Shown: piece by piece, positions 1 to 32,000 of the stretch
Layout: every line of letters begins with the position of its first letter
Position numbering within the stretch: the first letter of the stretch is position 1
From: Geotalea uraniireducens Rf4
GTDB lineage: Bacteria; Desulfobacterota; Desulfuromonadia; Geobacterales; Geobacteraceae
Direction of reading: 5' to 3'
Length of the DNA stretch: 32,000 nt
Assembly: GCF_000016745.1 (NCBI RefSeq)
Contig: NC_009483.1
Span: 2,760,001 to 2,792,000, forward strand
The notes under the pieces: generated by a model
Databases searched by the model: none
Told to the model about the DNA's origin: nothing
The model's input: only the letters and a program-made list of their open reading frames with translations
Program-made: the position numbers and the translations under genes

Positions 1-666
1 TGCCCCCAGAGCCAGATGGAATTTGCCGGAACCTCGCCGTTCGCCAGGCGCCGTTTGTATTGCGGATGGTTGAAAAAAATCAGCTGCGAAGAATTCATCA
101 GGTTGATGAGGCGATCGGCGCCCTCCCCTGCAGGAAGAAAATCGATGATATTTTTGCCGGTAATGTCGTGTGGCGGCGTGGCGGTTATTTTATCCTTACC
201 GTTGCGCCAGACCATGAGGTGGCGGTATCCTACCCCAGGATAAAAATGGAACTCGTCATCGCCCAGATGTTTTTGCAGTTCCTCGATCAGTTCCCGCCCA
301 TCCATGCTGGAAATATGACCAGCCGAATAATCCTGCATGTAAAGCTTGCCGGCATGGGGATGCAAATTAACGAGATTGACGCGGAAAGCCACATCATTTA
401 TTCCCAGCTCCACCCCCATGCTGGCGGCTTCGAGCGGTGACCGGCCTGTATAGCAGCTGACCGGATCGTAGCCGAACACCGAAAGGTTGGCAACATCGCT
501 CCCGGGGGGAAGCCCCTTGGGAACGGTCCTGGCAAGACCTAATTTTCCCCGTTTTGCCATAAAATCCATGTTGGGGGTATTTGCCGCCTGGAGCGGAGTC
601 TTACCTCCGAGCTCCTCAATTTTTTCATCGGACATGCCGTCGCCGAGCAAAACAATGTACTTCATG
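1..666 (-). CDS. apgM: cofactor-independent (archaeal-type, ApgM-like) phosphoglycerate mutase, N-terminal part; the gene runs off the left edge
   Basis: Absent from the ORF track because no stop lies in the window. Reverse translation from the ATG at 666-664 gives MKYIVLLGDGMSDEKIEELGGKTPLQAANTPNMDFMAKRGKLGLARTVPKGLPPGSDVANLSVFGYDP..., open in frame to position 1. This is a typical ApgM/metalloenzyme-superfamily N-terminus. Confidence 0.75.
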
Positions 667-738
667 CAACAATCCTTTCGCACAAAAATAAATAAAATAT
701 ATCCTGAATCAACAGACGGGATCAAGCCTTAAACGTCT

Positions 739-1626
739 CTATCCCCGGGGGTGAAACTCCTGGTGGAGTTTCTTTAAACGTTCGCGAGTCACATGGGTGT
801 ATATCTGGGTAGATGACAAGTCCGCATGACCAAGCATGATTTGTACGCTACGGAGATCCGCCCCGTTTTCCAGCAGATGGGTAGCAAAAGAGTGTCTGAG
901 GGTATGCGGTGAAATGTTTTTTCTGATTCCGGCCGCACCAGACCGTTTCTTGATGATATTCCAGAACGCCTGGCGACTCATTTTACCCCCCAGCCTGCTC
1001 AAGAACAGATACTCGTTGTCGCCTTTCCTGTCAAGCAATATGCGTATGCCGGCAAGATACTCGCCTATGGCCGTTCTTGCCGATTCCCCCATGGGTACGA
1101 GACGTTCCTTTTCCCCCTTCCCCATGGTCAGCAAATAACCGGCGTCGATATTCACATCCCGCAACTTGAGCGACACCAATTCCGAAACCCGCAGCCCTGT
1201 GGCATAAAGGACTTCGAGCATGGCGCGGTCACGCACCTCGAACGTCCCATCGCCTTTTGCAGTCGCCAGCAGGCTTTCAACCTCGCGTCCCGAGAGCACC
1301 TCAGGCAACCGGTTGACAGTCTTCGGCGTTTCTATGATGGCTGTAGGGTTGCTGACGGAATAGTTTTCAACCAAAAGGAAACGGTGAAACATCCTTATGG
1401 CGGAAAGAGCCCTGGCACGACTCCGCGGTGCAAGACCGGAATCTTTAAGCCGCGTCACGTGCTCAACCACATCCAACGCAGTAACGTTTTCCGGGTTCGT
1501 GCGCTTTCGTTCCGCGAGAAAATCCAGATACACACTCAAGTCACGACTATAAGCTTCAAGGGTATTTTTAGTCAAACCCTTCTCTACAAGAAGATAATTC
1601 AAAAACAGGTCAAGGTACTCGTTCAT
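739..1626 (-). CDS. xerD: site-specific tyrosine recombinase XerD
   Basis: 295-aa ORF with an N-terminal SAM-like domain (MNEYLDLFLNYLLVEKGLTKNTLEAYSRDL) and a C-terminal catalytic region (HTLRHSFATHLLENGADLRSVQIMLGHADLSSTQIYTHV). It overlaps the glnD stop by 4 nt. Confidence 0.9.
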   Translation of the reverse strand: MNEYLDLFLNYLLVEKGLTKNTLEAYSRDLSVYLDFLAERKRTNPENVTALDVVEHVTRLKDSGLAPRSRARALSAIRMFHRFLLVENYSVSNPTAIIETPKTVNRLPEVLSGREVESLLATAKGDGTFEVRDRAMLEVLYATGLRVSELVSLKLRDVNIDAGYLLTMGKGEKERLVPMGESARTAIGEYLAGIRILLDRKGDNEYLFLSRLGGKMSRQAFWNIIKKRSGAAGIRKNISPHTLRHSFATHLLENGADLRSVQIMLGHADLSSTQIYTHVTRERLKKLHQEFHPRG

Positions 1627-4319
1627 ATTTCTTCATCAATGGCCTTGAGCAGGTGGATCCTTATTTCTTCAAGTTTATCACCACCAAGCAGCTTATGGCC
1701 GAAAATATCCTTGACGTAAAAGACGTCCGCTACCTGATCGACCTTTGTTGAAACCTTCGACACGCCGATATACAGCCCAAGCTCGGTGAGGGTGCTGGTT
1801 ATCCGGTAGAGGAGCCCGACCTTGTCGTGGGTATAGATGTCAATGACCGTGTAATCCGCTGAAACCTCGTTGTCGATTTCAACCCGCGTGGGAAACTTCG
1901 GTTTCGGCTTTTCAGTCAGGATGGTCGGACGGTAACGCTTCTTTACCAGGGTGCCGACCCGGACCTTACCCTGCAGGACCTGGCGCATATCGTCCTCAAG
2001 CCTTTGCCAGCGGCTTTCATCTGTAATGACGAACCCCTGCGGAGAGTTGACCTGAAGCACGTCCAGCGCCTTGCCGTTCCTGCTGGTAAGGATTTGCGCG
2101 CCGAGAATATTCATCCCGTTGGCAGCCATGACCCCTGTTATCATGGAAAAGAGGCCGGGTACGTCAAGGGTGCAGATGGTAAAGTTGGAATAACCTTTAT
2201 CCACCTCATGAACGACCTTCATAACCAGGTTCTTGCCATCCAGCAGGAGCAGCGTCTTGATATGGTCCGCTATGACGGCCGGAGAATTGGAAAGCAGGTG
2301 CCGCGTCGTCAACGCCTTCAGCTCCTCTTTCACAAGTGTCGTGGGATAATCATCACCCAGTATCTCCAGTACCTGCCGCTTTACCTTCTTTACCCGCTCG
2401 CTGCTGGCTTCAAACTTGAAGTCGCCGCGCTCCAGCACCTTGAACGCCTTTTCGTAAAGCTCCTGAAGAAGCAAGGCCTTCCACTCCGTCCAAACTTCCG
2501 GCCCAACCCCCTTTATGTCCGCATAGGTCAGCAGGTAGAGCATTTTCAGGTTTTCGCTCTTGCCCATCTGTCGGGCAAACTGGATGATCATCTTCTCGTC
2601 GTGTAGGTCGCGACGTTGGGCAATGTGGGCAAATAGCAGGTGATTCCTGATAAGGAATTCGAGACGTTCGCTGTCCTCCCTGGTAAGCCCCATGCGACGG
2701 GCAACGGTACGCGCCATATCGGCACCCTTGTCCGCGTGCCCCCCTCCTTCGCCTTTCCCCACATCGTGAAGCAGCACGGCCAGGAGGAGCAGCTCGCGCT
2801 TGTCCACTTCACAGGCAAGCTGGGTCAAGAGCGGCAGGTCTTCACTGTGCTCTCCTTTCCAGAGCCGGACAGTCTCCTCCACGGCGAACAGCGAATGGAT
2901 GTCGACGGTATATATGTGGTATATGTCGTGCTGTACCTTGCAGTAGATCCGCTCGAACTCGGGAATGAACCGATTGAGAAATTCCAGGTGATGCATGAGC
3001 TTCAAGGTTTCCGCAACACCTTTATCAGAACGGAGAATGGCAAAAAAGGAGCTGTTGACCTCCTTGCTGCGGCGGAATTTGTCGTTGATCAGGTCGAGAC
3101 TTCCACGTACCAGGGCCTTGACATTGATGTTCAAAGATACGCCATGCTTCTGGGCGTATTCGAATATCTTCATCAGCTTCGTCGGGTCTTTGGCGATGAT
3201 CGACTCGTCGGGGATCACCAGCTCCCCTTTGAGTACATAAAACCCCTCCCCCACCGGCCGCCTGGTAAAATAACCAAGGATCTTCAGCGCACCCTCTTCA
3301 CGCCTGGCACATTTCGAGACCATCAGAGAGGAAAAATGCTCCACCCTCGTGGCATGCAGATAAAAGTCCCGCATGAATTCCTCAACAGCAAGGACCTTTC
3401 CCCGGTCCGTATAGCCGAAGAATCCGGCGAGATTGGTCTGCATGTCGAAGGTCAGCTGATCGGCCTTTCGGACAGCAGAGTAGTGCATTTCATTCCGTAT
3501 CCGCCAGAGATACGCAAGCGAACTATAATAAGCGGCCAGTTCATCCTCAGAAAGCACCCCTTTTACTATCAGTTCACGGGGATCGGTTATCTTGTATTTG
3601 ATCTTGGCGACCCACATGGCTGTATGGAGGTCCCGCAGGCAACCTTCACCCTCCTTGATGTTCGGCTCCAGAATGTAGATGCTTGAGCCGTATTTATCCC
3701 GCCGTTTATTCAATTCATCAAGTTTTTCCTTGATAAACGCATCACTCCTCTTGGCAAGGATCTGGGTCAGCATCACCTTCTGAAAATCCTTGAACAGCGT
3801 TCTGCTGCCGACCAGAAAACGTGCGTCAAGGAGAGCGGTTTTAACGGTCGTATCCGAGTTCGACATTTCCACGCAGTCGTTGCTGGTTCGAACCGAATAC
3901 CCGACATCCAGGCGCATGTCCCAAAGAAAGTAGAGAAGTTTCTGGGCGATGTCCTCTATCCGCTTCGAATCCTTGCCGCCATGGAGAAACATGAGATCGA
4001 TGTCGGAATATGGGTTGAGCTCGCCGCGTCCATAGCCGCCGACAGAAACGAGAGTCAGCTGTTCCCTGGCATGCTTGTAATTGCTGAACCCCCTGGTGAT
4101 GCTTTGGAAGAGTTTTTTGATCAGGGTATCCGACATGACCGTAATCGCTTTGACGACCCAGTCTCCGCCAGCCCCGGCGCGATGTTTCTCTTTGATCTCT
4201 TCCCGGTAATGTTCGAGAAACTGCTTGCTTGCCGCTAATAAAAGAGGGCGTGTCTCTTCAAACGAAGCGTGCTCCGTCCTGGATATTGCCGGGAAATATT
4301 GATCGATGTCGAATTCCAT
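1623..4319 (-). CDS. glnD: [protein-PII] uridylyltransferase/uridylyl-removing enzyme GlnD
   Basis: 898 aa with a nucleotidyltransferase motif (GGYGRGELNPYSDIDLMFLH), an HD domain (LLHDVGKG) and two C-terminal ACT-like domains. Confidence 0.9.
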   Translation of the reverse strand: MEFDIDQYFPAISRTEHASFEETRPLLLAASKQFLEHYREEIKEKHRAGAGGDWVVKAITVMSDTLIKKLFQSITRGFSNYKHAREQLTLVSVGGYGRGELNPYSDIDLMFLHGGKDSKRIEDIAQKLLYFLWDMRLDVGYSVRTSNDCVEMSNSDTTVKTALLDARFLVGSRTLFKDFQKVMLTQILAKRSDAFIKEKLDELNKRRDKYGSSIYILEPNIKEGEGCLRDLHTAMWVAKIKYKITDPRELIVKGVLSEDELAAYYSSLAYLWRIRNEMHYSAVRKADQLTFDMQTNLAGFFGYTDRGKVLAVEEFMRDFYLHATRVEHFSSLMVSKCARREEGALKILGYFTRRPVGEGFYVLKGELVIPDESIIAKDPTKLMKIFEYAQKHGVSLNINVKALVRGSLDLINDKFRRSKEVNSSFFAILRSDKGVAETLKLMHHLEFLNRFIPEFERIYCKVQHDIYHIYTVDIHSLFAVEETVRLWKGEHSEDLPLLTQLACEVDKRELLLLAVLLHDVGKGEGGGHADKGADMARTVARRMGLTREDSERLEFLIRNHLLFAHIAQRRDLHDEKMIIQFARQMGKSENLKMLYLLTYADIKGVGPEVWTEWKALLLQELYEKAFKVLERGDFKFEASSERVKKVKRQVLEILGDDYPTTLVKEELKALTTRHLLSNSPAVIADHIKTLLLLDGKNLVMKVVHEVDKGYSNFTICTLDVPGLFSMITGVMAANGMNILGAQILTSRNGKALDVLQVNSPQGFVITDESRWQRLEDDMRQVLQGKVRVGTLVKKRYRPTILTEKPKPKFPTRVEIDNEVSADYTVIDIYTHDKVGLLYRITSTLTELGLYIGVSKVSTKVDQVADVFYVKDIFGHKLLGGDKLEEIRIHLLKAIDEEI

Positions 4320-4332
4320 GGAACCTCTATAG

Positions 4333-4404
4333 ACGTGCTGCGTGCTGCGTGCTACGTACTGCGTGCGACTTTAAAAGTTCGCAGCACGCAGCCACGCATC
4401 ACGT
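4333..4404. repeat. heptanucleotide tandem repeat forming a long imperfect hairpin, intergenic between the amidase and glnD
   Basis: acGTGCTGC GTGCTGC GTGCTAC GTACTGC GTGCGAc is followed by a tttaaaagt loop, then the complementary tcGCAGCAC GCAGCCA CGCATCAcg. Confidence 0.5.
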
Positions 4405-4406
4405 TA

Positions 4407-5792
4407 TCACTTGAGACCGGCGATATACGCCTTGATGCCGGCCAGTATGCCATCAGCGGTAATGTCCTGATAACGTGGATCCTTGAGCCGGCCTTCTTCG
4501 CGCTCATTACTTAAAAAAGCCGTTTCCACGAGGATGCTCGGCATGGTAGCCCCTACCAGGACATAAAACGGCCCCTGTTTTACCCCAAGGTTTTTAACAG
4601 AATATTGACCATTCACCTTGCTGGAAACGGCTTTCTGCACCTCTTCGGCAAGATGTGCGGAATCGTTCAGCTTGTAGTTCGCCATGAGATCAAAGAGCAC
4701 TGCCTGCAAGAGACTCACCTTTTCCAGGGATGTGCCATTTTCTTTGGCAGCAAGCTGGGCCGCTTTTTCGGTCTTGGCCAGGTTCAGATAGTACGTCTCG
4801 ATGCCGTTTGCGCTGCGATTGAGGGAAGCGTTGGCATGAACCGATACAAAGAGATCGGCGCCGACCTTGTTGGCAATAGCAGTCCGCTCCTGCAGCTCAA
4901 TAAATTCATCGGTAGATCTGGTTAATACAGCATCGATCCCCAGCTCTTCCTTCAGTTTGTGTGCCAGTTTGAGACCAATCTGAAGAACAACGTCCTTTTC
5001 CTTGGTTCCGCCGGCTCCAATCGCCCCCGGATCATGCCCGCCGTGCCCGGGATCGACGACAATCCGCCGTATCTTACCCGGCTTTACTTTCGCTTTCGCC
5101 TGAATTTTCTCCGCCACCGCTTCAATCCTGGCAGTCTCGACCAGCGGGGGGGACTCCTTGATACTTTCTTTAACGGCGGAGATCTCCGGCTTACGATCTC
5201 CTTTGACATCCACCATGATGCGGAAAGGATCGGAGAAGGTGAATACATTGTAGTCCTTGATGCTGTCCAGATCGAGCACAACCCGTACGACATCCGGCCG
5301 GTACTGGGCAATGCGCGCCGTCTTCAACAGACCATCGCCAATGGCCAGGTCTTTTACTCCCGGCCCTATCCTGGCGCCGTTGATATCCAGGTAGAGACGG
5401 GGAGGAACCGACGGCTCATTTTTGGGGGGCAGTTTATGATATTCGAATCCGGCCTCCCGGTCGAGGGTGACGGCAAGGCGGGAGTAGTCGGGATTGGACC
5501 AATGGCGCATCTCCTTGACTATTGCCCTGGATGCGGGCTCAACAGCCATGGCGGTTGCGGTTTTATGCGTAACGGTTGAAGGCGTTCGCGTCTCGGATCG
5601 GGTCTGCTTTTTCGCCGTTTGTTTCTTCTTCTCCTTTGGCTTTGCAGTGCCGGTTTTTTGTTTCTTTTTGGCGGCCCGCTCCCGCTTTTTCCCCTCCGTC
5701 TCTTGCTGCTCTCCCCATGCGATCTGCGAGCAAAACGCGGTGACGAGGATAATCCAGATTAAAACAACTAATTTTCGTCGCATCGGCGTCAA
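4407..5792 (-). CDS. N-acetylmuramoyl-L-alanine amidase (AMIN domain plus Amidase_3 domain)
   Basis: 461 aa with a signal/anchor sequence, a Lys-rich linker, an AMIN-like region and a catalytic region ([15 protein letters not shown] ... SVHANA). Its start overlaps the mutS stop by 4 nt. Confidence 0.85.
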
Positions 5793-8407
5793 ACCATCCT
5801 TTTTAATTCATCCAGCAGATTCAGGGCTTCCAGCGGGGTAAGCGTAGTCACATCCATACCTTTCAACCTTTTTCGCAGCATATCTTCTCCGCTGTCAAAC
5901 AACGACAACTGCGAAGCGGGTGCCGAACCAGCGCTCTTTTTGCCGCGGGCGATGCGGGGAATGCCCTCTTCAGCGAACTCCCCCTTTTCGAGATTCTGTA
6001 AAATCTCCTTTGCCCGCTCGATGACTTCAAGGGGAAGACCTGCCAGCCGTGCCACCTGAATGCCGTAAGAATGGGATGCGCCACCGGACACTATCTTGCG
6101 GAGAAAAATGATCTGCTCGTTCCATTCCTTTACTGCGATGTTGAAATTTTTGATCCGCTTGCGCGTCACCGCAAGTTCGGTCAATTCATGGTAATGGGTG
6201 GCGAAGAGGGTTTTGGCGGCATGTTTGTCGTTATCATGAAGAAATTCGGCAACTGCCCAGGCAATGGAAACACCGTCAAATGTGGAGGTGCCGCGGCCGA
6301 TCTCGTCGAGGATCACGAGGCTTTTGGGCGTTGCATGACGCAGAATGTTGGCGCTTTCCATCATCTCCACCATGAAGGTGGACTGCCCGCGTGCAAGGTT
6401 ATCGGAGGCGCCAACCCGGGTGAATATGCGGTCCACCAGGCTGATATGGGCCTCTGTTGCCGGGACGAAACTCCCCATCTGCGCCATAAGGGTGATCAAC
6501 GCCACCTGACGCATAAATGTCGACTTGCCGGCCATGTTCGGTCCGGTTATGATGATGAGCTGGTTCTCCCCGTTATCAAGCAAGGTGTCGTTGGGAACGA
6601 ATCGTTCCCCCTGGTGCATCGCCTCGATGACCGGATGCCTCCCCTCACTGATGAAGAGGGTAGTACCGTCATCGACTAGCGGTCGGCAGTAATTGCGCTC
6701 ATGGGCCAGTTCAGCCAGAGAAGCAAGCACGTCCAGTGTCGCCAGACAATCGGCGGTACGGGCGACGATTTCGCCATGGCCGGTGACCGTCTCGCGGATT
6801 TCCTGAAAAAGAGAAAATTCCAGTTCCCTGATACGATCTTCCGCACCGAGGACCTTGTCTTCGTATTCTTTCAGCTCCGGGGTGATATAGCGCTCGGCAT
6901 TGGCCAGGGTCTGCTTGCGTATGTAATCGGCAGGGATTGAAGTCAGGTTCGTCTTGGTCACTTCGATGTAATAACCGAAGACCTTGTTATAACGGATTTT
7001 CAGGGAGTTTATACCGGTACGCCCTTTTTCCTGCGCCTCCAGACGGGCGATGAACCCCTTCCCTTCACGGCTGATGGCCCGCAGTTCATCCAGTTCCGCG
7101 TTGTAACCGTCGGCGATGATCCCGCCATCCCTCAGGACGAACGGCGGGTTCTCGACGATACCGCCTGCAATGAGCCCCACCAGATCCGGCAACGGGTTGA
7201 GCCCCTCGTTCAGTCTGCGCAGGAGAACAGACGAAGAAGAAGCCAACAGCTCCTTAATGCCGGGAATCCTCGCCAGCGACTCTTTCATTGCAACCAGATC
7301 CTTGGCGCCGGCACTGGCAAGACTGATCCTGCCGTTCAACCGTTCCAGGTCATAGACGCCGTTCAACAGGAAAACAAGTGCTGTGCGGCGGGAAGGATCT
7401 TGTACAAACTCCTCGATCGCATCCTGACGTTCCGTTATACTCTGAATGGTTACCAGTGGATAGTTAATCCACTGCTTCATCTTGCGTCCACCCATGGCAG
7501 TGGTGGTACGATCCATGAGACCGAGCAGCGACCCCTTACGCTTCCCCTCCGCAAGGGTAGCGGTCAGCTCCAGGTTTCTCCTCGTCGACTCGTCCAGAAC
7601 CAGATACTCCCTGTTCGTATAAGGAATGATCGAATTGACGTGCCCGGCCCGGCCCTTCTGGGTCTCCTGGAGATAGTGAAGAACCGCGCAGATCGCATAT
7701 AATCCGGTGTTTAAACCATCGCATCCAAGGGCAGAGGGTGAGGCGCCGCCGAAATGGCTGCCTATCAGCCGCTTGCAGTAATCGAGGTCATAAACCCAGT
7801 CGTCGACAAAGGTCGTGGCAAGCCCGGCTGTGACCGGCATCAACTCCTTCATGCGCCCGTTTTCACGAAAAACAGCCGGCAGGATGATTTCCCGCGGCTT
7901 CACGCACGCCACCTCGGCAACGGCCGCATCAAAACCATCCAATTCGGTAACCCTGAACTCGCCGGTGGAAAGGTCCAGGTAGGAGAGCCCCCAGGTCGTG
8001 GCGTCGTCACAGTAGAGGGAGAGGAGGTAGTTGTTCTCCTTCGGCGACAGGTTCGAGCTGTCGACAACCAGGCCGGGGGTGATCACCTTCACCACTTCAC
8101 GCCTGACAATCCCTTTGACGCTCTTGGGATCTTCAACCTGCTCGCAGATCGCGACCTTTTCGCCGGCTTCAATCAGTTTCGCAATATAGGGGGTAGCGGA
8201 ATGATAAGGTATGCCGCAGAGCGGGACATCTGCGCCATCGGAGTTTTTATTGCGGGAAGTAAGGGTGATGTCAAGGATACGCGAAGCTTTTACCGCATCA
8301 TCGAGAAACATCTCGTAGAAGTCGCCAAGGCGGAAAAAGAGAATTGCATCGGGATAGCCGGCTTTTATCTCCAGGTACTGACGCATCATTGGTGTGAGTT
8401 GAGACAT
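5789..8407 (-). CDS. mutS: DNA mismatch repair protein MutS
   Basis: 872 aa with N-terminus [34 protein letters not shown] and Walker A motif GPNMAGKST. Confidence 0.95.
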
Positions 8408-8477
8408 GGAAACCCTTTGCTGCGTGTTTTACGGCCGTTCATCCTAACAAAATCAGGGGGCCTTGTAAAATGAAAAC

Positions 8478-8506
8478 AAAAAAGGCTGACCCGGCTGGAT
8501 CAGCTT
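8478..8506 (-). terminator. putative rho-independent terminator after the response-regulator gene
   Basis: The minus strand reads GCTGAtccagccgggTCAGCC followed by TTTTTTG. The stem is short, so confidence is modest. Confidence 0.45.
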
Positions 8507-8538
8507 ATTACTTTTGAAGACGTTTTACAGATGAACAG

Positions 8539-10071
8539 TCAGGAATTGCGCAGGTTGAATTGCTTGATTTTGCGATACAGGGTGTTCCTGCCGATACCCA
8601 GGACTTTCGCCGTCTCAGTGATATTCCACCGGCAATGTTCCAGCGCTTTTTTGATGGTTTCCTCTTCCGTATCCTTGAGGCCTCGCTGGGCGGGAGGCAC
8701 GAGGCCTTTTGCGCGCATGACCGAGAGCAGGCTGGTTTCAAGGCCGTGCAGGGACTGGAGCATCTGTTTCAGTTCACCTGCACTCATTTTTCCCAGCGCA
8801 TCAGCCTTGGCATAATGCTCCAAGAAACTATCCGGGGAAAAAGGGATGTCCGGGTCCTGGTTGTCCCGGAGCGGTGACGACAGGGTTTTGGCAGAGTCGG
8901 CAGGGGTGTTCAGGAGTGTGCTCCCCAGGTGGTTGGGCATAATCGTATCGCCATTGCACATAACCACCGCACGTCTCATGACGTTGGCAAGCTCGCGAAT
9001 ATTGCCCGGCCAGCCGTAATCCCGCAAGAGGCGCAGGGCTCCCTGGGAAAGCCGCAAATCGGGATTGAGCAGTCGGACAAAGTGCTCCGCCAGCATTGGG
9101 ATGTCATCGGCGCGGGAGCGCAAGGGCGGGATTTCAAGCCGGACCACGTTAAGCCGATAGTAGAGATCCTCGCGGAAAGTTTTTTCGCGGATTGCTTCTT
9201 CCAGGTCGACGTTGGTTGCGGCGATCACCCTCACATCGGTTTTGATCGGCTTTTCACCGCCGACCCGCATGAATTCTCCAGTTTCGAGCACCCGCAGCAG
9301 CTTGACCTGGATCTGAGGGCTGGCATCGCCGATTTCGTCGAGCAACAAGGTGCCGCGGTTGGCCAGCTCGAATATGCCGCGGCGGGTCTGGCTTGCACCG
9401 GTGTAGGACCCCTTTTCGTGGCCGAAGAGTTCGCTTTCCAGAAGGTTTTCCGGCAGCGCCCCGCAGTTTACCGGGATGAATGCCTGGTCGGCGCGACCTG
9501 AGGCGGCGTGGATGAAGCGGGCCAGGACTTCCTTGCCGGTGCCGGTCTTCCCCTGGATCAGAACATTGATATTCTTGTTGGCGATTTTGAAGGCCAGGGA
9601 TACCAGGCGCCGCATACTCGGCGCACTGCCGACCTGGAAACCGACTGCCTGGGCCACCTCGGACCACTCCTCCTTGTCGTGGCGCCCTTGCAGGAGGTTG
9701 AAACCGTGGGTAGCGGCCCGTTCTATCAGGGTTTCGATTTCATTGATGTCGTCGAAAGGCTTTTCCAGATATTCGTAAGCGCCCAATTGCACCGCCGTGA
9801 CCGCCGTTTTGATGGTGCTGTAGCCGGTCATGAGGATGACTTCGCAGGCGGGCTGCCGGGCCTTGATCATTTGCAGCAAGGTCAGGCCGTCGGTGTCGGG
9901 CAGCTTCAGATCAACCATGGCCACGTTGAAACTGTTTTCTTCAAGCGCCAGCATCGCCTCCGGCTCGTTTGTCGCGGTGACGACAACGTAACCTTTTCTG
10001 GACAACAAGCGGCGGAAAAACGTGCAGACATCCGCCTCGTCGTCGATGATCAAAACCTGAATCTGGGACAT
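8539..10071 (-). CDS. sigma-54-dependent response regulator (REC, AAA+ and Fis-type HTH domains)
   Basis: The REC domain starts MSQIQVLIIDDE. Walker A is GKTGTGKE, the sigma54-contact loop is GHEKGSYTGA (a GAFTGA variant), and the C-terminal HTH is ETAKVLGIGRNTLYRKIKQ. The ORF extends to 10092, but a GGAGAG RBS sits 5 nt before the ATG at 10071. Confidence 0.9.
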   Translation of the reverse strand: MSQIQVLIIDDEADVCTFFRRLLSRKGYVVVTATNEPEAMLALEENSFNVAMVDLKLPDTDGLTLLQMIKARQPACEVILMTGYSTIKTAVTAVQLGAYEYLEKPFDDINEIETLIERAATHGFNLLQGRHDKEEWSEVAQAVGFQVGSAPSMRRLVSLAFKIANKNINVLIQGKTGTGKEVLARFIHAASGRADQAFIPVNCGALPENLLESELFGHEKGSYTGASQTRRGIFELANRGTLLLDEIGDASPQIQVKLLRVLETGEFMRVGGEKPIKTDVRVIAATNVDLEEAIREKTFREDLYYRLNVVRLEIPPLRSRADDIPMLAEHFVRLLNPDLRLSQGALRLLRDYGWPGNIRELANVMRRAVVMCNGDTIMPNHLGSTLLNTPADSAKTLSSPLRDNQDPDIPFSPDSFLEHYAKADALGKMSAGELKQMLQSLHGLETSLLSVMRAKGLVPPAQRGLKDTEEETIKKALEHCRWNITETAKVLGIGRNTLYRKIKQFNLRNS

Positions 10072-10146
10072 GCACTCTCCATCGTTAGGCAAATTTCAAT
10101 GCTGTATGTAACCATTCAGCTCCTGTAAGGCCATAACTCCCCCTAA

Positions 10147-10205
10147 CCCCCTCTTAACTAAAGAGGGGGAACTAACAACACCCCTCCCCTTAAGCTAAGG
10201 GGAGG
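10147..10205. repeat. REP-like twin hairpins with C-tract/G-tract arms, in the kinase-regulator intergenic region
   Basis: CCCCCTCTT-aacta-AAGAGGGGG (10147-10169) and CCTCCCCTTA-agc-TAAGGGGAGG (10183-10205); both stems are perfect. Confidence 0.6.
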
Positions 10206-10271
10206 TTGGGAGGGGTTATGATGAACGCCAAAGTACTTGAAAAACATGATAAAACGGCTGAATAGTTTGTA

Positions 10272-11930
10272 CTACTGCTGCTCTATGGGCAGGACCAGGC
10301 AGAAGGTGCTGCCTTCGCCCGGCCGGCTCTCCACCTCGATGGTGCCGTTGTGGGACTCGGCGATCCCCAGGCTGACCGAAAGGCCCAGGCCGGTCCCTTT
10401 AGTGGCCTCTTTGCTGGTGTAGAAAGGGGTAAAAATTTTCGACATGTTTTCCGGGGCGATGCCGCTGCCGTTATCGCTCACACTGAGCACGGCCCATCTC
10501 TTTTCATCCTCCACCCGCAGCGAAGTGGCCACTTCGATGATTTTTTCCTTCCGTTCCACATCCGCCAGGGCATCGCGGGCGTTAATCAGAAAGTTGGTCA
10601 GCACCTGCTGGATCTGCGGTCCATTGGCAGTTACCCTCGGCAGATTGACATCGAACTGTTCGACAATCCTGATCTGGCTTCGGTTGATCTGGTATTGAAT
10701 CATGCTCAGCATTCGTTCCGCTTCGGCATTCAGGTCGATATCCGTCACCGGCGGCTGGTTCTGCCGGGAAAAGGTCAACAGGTTCTGGACGATCCGTTTG
10801 CAGCGCAGGCCGGAGTTGATGATATCTTCGAGCACTTCGGCTTTATCAAATTGCGCATCTTGTTGCAGATCCCTGGCCAGCATCTGTGCCGTGCCGATGA
10901 TGACGGTCATGGGGTTGTTCAGCTCATGGGCCACCCCGGCCGCCATCTCGCCGAGTGCGGCCAGTTTGGCTGAATTGACCAGCTGAGCCTCCATCTTGGT
11001 CTTCTGAGTGACGTCCTTGAGGATGATGGTCACCGCTGACAGCTGCTTGTCTTCGTTAAACACCGGATAGTAGGACAGGTCAAGAACCAGCCCCGACTCG
11101 GTCTGCCAGCGCTGGAAAACCGGTTGGCCGTTTTTCTTGATTTCCTCGATGGGGCAGTTCGGGCAGATCCCGTCATGGCCATGGAGTTTGACGAAACACT
11201 TGTTGCTCAGCGCCTTATTCCAGGAATCGCTCATCTCGCGGGGAAGCCGGTCGTTATGGAGCAGGACGTTGTAATCTGTGTCGATGAGGAAGATCGGGTC
11301 GGTCACGGCCTTGAAGGTCTCTTCCCATTCCTTCTTTGCCCGCGAGACCTGCTTGTAGAGTCTGGCGTTCTGAATGCTTATGGACAGCTGGTCGGCCAGA
11401 TGCTGAATAAAGCTCAGATCCGCCTCGCTGTATGCAGAATCGAGGATGCTGGCAACAACGAGGGCGCCGATCACCTCATCCCGCTTGAACATCGGGGCAA
11501 TCGCCATCGCCCGGAGCGGACCCGGGTAGCCCGGATTGATCCGGATGTGGCTGAGCTCATCCGGCGTCAGATTGAAGATGCCGGCCTTTTTCTGCCGGAT
11601 GACCTTCAGGGAGGGGGAATGGGCGGGGAAGTTCTCGATTTTGCAGAAGTCCACGGGCATCATCGCCTTGAGCGACAGATCGCCGTTGCGGACCGTCACC
11701 AGCCCGAGGAAGTCACAGGGGAGCGTCTGCGGCAGCTTGGAAAAGGCCCGTTCGATGATGTCGGGGGTCGACATGTCGATGTTGATGTCCCGGGCGAGCT
11801 GATGCAGGATTTCCAGACGGCTGTTCTGCTTGAGAACCTCCTGGCTGCGCTTTTTCAGCTCGACGTAATAGTTGAGCTTCGAGGAGTCGACCCCGGTCAA
11901 TTGTTCGAGCAGCTTTTCCCTGTTTTCCAC
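10272..11930 (-). CDS. sensor histidine kinase (GAF, PAS, HisKA and HATPase_c domains)
   Basis: The H-box is AAGVAHELNNPMTVI, and the C-terminal ATPase has GSGI and GTGLGLSVS motifs. The ORF is open to a TTG at 11969. I prefer the GTG at 11930, which has a GAGGAA RBS 6 nt upstream. Confidence 0.85.
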   Translation of the reverse strand: MENREKLLEQLTGVDSSKLNYYVELKKRSQEVLKQNSRLEILHQLARDINIDMSTPDIIERAFSKLPQTLPCDFLGLVTVRNGDLSLKAMMPVDFCKIENFPAHSPSLKVIRQKKAGIFNLTPDELSHIRINPGYPGPLRAMAIAPMFKRDEVIGALVVASILDSAYSEADLSFIQHLADQLSISIQNARLYKQVSRAKKEWEETFKAVTDPIFLIDTDYNVLLHNDRLPREMSDSWNKALSNKCFVKLHGHDGICPNCPIEEIKKNGQPVFQRWQTESGLVLDLSYYPVFNEDKQLSAVTIILKDVTQKTKMEAQLVNSAKLAALGEMAAGVAHELNNPMTVIIGTAQMLARDLQQDAQFDKAEVLEDIINSGLRCKRIVQNLLTFSRQNQPPVTDIDLNAEAERMLSMIQYQINRSQIRIVEQFDVNLPRVTANGPQIQQVLTNFLINARDALADVERKEKIIEVATSLRVEDEKRWAVLSVSDNGSGIAPENMSKIFTPFYTSKEATKGTGLGLSVSLGIAESHNGTIEVESRPGEGSTFCLVLPIEQQ

Positions 11931-12124
11931 CGTTGTTTCCTCTAAACCCGGCGTTGAAACACCGGGCAACCTTCTATTGCCTTCCAGGATAATGAACGTC
12001 GTCCGCGCCCGGATTTAGGGCGGATTTGGTCCGGTCGATTGAGCATAACCGCAGGCGTGGCAGCGCCACGTTGAGGATTGTGCGATTGAGGCCAGGCCGA
12101 AGATGCCCTGAAGGCGGGCGCGGA

Positions 12125-13273
12125 CTACATGGCTTTGCGGAAAATGGCCTCTATCTCCTCGCACGTCGCACTGCGCGGATTGGTCACCAGGCAGGCGTCC
12201 TTCATGGCATTACGGCTCAGCAGAGGGATGAACTCTTCCTTCAAGCCGATTTGCGCCAACCCCTTGTCCAGACCGATATCCGCGATCAACCGCTTGACCG
12301 CCTCTATAGAAAGTTCGGCAGCCGCCAGGGTATCAAGCCCGGCAACGTCCTTCCCCATGGCTATGGCTATGTCCCGGAATCTGTCGGGACACGTGTGAAG
12401 ATTAAACTCCATGACATGGGGCAGGATCGATGCGTTGGTCTCTCCATGGTGTTGGTCGATCAGGCCGTCAACCTGGTGGGTCATGGCATGGGCAGCGCCG
12501 AGAATGGCGTTGGAAAACGCCAATCCCGCGGTAAGGGCGGCCATGGCCATATTGGCGTTGGCCTCCATATCAAGGCGGTCAGCGACCGCCCGCACCAGAT
12601 TATACGAAATCAGCTGGATCGCCTTGAGGGCGTGGATGTCGGTCAGGGGGGTCGCCGCCAGCGACACGTACGATTCGATGCCGTGGGTCAAGGCGTCGAT
12701 ACCCGTGGCAGCGGCCAGCTTTGCGTCCTTGGACTTGAGCAGTTCCGGGTCGACGATGGCGATATCCGGGACCAGGGACTTGGAGATGATGGACATTTTC
12801 AGTTTGCGTACCGTATCGACGATGATGGTGAACTGACTTACCTCGGAGCCGGCGCCGGCAGTGCTGGGGGCTATCACCATCGGCGGCAGCGGCCTGCTGA
12901 TCTTGTTGATTCCTTCGTAATCCTGAAGCCGGCCGCCATTGGCCGCCAGCATGGCGACTGCCTTGGCGACATCGGTGGGGCTTCCGCCGCCGACGGCCAC
13001 TATCCCGTCGCAACGCGCTTCCCTGTAGCGGATCACCCCTTCGGTCACTTCGAAATCCTTGGGATTGGTAGTCAAAGAGGAAAAGATCTCGGCTTCCACG
13101 CCGGCTGCGCGCAGGTAGTACACGGCCTGGTCGACCCAACCCGCATTGATCACGCCGTCGTCACTGACCAGGAAAACCTTGGAGGCCCCGATGCGCACGA
13201 CGCTTTCGCCAAGCTGGCTCAGGGAACCTCGGCCGAAGATGATTTCAGGCGCTACAAATTTGCTGATATTCAC
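12125..13273 (-). CDS. iron-containing (group III) alcohol dehydrogenase
   Basis: 382 aa with GGGSPTDVAKAVA and a His-rich metal site (AAHAMTHQVDGLIDQHHGE). It uses a GTG start with an AAGGAGG RBS 4 nt upstream, 26 nt after the lipoprotein stop, so it is probably co-transcribed. Confidence 0.9.
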   Translation of the reverse strand: MNISKFVAPEIIFGRGSLSQLGESVVRIGASKVFLVSDDGVINAGWVDQAVYYLRAAGVEAEIFSSLTTNPKDFEVTEGVIRYREARCDGIVAVGGGSPTDVAKAVAMLAANGGRLQDYEGINKISRPLPPMVIAPSTAGAGSEVSQFTIIVDTVRKLKMSIISKSLVPDIAIVDPELLKSKDAKLAAATGIDALTHGIESYVSLAATPLTDIHALKAIQLISYNLVRAVADRLDMEANANMAMAALTAGLAFSNAILGAAHAMTHQVDGLIDQHHGETNASILPHVMEFNLHTCPDRFRDIAIAMGKDVAGLDTLAAAELSIEAVKRLIADIGLDKGLAQIGLKEEFIPLLSRNAMKDACLVTNPRSATCEEIEAIFRKAM

Positions 13274-13299
13274 AATGCCTCCTTAACAGAACAACCATC

Positions 13300-14418
13300 T
13301 TACTGGTACTGGATGTAGATCGGCTTCGGGTTCAGCTTGAGCAGGTCCTGCGGCGTCATCAGCGGGTCGCCCTTCTTCGTGTCGTTATGATAGAAGAGCT
13401 TGAAGCCGGTGTACTGCACCGGTTCGGACACCACGTAATCCTTGTACGAGTCACGCTTCAGCCATGGCGCGCCCCAGCCGTCCATGTGCATGACAATCTG
13501 CACCTCGGGTCGCAGCGCTATGCTCCGGGCATTCGTTACGCCGTTGCGCGTGAACCGGTGCACCGTCAGCACCTTCGGCGGGAGATTGTACTTCTTCACC
13601 AGGTCCTTGAGGTAACCTGTGACGTAGTTGATATCCGCCGCATCGTAGGTGCCGATCTTGGTCCCAGGCTTCTTCCCGCTCTTGATCAGGTTGAACTCCG
13701 GGTCCATGCCCAGATGCACGTCAGGATTCTTCAGTATCCATTCAAAGCGGGGCAGCACGGTCCGGATGTTGTCATGCCCGGTCTGGATGTCGATGAACAG
13801 CAGGGCGTTCGCTTCTTTGGCCCACCCGTACACCTGTTCGATGATTTTGTCCGGCATTATCATCCGGTACTTCCCGGCCTTGCCCGGCTCCCCCTGCGCC
13901 ACCACTGCGATCAGATGCAGGGCAGGCTGTACCGGCATCTTTGGGTCCGCCTTCTCCCATCGTGCCACCTCCACCTTCAGCCGACGCAGCATCTCGTCCT
14001 TCGGGTACTCGCCCAGCGCTCCCATCCGTTTGGAAAGGGGGTTGCCGTAATAGGCCACGATCCGCTTCTTCGGCAGGATCGACCCCGGCAGCGACGCGGG
14101 GCAATTCACCGGCCAGCCGCACTTCTTCGCAAACGCGGGGTCCTCACCCGCATTGTACTTGACCTTGGATGCGACGGCGCCCTTTGCTGCACTGCTCTCA
14201 TTGGCGAAGGCCTTGTCCACTTTACGGGTTGCAGTCGTCTGCGGCGCGAAGCTCGCCGCCTGGGCCACTGAAGTGGTGTTCTCCTTCTTCGCGGATCCAG
14301 CCGCCGGTTTAGTGCCGGTCTTGTCTGCCCCGCACCCCGCCAGGGCGAGCGGCAGAGCGACAGCCAGCAAAAGGAAAACAAACGAACGGTTTGACATGGA
14401 AATGCATCGGTGCTTCAC
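13300..14418 (-). CDS. conserved hypothetical lipoprotein
   Basis: GTG start with a GGAG RBS and a lipobox (LALAGC). The mature part has no motifs I can assign to a named family. Confidence 0.7.
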   Translation of the reverse strand: MKHRCISMSNRSFVFLLLAVALPLALAGCGADKTGTKPAAGSAKKENTTSVAQAASFAPQTTATRKVDKAFANESSAAKGAVASKVKYNAGEDPAFAKKCGWPVNCPASLPGSILPKKRIVAYYGNPLSKRMGALGEYPKDEMLRRLKVEVARWEKADPKMPVQPALHLIAVVAQGEPGKAGKYRMIMPDKIIEQVYGWAKEANALLFIDIQTGHDNIRTVLPRFEWILKNPDVHLGMDPEFNLIKSGKKPGTKIGTYDAADINYVTGYLKDLVKKYNLPPKVLTVHRFTRNGVTNARSIALRPEVQIVMHMDGWGAPWLKRDSYKDYVVSEPVQYTGFKLFYHNDTKKGDPLMTPQDLLKLNPKPIYIQYQ

Positions 14419-14650
14419 AAATACTCCTTCAAAGGGCAGTACACGCCGGTGCCTGTTGACTTATGACGCGCTCACAGAAATGCGCTGCCAAAAGGAAAGG
14501 CCGGGCGAGGACCGCATAAAATTGGATTTGCCTGGTAGAGGCAGATTGAACGACCGTTGACGGCGCCAGGAAAACATAACATGCGCCATATAAGGCGGGA
14601 CGTGCAGTGCCCGTCAGCCTTCATCATCAAAATCGGAAAGGCTCCGGGCA

Positions 14651-14680
14651 ATAGTAACCTTTTTGCCATTACAGTGTCAA
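14651..14680 (-). promoter_or_regulatory. candidate sigma70 promoter for the lipoprotein-ADH operon
   Basis: The minus strand reads TTGACA, an 18-nt spacer, then TACTAT. This would give a ~225-nt 5' UTR. Confidence 0.35.
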
Positions 14681-14864
14681 TTGCGGAAATGTTTGGTTCT
14701 TTCGCTACAAAGTTGAACCGTTGCAAACCCTATTGAATCAACCCCTGATCCATAACCAGACGCAGAGAAAAAACTCTAAAAAGCCGTTGAACTTCTCAGC
14801 GCCTCTGCGTCTCTGCGTTAATTTTGTGTTTTCTGCACTTTCAATTTAAATACGATTGAACCAA

Positions 14865-15038
14865 TTGAAATTTCATAATTCATCCTTCATACTTGCCGTA
14901 AACTCCTTGACAACCTCCTCTATGGGTGTATGAATGTTAGTAAATTTTATGTAGTACCCGGGAGGGGAGATGGGGTGCCGGAGCGCAGGTTCAGAGAGCC
15001 GCTTGGTCAGCGTGGAAGCTGATGGAGCGGCTTTTTTT
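14865..15038 (+). promoter_or_regulatory. promoter-leader-terminator module, copy 1, upstream of the CFI-box operon
   Basis: Three TTCAT direct repeats lie at 7-bp spacing (14872, 14879, 14886). TTGACA (14907-14912), a 16-nt spacer and TATGAAT (14929-14935) follow. A ~100-nt leader then ends in a terminator. The module is repeated at 17754-17934. Confidence 0.55.
14997..15038 (+). terminator. rho-independent terminator/attenuator inside leader copy 1
   Basis: AGCCGCU-UGG-UCAGC-guggaa-GCUGA-UGG-AGCGGCU followed by U7. Confidence 0.65.
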
Positions 15039-15171
15039 CTGGTCCAAGGTGGTGCCCTGGAAGCCTGACCCCGCTGGCCGCCCCTGTTTCGTGTCCCCGT
15101 CGGAGTAAAGCCTGCCAATGGAAAGATGGAAAAGAAGAAGATCCTTGAAGAAGGGGATGGGTGAATTCACC

Positions 15172-17013
15172 ATGTCTATGACTTTTAAATACATTAGCCG
15201 GTTTTTTGCGGCGCTAGCTGTTCTCCTCGTCGTTTCCGTCCCGAAAGCGCTCTGGGCGGAGGATCTGATCGTCGAGCATAACCCTACCGATCCCACCCAT
15301 TTCTCCTCCATCCAGGCGGCCATCGACCACGCCGCCATTATTTTGAGTAACCCGTCCTTGATCAACACCAATTTCCGCGTGATCGTCAAGGCCGATCCCG
15401 TTCCCTATACCGGACCCATCACGCCCATCAGCAACGTGCCGATCATCGGCACCAGTACCGCCGGAACCTTCATTTCCGGCATCGGAGCAGGAACGCTCAT
15501 CAGCTTGAGCAACGTCTCCTCGGTGGCGATCCAGAACTTTACCTTCCGGGGTGCCCTCATCGGGATTACCGTCGCGAACAGTTCAGCCATCGGCATCACT
15601 AACATCGTGTTTCAACTGGGCACAGCCGGCACTGCCGTTCAGGTACAGAACTCACCGGCTACCTCTATCATCAACAACACCTTTTTCGGCAACGGCACCG
15701 CCATCAGTACCGATTCGAACATCACCATCACCAATAACATCTTTTCCACCAACACCACGGCAATTTCGACCCAACCAACCCTGACGCAACTTTCCTATAA
15801 TGATTATTTCAACAACGGAACGAACGGAGTCACCAATCTGGACGCCCATTCCATCCCCAGCTCTCTGGTTGCGAATGCGAACCCCCTCTTTGTGAACGCG
15901 GGCAGTGACTTTCATCTGCAGCCCGGATCGCCCTGTATCAATGCCGGAAATCCTCTGTATCCCAATTCCTTCGACAGCACCACCTTCGACATGGGAGCCT
16001 ACGGCGGGCCGAACAGCGACATCCTGCTTGCCACGGTGACGGGCCTGGTTTCCTCGCTGACCACACCGTCAACCATTGCGCTCAGATGGAACCCAACCAG
16101 CAACAGCAAGGTGACAGCATACCGGGTCTACTATGGGACTTCCTCCCGGAATTACAACGGCACGCAGGCCGCCGAAGGACCTTCTCCATTGACGGTGCCA
16201 GTGGGAACCACCAGCGCGAACCTGAGCGGGCTCCCTCTCACGGGGCCGGCCGTACCGGCGGTTCCGACGCTCACCGCGACCGCTCCCCTGAACCAGGCCC
16301 TCCAACTCTCCTGGACCACCGTTTCCGGGGCGACGGGGTACCGGATTTTCTACAGCACCGCCACCTTCGATGCATCCTCGCTCCCCGCAACCTTCGTCGA
16401 TGTCGACGGCGGCACCGTGTCGTCCTTCCGGCTTTCCGGATTGACCAACGGCACGACCTATTTCGTGGCGGTCTCCGCCCTGGCACAGACCACGTTTTTC
16501 GCCGCGGTTACCGTCGTCATCAACAGCACCGTCGCTTCCAACCCCGGAAGCGCCAACGAAAGCTCCTTTTCGCAGGAGACCAGCCAGCGGGTCGGCCCGG
16601 TCCAGATGAGCGGCATATCGAACCTCTTGAGCGATTTCCCGGAGGCCATCGCCCCCTTTCCCAACCTCAAGAGCAAGGGGTGCTTCATTGCCACCGCAGC
16701 GTACGGTTTCTACTCGGCCCCGCAGGTGCAGGCGCTGCGCGACTTCAGGGACCGCTATCTCATGACCAACGCGCCCGGCAGGGCCTTCGTCGACTGGTAC
16801 TACCGTTACGGGCCGCGCGGCGCTCATTTCATCAATGCCCATCCCTGCCTCAAGCCGCTGGTCCGGATCGCGCTCTTCCCCCTGGTGTACGGCTCGATGC
16901 TGCTCCTGTACGCATCGGGCGGTGTCAAAATCGCCGTGCTGATCTGCGCGGCACTGGCGTCCGTCATTCTTGTGCAGAGAAAAAAGCTGCTGGCATTGGG
17001 AGGCACGCGTTGA
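15172..17013 (+). CDS. secreted surface protein with right-handed parallel beta-helix repeats, two fibronectin type III domains and a C-terminal [10 protein letters not shown] (CFI-box-type) anchor domain
   Basis: The signal peptide is [29 protein letters not shown]. PbH1-like repeats include [32 protein letters not shown]. The beta-helix C-cap is [16 protein letters not shown] ... FDMGAYGG. The FN3 domains include TAYRVYYG and TGYRIFYS ... TTYFVAVSA. The C-terminus reads [29 protein letters not shown]...[10 protein letters not shown]... followed by a TM helix. The ORF is open from 15118, and the start at 15172 was chosen on signal-peptide logic. Confidence 0.8.
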
Positions 17014-17678
17014 AGAGATTGTTACTGGCACTGGCGCTTCTGTTCATACCGGCCGTTGCCCTGGCCGCAGAGGGGAGCAGCGACCGTCCGCACTGGTCGC
17101 TGGAGCTGAAGGGAGGCGTCTTTTTCCCCAACCTGTCCCGCTGGTCGGATTTTTACGGCTCGAGTTTTACCTCGGAGTTCGGCGGCGCTCTGGCCTACAA
17201 GGTCAGGCGCGAGATCGAGGTGGGGATCGAAGGGACCTACGTGAGCGCCGACGGGAACGGGCAAGCGCCGCTGCATGCGCAGGTTGCGGGAGGGGGCCAG
17301 GTGGCAGCCGGACAGGTGAGCTACGAACTCTTTCCGCTCAACGTCTTCGTCCTCGCGCGCGGGGTCTTCAGCGAGGATCAGCCGCTGGTGCCCTATCTCG
17401 GTGGTGGGTGGACCAGGATGTTCTATCGGGAAGAGGTGAAAGGACAGGGGAAGGTGCAGGGCTCGACCAACGGCTTCCATGTCAGGGGGGGGATCCAGTT
17501 CCTGCTGGACCGTATCGATGCGGACGCAGCGAGAAATCTGGACCGCGACTACCATGTGCGCCACACTTATTTCTTCACCGAAGCGAAATACACTCGCGCC
17601 ACTGCCGACACCAATCCTTCCGGGTCCGTCAACCTTGGGGGTGTCAGTTATCTGGGTGGATTGCTCTTCGAGTTTTAA
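17010..17678 (+). CDS. small outer-membrane beta-barrel protein, translationally coupled to the upstream gene
   Basis: The TTG start at 17010 overlaps the upstream TGA (TTGA), with a GGGAGG RBS 6 nt upstream. The signal peptide is [22 protein letters not shown]. Alternating beta-strand patterns run to the C-terminal GGLLFEF. The 530-aa track ORF (16086-17678) is real only from 17010 on. Confidence 0.8.
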
Positions 17679-17753
17679 AAAGTGACGAATTCAGTACTGA
17701 GCCAAGGTGGGAGATTAATGAACAATACAATTATGAAGTATGAAGGTTGAATG

Positions 17754-17934
17754 TTGAAATTTCATAATTCATCCTTCATACTTTTTTTCAATCTCCTTGA
17801 CGATGCCACCTCTCGGGGTGTATGAATGTGAGTAATTTTTTATGCATGTACCGGGGAGGGGCGATGGGATGCCAGAGTGCAGGTTCAAAAAGCCGTTTGG
17901 TCAGTGTGGAAGCTGATGGAGCGGCTTTTATTGT
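17754..17934 (+). promoter_or_regulatory. promoter-leader-terminator module, copy 2, with no downstream cargo gene
   Basis: It is near-identical to 14865-15038, including the TTCAT x3 repeats, TTGACG/TATGAAT and the terminator (17891-17934). The -35/-10 spacer is 2 nt longer and the U-tract is interrupted (UUUUAUUG). Confidence 0.5.
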
Positions 17935-18016
17935 TCTTAATGGAGAAATAGACAAGATGTCCCCACCGCCCTTTTCTGAAAAAGACTATGGTTCATCCTG
18001 GCACGGCACTGGAAAA

Positions 18017-18155
18017 GCATATAATATTAGATGCCAATTGGATAATAGAATAAATGAAAAAACAGGCAAAAGCATATAATATTAGATACCTTACAGGCAT
18101 ATAATACTAGATGCTGGCATATAGTATTATAAACAAGTATATAATAATAGATGCC
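18017..18155 (+). repeat. array of five imperfect 19-bp AT-rich quasi-palindromic direct repeats
   Basis: GCATATAATATTAGATGCC (18017), GCATATAATATTAGATACC (18072), GCATATAATACTAGATGCT (18097), GCATATAGTATTATAAACA (18117) and GTATATAATAATAGATGCC (18137). A TGCTCAA-n7-TTGAGCA hairpin follows at 18166-18186. Confidence 0.7.
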
Positions 18156-18234
18156 ACATGCTAACTGCTCAATAACACGTTGAGCAAATAATATAAAGAA
18201 ATTAGGATGTTACGCCACTTTATGAGGCTAACGA

Positions 18235-19410
18235 ATGACATTACAGCAGATCATAGCGCGTGGATACGAACAGAGAACAGCGAACAAGCCGTTGCCACCG
18301 TATATGTGGAAGGCCGCCGGACGAATCTCGGTTTGTCGGACGTCAACTCTTGGCGGCCACGTGCAGGCGTGCCCTGAGGGGCACGTTGAAAGGCACTGGT
18401 ACAACTCCTGCCGGCACCGCGCCTGTCCCGTCTGCAACTATACTGCCACCGAACGATGGCTTGACAGCCAGAAAGAACGAATCCTCAACTGCGAACATTT
18501 TCATGTTGTTTTCACGCTGGACAGTGCGCTTGATCGCCTCTGGCTCGTCAATGTCCGGGCCATGACCAACATTCTTTTCCAGTCGGCCCGCGACACGCTC
18601 TTTGAACTTTTGGGTGACGATAAATACCTGGGCGCCGAACCGGGCGTGATCATGGCGCGCCATACCTGGGGGCAGATGCTCGGCCTTCATCCGCATGTTC
18701 ACTGCCTGGTATCGGGGGGCGGCCTGACCCAGAGCGGTGAATGGCGCAGTGTCGCCAACGGCTATCTGCTACCGGTGCGGGTCGTGCGCTCCCTGTTCTG
18801 CGGCAAGTTCCTCGATGCAATTCGCCGCGGAGTTGAGCGGGCAGAGCTGACCGTGCCGGATGGCGAGCGACCGCAGCAGGTTTTGAACCTGCTCAACAAG
18901 CTCGGCCGCAAGAAGTGGAATGTCTGCATCCGGGAGCGCTACGCGCACGGCAACGGTGTCTTGACCTACCTCGGCCGGTACTTGCGCGGCGGAGCCATTT
19001 CGAACCGCCGAATCATTTCGTCCGACGAAGAGCAGGTGCGTTTCCGCTACAAGGATTATCGCGAAGAAAGTGAGAGCGGCGGCAAGAAGTGCAAAACGAT
19101 GGAGCTTAGCGTCAATGACTTTGTGCGCCGGGTGCTGCTGCATGTCCCGGAACCGGGCCACAAGGTGGTGCGTTCATACGGATTGTACGCGGGAAGCCGG
19201 CGCCAGGCCCTTGACCGCTGCCGGGAATTACTCGGGCAAGAACCGGTACAGGAGCCGAAGGCGCGCACATGGCAGGAATGCGTGGCGGGACTGGGAGAGA
19301 CAAACCCCGGCCAATGCCCGGTATGCGGCTCACGGCTGGTGCAACGGGAGGTGTTTCGTCCGGAGTTCAGGGGCGAGACAAGGAAGTTTCCAATGAAAGA
19401 GGCGGCATGA
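18235..19410 (+). CDS. IS91-family (HUH Y2, rolling-circle) transposase
   Basis: 391 aa with an N-terminal zinc-binding region (CRTSTLGGHVQACPEGHVERHWYNSCRHRACPVC) and HUH-like HFHVVFT ... HPHVHCLVSGGGL. I could not define the element ends. Confidence 0.85.
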   Translation: MTLQQIIARGYEQRTANKPLPPYMWKAAGRISVCRTSTLGGHVQACPEGHVERHWYNSCRHRACPVCNYTATERWLDSQKERILNCEHFHVVFTLDSALDRLWLVNVRAMTNILFQSARDTLFELLGDDKYLGAEPGVIMARHTWGQMLGLHPHVHCLVSGGGLTQSGEWRSVANGYLLPVRVVRSLFCGKFLDAIRRGVERAELTVPDGERPQQVLNLLNKLGRKKWNVCIRERYAHGNGVLTYLGRYLRGGAISNRRIISSDEEQVRFRYKDYREESESGGKKCKTMELSVNDFVRRVLLHVPEPGHKVVRSYGLYAGSRRQALDRCRELLGQEPVQEPKARTWQECVAGLGETNPGQCPVCGSRLVQREVFRPEFRGETRKFPMKEAA

Positions 19411-19624
19411 GCAGGCAGCAAGAAGTGACTGACGATCAGCAGCCGGTGATGACGCATGCCTTAAAGACAGGAAAAACGAAGCTTCTGGGAGAGTCAAAGG
19501 CAAATCACACCACCAAACCCGCCCAAGACAAGGAAGATTTCAGCGACGGCAACAATTTACTGACAAAAAAACCGTAAATCAGCTCTGGCGGTGACGAGAA
19601 AACTCCATAGACCACAAAGAAAAA

Positions 19625-19718
19625 GCTCAACACTCGGATGGAACAGACGCGCCGATCAAGATCGCCGCTAAAGGCATGTTTTGGGGCGGCTTGCTGTTCA
19701 TCCTCTAAAACGTTGGGC
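19625..19718 (+). other. attC-like recombination site 1
   Basis: R'' is GCTCAAC (19625-19631) and R' is GTTGGGC (19712-19718). The inner arms pair with a 1-nt bulge: GGATGGAACAG against the reverse complement GGATGAACAG. Confidence 0.6.
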
Positions 19719-20229
19719 GAGGAATTTGAATTATGAATAAATTAATTGCTGTTTGGAAACAGCTTGTTGTCTGGACTAAAAACGGTAAAAATTTCTGGCT
19801 AGTTATCCTGCCATTCGGAGGGGTCGTTGCTTCGATAATACTCTTAAGAGGGTACCCAAAAGGGCTGAACATCTTAAAGCTAGAGGGAATATTAGTTGAA
19901 ATAGCTGGACTTGCTACAGTGGTATTGTCTCTTTCGAGGGAGAACAAGAAATATAACCAAAACGGATACCTCAAGTCGTTTATCGTTTGGGTTTCGGACG
20001 TTAAGTACATATTGTTTCCTCGCAACATTACCATACAAGTTGACAGTTGTTTGAGCGGTATCTCAAGTATTGGTGCAGGAATAGTAACCGGAACTCTTAA
20101 TTTCGAGAATATTGATCAGAAAGTAGAATACCTGCTCCAAAAGGTAATGATATTAGAAAAGTCTATGAATGAGGGTTTTCATAAAATCGAAACTGTGAAG
20201 TCAGAAATAAAGGCGGAGTTAGCCTCTCT

Positions 20230-21571
20230 GGCTCTGCAACGAATCAAGTGGGTAGAGGGAATAGCGACTTTAGGTTGAGCTTGCCTGCAACCAGATAAGC
20301 CATGCAGATCAAGTTGTCAGGATTCCGATAGCCTCGTGCCCGAGTTTTGGCTGATTGAATTAGGCTGTTGATGCCCTCAATGAAGCCGCTAGTCAGGCCG
20401 CTTTCAAAATGTGCCAGAATGCCATCCCAATGCTCTTTTACAGATTCGGCCATGTTCTTGATGAGTTGGATTGAGCTTGCGGCGGCTTTCCGATGCCATT
20501 TGGTCAACAGGGTTTCTGCCTCCGTTCGGCTTGAAGCAAAATAGACGTTCTGAAGGTTCAGCTTGTGCATGTAAGCTTCCGTACTCCTTAAGCTTTGACT
20601 GGTGATAATGGCATCCAGGCGCTGTTCCTCTTCCGGTGTCAGGTTCTCTGGATTTTTGAGGAACAGGTTTCTGCTCTTTTTCAGGATTTCAGGAAATAAC
20701 CTGGCTTCTTGAGCCCTTATCTTACTAAGCTTATCGTTCATAAGCTTGATGACGTGGAATTTATCGAAGGTGACCACGGCATGGGGCAACTGCTCTTTGA
20801 CACCCTTTATGAATGCCTTGGACATGTCAATAGCAGCGTCTGTGATGCTATCAGGATCGCCGCCATGTGACTTAAGGTCCGCGACGAAGCTCTTGACTGT
20901 TTCGTTGTCCTTTCCCGTCGTGCCGAACAAGAGCTTATGCATGTCGAGGTCGAAGAAGAAGGTGACGAATTTCTCGTCATGACTGCGCCCGGCAAAGGTT
21001 TCATCCGCACCGACCCTCTTCACCTCGGAGAAGTCTTCTGCGGCCCTTGCCTTCTCGACATAGGATTGAATCAACCGCCATAGACGGGTATCGGTAACGG
21101 CAAACAGCCTGCTCATGACCTTCACCGGCAAATCACGAGCCATGGTCATGGCCAGGGCCTCAAACAGCAGCGTAAATCCTGAGCCTGCGCGAGCCCAGGG
21201 TACCTGGACCAACTTCACGCCGCAGTCGCTGTTAGGGCACTTTACCCGTGGAACACGCGCATGAAGGTAGGCTTCGTACTGGAAGAAATTCAGATGCCGC
21301 CACTCTTTCTCCGTGGTGTCATGGACTGGTGACAACGTTCCGCAGACCGGACAGGGAAAGGTGGCTCCCCGCTGGAAGTCGATGGTTATGTCCAAACGAC
21401 TTGACTTCTTGTTGAAGTCAACAGAGGTAACCTTCCACGGGATGGCAATTCCAAGAGCAGCACCAAAAAGATCTTCAGGATTCATAGCGATTACTAACCT
21501 CCAGGCTGAGTGATGGTGGCCTATCTTACATCAACCCGGCCCAGGCTACCCACTCAATTCGTCGAGGAGCC
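20230..21571 (-). mobile_element. ISL3-family insertion sequence (1342 bp) with an 8-bp target-site duplication
   Basis: The terminal IRs are GGCTCTGCAACGAATCAAGTGGGTAG (left) and the reverse complement of CTACCCACTCAATTCGTCGAGGAGCC (right). The TSD GCCTCTCT lies at 20222-20229 and 21572-21579. Confidence 0.9.
20244..21485 (-). CDS. ISL3-family transposase
   Basis: 413 aa with an N-terminal zinc-finger region (FPCPVCG...RVKCPNSDCG) and a DDE domain, sitting between the IRs above. Confidence 0.9.
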   Translation of the reverse strand: MNPEDLFGAALGIAIPWKVTSVDFNKKSSRLDITIDFQRGATFPCPVCGTLSPVHDTTEKEWRHLNFFQYEAYLHARVPRVKCPNSDCGVKLVQVPWARAGSGFTLLFEALAMTMARDLPVKVMSRLFAVTDTRLWRLIQSYVEKARAAEDFSEVKRVGADETFAGRSHDEKFVTFFFDLDMHKLLFGTTGKDNETVKSFVADLKSHGGDPDSITDAAIDMSKAFIKGVKEQLPHAVVTFDKFHVIKLMNDKLSKIRAQEARLFPEILKKSRNLFLKNPENLTPEEEQRLDAIITSQSLRSTEAYMHKLNLQNVYFASSRTEAETLLTKWHRKAAASSIQLIKNMAESVKEHWDGILAHFESGLTSGFIEGINSLIQSAKTRARGYRNPDNLICMAYLVAGKLNLKSLFPLPT

Positions 21572-21753
21572 GCCTCTCTCAAATCGAATTTAGAAACGGA
21601 AATTACCAAAGTTAAGAATGACATTAAAGATAAAGCTACTATAGACTATTGTCTACTTGTATCAGGCTCAATATTAACAGCGATAGGAATGATTATTACC
21701 AATCTTCCTGATTATTATTTCAATCTTCTAAATTTGCATTCTTAGAATAGGAT

Positions 21754-21818
21754 GCCCAACCACTCGGCGGCACGCGGGCTTCGCTACGCTTCGCCGGTGC
21801 GCCTCGACACCGTTGATA
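21754..21818 (+). other. attC-like recombination site 2
   Basis: R'' GCCCAAC (21754-21760) matches RYYYAAC. R' GTTGATA (21812-21818) is a partial match to GTTRRRY. The arms are imperfectly complementary. The 5' part GCCCAACCACTCGG resembles GCTCAACACTCGG of site 1, and the site starts 9 nt after the cassette-1 stop. Confidence 0.55.
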
Positions 21819-21835
21819 TGGCTAAGGGGGTCAAA

Positions 21836-22069
21836 ATGAAGTTCTGGGCAATGACCTGCAAAGTACTCGGGTATATCTGACTGGTGTTGGCTGGACTCCT
21901 GATCTTGGTAGGCATCGTGGAGGTCTGGATGAAGGAGGGATTTTCCGGAGTTCAAAACCTCCTGAGCCCGTTTAACGTGGCGAACTATATCGTGACGATA
22001 ATTACGCTGGCTCCCGGAATTGGCTTGCTGATGCTTTCCGAAAAACTACAAAACAAGGCCAAGCCTTAG
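21836..22069 (+). pseudogene. small membrane protein cassette ORF with an in-frame TGA
   Basis: The ATG at 21836 has an AAGGGGG RBS 6 nt upstream and gives MKFWAMTCKVLGYI. A TGA at 21878-21880 follows, and the same frame continues LVLAGLLILVGIVEVWMKEGFSGVQNLLSPFNVANYIVTIITLAPGIGLLMLSEKLQNKAKP. The track ORF (21884, GTG start) has no RBS. Confidence 0.45.
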
Positions 22070-22084
22070 CCCTCCCATCAAGTG

Positions 22085-22155
22085 ACTTAACATTAAGCTG
22101 CGAGGGGGAAAGGTTTCAAGCTTAGTGCCCCCATCGCCTGCTTGACTTGTTGAGT
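22085..22155 (+). other. attC-like recombination site 3
   Basis: R'' is ACTTAAC (22085-22091) and R' is GTTGAGT (22149-22155); both fit the consensus. The arms TTAAGCtGCGAgGGGG and CCCCCatCGCctGCTTGA pair with bulges. Confidence 0.6.
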
Positions 22156-22159
22156 GTTT

Positions 22160-22184
22160 AAACGTACATTATAAATGTACGTTT
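22160..22184. promoter_or_regulatory. perfect 11-3-11 palindrome, likely the antitoxin operator overlapping the TA promoter
   Basis: AAACGTACATT-ata-AATGTACGTTT. A putative -35 TTGACT (22142-22147), a 17-nt spacer and a -10 TACATT (22165-22170) place the -10 inside the left arm. Confidence 0.55.
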
Positions 22185-22205
22185 GACCACCAAATGGAGG
22201 TTGCC

Positions 22206-22445
22206 ATGATTGAGGTGAATATTACTGAATTTCGCAATCATCTGCCCGAATATCTCGGGCAGGTAAAGAAGGGGGAAGATATTTTTCTCACCTCACGGGG
22301 CAAGGTTGTTGCCAAGGTTACGCCCGTAACTGATGAACGGGCTGCTGCTCGTGAGGCGCTAATGCTATTGCGCGGGACATGCCGCATTGGTGACGTGATT
22401 TCCCCGCTTGATGAAAAGTGGGAGGCTAGTGATGCTGGTTCTTGA
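22206..22445 (+). CDS. Phd/YefM-family antitoxin
   Basis: MIEVNITEFRNHLPEYLGQVKKGEDIFLTSRGKVVAKVTPV... with a GGAGG RBS 7 nt before the ATG at 22206. It overlaps the toxin gene. Confidence 0.8.
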   Translation: MIEVNITEFRNHLPEYLGQVKKGEDIFLTSRGKVVAKVTPVTDERAAAREALMLLRGTCRIGDVISPLDEKWEASDAGS

Positions 22446-22827
22446 CACCTGCGCTCTCATTTATGATGCCCTAAGCCCGAACAGCCTCAGCCGGAAAGCG
22501 GTAAAAGCAATCACGAAGGGTGATGAAGATGGGCTGTTGGCATGCAGCGATATTTCACTCTGGGAAATCGCCATGCTGATCAGCAAGGGGCGGCTTGATC
22601 CTGGGACGGACGCCGTCACGTTCCTGCGACTCCTTCATTCCGCCCGACAGATCCGGGTGTTCCCCATCACTCCCGAAATAGCAGCTACCAGCGCCAGCTC
22701 ATCCCTCTTTGTCCATGGTGATCCAGCCGACCGTATCATTGCAGCCACAGCCATTGTTCATAAAGCGGAACTGGTAACTTGTGACGGACATCTGTCGGCA
22801 GTCAAGGGATTGCGAGTCATCTGGTGA
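22432..22827 (+). CDS. vapC: PIN-domain toxin, VapC family
   Basis: MLVLDTCALIYD... with acidic PIN residues (D5, E in SLWEIA, D in GDPADRIIAATA, D in TCDGH). The start overlaps the antitoxin end by 14 nt. Confidence 0.8.
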   Translation: MLVLDTCALIYDALSPNSLSRKAVKAITKGDEDGLLACSDISLWEIAMLISKGRLDPGTDAVTFLRLLHSARQIRVFPITPEIAATSASSSLFVHGDPADRIIAATAIVHKAELVTCDGHLSAVKGLRVIW

Positions 22828-22925
22828 TGAATTCTGTCTGTTTGGATGAAGTAAGGGACTAAGTTAAAGGGTTACATCTCCATTCCCCACTTTTTGCAAA
22901 CAATTATCGTGAAAACAGCGAAGGT

Positions 22926-22994
22926 GCCAATCACCGCTCGGACCGTGTCCGGGCATAAACCGCCCGGCAGGTCAAGCCAGCCCCGCCGTTAACA
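22926..22994 (+). other. degenerate attC-like site 4
   Basis: GCCAATCACCGCTCGG resembles GCCCAACCACTCGG of site 2. The arms CGGACCGTGTCCGGGC and GCCCGGCAGGTC pair. R' is GTTAACA (22988-22994). The R'' core is not canonical. Confidence 0.35.
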
Positions 22995-23054
22995 GCTGAT
23001 TCAGAGAAAACAGGAACCCGTCGCGATTTCAAAAACATCAGGAGGAACGACACC

Positions 23055-24122
23055 ATGAATTTCGACTGCATACCACGCGAAGACCTGCATGGCATCCTCT
23101 GCCACATGCCGAAAGCAGAACTGCATATTCACATCGAAGGCTCACTGGAGCCGGAACTGATCTTTGAACTGGCAACTCGGAACCGGATTCAACTCCCCTA
23201 CCCGACCATAGATGAACTGCGTGCTGCCTATGCCTTTACGGATCTGCAGAGCTTTCTGGACATCTACTATGCCGGGGCCAGCGTGCTGCAAAAAGAAGCG
23301 GATTTCTTCGACATGGCCTGGGCTTACCTGAAGCGAGCCAAAGCCGAAAATGTAGTACACGCAGAAATTTTCTTTGATCCCCAGACACATACGGCCAGAG
23401 GAATTCCATTTGAAACGGTAATCAACGGACTGGATCGGGCAATCCGTCGCGGCCGTGAAGAACTGGGACTGAGTGCCTCGCTGATACTCTGTTTCCTGCG
23501 CCACCTGAGTGAAGAGGACGCTTTTGCGGCGCTGGAAGATGCTCTGCCGTTCCGCGACAAGTTCATCGGGGTCGGCCTTGACAGCAGCGAGCGCGGAAAT
23601 CCGCCGGAGAAATTTACCAGGGTATTTGCACGCTGCCGGGAGCTGGGACTGCGACTGGTGGCCCATGCCGGAGAAGAAGGTTCAGCCGAATACATAAGCC
23701 ATTCCCTTGACCTGCTGAAAGCGGAAAGGATCGACCATGGTGTGCACTGCCTGGATGATCCGAAGCTTGTCGCACGACTGGTACAGCAACGCATACCATT
23801 GACAGTATGCCCCCTTTCCAACGTAAAACTTTGCGTGTTTCCGAGTCTTTCCGCTCACAACATCGGCAAATTGCTGGCTGCCGGCATTGCAGCAACTATT
23901 AATTCAGACGATCCGGCCTATTTCGGTGGATACCTGAACCGGAATTACACCGCTACATTCGCAGCACTGCCGGGGCTTGGGGCAAAAGAGGCTTACCAGC
24001 TGGCTCGCAACAGTTTTGAGGCCAGTTTTGTGAATGAAAACATCAAGGAAGGATGGATCAGGGAGCTTGATGAATTCTTTACGCATTATAGGGAAAATGA
24101 GGGAAAATGGCTTCCACTTTGA
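23055..24122 (+). CDS. add: adenosine/adenine deaminase (Add family)
   Basis: 355 aa with metal-binding motifs LHIHIEGS, HAGE and NSDDPAYFGGY, and an AGGAGG RBS. Confidence 0.85.
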   Translation: MNFDCIPREDLHGILCHMPKAELHIHIEGSLEPELIFELATRNRIQLPYPTIDELRAAYAFTDLQSFLDIYYAGASVLQKEADFFDMAWAYLKRAKAENVVHAEIFFDPQTHTARGIPFETVINGLDRAIRRGREELGLSASLILCFLRHLSEEDAFAALEDALPFRDKFIGVGLDSSERGNPPEKFTRVFARCRELGLRLVAHAGEEGSAEYISHSLDLLKAERIDHGVHCLDDPKLVARLVQQRIPLTVCPLSNVKLCVFPSLSAHNIGKLLAAGIAATINSDDPAYFGGYLNRNYTATFAALPGLGAKEAYQLARNSFEASFVNENIKEGWIRELDEFFTHYRENEGKWLPL

Positions 24123-24193
24123 CAAGTTGAATTCTTCCCCGAAATCCGAATACCCAAAAGAAACAGGCTGCTCCTGTTAGCCGCCCATATCCT

Positions 24194-24436
24194 GTGGCAA
24201 CGATGAGAGGGCAGGTCATGGTTCGTCTCTTCAACTTCCTGCTGCGGGTGTTGCGCGGGTTCAAACGCAACCAGGGGCTCTTGTTGTCCGGCGCTCTTGC
24301 CTATTATACCCAGTTGTCAATTGTGCCCATGTCGATCCTTGCCCTCATTGTGCTGACGCATTTCATAGAAGAGCAGCAGTTGATTCACACCTTGTCAACG
24401 TACCTGGAAATGGTGATCCCCGGCTATAGAACTTGA
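24194..24436 (+). pseudogene. N-terminal fragment of a YihY/BrkB-family membrane protein
   Basis: 80 aa including GFKRNQGLLLSGALAYYTQLSIVPMSILAL, a typical YihY N-terminus. Family members are roughly 300 aa, so this copy is truncated. Confidence 0.6.
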
Positions 24437-24519
24437 GCGCAAACCCGACGAATCGACCAGGGAGGAACAATCGGGATTTGAGACACGATGATGTCGTATC
24501 ATGTCATTTCGGACTCTCC

Positions 24520-24711
24520 TCAGCTCTCCTCATCTTTGCCCCAGAAGAATATCATCTGCGGGGTTGTGGCGCTATGCTCATTAATGAGCTGCTGGGTGCT
24601 GACAAGTTCCCATCCAACCTTGGCCATGCTATGCAGGTGATCTTGTAAATCAAGTGCCAGGAGATCATTTACAGGGTAATGCTTGGTTGTGAATGTATAT
24701 GCTTTCGCCAT
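24520..24711 (-). CDS. DUF4177-like domain protein (distal half of a gene split by the MITE)
   Basis: MAKAYTFTTKHYPVNDLLALDLQDHLHSMAKVGWELVSTQQL... It is in frame with 24975-25113 once the MITE and one TSD are removed. Confidence 0.6.
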   Translation of the reverse strand: MAKAYTFTTKHYPVNDLLALDLQDHLHSMAKVGWELVSTQQLINEHSATTPQMIFFWGKDEES

Positions 24712-24746
24712 GACCGCCTCTCCATCAATCTTTTTCCCAGAAAAAT

Positions 24747-24965
24747 CAGCGTTGTCCGGTTTGGTTTTTGCTTACGTCCCGTAGGGACAGAATACTGGTA
24801 GCCGGGGAATTCATTCCCCGGTCATCCAGGCGAAATATCATCACGTCACGTACGTGACGTGGGGAAATATAGCATCTCATCCGGGGGATGAATCCCCCGG
24901 CTACATTCAAACGCCCCTAATGGGGCTTAACAACCTTGATGCACAAACCAAACCGGACAACGCTG
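24747..24965. mobile_element. 219-bp MITE with IRs matching the IS4-family element at 26551-27885; 9-bp TSD
   Basis: The IRs are CAGCGTTGTCCGGTTTGGTTTTTGC and its reverse complement GCACAAACCAAACCGGACAACGCTG. The TSD CAGAAAAAT lies at 24738-24746 and 24966-24974. There is no ORF, and the interior is packed with palindromes such as CACGTCACGTACGTGACGTG. Confidence 0.85.
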
Positions 24966-25113
24966 CAGAAAAATAGAAATAACCGCTCTCTTTGATGACA
25001 TTAACCATCCTCCACCCGTCTTGTGCCATCTGGTTCAGATGCTGCACCATTCCTTCACGGATGACTTGGTTGGTAGGAGGTTCGTGCAGCGTAATGGTGT
25101 ATTCTTTAGCCAT
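24907..25113 (-). pseudogene. DUF4177-like domain protein (proximal half, C-terminus replaced by MITE-encoded residues)
   Basis: MAKEYTITLHEPPTNQVIREGMVQHLNQMAQDGWRMVNVIKESGYFYF is followed by SAALSGLVCASRLLSPIRGV* read from the MITE IR. An AAGGAG RBS lies 7 nt before the ATG at 25113. Confidence 0.6.
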
Positions 25114-25174
25114 TGTCATTCTCCTTAGTGCCCGGACACTCCAACCCTATGGAGCTGCACTCGAAGAAGGCACT

Positions 25175-25357
25175 TCATCCCAGGTCTTCCTCGATTTTCA
25201 GTTCCAGATCATCGATATTGACCCTAATAACCGTTCCGTCCTGCTCCTCGCTCCGCACAATGCCTTCCCTGACCCACTCGAGGACAAGATCCTTGCTAAC
25301 GCCGAATTTGGATTCTACTTCCTCTACGGTGCACCAGCTATCTCCTAACATGGACAT
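25175..25357 (-). CDS. small helix-turn-helix (excisionase/MerR-like) DNA-binding protein
   Basis: MSMLGDSWCTVEEVESKFGVSKDLVLEWVREGIVRSEEQDGTVIRV... with an AAGAGG RBS. It lies directly upstream of the DUF4177-like gene on the same strand. Confidence 0.55.
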   Translation of the reverse strand: MSMLGDSWCTVEEVESKFGVSKDLVLEWVREGIVRSEEQDGTVIRVNIDDLELKIEEDLG

Positions 25358-25650
25358 AAAGAACACCTCTTAATTAGTTTATCACCTTACTACACAATAC
25401 ATTATAGCATACAAAGGCTTGAGCACTCGTTTTCCCCTCAAAGCGATAAGGTATATATCCCATTAGAAAGACCTGAGGCCGTAATGGAATCTTCTACGGG
25501 AATGTCAAACACGGCCGTATTTGTTCCCTTGACGGGATTTATAATGGTGGTAAGCTTTTTGTGATTATTATTTTCTAACAATTACTTTCCGACAAAGCCA
25601 AACCCTTCGCGAGGAGGGGGCGGAAAGCGGCGGGTCTTCGCGACGAAGAT

Positions 25651-25700
25651 GGCCGAGCTGCCGAGGGACGGGTCCTTCAGGTGGGCTCGGCCTTTTTATT
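25651..25700 (+). terminator. orphan rho-independent terminator
   Basis: GGCCGAGC ... (inner GAGGGA/UCCUUC) ... GCTCGGCC followed by TTTTTATTT. No plus-strand CDS lies upstream. Confidence 0.55.
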
Positions 25701-25855
25701 TGATGCACAAACTTGGAATGGTTCAAGGTGCATAAAAAGTTTGAGCTGAAGAAAAGATTACCTTCAAAGCGCAGCCTCAAAGTTCAAATGGGCAAGGCCG
25801 CTGAACGCATACGCCAAGCGAGATGTTCACTTACACTTATGAAAGGAGAATCATT

Positions 25856-26011
25856 ATGTTAGGAACTATTTTGATCGTCGTAGTGATTTTGCTGTTACTG
25901 GGTGCACTGCCCACTTGGCCTCACAGCCGACAGTGGGGTTACTATCCGAGTGGCGGGCTTGGCTTGATCCTTTTGATTCTGCTCATCCTACTACTGTTGG
26001 GCCGGTTATAG
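25856..26011 (+). CDS. DUF3309-family small membrane protein
   Basis: MLGTILIVVVILLLLGALPTWPHSRQWGYYPSGGLGLILLILLILLLLGRL with an AAAGGAG RBS. Confidence 0.8.
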   Translation: MLGTILIVVVILLLLGALPTWPHSRQWGYYPSGGLGLILLILLILLLLGRL

Positions 26012-26172
26012 GTCGCCAAAGCGTCTGATGCCACATGCAGAATATGGTTCAAGCGGTTTTGAAAGCAGAGTGGCGAACTTGAACCTCTAGTATGCTACGC
26101 CTGATAGCGCATAACCGGGAGCGGACCGATTAGGCATGTTTCCGAAAGCAAAATAGGGAGGTGTATTAGCTC

Positions 26173-26364
26173 ATGCCGTTAATTCAAGTGGTAATGGTCC
26201 TGATCGTGGTTGGTGTTCTTCTATGGCTCATCAACCGATTCATCCCAATGGCGGGATCCATAAAGTCGATTTTGAATGCCGTTGTGGTCATTGCCGTGGT
26301 TTTGTGGCTCCTGAACGTCTTTGGGATTTTCAGTTACCTCTCCACGATCCATGTGGGGAAGTGA
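26173..26364 (+). CDS. Thivi_2564-like small membrane protein
   Basis: MPLIQVVMVLIVVGVLLWLINRFIPMAGSIKSILNAVVVIAVVLWLLNVFGIF... with a GGGAGG RBS. Confidence 0.75.
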   Translation: MPLIQVVMVLIVVGVLLWLINRFIPMAGSIKSILNAVVVIAVVLWLLNVFGIFSYLSTIHVGK

Positions 26365-26423
26365 GCCGTCAACTTTTCAGGGACGAAGGACCGAGTATAT
26401 GGGATCGCAGTCAAATCTAAATC

Positions 26424-26550
26424 CTAACCCCGATAAACAGAATAAGTGCGTTAACGAAGTTATTTTCTGTCAGCCCCAATAAACGGGATAAGTACGTTAA
26501 AAATCATTTCTGCAAAAAGCTCAGAAAATAACTTCTAACTTACTAAAGGA
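26424..26550. repeat. repeat element copy 1, with an internal partial duplication, shared with 28801-28886
   Basis: It shares CTAACCCyGATAAACAGrATAAGTGCGTTAACGAAGyTATTTTCTG ... AAAAAGCkCAGAAAATmACTTCTAACTTACTAAAGGA with copy 2. It contains a perfect 14-bp stem, GAAGTTATTTTCTG/CAGAAAATAACTTC. Confidence 0.7.
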
Positions 26551-27885
26551 CAGCATTGTCCGGTTTGGTCTTTGCAAGGTTCTTTGAGAATGTAAAAAAG
26601 TTGTAAAATCAGCGTTATACCGCATTATTTGCTTGACTTTGAGTAAAAAAACGGTGGTCCGCACTCGTAACTATCCAATATTACAGGAGTTACGATATGC
26701 GACCGTTCAAACGACTGAAACAAAGACGAAAATCACGCGCTTTCAAATTGCTTCTTACCCCGATTTTTGAGAGATTCAAGTCAGATAATGAACTTGAATC
26801 CAGGGGGTATCGCCCGTTGCAAATGACTTTCGATGATCAGCTAAAAGCCCTGATCTTTTATCACTTGGAAGAGTTCTCTTCCGGGAGCGAACTTCTCCAG
26901 GCGCTGGATCAGGATGACTTCGCCAAGGAATGTGTTGCTCCCCCCAAGGGAATCAAAAAGAGCTCTTTCTTTGAGGCAATCAACAACCGTGGTCTTGAAC
27001 AGCTTTCCGAGGTATTCGGGCATCTTGTCAAGCAAGCAGGCAGAGTGCTTCCCGATGAATATGCTCACCTTGGCAATCTGGTATCCATAGACGGTTCTTT
27101 GATAGATGCTGTTCTATCTATGGAATGGGCAGATTACCGAAGCGGCTCTAAGAAGGCCAAGGCCCATATCGGCTTCGATATCAACCGTGGTATTCCAAGG
27201 AAGATATTCCTGACCGACGGTAAAGAGGGTGAGCGCCCCTTTGTTGATAAGATCATCGACAAAGGCGAAACCGGTGTCATGGATCGTGGGTATCAGTCTC
27301 ATAATCACTTTGACCAGTGGCAGGCCGCCGAGAAGTTTTTTGTCTGCCGTATCAGGGAGAATACACACAAAACCGTCATCAGAGAGAATGCCGTAAATCC
27401 TGACAGTATTGTCTTCTATGACCAGATAGTACTTCTCGGCACCAAAGGTATAAACCAGACTGAGAAAGAGCTGCGCCTTGTTGGTTACCGTATTGACGGC
27501 AAGGACTACTGGGTAGCAACCAACAGATACGACCTGACGGCTGAAGAAGTGGCCCAGGTTTATAAACTGCGCTGGAACATAGAGACCTTCTTCGGTTGGT
27601 GGAAACGCCACCTAAAGGTGTATCACCTGATTGCCAGAAGCGAATATGGTCTCATGGTTCAAATACTTGGTGGTCTCATCACCTATCTGCTGCTAGCCAT
27701 CTATTGCCGTGAGCAGCACCAGGAGCCAGTCAGCATTAGCAGGGTACGAGAATTACGCAATCAGATTGCAAATGAAGCAGCAGCCGAACAGCAGAGCCGT
27801 CGCACAAGAATACAAGGTAACTCAAACAAAATTAGACAGTTGAAACGTAAGAAACGTCGTGCAAAAACCTAACCGGAAGTTACTG
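26551..27885 (+). mobile_element. IS4-family insertion sequence (1335 bp) with a 9-bp TSD
   Basis: IRL is CAGCATTGTCCGGTTTGGTCTTTGCA. IRR is the reverse complement of TGCAAAAACCTAACCGGAAGTTACTG. The TSD ACTAAAGGA lies at 26542-26550 and 27886-27894. Confidence 0.85.
26697..27872 (+). CDS. IS4-family DDE transposase
   Basis: 391 aa with the Y-(2)-R-(3)-E-(6)-K signature in YKLRWNIETFFGWWK and DDE residues in the SIDGS and VMDRGY contexts. Confidence 0.85.
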   Translation: MRPFKRLKQRRKSRAFKLLLTPIFERFKSDNELESRGYRPLQMTFDDQLKALIFYHLEEFSSGSELLQALDQDDFAKECVAPPKGIKKSSFFEAINNRGLEQLSEVFGHLVKQAGRVLPDEYAHLGNLVSIDGSLIDAVLSMEWADYRSGSKKAKAHIGFDINRGIPRKIFLTDGKEGERPFVDKIIDKGETGVMDRGYQSHNHFDQWQAAEKFFVCRIRENTHKTVIRENAVNPDSIVFYDQIVLLGTKGINQTEKELRLVGYRIDGKDYWVATNRYDLTAEEVAQVYKLRWNIETFFGWWKRHLKVYHLIARSEYGLMVQILGGLITYLLLAIYCREQHQEPVSISRVRELRNQIANEAAAEQQSRRTRIQGNSNKIRQLKRKKRRAKT

Positions 27886-27902
27886 ACTAAAGGAGAAATA
27901 CC

Positions 27903-28082
27903 ATGAAATCGAGCATTAGGGACAAGGCGGAAGGAACGTTTCACGAAGCGAAGGGTAAGGTCAAGGAGATCGCCGGGAAAATCACCGATAATCCCAAGTT
28001 GGAGGCCAAAGGCAAAGGCGAAAAGTTAGTCGGCAAAGTTCAGGAAAAGATCGGCCAGGTCAAGAAGGTTTTGGGGAAGTAG
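27903..28082 (+). CDS. csbD: CsbD-family stress-response protein (59 aa, below the ORF-track cutoff)
   Basis: MKSSIRDKAEGTFHEAKGKVKEIAGKITDNPKLEAKGKGEKLVGKVQEKIGQVKKVLGK. The AAGGAG RBS is supplied by the right TSD copy. Confidence 0.8.
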   Translation: MKSSIRDKAEGTFHEAKGKVKEIAGKITDNPKLEAKGKGEKLVGKVQEKIGQVKKVLGK

Positions 28083-28145
28083 TGAGAGCCTATTTATCAG
28101 GGGGCTCGGAGTAAAAGCTACAGTAACAACAAATAGGAGGAAATT

Positions 28146-28649
28146 ATGAAAAAAATAGTACTTTCATTCTTGTTGACGGTTGTTTTTGCTGTGCCCGCTT
28201 TTTCAGAGATGAAGGATATGCCCATGAGGGAGCATAGGGAAGGATATGGGCAGATGATGGAAATGGGAAATATGGACAAGATGGGCGATATGATGGGCAT
28301 GTGCATCGAACATGCAGATAAGATGGGGCTTACCGATGATCAGATCATGAAAATGAAGCCATTACATCGCGAAATGCAAAAAAAGCATGCCCGATTCAAA
28401 GCGGACCTGAAGATTGCAGAGATCGAACTTATGGAAATCATGGAAGTGAAAGATTTTGACCTGGAGAAGGCCAGCTCTGCAGTTAAAAAAATTGAAGAGA
28501 TAAAAACAGCCCATCATTTGGAAATGTTAAAAGCCATGAAAGAAATGCGGACTATTTTGACGGACGAACAGTTTAAAAAAATGAAGAAGATGATGTTCAT
28601 GAAGATGGGGGAGAAAAAACCGGCAAAGAGGATGATGAAGAAACAATAA
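28146..28649 (+). CDS. periplasmic Spy/CpxP-family (LTxxQ) protein with a Met-rich N-terminal region
   Basis: It has a signal peptide, two LTxxQ motifs (LTDDQ and LTDEQ), a Met-rich segment (GQMMEMGNMDKMGDMMGM) and an AGGAGG RBS. Confidence 0.75.
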   Translation: MKKIVLSFLLTVVFAVPAFSEMKDMPMREHREGYGQMMEMGNMDKMGDMMGMCIEHADKMGLTDDQIMKMKPLHREMQKKHARFKADLKIAEIELMEIMEVKDFDLEKASSAVKKIEEIKTAHHLEMLKAMKEMRTILTDEQFKKMKKMMFMKMGEKKPAKRMMKKQ

Positions 28650-28733
28650 TGGAGAAGCATGACAGATTGCGCGGATCAGCTTTGTAAGGGCCGGTGGCAT
28701 TGACGGCGATGACAGCGGACTGCAGAGACCGCG

Positions 28734-28767
28734 AAAAAGGGCGCATCACGGTGCGCCCTTATTTATT
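28734..28767. terminator. bidirectional rho-independent terminator
   Basis: AAAAA-GGGCGCA-tcacgg-TGCGCCC-TTATTTATT lies between the convergent Spy-like (+) and lmo0937-like (-) genes. Confidence 0.65.
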
Positions 28768-28800
28768 GAATTGAACTGTTCAATGCCGGGATTTCGCGGT

Positions 28801-28886
28801 CTAACCCTGATAAACAGGATAAGTGCGTTAACGAAGCTATTTTCTGCCAAAAAAGCGCAGAAAATCACTTCTAACTTACTAAAGGA
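28801..28886. repeat. repeat element copy 2
   Basis: See 26424-26550. Here its right end overlaps the stop codon of the minus-strand lmo0937-like gene. Confidence 0.7.
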
Positions 28887-29028
28887 CCTTTCGCCCTTGA
28901 ATGATGCGTACCAGTACCACTATGATAGCAATTACGAGCAGAATATGGATCAGACCGCCCATGGTATATGAAGTAACCATACCTAACAGCCACAGCACTA
29001 TCAGGACCACGCAGATTGTCCACAGCAT
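28879..29028 (-). CDS. lmo0937-family small membrane protein (49 aa, below the ORF-track cutoff)
   Basis: The reverse strand has a GGGAGGA RBS, then ATG and MLWTICVVLIVLWLLGMVTSYTMGGLIHILLVIAIIVVLVRIIQGRKVL*. Confidence 0.8.
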   Translation of the reverse strand: MLWTICVVLIVLWLLGMVTSYTMGGLIHILLVIAIIVVLVRIIQGRKVL

Positions 29029-29155
29029 AACGTCCTCCCATTTAACTGCGGCCTGTCAGTAGCGTTAGCCGCTGCCGCTTCAACACCCTGTTAAACGTCT
29101 GACAGAATCGAAAAAACCGCCGGAGCGGGTCGTGGATTCACCTGAGGTTACGCAG

Positions 29156-29470
29156 CTATTTTACAACAAGATCGTTTTTCACCTCGGTGACACCAGCGAC
29201 ACTGCGGGCAAGCTCTCCTGCCTTTTTGGCGTTCTGCGCCGAATCGACAAAACCGCTTAACTGGACTACCCCTTTGTACGTATTGACAGTGATTTGCAAC
29301 GTTTTTAGCCCTGGTTCGCCAAGGATTGCGGTTTTTACCTTGGTTGTGATGGTCGAGTCATCGACATACTGGCCGGTGCTTTCATGTGTTCGCGTGGCTG
29401 CGCACCCCATGAATGCGGTTATCAGCCCGATGCAGACCAGGAGTTTCACAATGCGATGTAGTTTTGTCAT
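29156..29470 (-). CDS. BON-domain lipoprotein (OsmY-like)
   Basis: It has a lipobox (TAFMGC) and a BON domain (DDSTITTKVKTAILGEPGLKTLQITVNTYKGVVQLSGFVDS...VKNDLVV). An upstream TTGACT-N16-TAAACT promoter is present. Confidence 0.85.
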   Translation of the reverse strand: MTKLHRIVKLLVCIGLITAFMGCAATRTHESTGQYVDDSTITTKVKTAILGEPGLKTLQITVNTYKGVVQLSGFVDSAQNAKKAGELARSVAGVTEVKNDLVVK

Positions 29471-29610
29471 GATGCTTTCTCCTTTCTGTTTGCAATAATT
29501 TCACCTTAAGCCAAATTAAGTTTATCTCACGCTGTTGACCAGTCAATCAGGCAGTCGCATATACGAGTCCGTAAACGCATATCAACGTCAAAGAAATACG
29601 CTGCACCGGT

Positions 29611-29651
29611 TAAAAAGAAACAGGCTGCTCTGTGAAAAAGCAGCCTGTTTC
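29611..29651 (-). terminator. rho-independent terminator of the OmpW-like gene
   Basis: A perfect 13-bp stem, GAAACAGGCTGCT/AGCAGCCTGTTTC, is followed by TTTTTAA on the minus strand. Confidence 0.75.
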
Positions 29652-29683
29652 CTTACCTCTTATATACAACGAACTTCAGTTCA

Positions 29684-30301
29684 TCAATTGAAGAAATACC
29701 GCGCGCCGAACGTCATGGAAAAGTTCATGGGATCGAAGTTGCCGATTTTATCCCCACCTAACCTTATATCCGCATCGGGGGCAAGCACCACTTTTGCCTG
29801 ACCGGTCAGGGCCAGTTGCTTCATAACGAAGTAATCCACCCCGCCGGCCGCGTGCACGCCGACGACGGTATCCAAGTCCGCTTTTACCCCATCGTCGCGC
29901 GTGAAGCCGTTGACAAGGATATCCAGTCCGGCGCCTGCATAGGGGGTCAGATGCGCTGTCGGTTCGTTGAAGCGATACTGCACCCCGAGGGAGATGTTGT
30001 TGGTTTCGAAATTGCCTACCCTATCCCCGCCGATGCTGCCGTTGAAATCGGTATGGGTGATATCCAGCTCAGCGGCGATGTTCTTGTTTATGCCGTAGAT
30101 GAAGCCGCCACCGCCGACGAAACCGGTATCAGTGTCGACATTAAATGTGGGAGAAGCGGAGGTATCCTCACTGTCCGCAGGGACCAGAAAACCGATCCGC
30201 CCGGTAACGCCCACTTTTCCCGCGATGTTCTCCGCACAGGCGGTTCCTGCCATAAGGGCCACAGCCGCAACGCAACTGATCATAACGCACAATCTTTTCA
30301 T
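29684..30301 (-). CDS. outer-membrane beta-barrel protein (OmpW/OMP_b-brl type)
   Basis: The ATG at 30301 follows a GGAGGA RBS. The signal peptide is MKRLCVMISCVAAVALMAGTACA. Alternating strands run to the C-terminal GARYFFN. The upstream part of the track ORF (to 30478) has no coding features. Confidence 0.8.
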   Translation of the reverse strand: MKRLCVMISCVAAVALMAGTACAENIAGKVGVTGRIGFLVPADSEDTSASPTFNVDTDTGFVGGGGFIYGINKNIAAELDITHTDFNGSIGGDRVGNFETNNISLGVQYRFNEPTAHLTPYAGAGLDILVNGFTRDDGVKADLDTVVGVHAAGGVDYFVMKQLALTGQAKVVLAPDADIRLGGDKIGNFDPMNFSMTFGARYFFN

Positions 30302-30476
30302 ATCTTTCCTCCTGTCATTGACATTGTTTATATTATTTTCTGTTTTTTCCGCGCACTTTGCGCGGAAGTTCACCCTGTCCGTCTGCCGCGAAAACCGGCG
30401 ATTCCTGCATCCACCGCAGACAGATGTAACCGTGTACGTGTACCGCTTCACCACCTCCCTTCTGCCGATTTTCCAC

Positions 30477-30526
30477 AAAAAAAAGCCGGGTTGCCGAATA
30501 TCGTCTGATATTTCGGCAACCCGGCT
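30477..30526 (-). terminator. strong rho-independent terminator
   Basis: The minus strand reads AGCCGGGTTGCCGAAATAT-cagacg-ATATTCGGCAACCCGGCT (one bulged base) followed by T8. Confidence 0.8.
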
Positions 30527-30720
30527 GTCTGGCTTGAGACCCTTTAGGCTTTCCGCCCCATCCTCACGGATGGTTTAGTATTATCGTCTACCAACTGCAC
30601 GTGCTCATCTGTATTTCGTAACGCGGTACTGTTCTTACCAAAGAACCGCGCCGGATGTCAATGAAAAACACATTACACCCTCCCCCCACCCCCTCCCATC
30701 AAGGGAGTGGAGCTTTAAAG

Positions 30721-30775
30721 TCCCCTCGCCCCTTGTGAACCCAAATTGCGGGTCTAAAGGGCTAGGGTGAGGGAG
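30721..30775. repeat. REP-like C-tract/G-tract imperfect hairpin
   Basis: TCCCCTCGCCCCTT ... AAGGGCTAGGGTGAGGGA is preceded by CCCTCCCCCCACCCCCTCCC. The compositional style matches 10147-10205. Confidence 0.5.
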
Positions 30776-30788
30776 GAAGAAAAATGGA

Positions 30789-31616
30789 TTAATTGCGCTC
30801 TTTCTCGCGGTGGCCGATGCCGAGGGCGGTAAGCCCTTTCTGCAGGTCGTGCAGGGCGGCGCCGAGCTGGGCATCCAGAACGGCTTGGTCGCTCCCCACG
30901 GCTGTGAGGGTGATATCGAGCTCCCGTGTCTCGCCGAGGGTTCTGGCCAGGGACTTGATGTAAATGCTGGGGTGATCGTTGACCACCCGGCTGAGCACCG
31001 GTTCCATCAACGACTCGTCGTTGCTTTGCACGGTGATGGTCTGCATGACCGAGATGCCGCCGCGAAAGGTCTCTTGCAGGAAAGGCTGGAGGGAACTGTT
31101 GAAGATGCCTTTCAGTTCCGACGGAACACCGGGAAGGCTGATAATGGCAGCCCGTCCGGTCTTGAGCAGGACACCGGGAGCGGTGCCGACCGGATTTGAG
31201 AGCGGCACGGCCCCCTCGGGGAGCCAGGCCATCTTCTCCCGGGCCGGGTTCAGCCCTCCCTGGGTGAGCACCCCCTGGGCAGTCAACTCGTCATAGCGAT
31301 CCCTGACCATCTGCAGGGCCTGTTCATGGAGCCGCACCTCCACGCCGACACCCCGTGCCACTGCGGCAAGGGTAAGATCATCGGCAGTGGGGCCGAGGCC
31401 GCCTGAGGTGATAATAACTTCAGCGCCGCGCGCAAGCGCCGCATGCACCTCGCCGGCTATGACCGCGTCCACGTCGCGCAACAGCGTGACCCTGGCGACG
31501 CGTCCACCCAGGCTGTTGATTTCTTTGCACAGCCAGTGCGTGTTCGTGTCCTGGATATCGCCGATGAGTATCTCGTTGCCGATAATGAATATTTCCACAA
31601 TGACCGGTTCTGACAT
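30789..31616 (-). CDS. CinA-like molybdopterin-binding (MoCF_BD) domain protein
   Basis: MSEPVIVEIFIIGNEILIGDIQDTNTHWLCKEINSLGGRV...ITSGGLGPTADDLT. At 275 aa it has no C-terminal CinA deamidase domain. Confidence 0.8.
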   Translation of the reverse strand: MSEPVIVEIFIIGNEILIGDIQDTNTHWLCKEINSLGGRVARVTLLRDVDAVIAGEVHAALARGAEVIITSGGLGPTADDLTLAAVARGVGVEVRLHEQALQMVRDRYDELTAQGVLTQGGLNPAREKMAWLPEGAVPLSNPVGTAPGVLLKTGRAAIISLPGVPSELKGIFNSSLQPFLQETFRGGISVMQTITVQSNDESLMEPVLSRVVNDHPSIYIKSLARTLGETRELDITLTAVGSDQAVLDAQLGAALHDLQKGLTALGIGHREKERN

Positions 31617-31646
31617 GTTAACTCCTGAATCTGGAAATTAATGACG

Positions 31647-31811
31647 AGGAGTCTGTCGGACTTAGGAATGAATCTACTGCGAGAATGGCAAATCGGTCCA
31701 TATTCCCGTAAATTTTCGACGAATAGGTCCACTATTAGCTCTCAAATTACCGGAAATCTGTCCTCGATTTTCCATCCTCTCGCTACGATCCCCTAAGTCC
31801 GACAGACTCCT
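31647..31811. mobile_element. 165-bp MITE-like element with perfect 20-bp terminal inverted repeats
   Basis: AGGAGTCTGTCGGACTTAGG (31647-31666) pairs with CCTAAGTCCGACAGACTCCT (31792-31811). No TSD is recognisable and there is no convincing ORF. Confidence 0.55.
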
Positions 31812-32000
31812 AGGATTGTAACCCGATTGGCAGATACCAGGCAACCTTGACATCGAATTTTTTGCAATCCGGGTGCTTGCAATAATAGCTGTACGCAAAC
31901 GCAAGGCTATAAGGGCAACGGCAGGCATCATCCGCCAGGCATTTATATACCTGCCCATGGACATGGCGAATACTGCAAAAAGCCGCATCAGGAAATGTAC
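31810..32000 (-). CDS. C-terminal part of a Cys-rich hypothetical protein (partial, runs off the right edge)
   Basis: The reverse frame open from 31998 reads TFPDAAFCSIRHVHGQVYKCLADDACRCPYSLAFAYSYYCKHPDCKKFDVKVAWYLPIGLQS*. The TAG stop overlaps the end of the IR element. It is absent from the ORF track, and no family could be assigned. Confidence 0.4.
   Translation of the reverse strand, partial: TFPDAAFCSIRHVHGQVYKCLADDACRCPYSLAFAYSYYCKHPDCKKFDVKVAWYLPIGLQS

Follow-up and report, generated by a model that had tools for sequence, protein, structure and literature searches.

Geobacter and its relatives are model electroactive, metal-reducing bacteria in which, beyond riboswitches, few regulatory RNAs have to our knowledge been described. 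Among the described systems, those closest to the locus reported here are the families of sibling small RNAs, such as Qrr1-5, PrrF1/2, OmrA/B and AbcR1/2: RNAs of about 100 nt, generally with their own regulated promoter and an upstream site for a regulator, in which a conserved single-stranded stretch precedes a strong terminator with a U-tail, and which occur as several paralogues per genome, sometimes in tandem. The module that we describe is alike in all of these respects but has no sequence or Rfam relationship with any of them; moreover, its RNA is G-rich and Shine–Dalgarno (SD)-like, whereas the siblings are C/U-rich and anti-SD, and the sequence of its terminator is unusually well conserved. 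The CsrA-titrating RNAs RsmY, RsmZ and CsrB are also of similar size, carry several GGA or GGAUG motifs, are preceded at about −75 by a palindromic activating site, end at an intrinsic terminator and have more than one paralogue. In contrast to these RNAs, the module has no Rfam match to CsrB, CsrC, RsmX, RsmY or RsmZ, and its GGA enrichment is weak, with motif positions that are not conserved, in a host whose CsrA is of the FliW type.

Other systems resemble the module in layout. The pyrBI and rph-pyrE attenuators of E. coli likewise combine a promoter with a downstream gene and, between them, a leader ORF that reaches into an intrinsic terminator; in the module, however, many copies have a broken or truncated ORF, a U-rich pause region is lacking, and the downstream genes are unrelated, convergent or absent. 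The c-di-GMP-I (GEMM-I) riboswitches of Geobacter also place a leader and a terminator ahead of many unrelated genes, but the module matches no riboswitch model and has no multi-helix aptamer supported by covariation; its terminator, and not its 5′ domain, is the most conserved part, and it has a conserved promoter and operator of its own. Finally, at tRNA and tmRNA island hot spots, as here, variable accessory or defence cargo sits next to a gene for a small RNA, and the likeness extends to a degenerate 3′-only duplicate found after an insert (locus L109) and to an integrase adjoining one copy (locus L009). Unlike those hot spots, the duplication analysed here spans the whole gene and its promoter, with crossovers in the promoter/operator, and most module loci have no linked integrase.

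Results

The window is the whole stretch of 32,000 nt from Geotalea uraniireducens Rf4 that we analysed. It holds two copies of the module, both on the forward strand, copy 1 (14863–15038) aligning with copy 2 (17752–17934); the duplicated promoter–leader–terminator unit with TTCAT heptads that formed the core of the original prediction is thus borne out. An identical block of 30 nt (TTGAAATTTCATAATTCATCCTTCATACTT) is common to the two copies, their RNA portions are 88% identical across 85 nt, and the homology stops directly 3′ of the T-run. The putative operator of copy 1 (14865–14893, forward strand), with a TGAAATTTCA centre and three TTCAT heptads, lies inside the identical block; that of copy 2 (17736–17783, forward strand) is a 48-bp palindrome of ATGAA/TTCAT heptads, with 24-nt arms that are 88% complementary, and includes the same TGAAATTTCA centre. 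When up to two mismatches are allowed, the heptad pattern TTCATNNTTCATNNTTCAT has seven matches in the window against an expected 0.16, and all seven fall at the two modules. The near-consensus promoter of copy 1 (14907–14935, forward strand) can be read from the sequence as proposed, with TTGACA at 14907–14912, a 16-nt spacer and TATGAA(T) at 14929–14935; a strict consensus scan misses it, as the final T of the −10 hexamer is absent. In copy 2 the corresponding promoter (17797–17827, forward strand) is composed of TTGACG, an 18-nt spacer and TATGAA(T), and the GGGTGTATG −10 region is kept throughout the RNA family.

The predicted RNA of copy 1 (14941–15038, forward strand) is G-rich and about 98 nt long, counted from an inferred start of transcription, and is matched by the covariance model of the family at 14954–15039 with 104.9 bits. 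It contains a G-rich loop with the SD-like GGGAGGGGAG (14960–14969), an AUG (14970–14972), a conserved linker (GCAGGUUCA) and an intrinsic terminator (14993–15038), a two-tier hairpin with a GC core at 14998–15031, a GUGGAA hexaloop at 15012–15017 and bulged G residues at 15005 and 15024; U7 comes next, at 15032–15038. The RNA of copy 2 (17835–17932, forward strand; model match 17848–17933, 100.6 bits) has its AUG at 17864–17866, its terminator core at 17892–17925 and a UUUUAUU tract at 17926–17932. Relative to shuffled sequences both terminators are unusually stable, with folds of −30.9 kcal/mol (z −4.4) for copy 1 and −25.5 kcal/mol (z −5.1) for copy 2, in agreement with the two-tier terminator and U7 tract recognised at the outset; the whole RNAs fold at −43.9 kcal/mol (z −4.5) and −34.2 kcal/mol (z −3.0), respectively. 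Both stem changes between the copies are indeed C-to-U opposite a G. No match to Rfam 15 overlaps 14941–15038 or 17835–17932, even at E ≤ 10, which agrees with the earlier view that the module has no recognisable riboswitch core; the sole matches at gathering score in the window are c-di-GMP-I riboswitches at 25588–25666 and 30512–30589. ARAGORN found no tRNA or tmRNA within the window.

Downstream of copy 1 lies, as its cargo, a gene for a CFI-box-CTERM beta-helix/fn3 protein (15157–17013, forward strand). Depending on the start chosen (15118, 15157 or 15173) it begins 80–135 nt from the end of the terminator, close to the 80–130 nt first given, and the public gene call of 618 aa corresponds to the start at 15157; a consensus scan found no σ70-like promoter between 15038 and this gene. 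A gene for an MXAN_2562-family outer-membrane beta-barrel protein (17010–17678, forward strand) follows, between the CFI-box gene and copy 2. Non-coding DNA of about 230 nt lies 3′ of copy 2 and is followed by two transposase genes, one of IS91 (18235–19410) and one of ISL3. The core genes that flank the locus code on one side for MutS, a σ54 response regulator, a GAF histidine kinase, an ErcA-like alcohol dehydrogenase and a 372-aa protein, and on the other for a CinA-like protein. Since these flanking genes are adjacent in the related metagenome-assembled genome (MAG) L009, about 16 kb of the window (14.4 to 30.8 kb) represent a variable region. The gene for the 372-aa protein is linked to the RNA in the window, in L132 and in L009, and is not so linked in L137 or L138.

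The search for homologues that had been called for was run, and copies lie well outside this locus, in other Geobacteraceae genomes and in metagenomes; the absence of homologues, which had been named as evidence against the prediction, is thus not what we find. A scan for exact 20-mers in a collection with one genome per species detected Geobacter sp. L1geo (two copies on a single contig) and two MAGs, one from the Geobacterales and one from the Geobacteraceae. In metagenomes, a scan with a gapped pattern, most of whose matches are due to chance, added at least about 15 distinct copies, and others (L125b, L048a, L048b, L109-3′, L132_A and L132_B) were recovered by proximity or from protein-anchored loci. 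Altogether there are at least about 25 copies, often two or three per locus; true copies score 72–105 bits with the covariance model, which in the window matches the two copies only. The family consensus RNA is GUGCCCGG-GAGGGGnGAUGGGAUG-CCGGAGUGCAGGUUCAGAGAGCCGCUUGGUCAGyGUGGAAGCUGAUGGAGCGGCU(U)n. Its terminator loop was fixed in both collection scans, so the invariance of this loop is an ascertainment artefact and not evidence, and copies found independently have the loops GUAGAA, UAUUGA, UAUGGA and CUUGGA.

The promoter region (..CCGAACUCCTTGACAc, a 16–18-nt spacer and GGGTGTATGw) is kept in 18 of 23 copies, with TTGAC at about −50; 8 of the 23, which form a single clade, have the heptad operator. 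When the window is compared with L009, the RNA is 94% identical over 69 nt and the adjacent gene 86% over 868 nt, a difference that indicates purifying selection on the RNA. Copies can be in tandem, as in L048, with three, and in L008 the RNA is kept (92 bits) without the promoter, immediately 3′ of a stop codon. Blastn against plasmid and phage collections and a scan of viral contigs gave no matches, so that a plasmid or phage element has no evidence in its favour; the module sequence is likewise absent from the supplements of Geobacter genome papers that list multicopy intergenic sequences. As judged from these alignments, the module is a conserved promoter–RNA–terminator unit of a subset of the Geobacteraceae, uncatalogued in Rfam.

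The terminator is the most conserved part of the RNA, above the 5′ domain. It is the only element recovered by RNAalifold, with no compensatory pairs, and in the model-fitted alignment of 25 copies it is 96% paired; eight of its pairs vary, always on one side (C-G to U-G or G-C to G-U) and never on both. A check for covariation, of the kind that had been suggested, thus came out negative for the terminator, in which the changes mostly keep the pairs through G-U and none is a compensatory double change. In the 5′ domain, the purine-rich loop is closed by a helix of 5 bp (CCGG/CCGG plus extensions), which is 69% paired and in which three pairs show two-sided changes, for example UUCGG/CUGAA in L118. 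Overall covariation is 0.152 as compared with 0.134 in shuffled alignments, a weak signal that was reached by 6 of 500 shuffles. The structure is supported by thermodynamics and by wobble-preserving changes, not by covariation.

A leader peptide had been put forward as a second reading of the module. The features on which it was built are present: in copy 1, ATG 14970 sits behind the SD-like GGGAGGGGAG and opens the peptide as described, and the ATG of the ORF lies at −42 relative to the loop, behind GGGAGGGG. The SD-like GGGAGG and the AUGG, invariant or nearly so, are the best-conserved bases of the 5′ domain. That the module encodes a small protein (MGCRSAGSESRLVSVEADGAAFF...) is nevertheless very improbable, even though about 12 of 21 copies have an intact ORF with a strong SD and several differences are synonymous or conservative. 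The frame is broken in about 8 of the 21, by frameshifts in L001 and, through a 2-nt deletion, in the closest orthologue L132_B, or by stop codons, which lie at codon 4 in L118 (UGA), at codon 9 in L040 and L016 (UAG) and inside the hairpin in L105, L075, L048c and L125b; the changes that create the stop in L118 are compensatory for the RNA helix. The ORF, moreover, crosses the terminator and the U-tract without a stop, its C-termini are unrelated, and the variable columns number 10, 11 and 12 at the three codon positions, with no third-position excess. The broken frames and the lack of codon periodicity therefore lead us to reject a conserved peptide. Between the two copies in the window four codon differences are synonymous, as had been counted, out of seven differing codons and not six. 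A ribosome that started at the conserved AUG would reach the hairpin in about 17 of 20 copies, whichever frame is open.

The genes 3′ of the copies are mutually unrelated (among them CFI-box, NfeD plus SPFH, ATPase_2/AAA, PvuRts1I-like, DUF4365, DUF4145, MNT-HEPN and cytochrome c). Three copies face a convergent gene, namely an integron integrase in L009 (TIGR02249, 359 bits), which ends 32 nt from the terminator, an AAA ATPase gene in L040 and apgM in L037; L082 has no downstream gene within 1 kb, and in L048 copy b directly precedes copy c. Upstream of the CFI-box gene the RNA occurs in close relatives only (L132, at 95% identity, and L062), and CFI-box homologues at 75, 74 and 69% identity (L134–L136) are without it; the RNA is therefore not a dedicated leader of this gene. 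Of the cis-regulatory or attenuator reading in the original prediction, what stands is a genuine conserved unit absent from Rfam; a dedicated cis leader is not supported, since the downstream genes are unrelated, convergent or missing. In several copies the U-tract and the next gene are so close together that only read-through can account for transcription of the gene: in L109, for example, about 29 nt separate the U-tract from the start of NfeD, whose start codon is overlapped by the stop codon of the leader ORF (AUGA). In L048a an MNT gene is joined directly to the 5′ half of the RNA.

The origin of the duplication was approached through L132, a close relative with proteins 95% identical to those of the window and two copies of the module in a different order. 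In L132 the order is 380-aa gene ← A, 183-aa gene, HigBA-like pair, B → CFI → OMP → ADA, without an IS region; in the window it is 372-aa gene ← copy 1 → CFI → OMP → copy 2 → IS region → ADA. From the −35 onward copy 1 matches L132_B (98%, 92% and 95% in three successive segments), and copy 2 matches L132_A, also in its 3′ flank (89% and 69%); the far-upstream segment of copy 2, in turn, matches L132_B (68%). By these segment identities the copies in the two genomes are mosaics of each other. The duplication looks like the product of a Campbell-type insertion, in which a circle with the upstream region of B, its RNA, CFI and OMP would have entered the promoter/operator of copy A; the identical 30-nt block would be the crossover zone, as suggested by these two genomes. 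L109 has a full copy followed by NfeD-SPFH (a two-gene insert), a degenerate hairpin-only copy and an A-type flank, and L048, besides its tandem copies, has one copy split by an MNT-HEPN insert; these patterns point to the copies as junctions at which accessory cargo recombines. Inspection of the hairpin and its flanks revealed no integron attC/attI site: there are no R boxes (GTTRRRY/RYYYAAC) and no AAC/GTTRRR pair, and only GTTC or GTTG follows the U-tract.

Discussion

At the level of sequence, the comparisons establish the anatomy of the module, its conservation, its presence in multiple copies and its independence from any particular neighbouring gene. Since the unit recurs beside unrelated genes, it would most likely be an undescribed small regulatory RNA rather than a dedicated leader, and the balance of the cis and trans evidence leads us to favour a family of stand-alone small RNA genes (about 95–100 nt) in a subset of the Geobacteraceae, with a probability of roughly one half. 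The module has features expected of a stand-alone gene, namely a −35/−10 pair in 18 of 23 copies, a terminator with z scores of −4.4 and −5.1 and no coding signal. A σ70-type promoter (TTGACA, a 16–18-nt spacer and GGGTGTATGw) would drive the RNA and, in the clade of the window, TTCAT/ATGAA heptads at about −45 to −95 would form the operator for a putative DNA-binding regulator. The RNA itself would comprise an A/U-rich 5′ end, a short helix closing the purine-rich loop (GAGGGGnGAUGGGAUG), a single-stranded conserved linker (GCAGGUUCA) and the strong, sequence-conserved intrinsic terminator. Released at this terminator, it may act in trans, either by base pairing through the linker or the loop or by binding a protein, while the strength of the terminator would limit transcription into the downstream gene. 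A search of the window for complements of the linker and of the G-rich loop gave nothing convincing, the best being a match with one mismatch inside the histidine-kinase gene. Against a stand-alone small RNA it can be said that the terminator shows no compensatory double changes and the 5′ helix only a weak signal, that several downstream genes must rely on read-through (NfeD in L109 and the MNT fusion in L048a), and that a GGGAGG and an AUG at a spacing competent for translation are unusual for a purely non-coding RNA that acts in trans.

It is this last feature that makes a translated leader possible, and a portable promoter–attenuator, ranked second, is an appreciable if lesser possibility. 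Here the leader ORF would be translated into the terminator hairpin, and a ribosome close behind RNA polymerase would block the hairpin and allow transcription of the cargo, as in the coupling of pyrBI and pyrE; poor translation of the leader would lead to termination, so that the act of translation would count and not the peptide. The conserved GGGAGG and AUGG, the arrival of ribosomes at the hairpin in most copies and an ORF that stays open to the 3′ end of the transcript all fit such a mechanism, as do the overlap of leader ORF and NfeD in L109, the lack of a detectable promoter between copy 1 and the CFI-box gene and the RNA–leader–CFI order kept in L132 and L062. A co-oriented gene lies 25–215 nt downstream in at least 12 of 15 scorable copies; about 70% of neighbouring bacterial genes are co-oriented anyway, so this bias is not significant. 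Other copies are difficult to reconcile with attenuation: some face a convergent gene, a second copy of the RNA or no gene at all, the stops in L118, L040 and L016 come early, and L048c has a promoter of its own (TTGACA-N17-TAAAAC) between the terminator and the next gene. The terminator, moreover, is conserved above the supposed sensor region, and no alternative antiterminator structure was evident on inspection.

The remaining alternatives concern the function of a stand-alone RNA and the DNA itself. The RNA could titrate CsrA/RsmA in the manner of RsmY, RsmZ and CsrB, with GGA or GGAUG motifs in the purine-rich and terminator loops sequestering the protein and the upstream palindromic operator, at about −75, in the role of a GacA/UvrY box. 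Each RNA of about 100 nt has four to seven GGA motifs, roughly one per 20 nt, a density similar to that of RsmY, RsmZ and CsrB; GGGAU, GGAAU or AGGAU is found in the loop of about 17 of 20 copies, and L001 has four GGAUG within 26 nt, with a GGA count that is significantly enriched (p = 0.004). When G content is allowed for, however, the enrichment is about 2-fold and non-significant in four of six copies (p = 0.03–0.27; the dinucleotide-shuffle values span 0.004–0.27 overall), the GGA of the terminator loop is lost in copies found independently (GUAGAA and UAUUGA), and AUGGAG is not conserved (GGGG, GUGG, UUGAG and UUAAG). Because of the shuffle tests and these non-conserved positions, we regard titration of CsrA as unlikely and keep it as a minor rival only. 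The CsrA of Geobacter is also of the type that partners with FliW and has a C-terminal extension, a type for which control by small RNAs is not known in other bacteria, and in Geobacter no small RNA that antagonises CsrA has been characterised (PMC11934962, PMC13407953); a machine-learning study predicted three candidates in G. sulfurreducens (Fakhry et al., PMC5568370). It is about equally doubtful that the module is a recombination or attachment site, or the relic of a mobile-element end, in which the RNA would be incidental and its conservation the outcome of homogenisation by recombination. The mutual mosaics of the window and L132 speak for such a site, as do the hairpin-only copy after the insert in L109 and the split copy of L048, and the cargo is of a defence, toxin–antitoxin or accessory type, with an integron integrase 32 nt from the copy in L009 and IS91 adjoining copy 2. 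Yet the constant orientation of a conserved promoter and terminator speaks for a transcribed product, the hairpin lacks attC-like R boxes, the plasmid, phage and viral collections gave no matches, and the crossovers map to the promoter/operator block and not to a single defined core site. A composite of these ideas, in which the module would be a portable, regulator-controlled junction that exchanges accessory and defence cassettes in an integron-like manner, with the RNA gating cassette expression by translation-sensitive read-through of the terminator as well as acting in trans, possibly as a CsrA antagonist, is speculative and likewise improbable.

A stand-alone small RNA or an attenuator would each provide a new post-transcriptional or attenuation regulator, together with a transcription factor to be sought; the copies of the module also mark places where strains exchange accessory and defence genes. 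Should the RNA bind CsrA, it would settle a point expressly left open by recent papers on Geobacter; should it be simply one more small RNA, its value would be that of a new family for catalogues of the Rfam type.

The regions immediately 3′ of the two copies have features of their own. A second small hairpin (UCCAAGG..CCCUGGA; 15043–15062, forward strand) lies 3′ of the copy 1 terminator, in a leader common to L132_B, L062 and L016. The conserved non-coding flank of the A-type copy (17933–18160, forward strand) contains five palindromic repeats of about 18 nt (GCATATAATATTAGATGC) and bears promoter-like and operator-like repeats of its own; it recurs after L132_A and after the 3′-only copy in L109.

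Genomic setting of the RNA gene

In L009, a locus from another genome or metagenome, the CinA-like gene directly adjoins the 372-aa gene; since these conserved genes are neighbors there, the stretch from about 14.4 to 30.8 kb of the window (about 16 kb) is a variable region. It carries transposase genes of the IS91 (18235-19410), ISL3 (20244-21485, minus strand) and IS4 (26697-27872) types, as well as genes for a PIN-domain protein and an adenosine deaminase, and two c-di-GMP-I riboswitches. Both aptamers score above the Rfam gathering threshold, one at 25588-25666 on the plus strand (66.3 bits) and the other at 30512-30589 on the minus strand (47.5 bits), with an OmpW-like outer-membrane barrel gene (29684-30478, minus strand) downstream of the latter.

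Copies of the putative small RNA gene are also found beside accessory genes elsewhere. The copy in L009 (1826-1911) is convergent with a gene (432-1796, plus strand of the locus) that ends 32 nt away and encodes a genuine integron integrase, matching TIGR02249 at 359 bits. In another such locus, L048, the RNA gene occurs three times inside 1 kb (6590-7570); the first copy is broken off at AGAGAGCCG and joined to a nucleotidyltransferase (MNT)-HEPN pair, in the second, the loop and the U-tract are both degenerate. Three related strains (L002/L084, L125 and L030) have an orthologous copy with about 130 nt of 3' flank in common, and the gene that follows differs from strain to strain: one codes for an unknown 306-aa protein, another for a PvuRts1I-like protein and the third for a DUF4365 protein. 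The position 3' of this copy is a hypervariable site for cargo genes, of the kind seen in defence islands.

The CFI-box gene and its leader

Within the window, at 15157-17678, the gene for the CFI-box protein overlaps that for the MXAN_2562-family barrel by 4 nt, and in several Geomonas-like relatives the two are one fused protein of about 830 aa (P0008, P0010 and P0016). A small hairpin directly 3' of the copy-1 terminator (15043-15062), within the shared leader 5' of the CFI-box gene, is retained in L132_B, the orthologue of copy 1, and in L062 and L016, the differences being A-C/A-U and A-U/G-U.

Operator-like sites and loop complementarity

A near-palindrome of about 18 nt, GCATATAATATTAGATGC, occurs five times at 18013-18155, within the conserved flank 3' of copy 2 and separate from the neighboring IS91. 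By appearance, the five look like operator sites. Near-palindromes of this type also occur in the locus L109 (about 1900-1990), 3' of its 3'-only RNA copy. The same locus has a heptad operator, the TTCAT/ATGAA repeats otherwise found upstream of the RNA promoter, without the RNA (GGTTGAAATTTCATAATTCATCCTTCATCC, 2588-2626) and immediately 5' of an unrelated 121-aa ORF, which hints at a wider regulon of its putative regulator.

On its mRNA strand, the GAF histidine-kinase gene contains CCCATTCCCCCTCCC (11609-11623, minus strand), complementary, but for one mismatch, to the RNA's G-rich loop. This complementarity may well be due to chance, since matches with at most three mismatches numbered 9 against an expected 4.4.

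Follow-up and report, generated by a model that had tools for sequence, protein, structure and literature searches.

A secreted CFI-box protein and its overlapping MXAN_2562-family barrel gene as a probable two-gene envelope module in Geotalea uraniireducens

Introduction

Myxobacteria provide the closest described examples of a surface protein encoded next to an outer-membrane partner. In Myxococcus xanthus, sgmI (MXAN_2561) and MXAN_2562 appear to be co-transcribed, and mutants of the two genes have matching fitness profiles (bioRxiv 10.64898/2026.08.28.747804). The traA and traB genes of the same organism overlap by 4 bases, and their mutants have identical phenotypes (PMC3325183). The protease MrtX cuts the C-terminal tag MYXO-CTERM in a reaction that depends on the Cys, and the protein is thereby put on the cell surface (PMC11980579).

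Another C-terminal module, the CFI box, is far less familiar, and a full-text literature search for 'CFI-box' returned no papers. Few uncharacterised modules at the C-terminus of exported prokaryotic proteins are as large: about 21,584 protein cluster representatives carry it, on unrelated passengers that include subtilase, VWA, M6 peptidase and PD40 propeller domains.

Here we describe a pair of overlapping genes, A and B, found in a 32-kb stretch of the G. uraniireducens Rf4 chromosome (32,000 nucleotides, the window in what follows; all features discussed lie on its + strand). The pairing is already on record, in the NCBIfam families for MXAN_2561 and MXAN_2562 and in the 2026 preprint on sgmI-MXAN_2562. 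We think that A and B probably form a self-contained module of the envelope or surface, like sgmI-MXAN_2562, and our best reading of the CFI box is that of an interchangeable C-terminal anchor or sorting module. The cassette connects the CFI box with a system of known biology (SgmI-like proteins, MYXO-CTERM and MrtX). It is relevant to the way in which Gram-negative bacteria keep surface adhesins that are not lipoproteins in place, and to the unexplained motility and development phenotypes of sgmI and MXAN_2562.

The Secreted Protein and Its C-Terminal Domain

Gene A (15172–17013) encodes a secreted protein of 613 aa and ends with a TGA at 17011–17013. We place its start at the ATG at 15172 (MSMTFKY...), the other possible starts being at 15157, 15178 and 15118. 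The choice is supported by a 95%-identical relative (L180), where the called orthologue begins MSMTF and the upstream in-frame ATGs are missing. From the N-terminus onwards, the protein consists of a signal peptide, a beta-helix, two FN3 domains, a conserved linker, the CFI-box-CTERM domain, a transmembrane (TM) helix and a basic tail. The Sec signal peptide (15172–15258, aa 1–29, ending in ...PKALWA, with EDL following) was read from the sequence; a helix occupies this position in the AF2 model of a homologue. The core of the parallel beta-helix (15475–15915, aa 102–248) matches Pfam NosD (PF05048; 29.6 bits, cutoff 23.6), and Beta_helix (PF13229) is present in homologues. The fn3 profile (PF00041; E = 5.7e-11) matches two stretches, the second of which (16264–16488, aa 365–439) is the part that resembles SgmI (MXAN_2561). 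The AF2 model of one homologue (P0121) has a mean pLDDT of 87.6.

The CFI-box-CTERM domain (16681–16887, aa 504–572) matches NCBIfam NF041770 over the full length of the model (positions 1–69 of 69) at 97.7 bits, the cutoff being 40. Its coding DNA begins at 16681 with the motif CFIATAAYG, which contains the invariant Cys504. Conserved helices, with a stretch of 24 residues among them, follow the motif, so that some 70–80 aa of conserved helical sequence separate Cys504 from the TM helix, after which comes the basic tail. In the AF2 model the domain is helical (about 70 aa in four helices; pLDDT 84.8) and the hydrophobic TM helix is modelled as well. This region is the most conserved among orthologues of gene A. 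The TM helix (aa ~584–601) and the basic tail of 12 residues (aa 602–613, putatively cytoplasmic) together occupy 16921–17010. Their topology would be out-to-in (N-out, C-in), given that in natural fusions of A and B a basic loop and the signal peptide of the barrel come directly after the TM helix. The helix is not universal among CFI-box proteins, being missing in 48 of the 117 sampled tails (~40%). Neither a Foldseek search of the PDB with the C-terminal model (nothing at E < 5) nor a PDB sequence search with the CFI tail gave a significant match.

An earlier note on this DNA, made from the letters of the sequence, had described gene A as a secreted beta-helix protein with two FN3 domains and had given its C-terminus the name CFI-box-CTERM; the signal peptide and the profile matches bear out both readings. 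Its picture of the tail needs one refinement: the TM helix is there, but what had been taken for a single amphipathic segment is instead the four-helix CFI domain.

The Barrel Protein

Gene B (17010–17678) encodes a 222-aa protein with a TTG start. A signal peptide of 19 residues (17010–17066, aa 1–19, AxA site, with AEG following) precedes the mature barrel (17067–17675), which ends in LLFEF. NCBIfam NF040596, the MXAN_2562 family, matches aa 28–222 over its entire length (model positions 1–208 of 208) with 157.8 bits (cutoff 100), and B has the signal peptide and the C-terminal aromatic beta-signal of that family. No Pfam profile matches B at E <= 0.01, whereas some of its homologues, of which 382 clusters were found, match the generic OMP_b-brl (PF13505). 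The AF2 model of a homologue 54% identical to B has 8 strands, and Foldseek aligns the modelled barrel with the TM domain of OmpA (1bxw; TM-score normalised as TMt, 0.74); a PDB sequence search with the barrel profile gave no significant match to solved structures. An 8-stranded, OmpA-like barrel is too small for protein export, which argues against an export pore. A disulfide link between A and the barrel was considered and rejected, as the mature barrel has no Cys.

The start of B is easily overlooked. A mechanical ORF of 530 aa (16086–17678) covers it, and this ORF was rejected as a real gene because its upstream part is an off-frame of gene A.

Overlap, Co-occurrence, and Natural Fusions

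The start codon of B (TTG, 17010–17012) and the stop codon of A share the sequence TTGA (17010–17013). The overlap is real, and so is the translational coupling of the two genes. A 4-nt NTGA overlap is kept in at least 30 of the 38 unfused homologous pairs, where the start may be TTG, GTG or ATG and is followed by K/R-K and then a hydrophobic signal peptide. At 43 of 44 evaluable barrel loci a CFI-box FN3 gene lies directly 5' of the barrel gene; these loci come from Geobacteraceae, Nitrospirota, a Betaproteobacteria MAG, Chromatiales and Myxococcales. When neighbouring genes were clustered around 48 barrel loci, A and B were the only conserved genes, and no sorting protease was found among the neighbours. 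An FtsX-type ABC pair does occur near the barrel in 16 Nitrospirota loci and looks like lineage synteny.

The two genes can also be one. At least 34 protein clusters join A and B in a single ORF of 802–858 aa, in the order passenger, CFI box, TM helix, basic loop, barrel signal peptide, barrel; Geomonas is among the hosts, with GMLC_29680 of Geomonas limicola as an example. In these proteins the N-terminus of the mature barrel (a recognisable stretch of 14 residues) is preceded by a segment that resembles a signal peptide and has small residues at positions -1 and -3. The AF2 model of a natural fusion (P0121) has a pTM of 0.58. Operons and fusions together amount to about 75 A-B pairs. The fusions show that the cell requires as much of the barrel as of the FN3 protein, and, with the pairing at nearly all loci and the conserved overlap, their independent origin supports the barrel as a dedicated, stoichiometric partner of the protein lineage to which A belongs.

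The relation does not hold in reverse. Among 87 sampled genes with CFIATAAYG, only three have the barrel downstream. By gene neighbourhood, the barrel is a partner of this protein lineage (the SgmI/MXAN_2562 relatives) and not of CFI-box tails in general. Clustering of neighbouring ORFs at 125 CFI-box loci likewise gave no recurrent partner or sorting enzyme, no family being present in more than 6 loci.

Much of what the earlier note had proposed for this part of the locus holds: the TTGA overlap, the 222-aa barrel ending in LLFEF, the TTG start concealed by a spurious 530-aa ORF, the co-expression of A with a dedicated barrel, and the lack of a sortase-like enzyme in the window. The co-occurrence test that it had proposed came out one-sided: a CFI protein precedes almost all barrels, but few CFIATAAYG genes have a barrel. 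Its further suggestion, that the barrel anchors or exports the CFI box as such, did not survive the reverse count, the pairings with MYXO-CTERM proteins described below and the 8-strand model.

Exchange of the C-Terminal Tag

In Myxococcota, barrels of the MXAN_2562 family follow SgmI-like FN3 proteins that are tagged with either the CFI box or MYXO-CTERM. Two loci (L174 and L179) have an MXAN_2561-like protein with MYXO-CTERM and then the barrel. Two others (L177 and L046) are intermediates: the MXAN_2561-like protein (82.8 and 64.2 bits) carries a CFI box (80.5 and 84.2 bits, respectively), and the tagged protein and the barrel have an ATGA overlap. Fusions of the barrel with MYXO-CTERM-tagged proteins have also arisen independently in this phylum (P0482, P0486, and P0460). 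When the SgmI-like proteins are aligned, the Cys of the CFI box coincides with the Cys of MYXO-CTERM, after the shared motif DF[WY]xxYxxxGGxxxGG[FY]C. The distal beta-helix is missing from the Myxococcota partners; what all barrel-linked proteins have in common is the membrane-proximal FN3 domain, the linker and the tag.

The homology of A itself to SgmI is confined to the FN3 region. The SgmI/MXAN_2561 equivalog profile (NF045522) matches aa 361–436 with 26.3 bits (E = 4.7e-6), below its cutoff of 150, and the match is limited to profile positions 168–240, which is one FN3 domain. A profile search for the MYXO-CTERM tag (TIGR03901) gave no match on A, which has the CFI box in its place.

The Leader Element and the Rest of the Window

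Upstream of gene A lies a leader (14907–15047) made of a sigma70-like promoter and an RNA of about 100 nt with a terminator hairpin. The promoter (14907–14935) reads TTGACA-16 nt-TATGAA(T), and the RNA ends, at about 14993–15047, in a long hairpin and U-run that were also found as a terminator-like site. The fold is stable (MFE -47.2 kcal/mol, z = -4.4). The leader is a candidate attenuator, riboswitch or sRNA, and we infer that it may be part of the A-B cassette. The relative L180, with 95% identity, has also kept it 5' of gene A. A second copy, 84% identical, lies downstream of gene B (17770–17935); in the window an IS block comes next, with no recognisable cargo gene, and in the relative the matching second copy lies 5' of a gene whose product is secreted and has 183 aa. 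Rfam gave no match over 14700–18200, either at the gathering threshold or at E <= 1. A blastn search of 173 loci with the leader returned just the two window copies (the relative was found outside that search).

Neither a sortase-like gene nor another processing enzyme was found in the 32-kb window. A further OMP_b-brl gene is located elsewhere in it.

How the Two Proteins May Work Together

The mechanism that we favor is the following. Protein A would leave the cytoplasm by Sec, and its C-terminal helix would at first retain it in the inner membrane, with the passenger and the CFI domain towards the periplasm and the basic tail towards the cytoplasm. Protein B, produced 1:1 with A, would be exported by its own signal peptide and would form a small OmpA-like barrel in the outer membrane. 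There it would act not as a pore but as the cognate partner on which the membrane-proximal part of A, with FN3 and linker, docks or is retained. The CFI box would take the role of MYXO-CTERM, that is, of a modular, Cys-dependent anchoring or sorting element whose machinery is encoded elsewhere. The beta-helix and FN3 domains of the passenger suggest glycan or matrix binding, or adhesion.

The occurrence of either tag at the same aligned Cys of SgmI-like proteins, together with the known cleavage by MrtX, allows a more concrete hypothesis for the CFI box, which we put forward tentatively as one possibility. The CFI box would be a Cys-dependent surface-sorting or anchoring signal able to replace MYXO-CTERM and would be cut by a membrane protease. 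The MXAN_2562-type barrel would then serve as the receptor in the outer membrane and retain the FN3 protein after processing. The fused genes of Geomonas and Myxococcota would encode membrane-embedded polyproteins, from which two proteases, the sorting enzyme and signal peptidase, would release a surface protein and its barrel. In the class of tripartite sorting signals to which MYXO-CTERM, PEP-CTERM and GlyGly-CTERM belong, the TM helix and an Arg/Lys-rich cluster come right after a short signature motif. A has a motif with an invariant Cys, a TM helix and a basic tail, but the CFI box is no classic tag of this class, and the equivalence with MYXO-CTERM may not hold, in view of the 70–80 aa of helices before the TM helix and of the many CFI tails that have no such helix.

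Other Explanations

The most direct alternative is that the barrel is dedicated to the CFI domain itself, as its partner in anchoring or export, and would recognise, process or translocate CFI-box proteins. Nearly all barrels of the clade do follow a CFI-box protein, stop and start codons overlapping; no part of A is better conserved than the CFI core; and the window offers no other sorting enzyme. Yet the reverse survey appears largely to refute this idea: a module with tens of thousands of cluster representatives on unrelated passengers is set against a few hundred barrels, and the same barrel family is paired with, and fused to, MYXO-CTERM proteins that have no CFI box. The OmpA-like barrel is moreover too narrow for the passage of a polypeptide, and it resides in the outer membrane, away from the CFI domain, whose tether is in the inner one. 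We regard this alternative as very unlikely. Secretion of the type V kind, with the barrel carrying the upstream passenger across the outer membrane, strikes us as scarcely credible, for all that the fusions, with a beta-helix passenger at the N-terminus and a barrel with a final F at the C-terminus, superficially resemble type Va autotransporters. The barrel has 8 strands and not 12–16, and A and B are separate proteins in most genomes. Between passenger and barrel the fusions have a TM helix, a basic loop in the cytoplasm and another signal peptide, so that the two parts would cross the inner membrane separately. The locus thus lacks the contiguous 12-stranded barrel that characterizes type Va.

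B might instead be an ordinary small porin-class protein of the OmpA/OmpX type that merely shares an operon with A and has no specific functional link with it, as the generic OMP_b-brl matches of some homologues and the second gene of that kind in the window could suggest. Such chance synteny is highly unlikely when the pairing and its 4-nt overlap are conserved across Geobacteraceae, Nitrospirota and Myxococcota, when fusions occur with CFI-box and with MYXO-CTERM partners alike, and when sgmI and MXAN_2562 mutants of M. xanthus match in fitness (bioRxiv 10.64898/2026.08.28.747804). More deserving of attention, although still unlikely in our opinion, is a trans-envelope tether, in which A stays uncleaved and anchored in the inner membrane, crosses the periplasm and docks by its distal end on the periplasmic face of B, joining the two membranes. 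A has the TM helix and basic cytoplasmic tail that this demands, in a topology in line with the fusions; the passenger, to judge by its domain count, is long enough in principle for the periplasm; and no processing enzyme was found in the window, at the 125 CFI loci or at the 48 barrel loci. The part common to barrel-linked proteins is, however, the membrane-proximal one and not the distal beta-helix, which Myxococcota lack, and in an A anchored in the inner membrane that conserved part would lie at a distance from the outer membrane. Furthermore, experiments have shown that the homologous MYXO-CTERM tag is cleaved and that the protein moves to the cell surface (PMC11980579). Docking of the membrane-proximal part of A on B remains the reading that we prefer.

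Comparison with Known Systems

The pair most like A and B is SgmI/MXAN_2562 (NF045522/NF040596). B scores in the barrel family of MXAN_2562, the product of the upstream gene is a secreted FN3 protein with a Cys-bearing membrane tag at its C-terminus, the two genes overlap or share a transcript, and the intermediate Myxococcota loci, with an SgmI-like protein, a CFI box and then the barrel, connect both forms. The differences are on the side of A, which carries the CFI box and not MYXO-CTERM, has an additional NosD-type beta-helix at its N-terminus (it is ~300 aa longer than the 304-position SgmI model), and comes from a Geobacteraceae-like host and not from Myxococcota.

The likeness to TraA/TraB of M. 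xanthus outer membrane exchange is organisational only, no sequence homology being shown: a Cys-tagged surface protein is encoded just 5' of an outer-membrane-associated partner, with a 4-base overlap, and a mutant of either gene gives the same phenotype (PMC3325183). TraB has the peptidoglycan-binding OmpA/MotB domain (PF00691), which B does not have, and the passenger of TraA consists of a PA14 domain and Cys-rich repeats, whereas that of A consists of a beta-helix and FN3 domains.

As to the tags, MYXO-CTERM with its myxosortase (MrtX, a CPBP protease) shares with the CFI box an invariant Cys before the membrane-anchoring region, a basic cytoplasmic tail and a distribution over many unrelated exported passengers. 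It is a short tripartite tag of ~34 aa, in contrast to the CFI box, a conserved helical domain of ~70 aa that precedes the TM helix, and it has a cognate protease in MrtX, the like of which was not found for the CFI box here. B, finally, resembles the N-terminal domain of OmpA (1bxw) and the PF13505 proteins in its 8-stranded barrel, its signal peptide and its C-terminal aromatic residue. Unlike OmpA, it has no periplasmic OmpA_C domain and no detectable sequence similarity to solved structures, and it is set apart by motifs of its own (a 14-residue signature, NGxHxRxG and LLFEF) and by its obligate upstream partner.

The gene pair

Gene A runs on the forward strand from an ATG at 15172 to a TGA at 17011-17013 (613 aa from ATG 15172). 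Since the called gene of a relative with 95% DNA identity begins MSMTF, without in-frame ATGs further upstream, 15172 (or 15178) is the likely start. The product has a signal peptide (site between ...ALWA and EDL), a NosD-type parallel beta-helix (aa 102-248; PF05048), two FN3 stretches (PF00041) and, at aa 504-572, a CFI box that matches the CFI_box_CTERM model NF041770 at 97.7 bits (cutoff 40). The HMM search thus bears out the earlier note, which had described a secreted beta-helix/two-FN3 protein with a C-terminal domain of this family. The codons for CFIATAAYG start at 16681, and the box is followed by a hydrophobic helix and then a basic tail. Among gene A orthologues, conservation is highest in the CFI core (mean majority-residue frequency 0.79; 34 of the 69 CFI columns at ≥90%) and lowest in the TM helix and tail.

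Gene B (17010-17678, +) begins with a TTG (17010-17012) that shares bases with the stop codon of gene A (TTGA). It encodes 222 aa with a signal peptide (site between ...AVALA and AEG) and a C-terminal LLFEF, and belongs to the MXAN_2562 family of outer-membrane barrels (NF040596; 157.8 bits, cutoff 100). The mechanical ORF list gives a 530-aa ORF alone at this site (16086-17678, +), which was rejected as a gene, its upstream part being an off-frame of gene A. The TTG start, the TTGA overlap that couples the two genes in translation and the masking of the start by this ORF, as first read from the sequence, are all real.

Barrel neighborhoods and natural fusions

A profile built from 30 barrel homologues found 48 genome loci, in Geobacteraceae/Geomonas, many Nitrospirota, one Betaproteobacteria MAG, Chromatiales and Myxococcales. 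In 43 of the 44 with enough upstream sequence to judge, a CFI-box FN3 protein lies upstream of the barrel, the genes being separate in 38, fused in four and parted by a small CBS-domain gene in one; the sole evaluable locus without an upstream CFI protein is L036. Of the 38 separate pairs, at least 30 share the same four-base NTGA overlap; the barrel there starts with TTG, GTG or ATG, and K/R-K and a hydrophobic signal peptide come next. This conserved arrangement supports the unusual TTG start of the window's gene B. A and B are the only genes conserved across the 48 neighborhoods.

The intervening CBS-domain gene (146 aa; 5407-5847 of locus L020) belongs to one Nitrospiria genome, where it breaks the usual 4-nt overlap. 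In 16 Nitrospirota loci (L007, L009, L013, L018, L019, L021 and others), the cassette is accompanied by genes for an FtsX-type ABC permease and ATPase, about 0.8-2.8 kb downstream of the barrel on the opposite strand. L036, where the barrel lacks a CFI partner, has this pair too. Lineage synteny is the probable reason; alternatively, the pair may serve surface sorting in a Lol/MacB-like way.

A and B are joined into a single ORF (about 830 aa) in Geomonas limicola, G. silvestris and several MAGs. With the G. limicola fusion as query, a protein search recovered 34 distinct clusters of full-length fusions (802-858 aa, 43-100% identical to that query). All 34 have the same order of parts: passenger, CFI box, TM helix, basic loop (RRK...), another hydrophobic stretch with small residues at its end (e.g., LAQG before AE) and the mature barrel N-terminus. 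Such "Rosetta-stone" fusions argue that A and B work together in equal amounts. They further define how the tail lies in the membrane: its TM helix should run from periplasm to cytoplasm, leaving the basic residues cytoplasmic, and the segment after the basic loop would be the barrel's signal peptide, heading out again. Signal peptidase presumably cuts the fusion proteins at this site.

The AF2 model of the G. limicola fusion (107 aligned sequences; mean pLDDT 87.6, pTM 0.58) has on its N-terminal side a beta-helix, two FN3-like sandwiches and a conserved, partly beta-stranded linker, and on its C-terminal side several helices (CFI domain and TM helix), a signal-peptide helix and an 8-stranded barrel. 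In Foldseek, the barrel aligned with the transmembrane domain of OmpA (1bxw, TMt 0.74), and the middle part with tandem FN3 domains. For the 119-aa tail of the window's gene A, modeling gave five helices (pLDDT 84.8); the PDB yielded no relative of this tail by structure or sequence.

The CFI box at large

A metagenome scan for CFIATAAYG-encoding DNA gave at least 120 loci, plus five on viral contigs, with 131 CFI genes among the matches listed. The N-terminal parts of the sampled CFI proteins vary in length between a few dozen and about 2,200 aa, and the passengers include subtilases, VWA domains, an M6 peptidase, PD40 propellers, He_PIG and InlB-B repeats. A barrel-family match follows only three of the 87 CFI genes that have at least 700 nt downstream among the matches listed: two are plain A-B orthologues (L104, L141) and the third (L135) is a distant relative at 26 bits. 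No other gene family recurs beside the sampled CFI genes among the matches listed. Searched exhaustively with the 119-aa tail, 1.84 billion cluster representatives gave 21,584 proteins at E ≤ 1e-3; the barrel, in a word-indexed search, gave 382 clusters.

The complete CFI tails among the matches listed (L054-L173) continue into a TM helix and basic residues in 69 of 117; the other 48 (about 41%) have no TM helix or basic cluster and end some 80 aa on in an amphipathic helix. The family thus mixes TM-anchored and TM-less forms. Nor is the domain strictly C-terminal, since some large proteins (P0247, P0292 and P0361) carry it internally or in duplicate. Small CFI-box proteins (about 170-300 aa) occur on IMG/VR contigs classed as viral (L049-L053).

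From the survey counts, passenger variety and tail forms, we conclude that the CFI box, about 70 aa of conserved helical sequence, is a widespread module rather than a barrel-specific signal. The association proposed in the earlier note is real, more structured than described there, and one-sided: the barrel predicts a CFI protein (43 of 44), but a CFI gene does not predict the barrel (3 of 87 among the matches listed). The idea of a barrel dedicated to the CFI box is not supported; the barrel family also accompanies MYXO-CTERM proteins.

Tag swap in Myxococcota

With the Myxococcales barrel of locus L046 as query, a search reached the family's myxobacterial branch. The proteins upstream of the barrel in L174 and L179 resemble MXAN_2561 (SgmI) of Myxococcus xanthus; that of L174 has a scoring MYXO-CTERM tag, whereas the tail of the L179 protein is MYXO-CTERM-like (GGGFCALE..., TM helix, six Arg) and matches the end of the SgmI model. 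The upstream proteins of L177 and L046 are SgmI-like (82.8 and 64.2 bits) yet CFI-boxed (80.5 and 84.2 bits), and their barrels start in an ATGA overlap. P0482, P0486 and P0460 are fusion proteins in the order FN3, MYXO-CTERM, signal peptide, barrel. When the pre-tag segments are aligned, the CFI-box and MYXO-CTERM cysteines share one column, preceded in both tag types by DF[WY]xxYxxxGGxxxGG[FY]C. The SgmI-like partners with either tag, the aligned Cys and the fusions known with each tag type thus indicate that the barrel tracks the FN3 protein lineage across the tag change, not the tag.

Surroundings of the cassette

On one flank lie housekeeping genes (XerC-like integrase, GlnD, AmiC-type amidase, MutS, sigma54-type regulator and kinase, iron alcohol dehydrogenase), and on the other an IS-rich stretch (IS91, 18235-19410; ISL3, 20244-21485; IS4-type, 26697-27872). 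The adenosine deaminase gene is 50 nt after B in the 95% relative, L180, but at 23055 in the window; hence about 5.3 kb (17686-23032), carrying the IS91 and ISL3 transposase genes, is inserted after B. A recent insertion or rearrangement driven by IS elements is the likely origin. Five direct copies of the 20-nt unit RGCATATAATAYTAGATGCY at 18016-18155, just upstream of the IS91-family transposase gene, may be IS91 end or origin-like repeats.

A leader element of about 165 nt is present at 14880-15045, ahead of gene A, and at 17770-17935, 3′ of gene B (84% identical); the second copy seems to have moved along with the insertion. Each copy has a sigma70-like promoter and an RNA of about 100 nt whose 3′ end folds into a very strong terminator hairpin (MFE -47.2 kcal/mol, z = -4.4), without a match in Rfam. 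In L180 (2710-2874 and 520-736), one copy precedes gene A and the other the gene for a 183-aa secreted protein. The element is a candidate for a new leader, attenuator, riboswitch or sRNA of envelope genes. Upstream of leader and gene A, a divergent gene (13300-14418, -) encodes a 372-aa protein that begins with a lipoprotein-like signal (...LALAGC) and matches nothing in Pfam. The window also has two c-di-GMP-I class riboswitches, at 25588-25666 (+; 66.3 bits) and 30512-30589 (-; 47.5 bits), the latter directly upstream of an OMP_b-brl/OmpW-like gene (29684-30478, -).

Proposed mechanism and known systems

We envisage that A is exported by Sec and first tethered in the inner membrane via its C-terminal helix, and that B, made 1:1 with A, forms a small barrel of the OmpA type in the outer membrane, where it would be a docking or retention partner rather than a pore. 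The C-terminal end of A would come to lie beside the barrel at the outer membrane after processing of the MYXO-CTERM type. In the main rival explanation, A remains in the inner membrane and bridges across the periplasm to the barrel. The membrane-proximal FN3, linker and tag are common to all barrel-linked proteins and the distal beta-helix is not, which fits best with a C-terminal end of A near the outer-membrane barrel.

For MYXO-CTERM, Cys-dependent cleavage by the CPBP protease MrtX sends proteins to the cell surface (PMC11980579), a localization attributed to the type II secretion system (PMC11980579; Haft preprint). The families MXAN_2561 (MYXO-CTERM-anchored) and MXAN_2562 (barrel) are already named in NCBIfam. 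In M. xanthus, MXAN_2562 is downstream of sgmI and apparently co-transcribed, and insertions in either give fitness profiles like those of EPS and LPS mutants (bioRxiv 10.64898/2026.08.28.747804). These phenotypes and the beta-helix/FN3 passenger suggest a role for A in adhesion or matrix polysaccharide binding. A four-base overlap is also known from traA/traB, which have identical phenotypes (PMC3325183).

In closing, the tag swap and the fusions make the orphan CFI box accessible to experiment. A-B is a CFI-tagged, beta-helix-bearing form of sgmI/MXAN_2562, a known but poorly understood pair.

Follow-up and report, generated by a model that had tools for sequence, protein, structure and literature searches.

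Several kinds of cassette-bearing locus that lack an adjacent integrase have been described. Formally, a CALIN (Cury et al. 2016, PMC4889954; PMC9024848) comprises at least two attC sites detected by the attC model within the clustering distance, with no intI nearby, whereas in a complete integron intI adjoins attI and the array; intI without cassettes is termed In0 (PMC9024848). Related situations include sedentary chromosomal integrons that have lost, or become separated from, their integrase, and complex class 1 integrons associated with ISCR1. In addition, a preprint reports that the integrase can mediate insertion of cassettes at genomic sites other than att, referred to as attG (bioRxiv 10.1101/2022.09.11.507474).

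Here, a 32-kb stretch of the Geotalea uraniireducens Rf4 chromosome (hereafter the window) was analyzed, for which a preliminary description had proposed an integron-type cassette array with four attC sites and without intI or attI. The segment at 18017–21818 is probably a short integron-type array with no adjacent integrase, made up of an attI-like site and two cassettes pointing the same way, cassette 1 with attC site 1 and cassette 2 with attC site 2. It belongs to an already known kind of element, and two of the four proposed attC sites, sites 1 and 2, are supported.

Results

Identification of attC sites

The four motif strings on which the proposal was based lie exactly at the positions given for them: GCTCAAC..GTTGGGC (site 1, 94 bp, 19625–19718, + strand), GCCCAAC..GTTGATA (site 2, 65 bp, 21754–21818, + strand), ACTTAAC..GTTGAGT (site 3, a 71-bp imperfect palindrome assigned to neither strand, 22085–22155) and GCCAATC..GTTAACA (site 4, 69 bp, 22926–22994, + strand). 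The cassette-sized intervals were likewise correct, being 2100 bp (750 bp after subtraction of a 1342-bp ISL3-family insertion sequence and its 8-bp target duplication), 337 bp and 839 bp. Against the reported distance of 9–16 nt from the preceding stop codons, sites 2 and 3 start 8 and 15 nt past an ORF stop, and site 1 starts 47 nt past the stop of a 56-aa ORF.

Covariance models of attC were built as substitutes for those of IntegronFinder. Model R1 was derived from 13 canonical sites, and all 108 of its hits in 73 IntI loci were on the strand predicted from the orientation of intI. These hits, representing 76 unique canonical attC sites, were used to build model R2, which gave at most 17.8 bits in a control background of 1.38 Mb of unrelated DNA. 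Site 1 was the top R2 hit, with 24.3 bits (E 7.5e-4), its alignment covering the full length and coinciding exactly with 19625–19718; the second and third hits were the orthologous attC sites of L186 and L187, two short metagenomic contigs. Sites 2, 3 and 4 scored just 1.6–5.4 bits on the + strand, the 3.4 bits of site 2 amounting to noise. With the canonical model, three of the four sites are consequently below the threshold, a point set in advance for refutation, and site 1 is above it. Sites 1 and 2 were kept as attC because of the comparative evidence presented below, not because of model scores.

Folding of the reconstituted bottom strands gave an R box, then an unpaired spacer, then a helix, and one extrahelical base lay on the 3' arm in site 1 (−17.2 kcal/mol) and in the sites of L187 and L186 (L186a). 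The bulged helix expected of bottom-strand folds was thus present in these sites, and it was absent from the predicted fold of site 2, where the minimum-energy fold takes an alternative helix. Direct reading of the sequences places the extra base at top-strand position 16, as in canonical sites, in sites 1 and 2 and in the orthologous sites of L186 and L187. The complete attC architecture (R''-spacer-bulged L''-loop-L'-spacer-R') was found in site 1 and in these two orthologous sites, and within the window the geometry pattern matched sites 1 and 2 and no others. The 3' spacer is 8–9 nt long in the sites of the array, compared to 5–6 nt in the 76 canonical sites; all sites of this Geobacteraceae type need 2–3 extra bases there, which an integrase would have to tolerate and which counts against the integron reading.

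Some of these data could be accounted for by chance palindromes or terminators flanked by AAC and GTT, with no cassette system at all. DNA folding energies alone were not significant (z −1.5 to +0.5), a relaxed architecture scan of the window returned more than 20 AAC...GTT bulged hairpins, and three sites have the low scores given above. In addition, the published IntegronFinder 2.0 table (PMC9024848, supplementary file 5) lists one In0 and no CALIN for this genome (GCF_000016745.1), and so does not bear out the CALIN that had been proposed. The absence of the array from that table follows from there being one site only that is significant with the canonical model. Against a chance origin stand the score of site 1, which exceeds the maximum of the background, and the cassette boundaries described in the next section. 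An origin as a dispersed repeat of the REP or MITE type found no support either: a repeat search gave no family that includes the sites, which differ from each other in sequence and length.

Cassette 2 and the boundary rule

Cassette 2 (19713–21812, + strand) was delimited by homology breakpoints. Its cargo is a gene for a 220-aa, AT-rich predicted membrane protein (19733–20229 joined to 21580–21745), interrupted by the ISL3-family element (1342 bp, 20230–21571, − strand), whose transposase gene (20244–21485, − strand) matches Pfam DDE_Tnp_ISL3, HTH_Tnp_ISL3 and Zn_ribbon_ISL3. Sequence reading identified imperfect terminal inverted repeats at the ends of the element and the 8-bp target duplication GCCTCTCT at 20222–20229 and 21572–21579; the restored ORF is in frame. 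Homologues of the 220-aa protein show 88, 84 and 73% amino-acid identity, and the gene recurs on L186 and L187. DNA homology of cassette 2 to both contigs runs from exactly 19712, the G of GTTGGGC in site 1, to 21773–21777, inside site 2, and the flanks of the three copies are unrelated. Each copy of the gene ends in its own attC-like site, 8–11 nt past the stop codon. The combination of this gene and its attC therefore recurs in different contexts, the homology stopping where the cassette does, and this sequence comparison argues that cassette 2 is mobile.

Site 2 consists of R'' GCCCAAC, spacer CACTC, helix GGC, an extra G, helix GCAC, a loop, an 8-nt 3' spacer and R' GTTGATA. Its R'' is a 7/7 complement of the start of cassette 2, GTTGGGC, and the site is 80% identical to the attC of a different cassette in L186 (6533–6592). 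It is only through such comparative evidence that site 2 appears to be more than a product of chance.

Cutting at G|TT would make the first six bases of a cassette, TTRRRY, pair with the 5' box of the same cassette, so that at the crossover the cassette start should be more complementary to its own R'' than the adjacent R' is. Pairing between the own R'' and the start GTTRRRY was 7/7 in six of the seven cassettes tested (cassettes 1 and 2 of the window and the four of L186) and 6/7 in the remaining one, from L187. Cassettes obeying the rule use four different box sequences, and their R'' pairs with the adjacent R' at only 3–6 of 7 positions. By our own estimate, the probability of finding 7/7 pairing in six of seven cassettes by chance is about (1/16)^6. 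Three independent contexts also have their breakpoints exactly at G|TT, and taken together these findings make chance hairpins a very improbable explanation of the locus. For sites 1 and 2 that explanation is already contradicted, whereas it is plausible for site 3 and is the best description of site 4.

Cassette 1 and its IS91-family gene

Cassette 1 (1533 bp, 18180–19712, + strand) has the start GTTGAGC, which pairs 7/7 with its own R'' GCTCAAC. It carries an IS91-family Y2 transposase gene (18235–19410; Pfam Y2_Tnp 2e-66, Zn_Tnp_IS91 4e-25), the protein product of which is only ~26–30% identical to the other IS91-like proteins compared, and a 56-aa ORF (19407–19577) that overlaps the transposase stop codon (ATGA) and is called as a gene in two other loci as well (L189 and L190). 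Site 1 comprises R'' GCTCAAC, a 5-nt spacer, a 3-bp helix, the extra G at position 16, a 6-bp helix, a loop, a 9-nt 3' spacer and R' GTTGGGC, the final 6 nt of the site being part of cassette 2. The IS91-family gene, which had been placed where intI and attI would be expected, sits instead within the first cassette, at 18180–19712, with site 1 as its attC.

The nature of this cargo raises the question of whether the hairpins are ori and ter ends of an IS91-family rolling-circle element, or products of one-ended transposition, the HUH transposase being what moves the segments. The transposase gene ends 215 nt before site 1. About 12 nt upstream of the site, CTCCATAGACC and then CAAAG form a possible oriIS-like motif, similar, though weakly, to the TTTCCTATACGT|CAAG end that a genuine IS91-family element has in L108. 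IS91-like elements are also found repeatedly beside or inside integron arrays (ISCR1; L097/L099). However, L186 and L187 lack an IS91-family gene yet match the window in site type and breakpoints, the junctions are G|TTRRRY and not the CAAG/GAAC target of the L108 insertion, and the rule for R''/R' pairing applies specifically to attC recombination. Moreover, no ter-like GC hairpin was found in the 49-nt stretch that precedes the transposase gene. We thus consider transposition of this kind very improbable as the source of the sites and favor a cassette bounded by attC, within which, given the oriIS-like motif near site 1, the IS91-family gene could be a true IS that displaced earlier cargo instead of being cassette cargo itself.

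The region downstream of site 2

Beyond site 2 the array is decayed. The ORF list and direct reading of the sequence identified a remnant segment (21813–22137, + strand) with a frameshifted small membrane ORF (ATG at 21836, continuing at 21884–22069) and the left half of the site 3 palindrome, but no valid attC; it has no homologue among the comparison loci. It is followed by a phd-vapC toxin-antitoxin module (22138–22828, + strand; Pfam PhdYeFM_antitox and PIN), which is self-contained: phd (22206–22445, + strand) and vapC (22432–22827, + strand) are preceded by a promoter located by consensus scan (TTGACT-17-TACATT, 22142–22170), and an operator palindrome is also present.

In the preliminary description, the array extended across this region as a full CALIN of four sites, a 61-aa ORF and phd-vapC forming the third and fourth cassettes, with boundaries at site 3 and a decayed site 4. 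Site 3 indeed has a 20-bp imperfect palindrome and RYYYAAC/GTTRRRY ends, with 6/7 Watson-Crick pairing between them, and the 5' part of site 4, CAATCACCGCTCGG, is loosely like that of site 2. Toxin-antitoxin modules are, moreover, common in chromosomal integrons (PMC13108822). Comparison of the module with its relatives gave a different picture. It occurs in three other contexts (L191, L192/L193 and L194) with 84–89% DNA identity and no attC, and in these the homology runs from 22138 onwards, 11 nt to the left of the presumed G|TT of site 3. The right arm of site 3 (22138–22155) is part of the phd-vapC promoter, and as the homology includes the −35 box, a junction at site 3 would cut that promoter. 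The ends of homology coincide with neither site 3 nor site 4, so phd-vapC is an autonomous module and not, as had been claimed, cassette content.

Candidate cassette 3 also breaks the boundary rule, the R'' of site 3 pairing at only 4 of 7 positions with the cassette start GTTGATA, the reverse of what every validated cassette shows. The R2 scores of site 3 were 1.6 bits (+ strand) and 9.8 bits (− strand), and no ACTCAAC-type box was found downstream of vapC. Site 3 is at best a relic attC with no supported cassette junction. Site 4 lies between vapC and an adenosine deaminase gene and forms a GC-rich hairpin; it scored 5.4 bits with four non-standard pairs, its 5' box lacks AAC, and its region is common to none of the toxin-antitoxin homologues compared; its assignment as attC is not supported. 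Extension of the array through all four sites is accordingly unlikely, and the array is best limited to two cassettes.

The head of the array and the search for an integrase

Ahead of cassette 1, the region 18017–18185 (+ strand) contains 18-nt palindromes followed by a simple site. The palindrome GCATATAATATTAGATGC is present at 18017, 18072, 18097 and 18137, with a degenerate fifth copy at 18117; within the 32-kb window the motif is confined to this region, against a chance expectation of 0.01 matches. The simple site reads GCTCAAT-AACAC-GTTGAGC, and its GTTGAGC (18179–18185) complements the 5' box of site 1 at 7/7 positions; crossover would occur at G|TT, 18179/18180. In L186, two copies of the motif precede the first cassette with the same 23–24-nt spacing to GTTGAGC. 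This region seems to be an attI-like site at the head of the array, having the head position, the simple site and the upstream repeats (conserved in L186) of an attI, with no intI adjoining it. The suggestion is based on resemblance and on one other locus, L186, and it makes the earlier statement that no attI is present doubtful.

No intI was found in the window: tblastn with IntI1 hit only 739–1626 (− strand). This gene is XerD, with a TIGR02225 score of 382.6 bits, above the cut-off; as an integron integrase it was rejected, TIGR02249 giving 157 bits versus a cut-off of 265. XerD being the sole tyrosine recombinase of the window, the earlier report of an integron-type array without intI in the window was confirmed. 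The related arrays on L186 and L187 have no adjacent intI either.

Relatives vary in cassette content, with four cassettes in L186, one in L187 and two in Rf4. These small groups lie between a glpD-like gene and hisG in L186, and between ftsK and PEPCK in L187. One cargo in L186 is a TIR protein with a match (1.8e-104) to PDC-S35, a candidate defence family.

Discussion

The following sequence of events would account for the array. The acting recombinase would be an integron integrase with its gene elsewhere in the genome, and it would recognize the folded bottom strand of each attC. The cut would fall between G and TT of the 3' box, and TTRRRY, the first six bases of the integrated cassette, would hence partner that cassette's own 5' box. 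The 220-aa gene of cassette 2 would have been broken later by insertion of the ISL3 element. The array may still be active.

Comparison with known systems places the locus nearest to CALIN. Similarities are the co-oriented attC sites bounding promoterless cassettes, the absence of intI nearby, and a cargo of unknown function broken up by insertion sequences. Unlike CALIN, a single site here is significant with the canonical attC model, the array appears to keep an attI-like head, and the unpaired 3' spacer has 8–9 instead of 5–6 nt. The locus functions like a CALIN, although it falls outside formal detection, with one significant site where at least two are specified. It is not a complete integron, as no intI adjoins the attI-like site and the array.

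With a sedentary chromosomal integron lost or separated from its integrase, the locus shares an attI-like head followed by cassettes, contents that vary among relatives and, in L186, a defence-type cassette (TIR, PDC-S35). In contrast to such integrons, intI adjoins none of the three loci (window, L186 and L187), the only integron element listed for the genome is an In0 elsewhere, and the array is very short and partly decayed. The joining of an IS91-family rolling-circle transposase gene to a cassette array recalls complex class 1 integrons with ISCR1, as does the apparent absence of a ter-type left end. ISCR1 lies beyond the 3' conserved segment, adjoining the 3'-CS in five plasmid loci compared, whereas the gene described here is bounded like a cassette, from the attI-like GTTGAGC to its own attC. 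Finally, insertion at attG would explain small groups of cassettes among housekeeping genes far from intI, as in L186 and L187. By contrast with a minimal GTT secondary site, however, both the window and L186 have a structured site upstream, with 18-mer repeats and an inverted-repeat simple site, which looks like a dedicated attI.

Organization of the variable region

The left third of the window carries housekeeping genes (xerD, glnD, an amidase gene, mutS and a two-component system), and a variable, insertion-sequence-rich region begins at about 17.7 kb and runs rightward. Three transposition-related features were located in it: an IS91-family gene (18235-19410; Pfam domains Y2_Tnp and Zn_Tnp_IS91), a 1342-bp element with Pfam ISL3 domains (20230-21571) and an IS4-family transposase gene (26697-27872). 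The ISL3 element has imperfect terminal inverted repeats and the 8-bp duplication GCCTCTCT on both flanks, and its excision in silico restored a 220-aa ORF whose stop codon lies 8 nt before the second of four proposed attC sites. Pfam matches were also obtained for Phd/YefM, PIN and adenosine deaminase, and none for the small ORFs. The four motif strings from which the preliminary description had proposed attC sites were all found in place, as site 1 (19625-19718), site 2 (21754-21818), site 3 (22085-22155) and site 4 (22926-22994), with lengths of 94, 65, 71 and 69 bp, respectively.

Recurrence of a cassette in unrelated contexts

The unit between sites 1 and 2 (cassette 2, 19713-21812) holds the 220-aa ORF and the ISL3 element. 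Homologues of the restored protein were found at 88, 84, 73 and about 46-48% identity, those at 84 and 73% being encoded on two short metagenomic Logan contigs, L187 and L186, respectively, next to different neighbours. Homology of both contigs to the window in blastn runs from 19712, the G of the site 1 GTTGGGC, to 21773-21777, within site 2; flanks of the homologous cassettes in the window, L186 and L187 are unrelated. In each copy an attC-like site lies 8-11 nt past the stop codon, bounded by GCCCAAC and GTTGATA in the window, by GCCCAAC and GTTATGC in L187, and by GCTCAAC and GTTGGGC in L186. Site 2 itself shares 80% identity with the attC of another L186 cassette (6533-6592). L186 also contains, at 3708-5654, a cassette with two products, one of 363 aa whose function is unknown and the other with a TIR domain and a match to the candidate defence family PDC-S35 (1.8e-104). 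An attC-like remnant of only 33 nt, GCATAAC..GTTGAAA, follows this cassette.

Complementarity between cassette ends

In integron recombination the crossover takes place between G and TT, so that an integrated cassette opens with six bases that were originally the partner of its own 5' box. The 5' box (R'', RYYYAAC) was therefore compared with the 3' box (R', GTTRRRY) opening the same cassette, in a sample comprising cassettes 1 (18180-19712) and 2 of the window, four cassettes of L186 and one of L187. Pairing was Watson-Crick at 7/7 positions in six of the seven cassettes and at 6/7 in the remaining one, and it involved four kinds of box pair (GAGC/GCTC, GGGC/GCCC, ATGC/GCAT and GAAA/TTTC). 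By contrast, R'' paired with the physically adjacent R' at only 3-6 of 7 positions. This match is covariation over 0.6-2.1 kb and is taken as the strongest evidence for integron-type cassettes.

When reconstituted with their own cassette start, the bottom strands adopt a predicted fold with a complete R box, an unpaired spacer and a helix. Bottom-strand folding had been put forward in the preliminary description as a means of revealing extrahelical bases. One such base, on the 3' arm, is present in the predicted folds of site 1 and of the L187 and L186a sites. Folding energies of the sites, calculated for DNA on either strand, were not significant and their z-scores uninformative.

Array head and IS91-family gene

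Upstream of the IS91-family gene, at 18017-18154, there are four copies and a degenerate fifth of an 18-nt palindrome, GCATATAATATTAGATGC, which is absent from the rest of the window (0.01 chance matches expected). The box GTTGAGC (18179-18185) lies 24 nt past the palindromes, and these 24 nt include GCTCAAT. A similar arrangement is found in L186, where two copies of the GCATATAATATTAGATGC motif are followed by 23 nt including GGTCAAT and then by the GTTGAGC that opens the first cassette; L187 has GGTCAAA-TACGA-GTTGAGC at the same position. Six isolated matches to the 18-mer in viral contigs were uninformative. The palindrome-repeat region looks like an attI site and may act as one. No intI gene adjoining the array was found in the window, on L186 or on L187.

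The R'' box of site 1, GCTCAAC, is the exact complement of the head GTTGAGC, which places the IS91-family gene and an overlapping 56-aa ORF in a unit of 1533 bp with cassette-like boundaries. It had been stated earlier that no attI is present and that the IS91-family gene occupies the place of intI and attI. The first point is doubtful and the second needs revision, since putative attI repeats and GTTGAGC precede the gene, which lies downstream of them within the cassette-like unit. The gene could be either cargo of the cassette or an ISCR-like element by which earlier cargo was displaced. A comparison for the latter is a metagenomic class 1 integron (L108), where a genuine IS91-family element of 1685 bp (3365-5049) interrupts aadA1 near its 3' end at a CAAG target, with TTTCCTATACGT beside the target and a GC-rich hairpin at the other end. 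A weak look-alike of the first of these ends, CTCCATAGACC followed by CAAAG, occurs in the window about 12 nt before site 1; no hairpin was seen upstream of the window gene, and an exact look-up of its protein returned the same locus only, with no second copy. Loci L097 (1364-3377) and L099 (1347-3360), which carry a betaproteobacterial chromosomal integron, also have an IS91-family transposase gene within the array; a gene for a tyrosine recombinase precedes it, and the neighbours on the two sides are a cassette ORF and an attC. L098 differs from L097 by one additional cassette (8904-9248).

Detection by attC models and spacer geometry

An Rfam search gave no match at the proposed attC sites. 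Covariance models were built from canonical sites. Class 1 arrays on plasmids were located by tblastn with IntI1, and 13 attC sites were extracted and aligned on the known structure to give model R1. This model was too narrow, missing the arr-3 and dfrA1 sites held out of training, and in the window it reported only site 3, on the minus strand, with 7.8 bits. R1 was specific, as all 108 sites that it yielded in 73 IntI-bearing loci were on the strand predicted by intI orientation. A broader model, R2, was derived from these 108 sites, 76 of them unique. In a search of the window, L186 and L187 with filters off, the best R2 match was 19625-19718 on the plus strand, coinciding with site 1 to the base (24.3 bits, E 7.5e-4), and the attC-like sites following the 220-aa gene in L186 and L187 took ranks 2 and 3. 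Across unrelated genomic loci totalling 1.38 Mb, the highest R2 score was 17.8 bits. Scored directly, site 2 reached 3.4 bits, site 3 1.6 bits (plus strand) or 9.8 bits (minus strand) and site 4 5.4 bits. Of the four sites proposed, the model therefore upheld site 1, and the scores of the other three were low. A relaxed hand-written architecture scan was much too permissive; a tighter one was specific, with 0.08-0.11 matches per window, and is descriptive only, its pattern being derived from the sites themselves. The IntegronFinder 2.0 table lists one In0 (intI without cassettes) and no CALIN (attC cluster without integrase) for G. uraniireducens Rf4 (PMC9024848, supplementary file 5), in agreement with the R2 result, since a single significant site is insufficient for a CALIN call.

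Low R2 scores of Geobacteraceae-type sites are traced to the spacers. All 76 canonical sites (76/76) have a 5' spacer of 5 nt, an extra base at position 16 and a 3' spacer of 5-6 nt. On the 5' side the Geobacteraceae-type sites follow the same geometry, with the extra base again at position 16, and their 3' spacer measures 8-9 nt. The comparison carries a bias, since the model used to gather the canonical set penalises such insertions. R2 reads the longer spacer as an insertion of 2-3 nt. The same published table gives a complete integron, with a single attC, for G. sulfurreducens PCA and an In0 for strain KN400 (PMC9024848, supplementary file 5); these few sites, together with the In0 of Rf4, fit an under-detection of Geobacter-type attC sites.

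Sites 3 and 4

Site 3 had been described as a cassette junction preceding a phd-vapC pair, a claim that found no support. Close homologues of phd-vapC (90-94% amino-acid identity) occur in three other contexts (L191, L192/L193 and L194), in none of which an attC was found, and DNA homology in all these loci runs from 22138, 11 nt left of the site 3 GTTGAGT, to the vapC stop codon. The common stretch includes the toxin-antitoxin promoter (TTGACT-17-TACATT) and an operator palindrome, so a junction at 22149/22150 would split the promoter. Moreover, R'' of site 3 pairs with the supposed cassette start, GTTGATA, at only 4/7 positions. Reading site 3 as a minus-strand attC, with phd-vapC as an inverted cassette, was rejected because no matching box was found downstream of vapC. 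Site 3, a striking imperfect palindrome of 20 bp, may still be a relic. No AAC is present in site 4, and comparison with other loci gave it no support as an attC. A frameshift appears to affect the 61-aa ORF. An ATG at 21836, with a strong ribosome-binding site, starts a frame of 14 codons, and the coding sequence goes on as 21884-22069 in another frame.

Other features of the window

A direct duplication of about 180 bp (14865-15038 and 17754-17932; 86-100% identity) encloses a NosD/fn3 protein operon (15118-17678). Both copies contain a promoter-like site and finish with a hairpin resembling a terminator, features that suggest a small RNA or a leader. The duplicated segment is probably not the Chunjie MITE known from Rf4, as terminal inverted repeats were not seen on reading the sequence. 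Two Geobacter-type c-di-GMP-I-GGC riboswitch aptamers (25588-25666, plus strand; 30511-30588, minus strand), one scoring 66.3 bits, over the gathering score of 59, and the other 47.1 bits, below it, lie 4.9 kb apart as the arms of a 39-nt inverted repeat. Two divergent, near-threshold matches to the Acido-Lenti-1 RNA motif, unexpected for a Geobacter genome (24775-24821, minus strand; 24881-24927, plus strand; 32.8 and 36.2 bits, gathering score 37), sit between paralogous small ORFs on the minus strand (24520-24711 and 24907-25119). Direct repeats of 38-49 nt (26424-26551 and 28801-28887; 92-95% identity) bracket the IS4-family gene and a Spy-like chaperone gene (28146-28649). The adenosine deaminase gene (23055-24122), whose best hits among the matches listed are Burkholderiales proteins at no more than 70% identity, is followed by a fragment of 80 aa of a BrkB-like membrane protein (24194-24436); both may be acquired or decayed DNA of the same variable region.

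Discussion

The region holds a genuine integron-type array, short and in decay, made up of an attI-like head followed by two validated cassettes; its integrase is probably encoded elsewhere in the genome. The array behaves as a CALIN yet falls outside the formal definition used for detection. Three of its features are worth keeping: a 3' spacer of more than canonical length, an attI-like head that has been retained, and an IS91-family gene with the boundaries of a cassette. A joint reading would combine a Geobacteraceae-specific attC geometry (8-9-nt unpaired 3' spacer) largely missed by canonical models, Geobacter 'In0' integrases servicing small remote arrays with their own attI-like site (18-mer palindromes and GTTGAGC), and an IS91-type transposase gene travelling as an integron cassette; that all of this holds together is considered rather unlikely.

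A real cassette array can elude the standard detection model, Rf4 being tabulated with an empty integrase alone (PMC9024848). Integron content of Geobacter-type bacteria may consequently be undercounted, and possibly that of other lineages with unusual attC spacing. Complementarity between R'' and the cassette start offers a check that requires no model and can recover sites that models miss. Our understanding of how integrons work is unchanged by these results. If an IS91-type gene does travel as a cassette, this would be a natural route to ISCR-like fusions of two mobility systems. With its cassette-like boundaries, the IS91-family transposase gene provides a small, concrete link between integrons and rolling-circle elements, a link previously known mainly from clinical ISCR1 structures.
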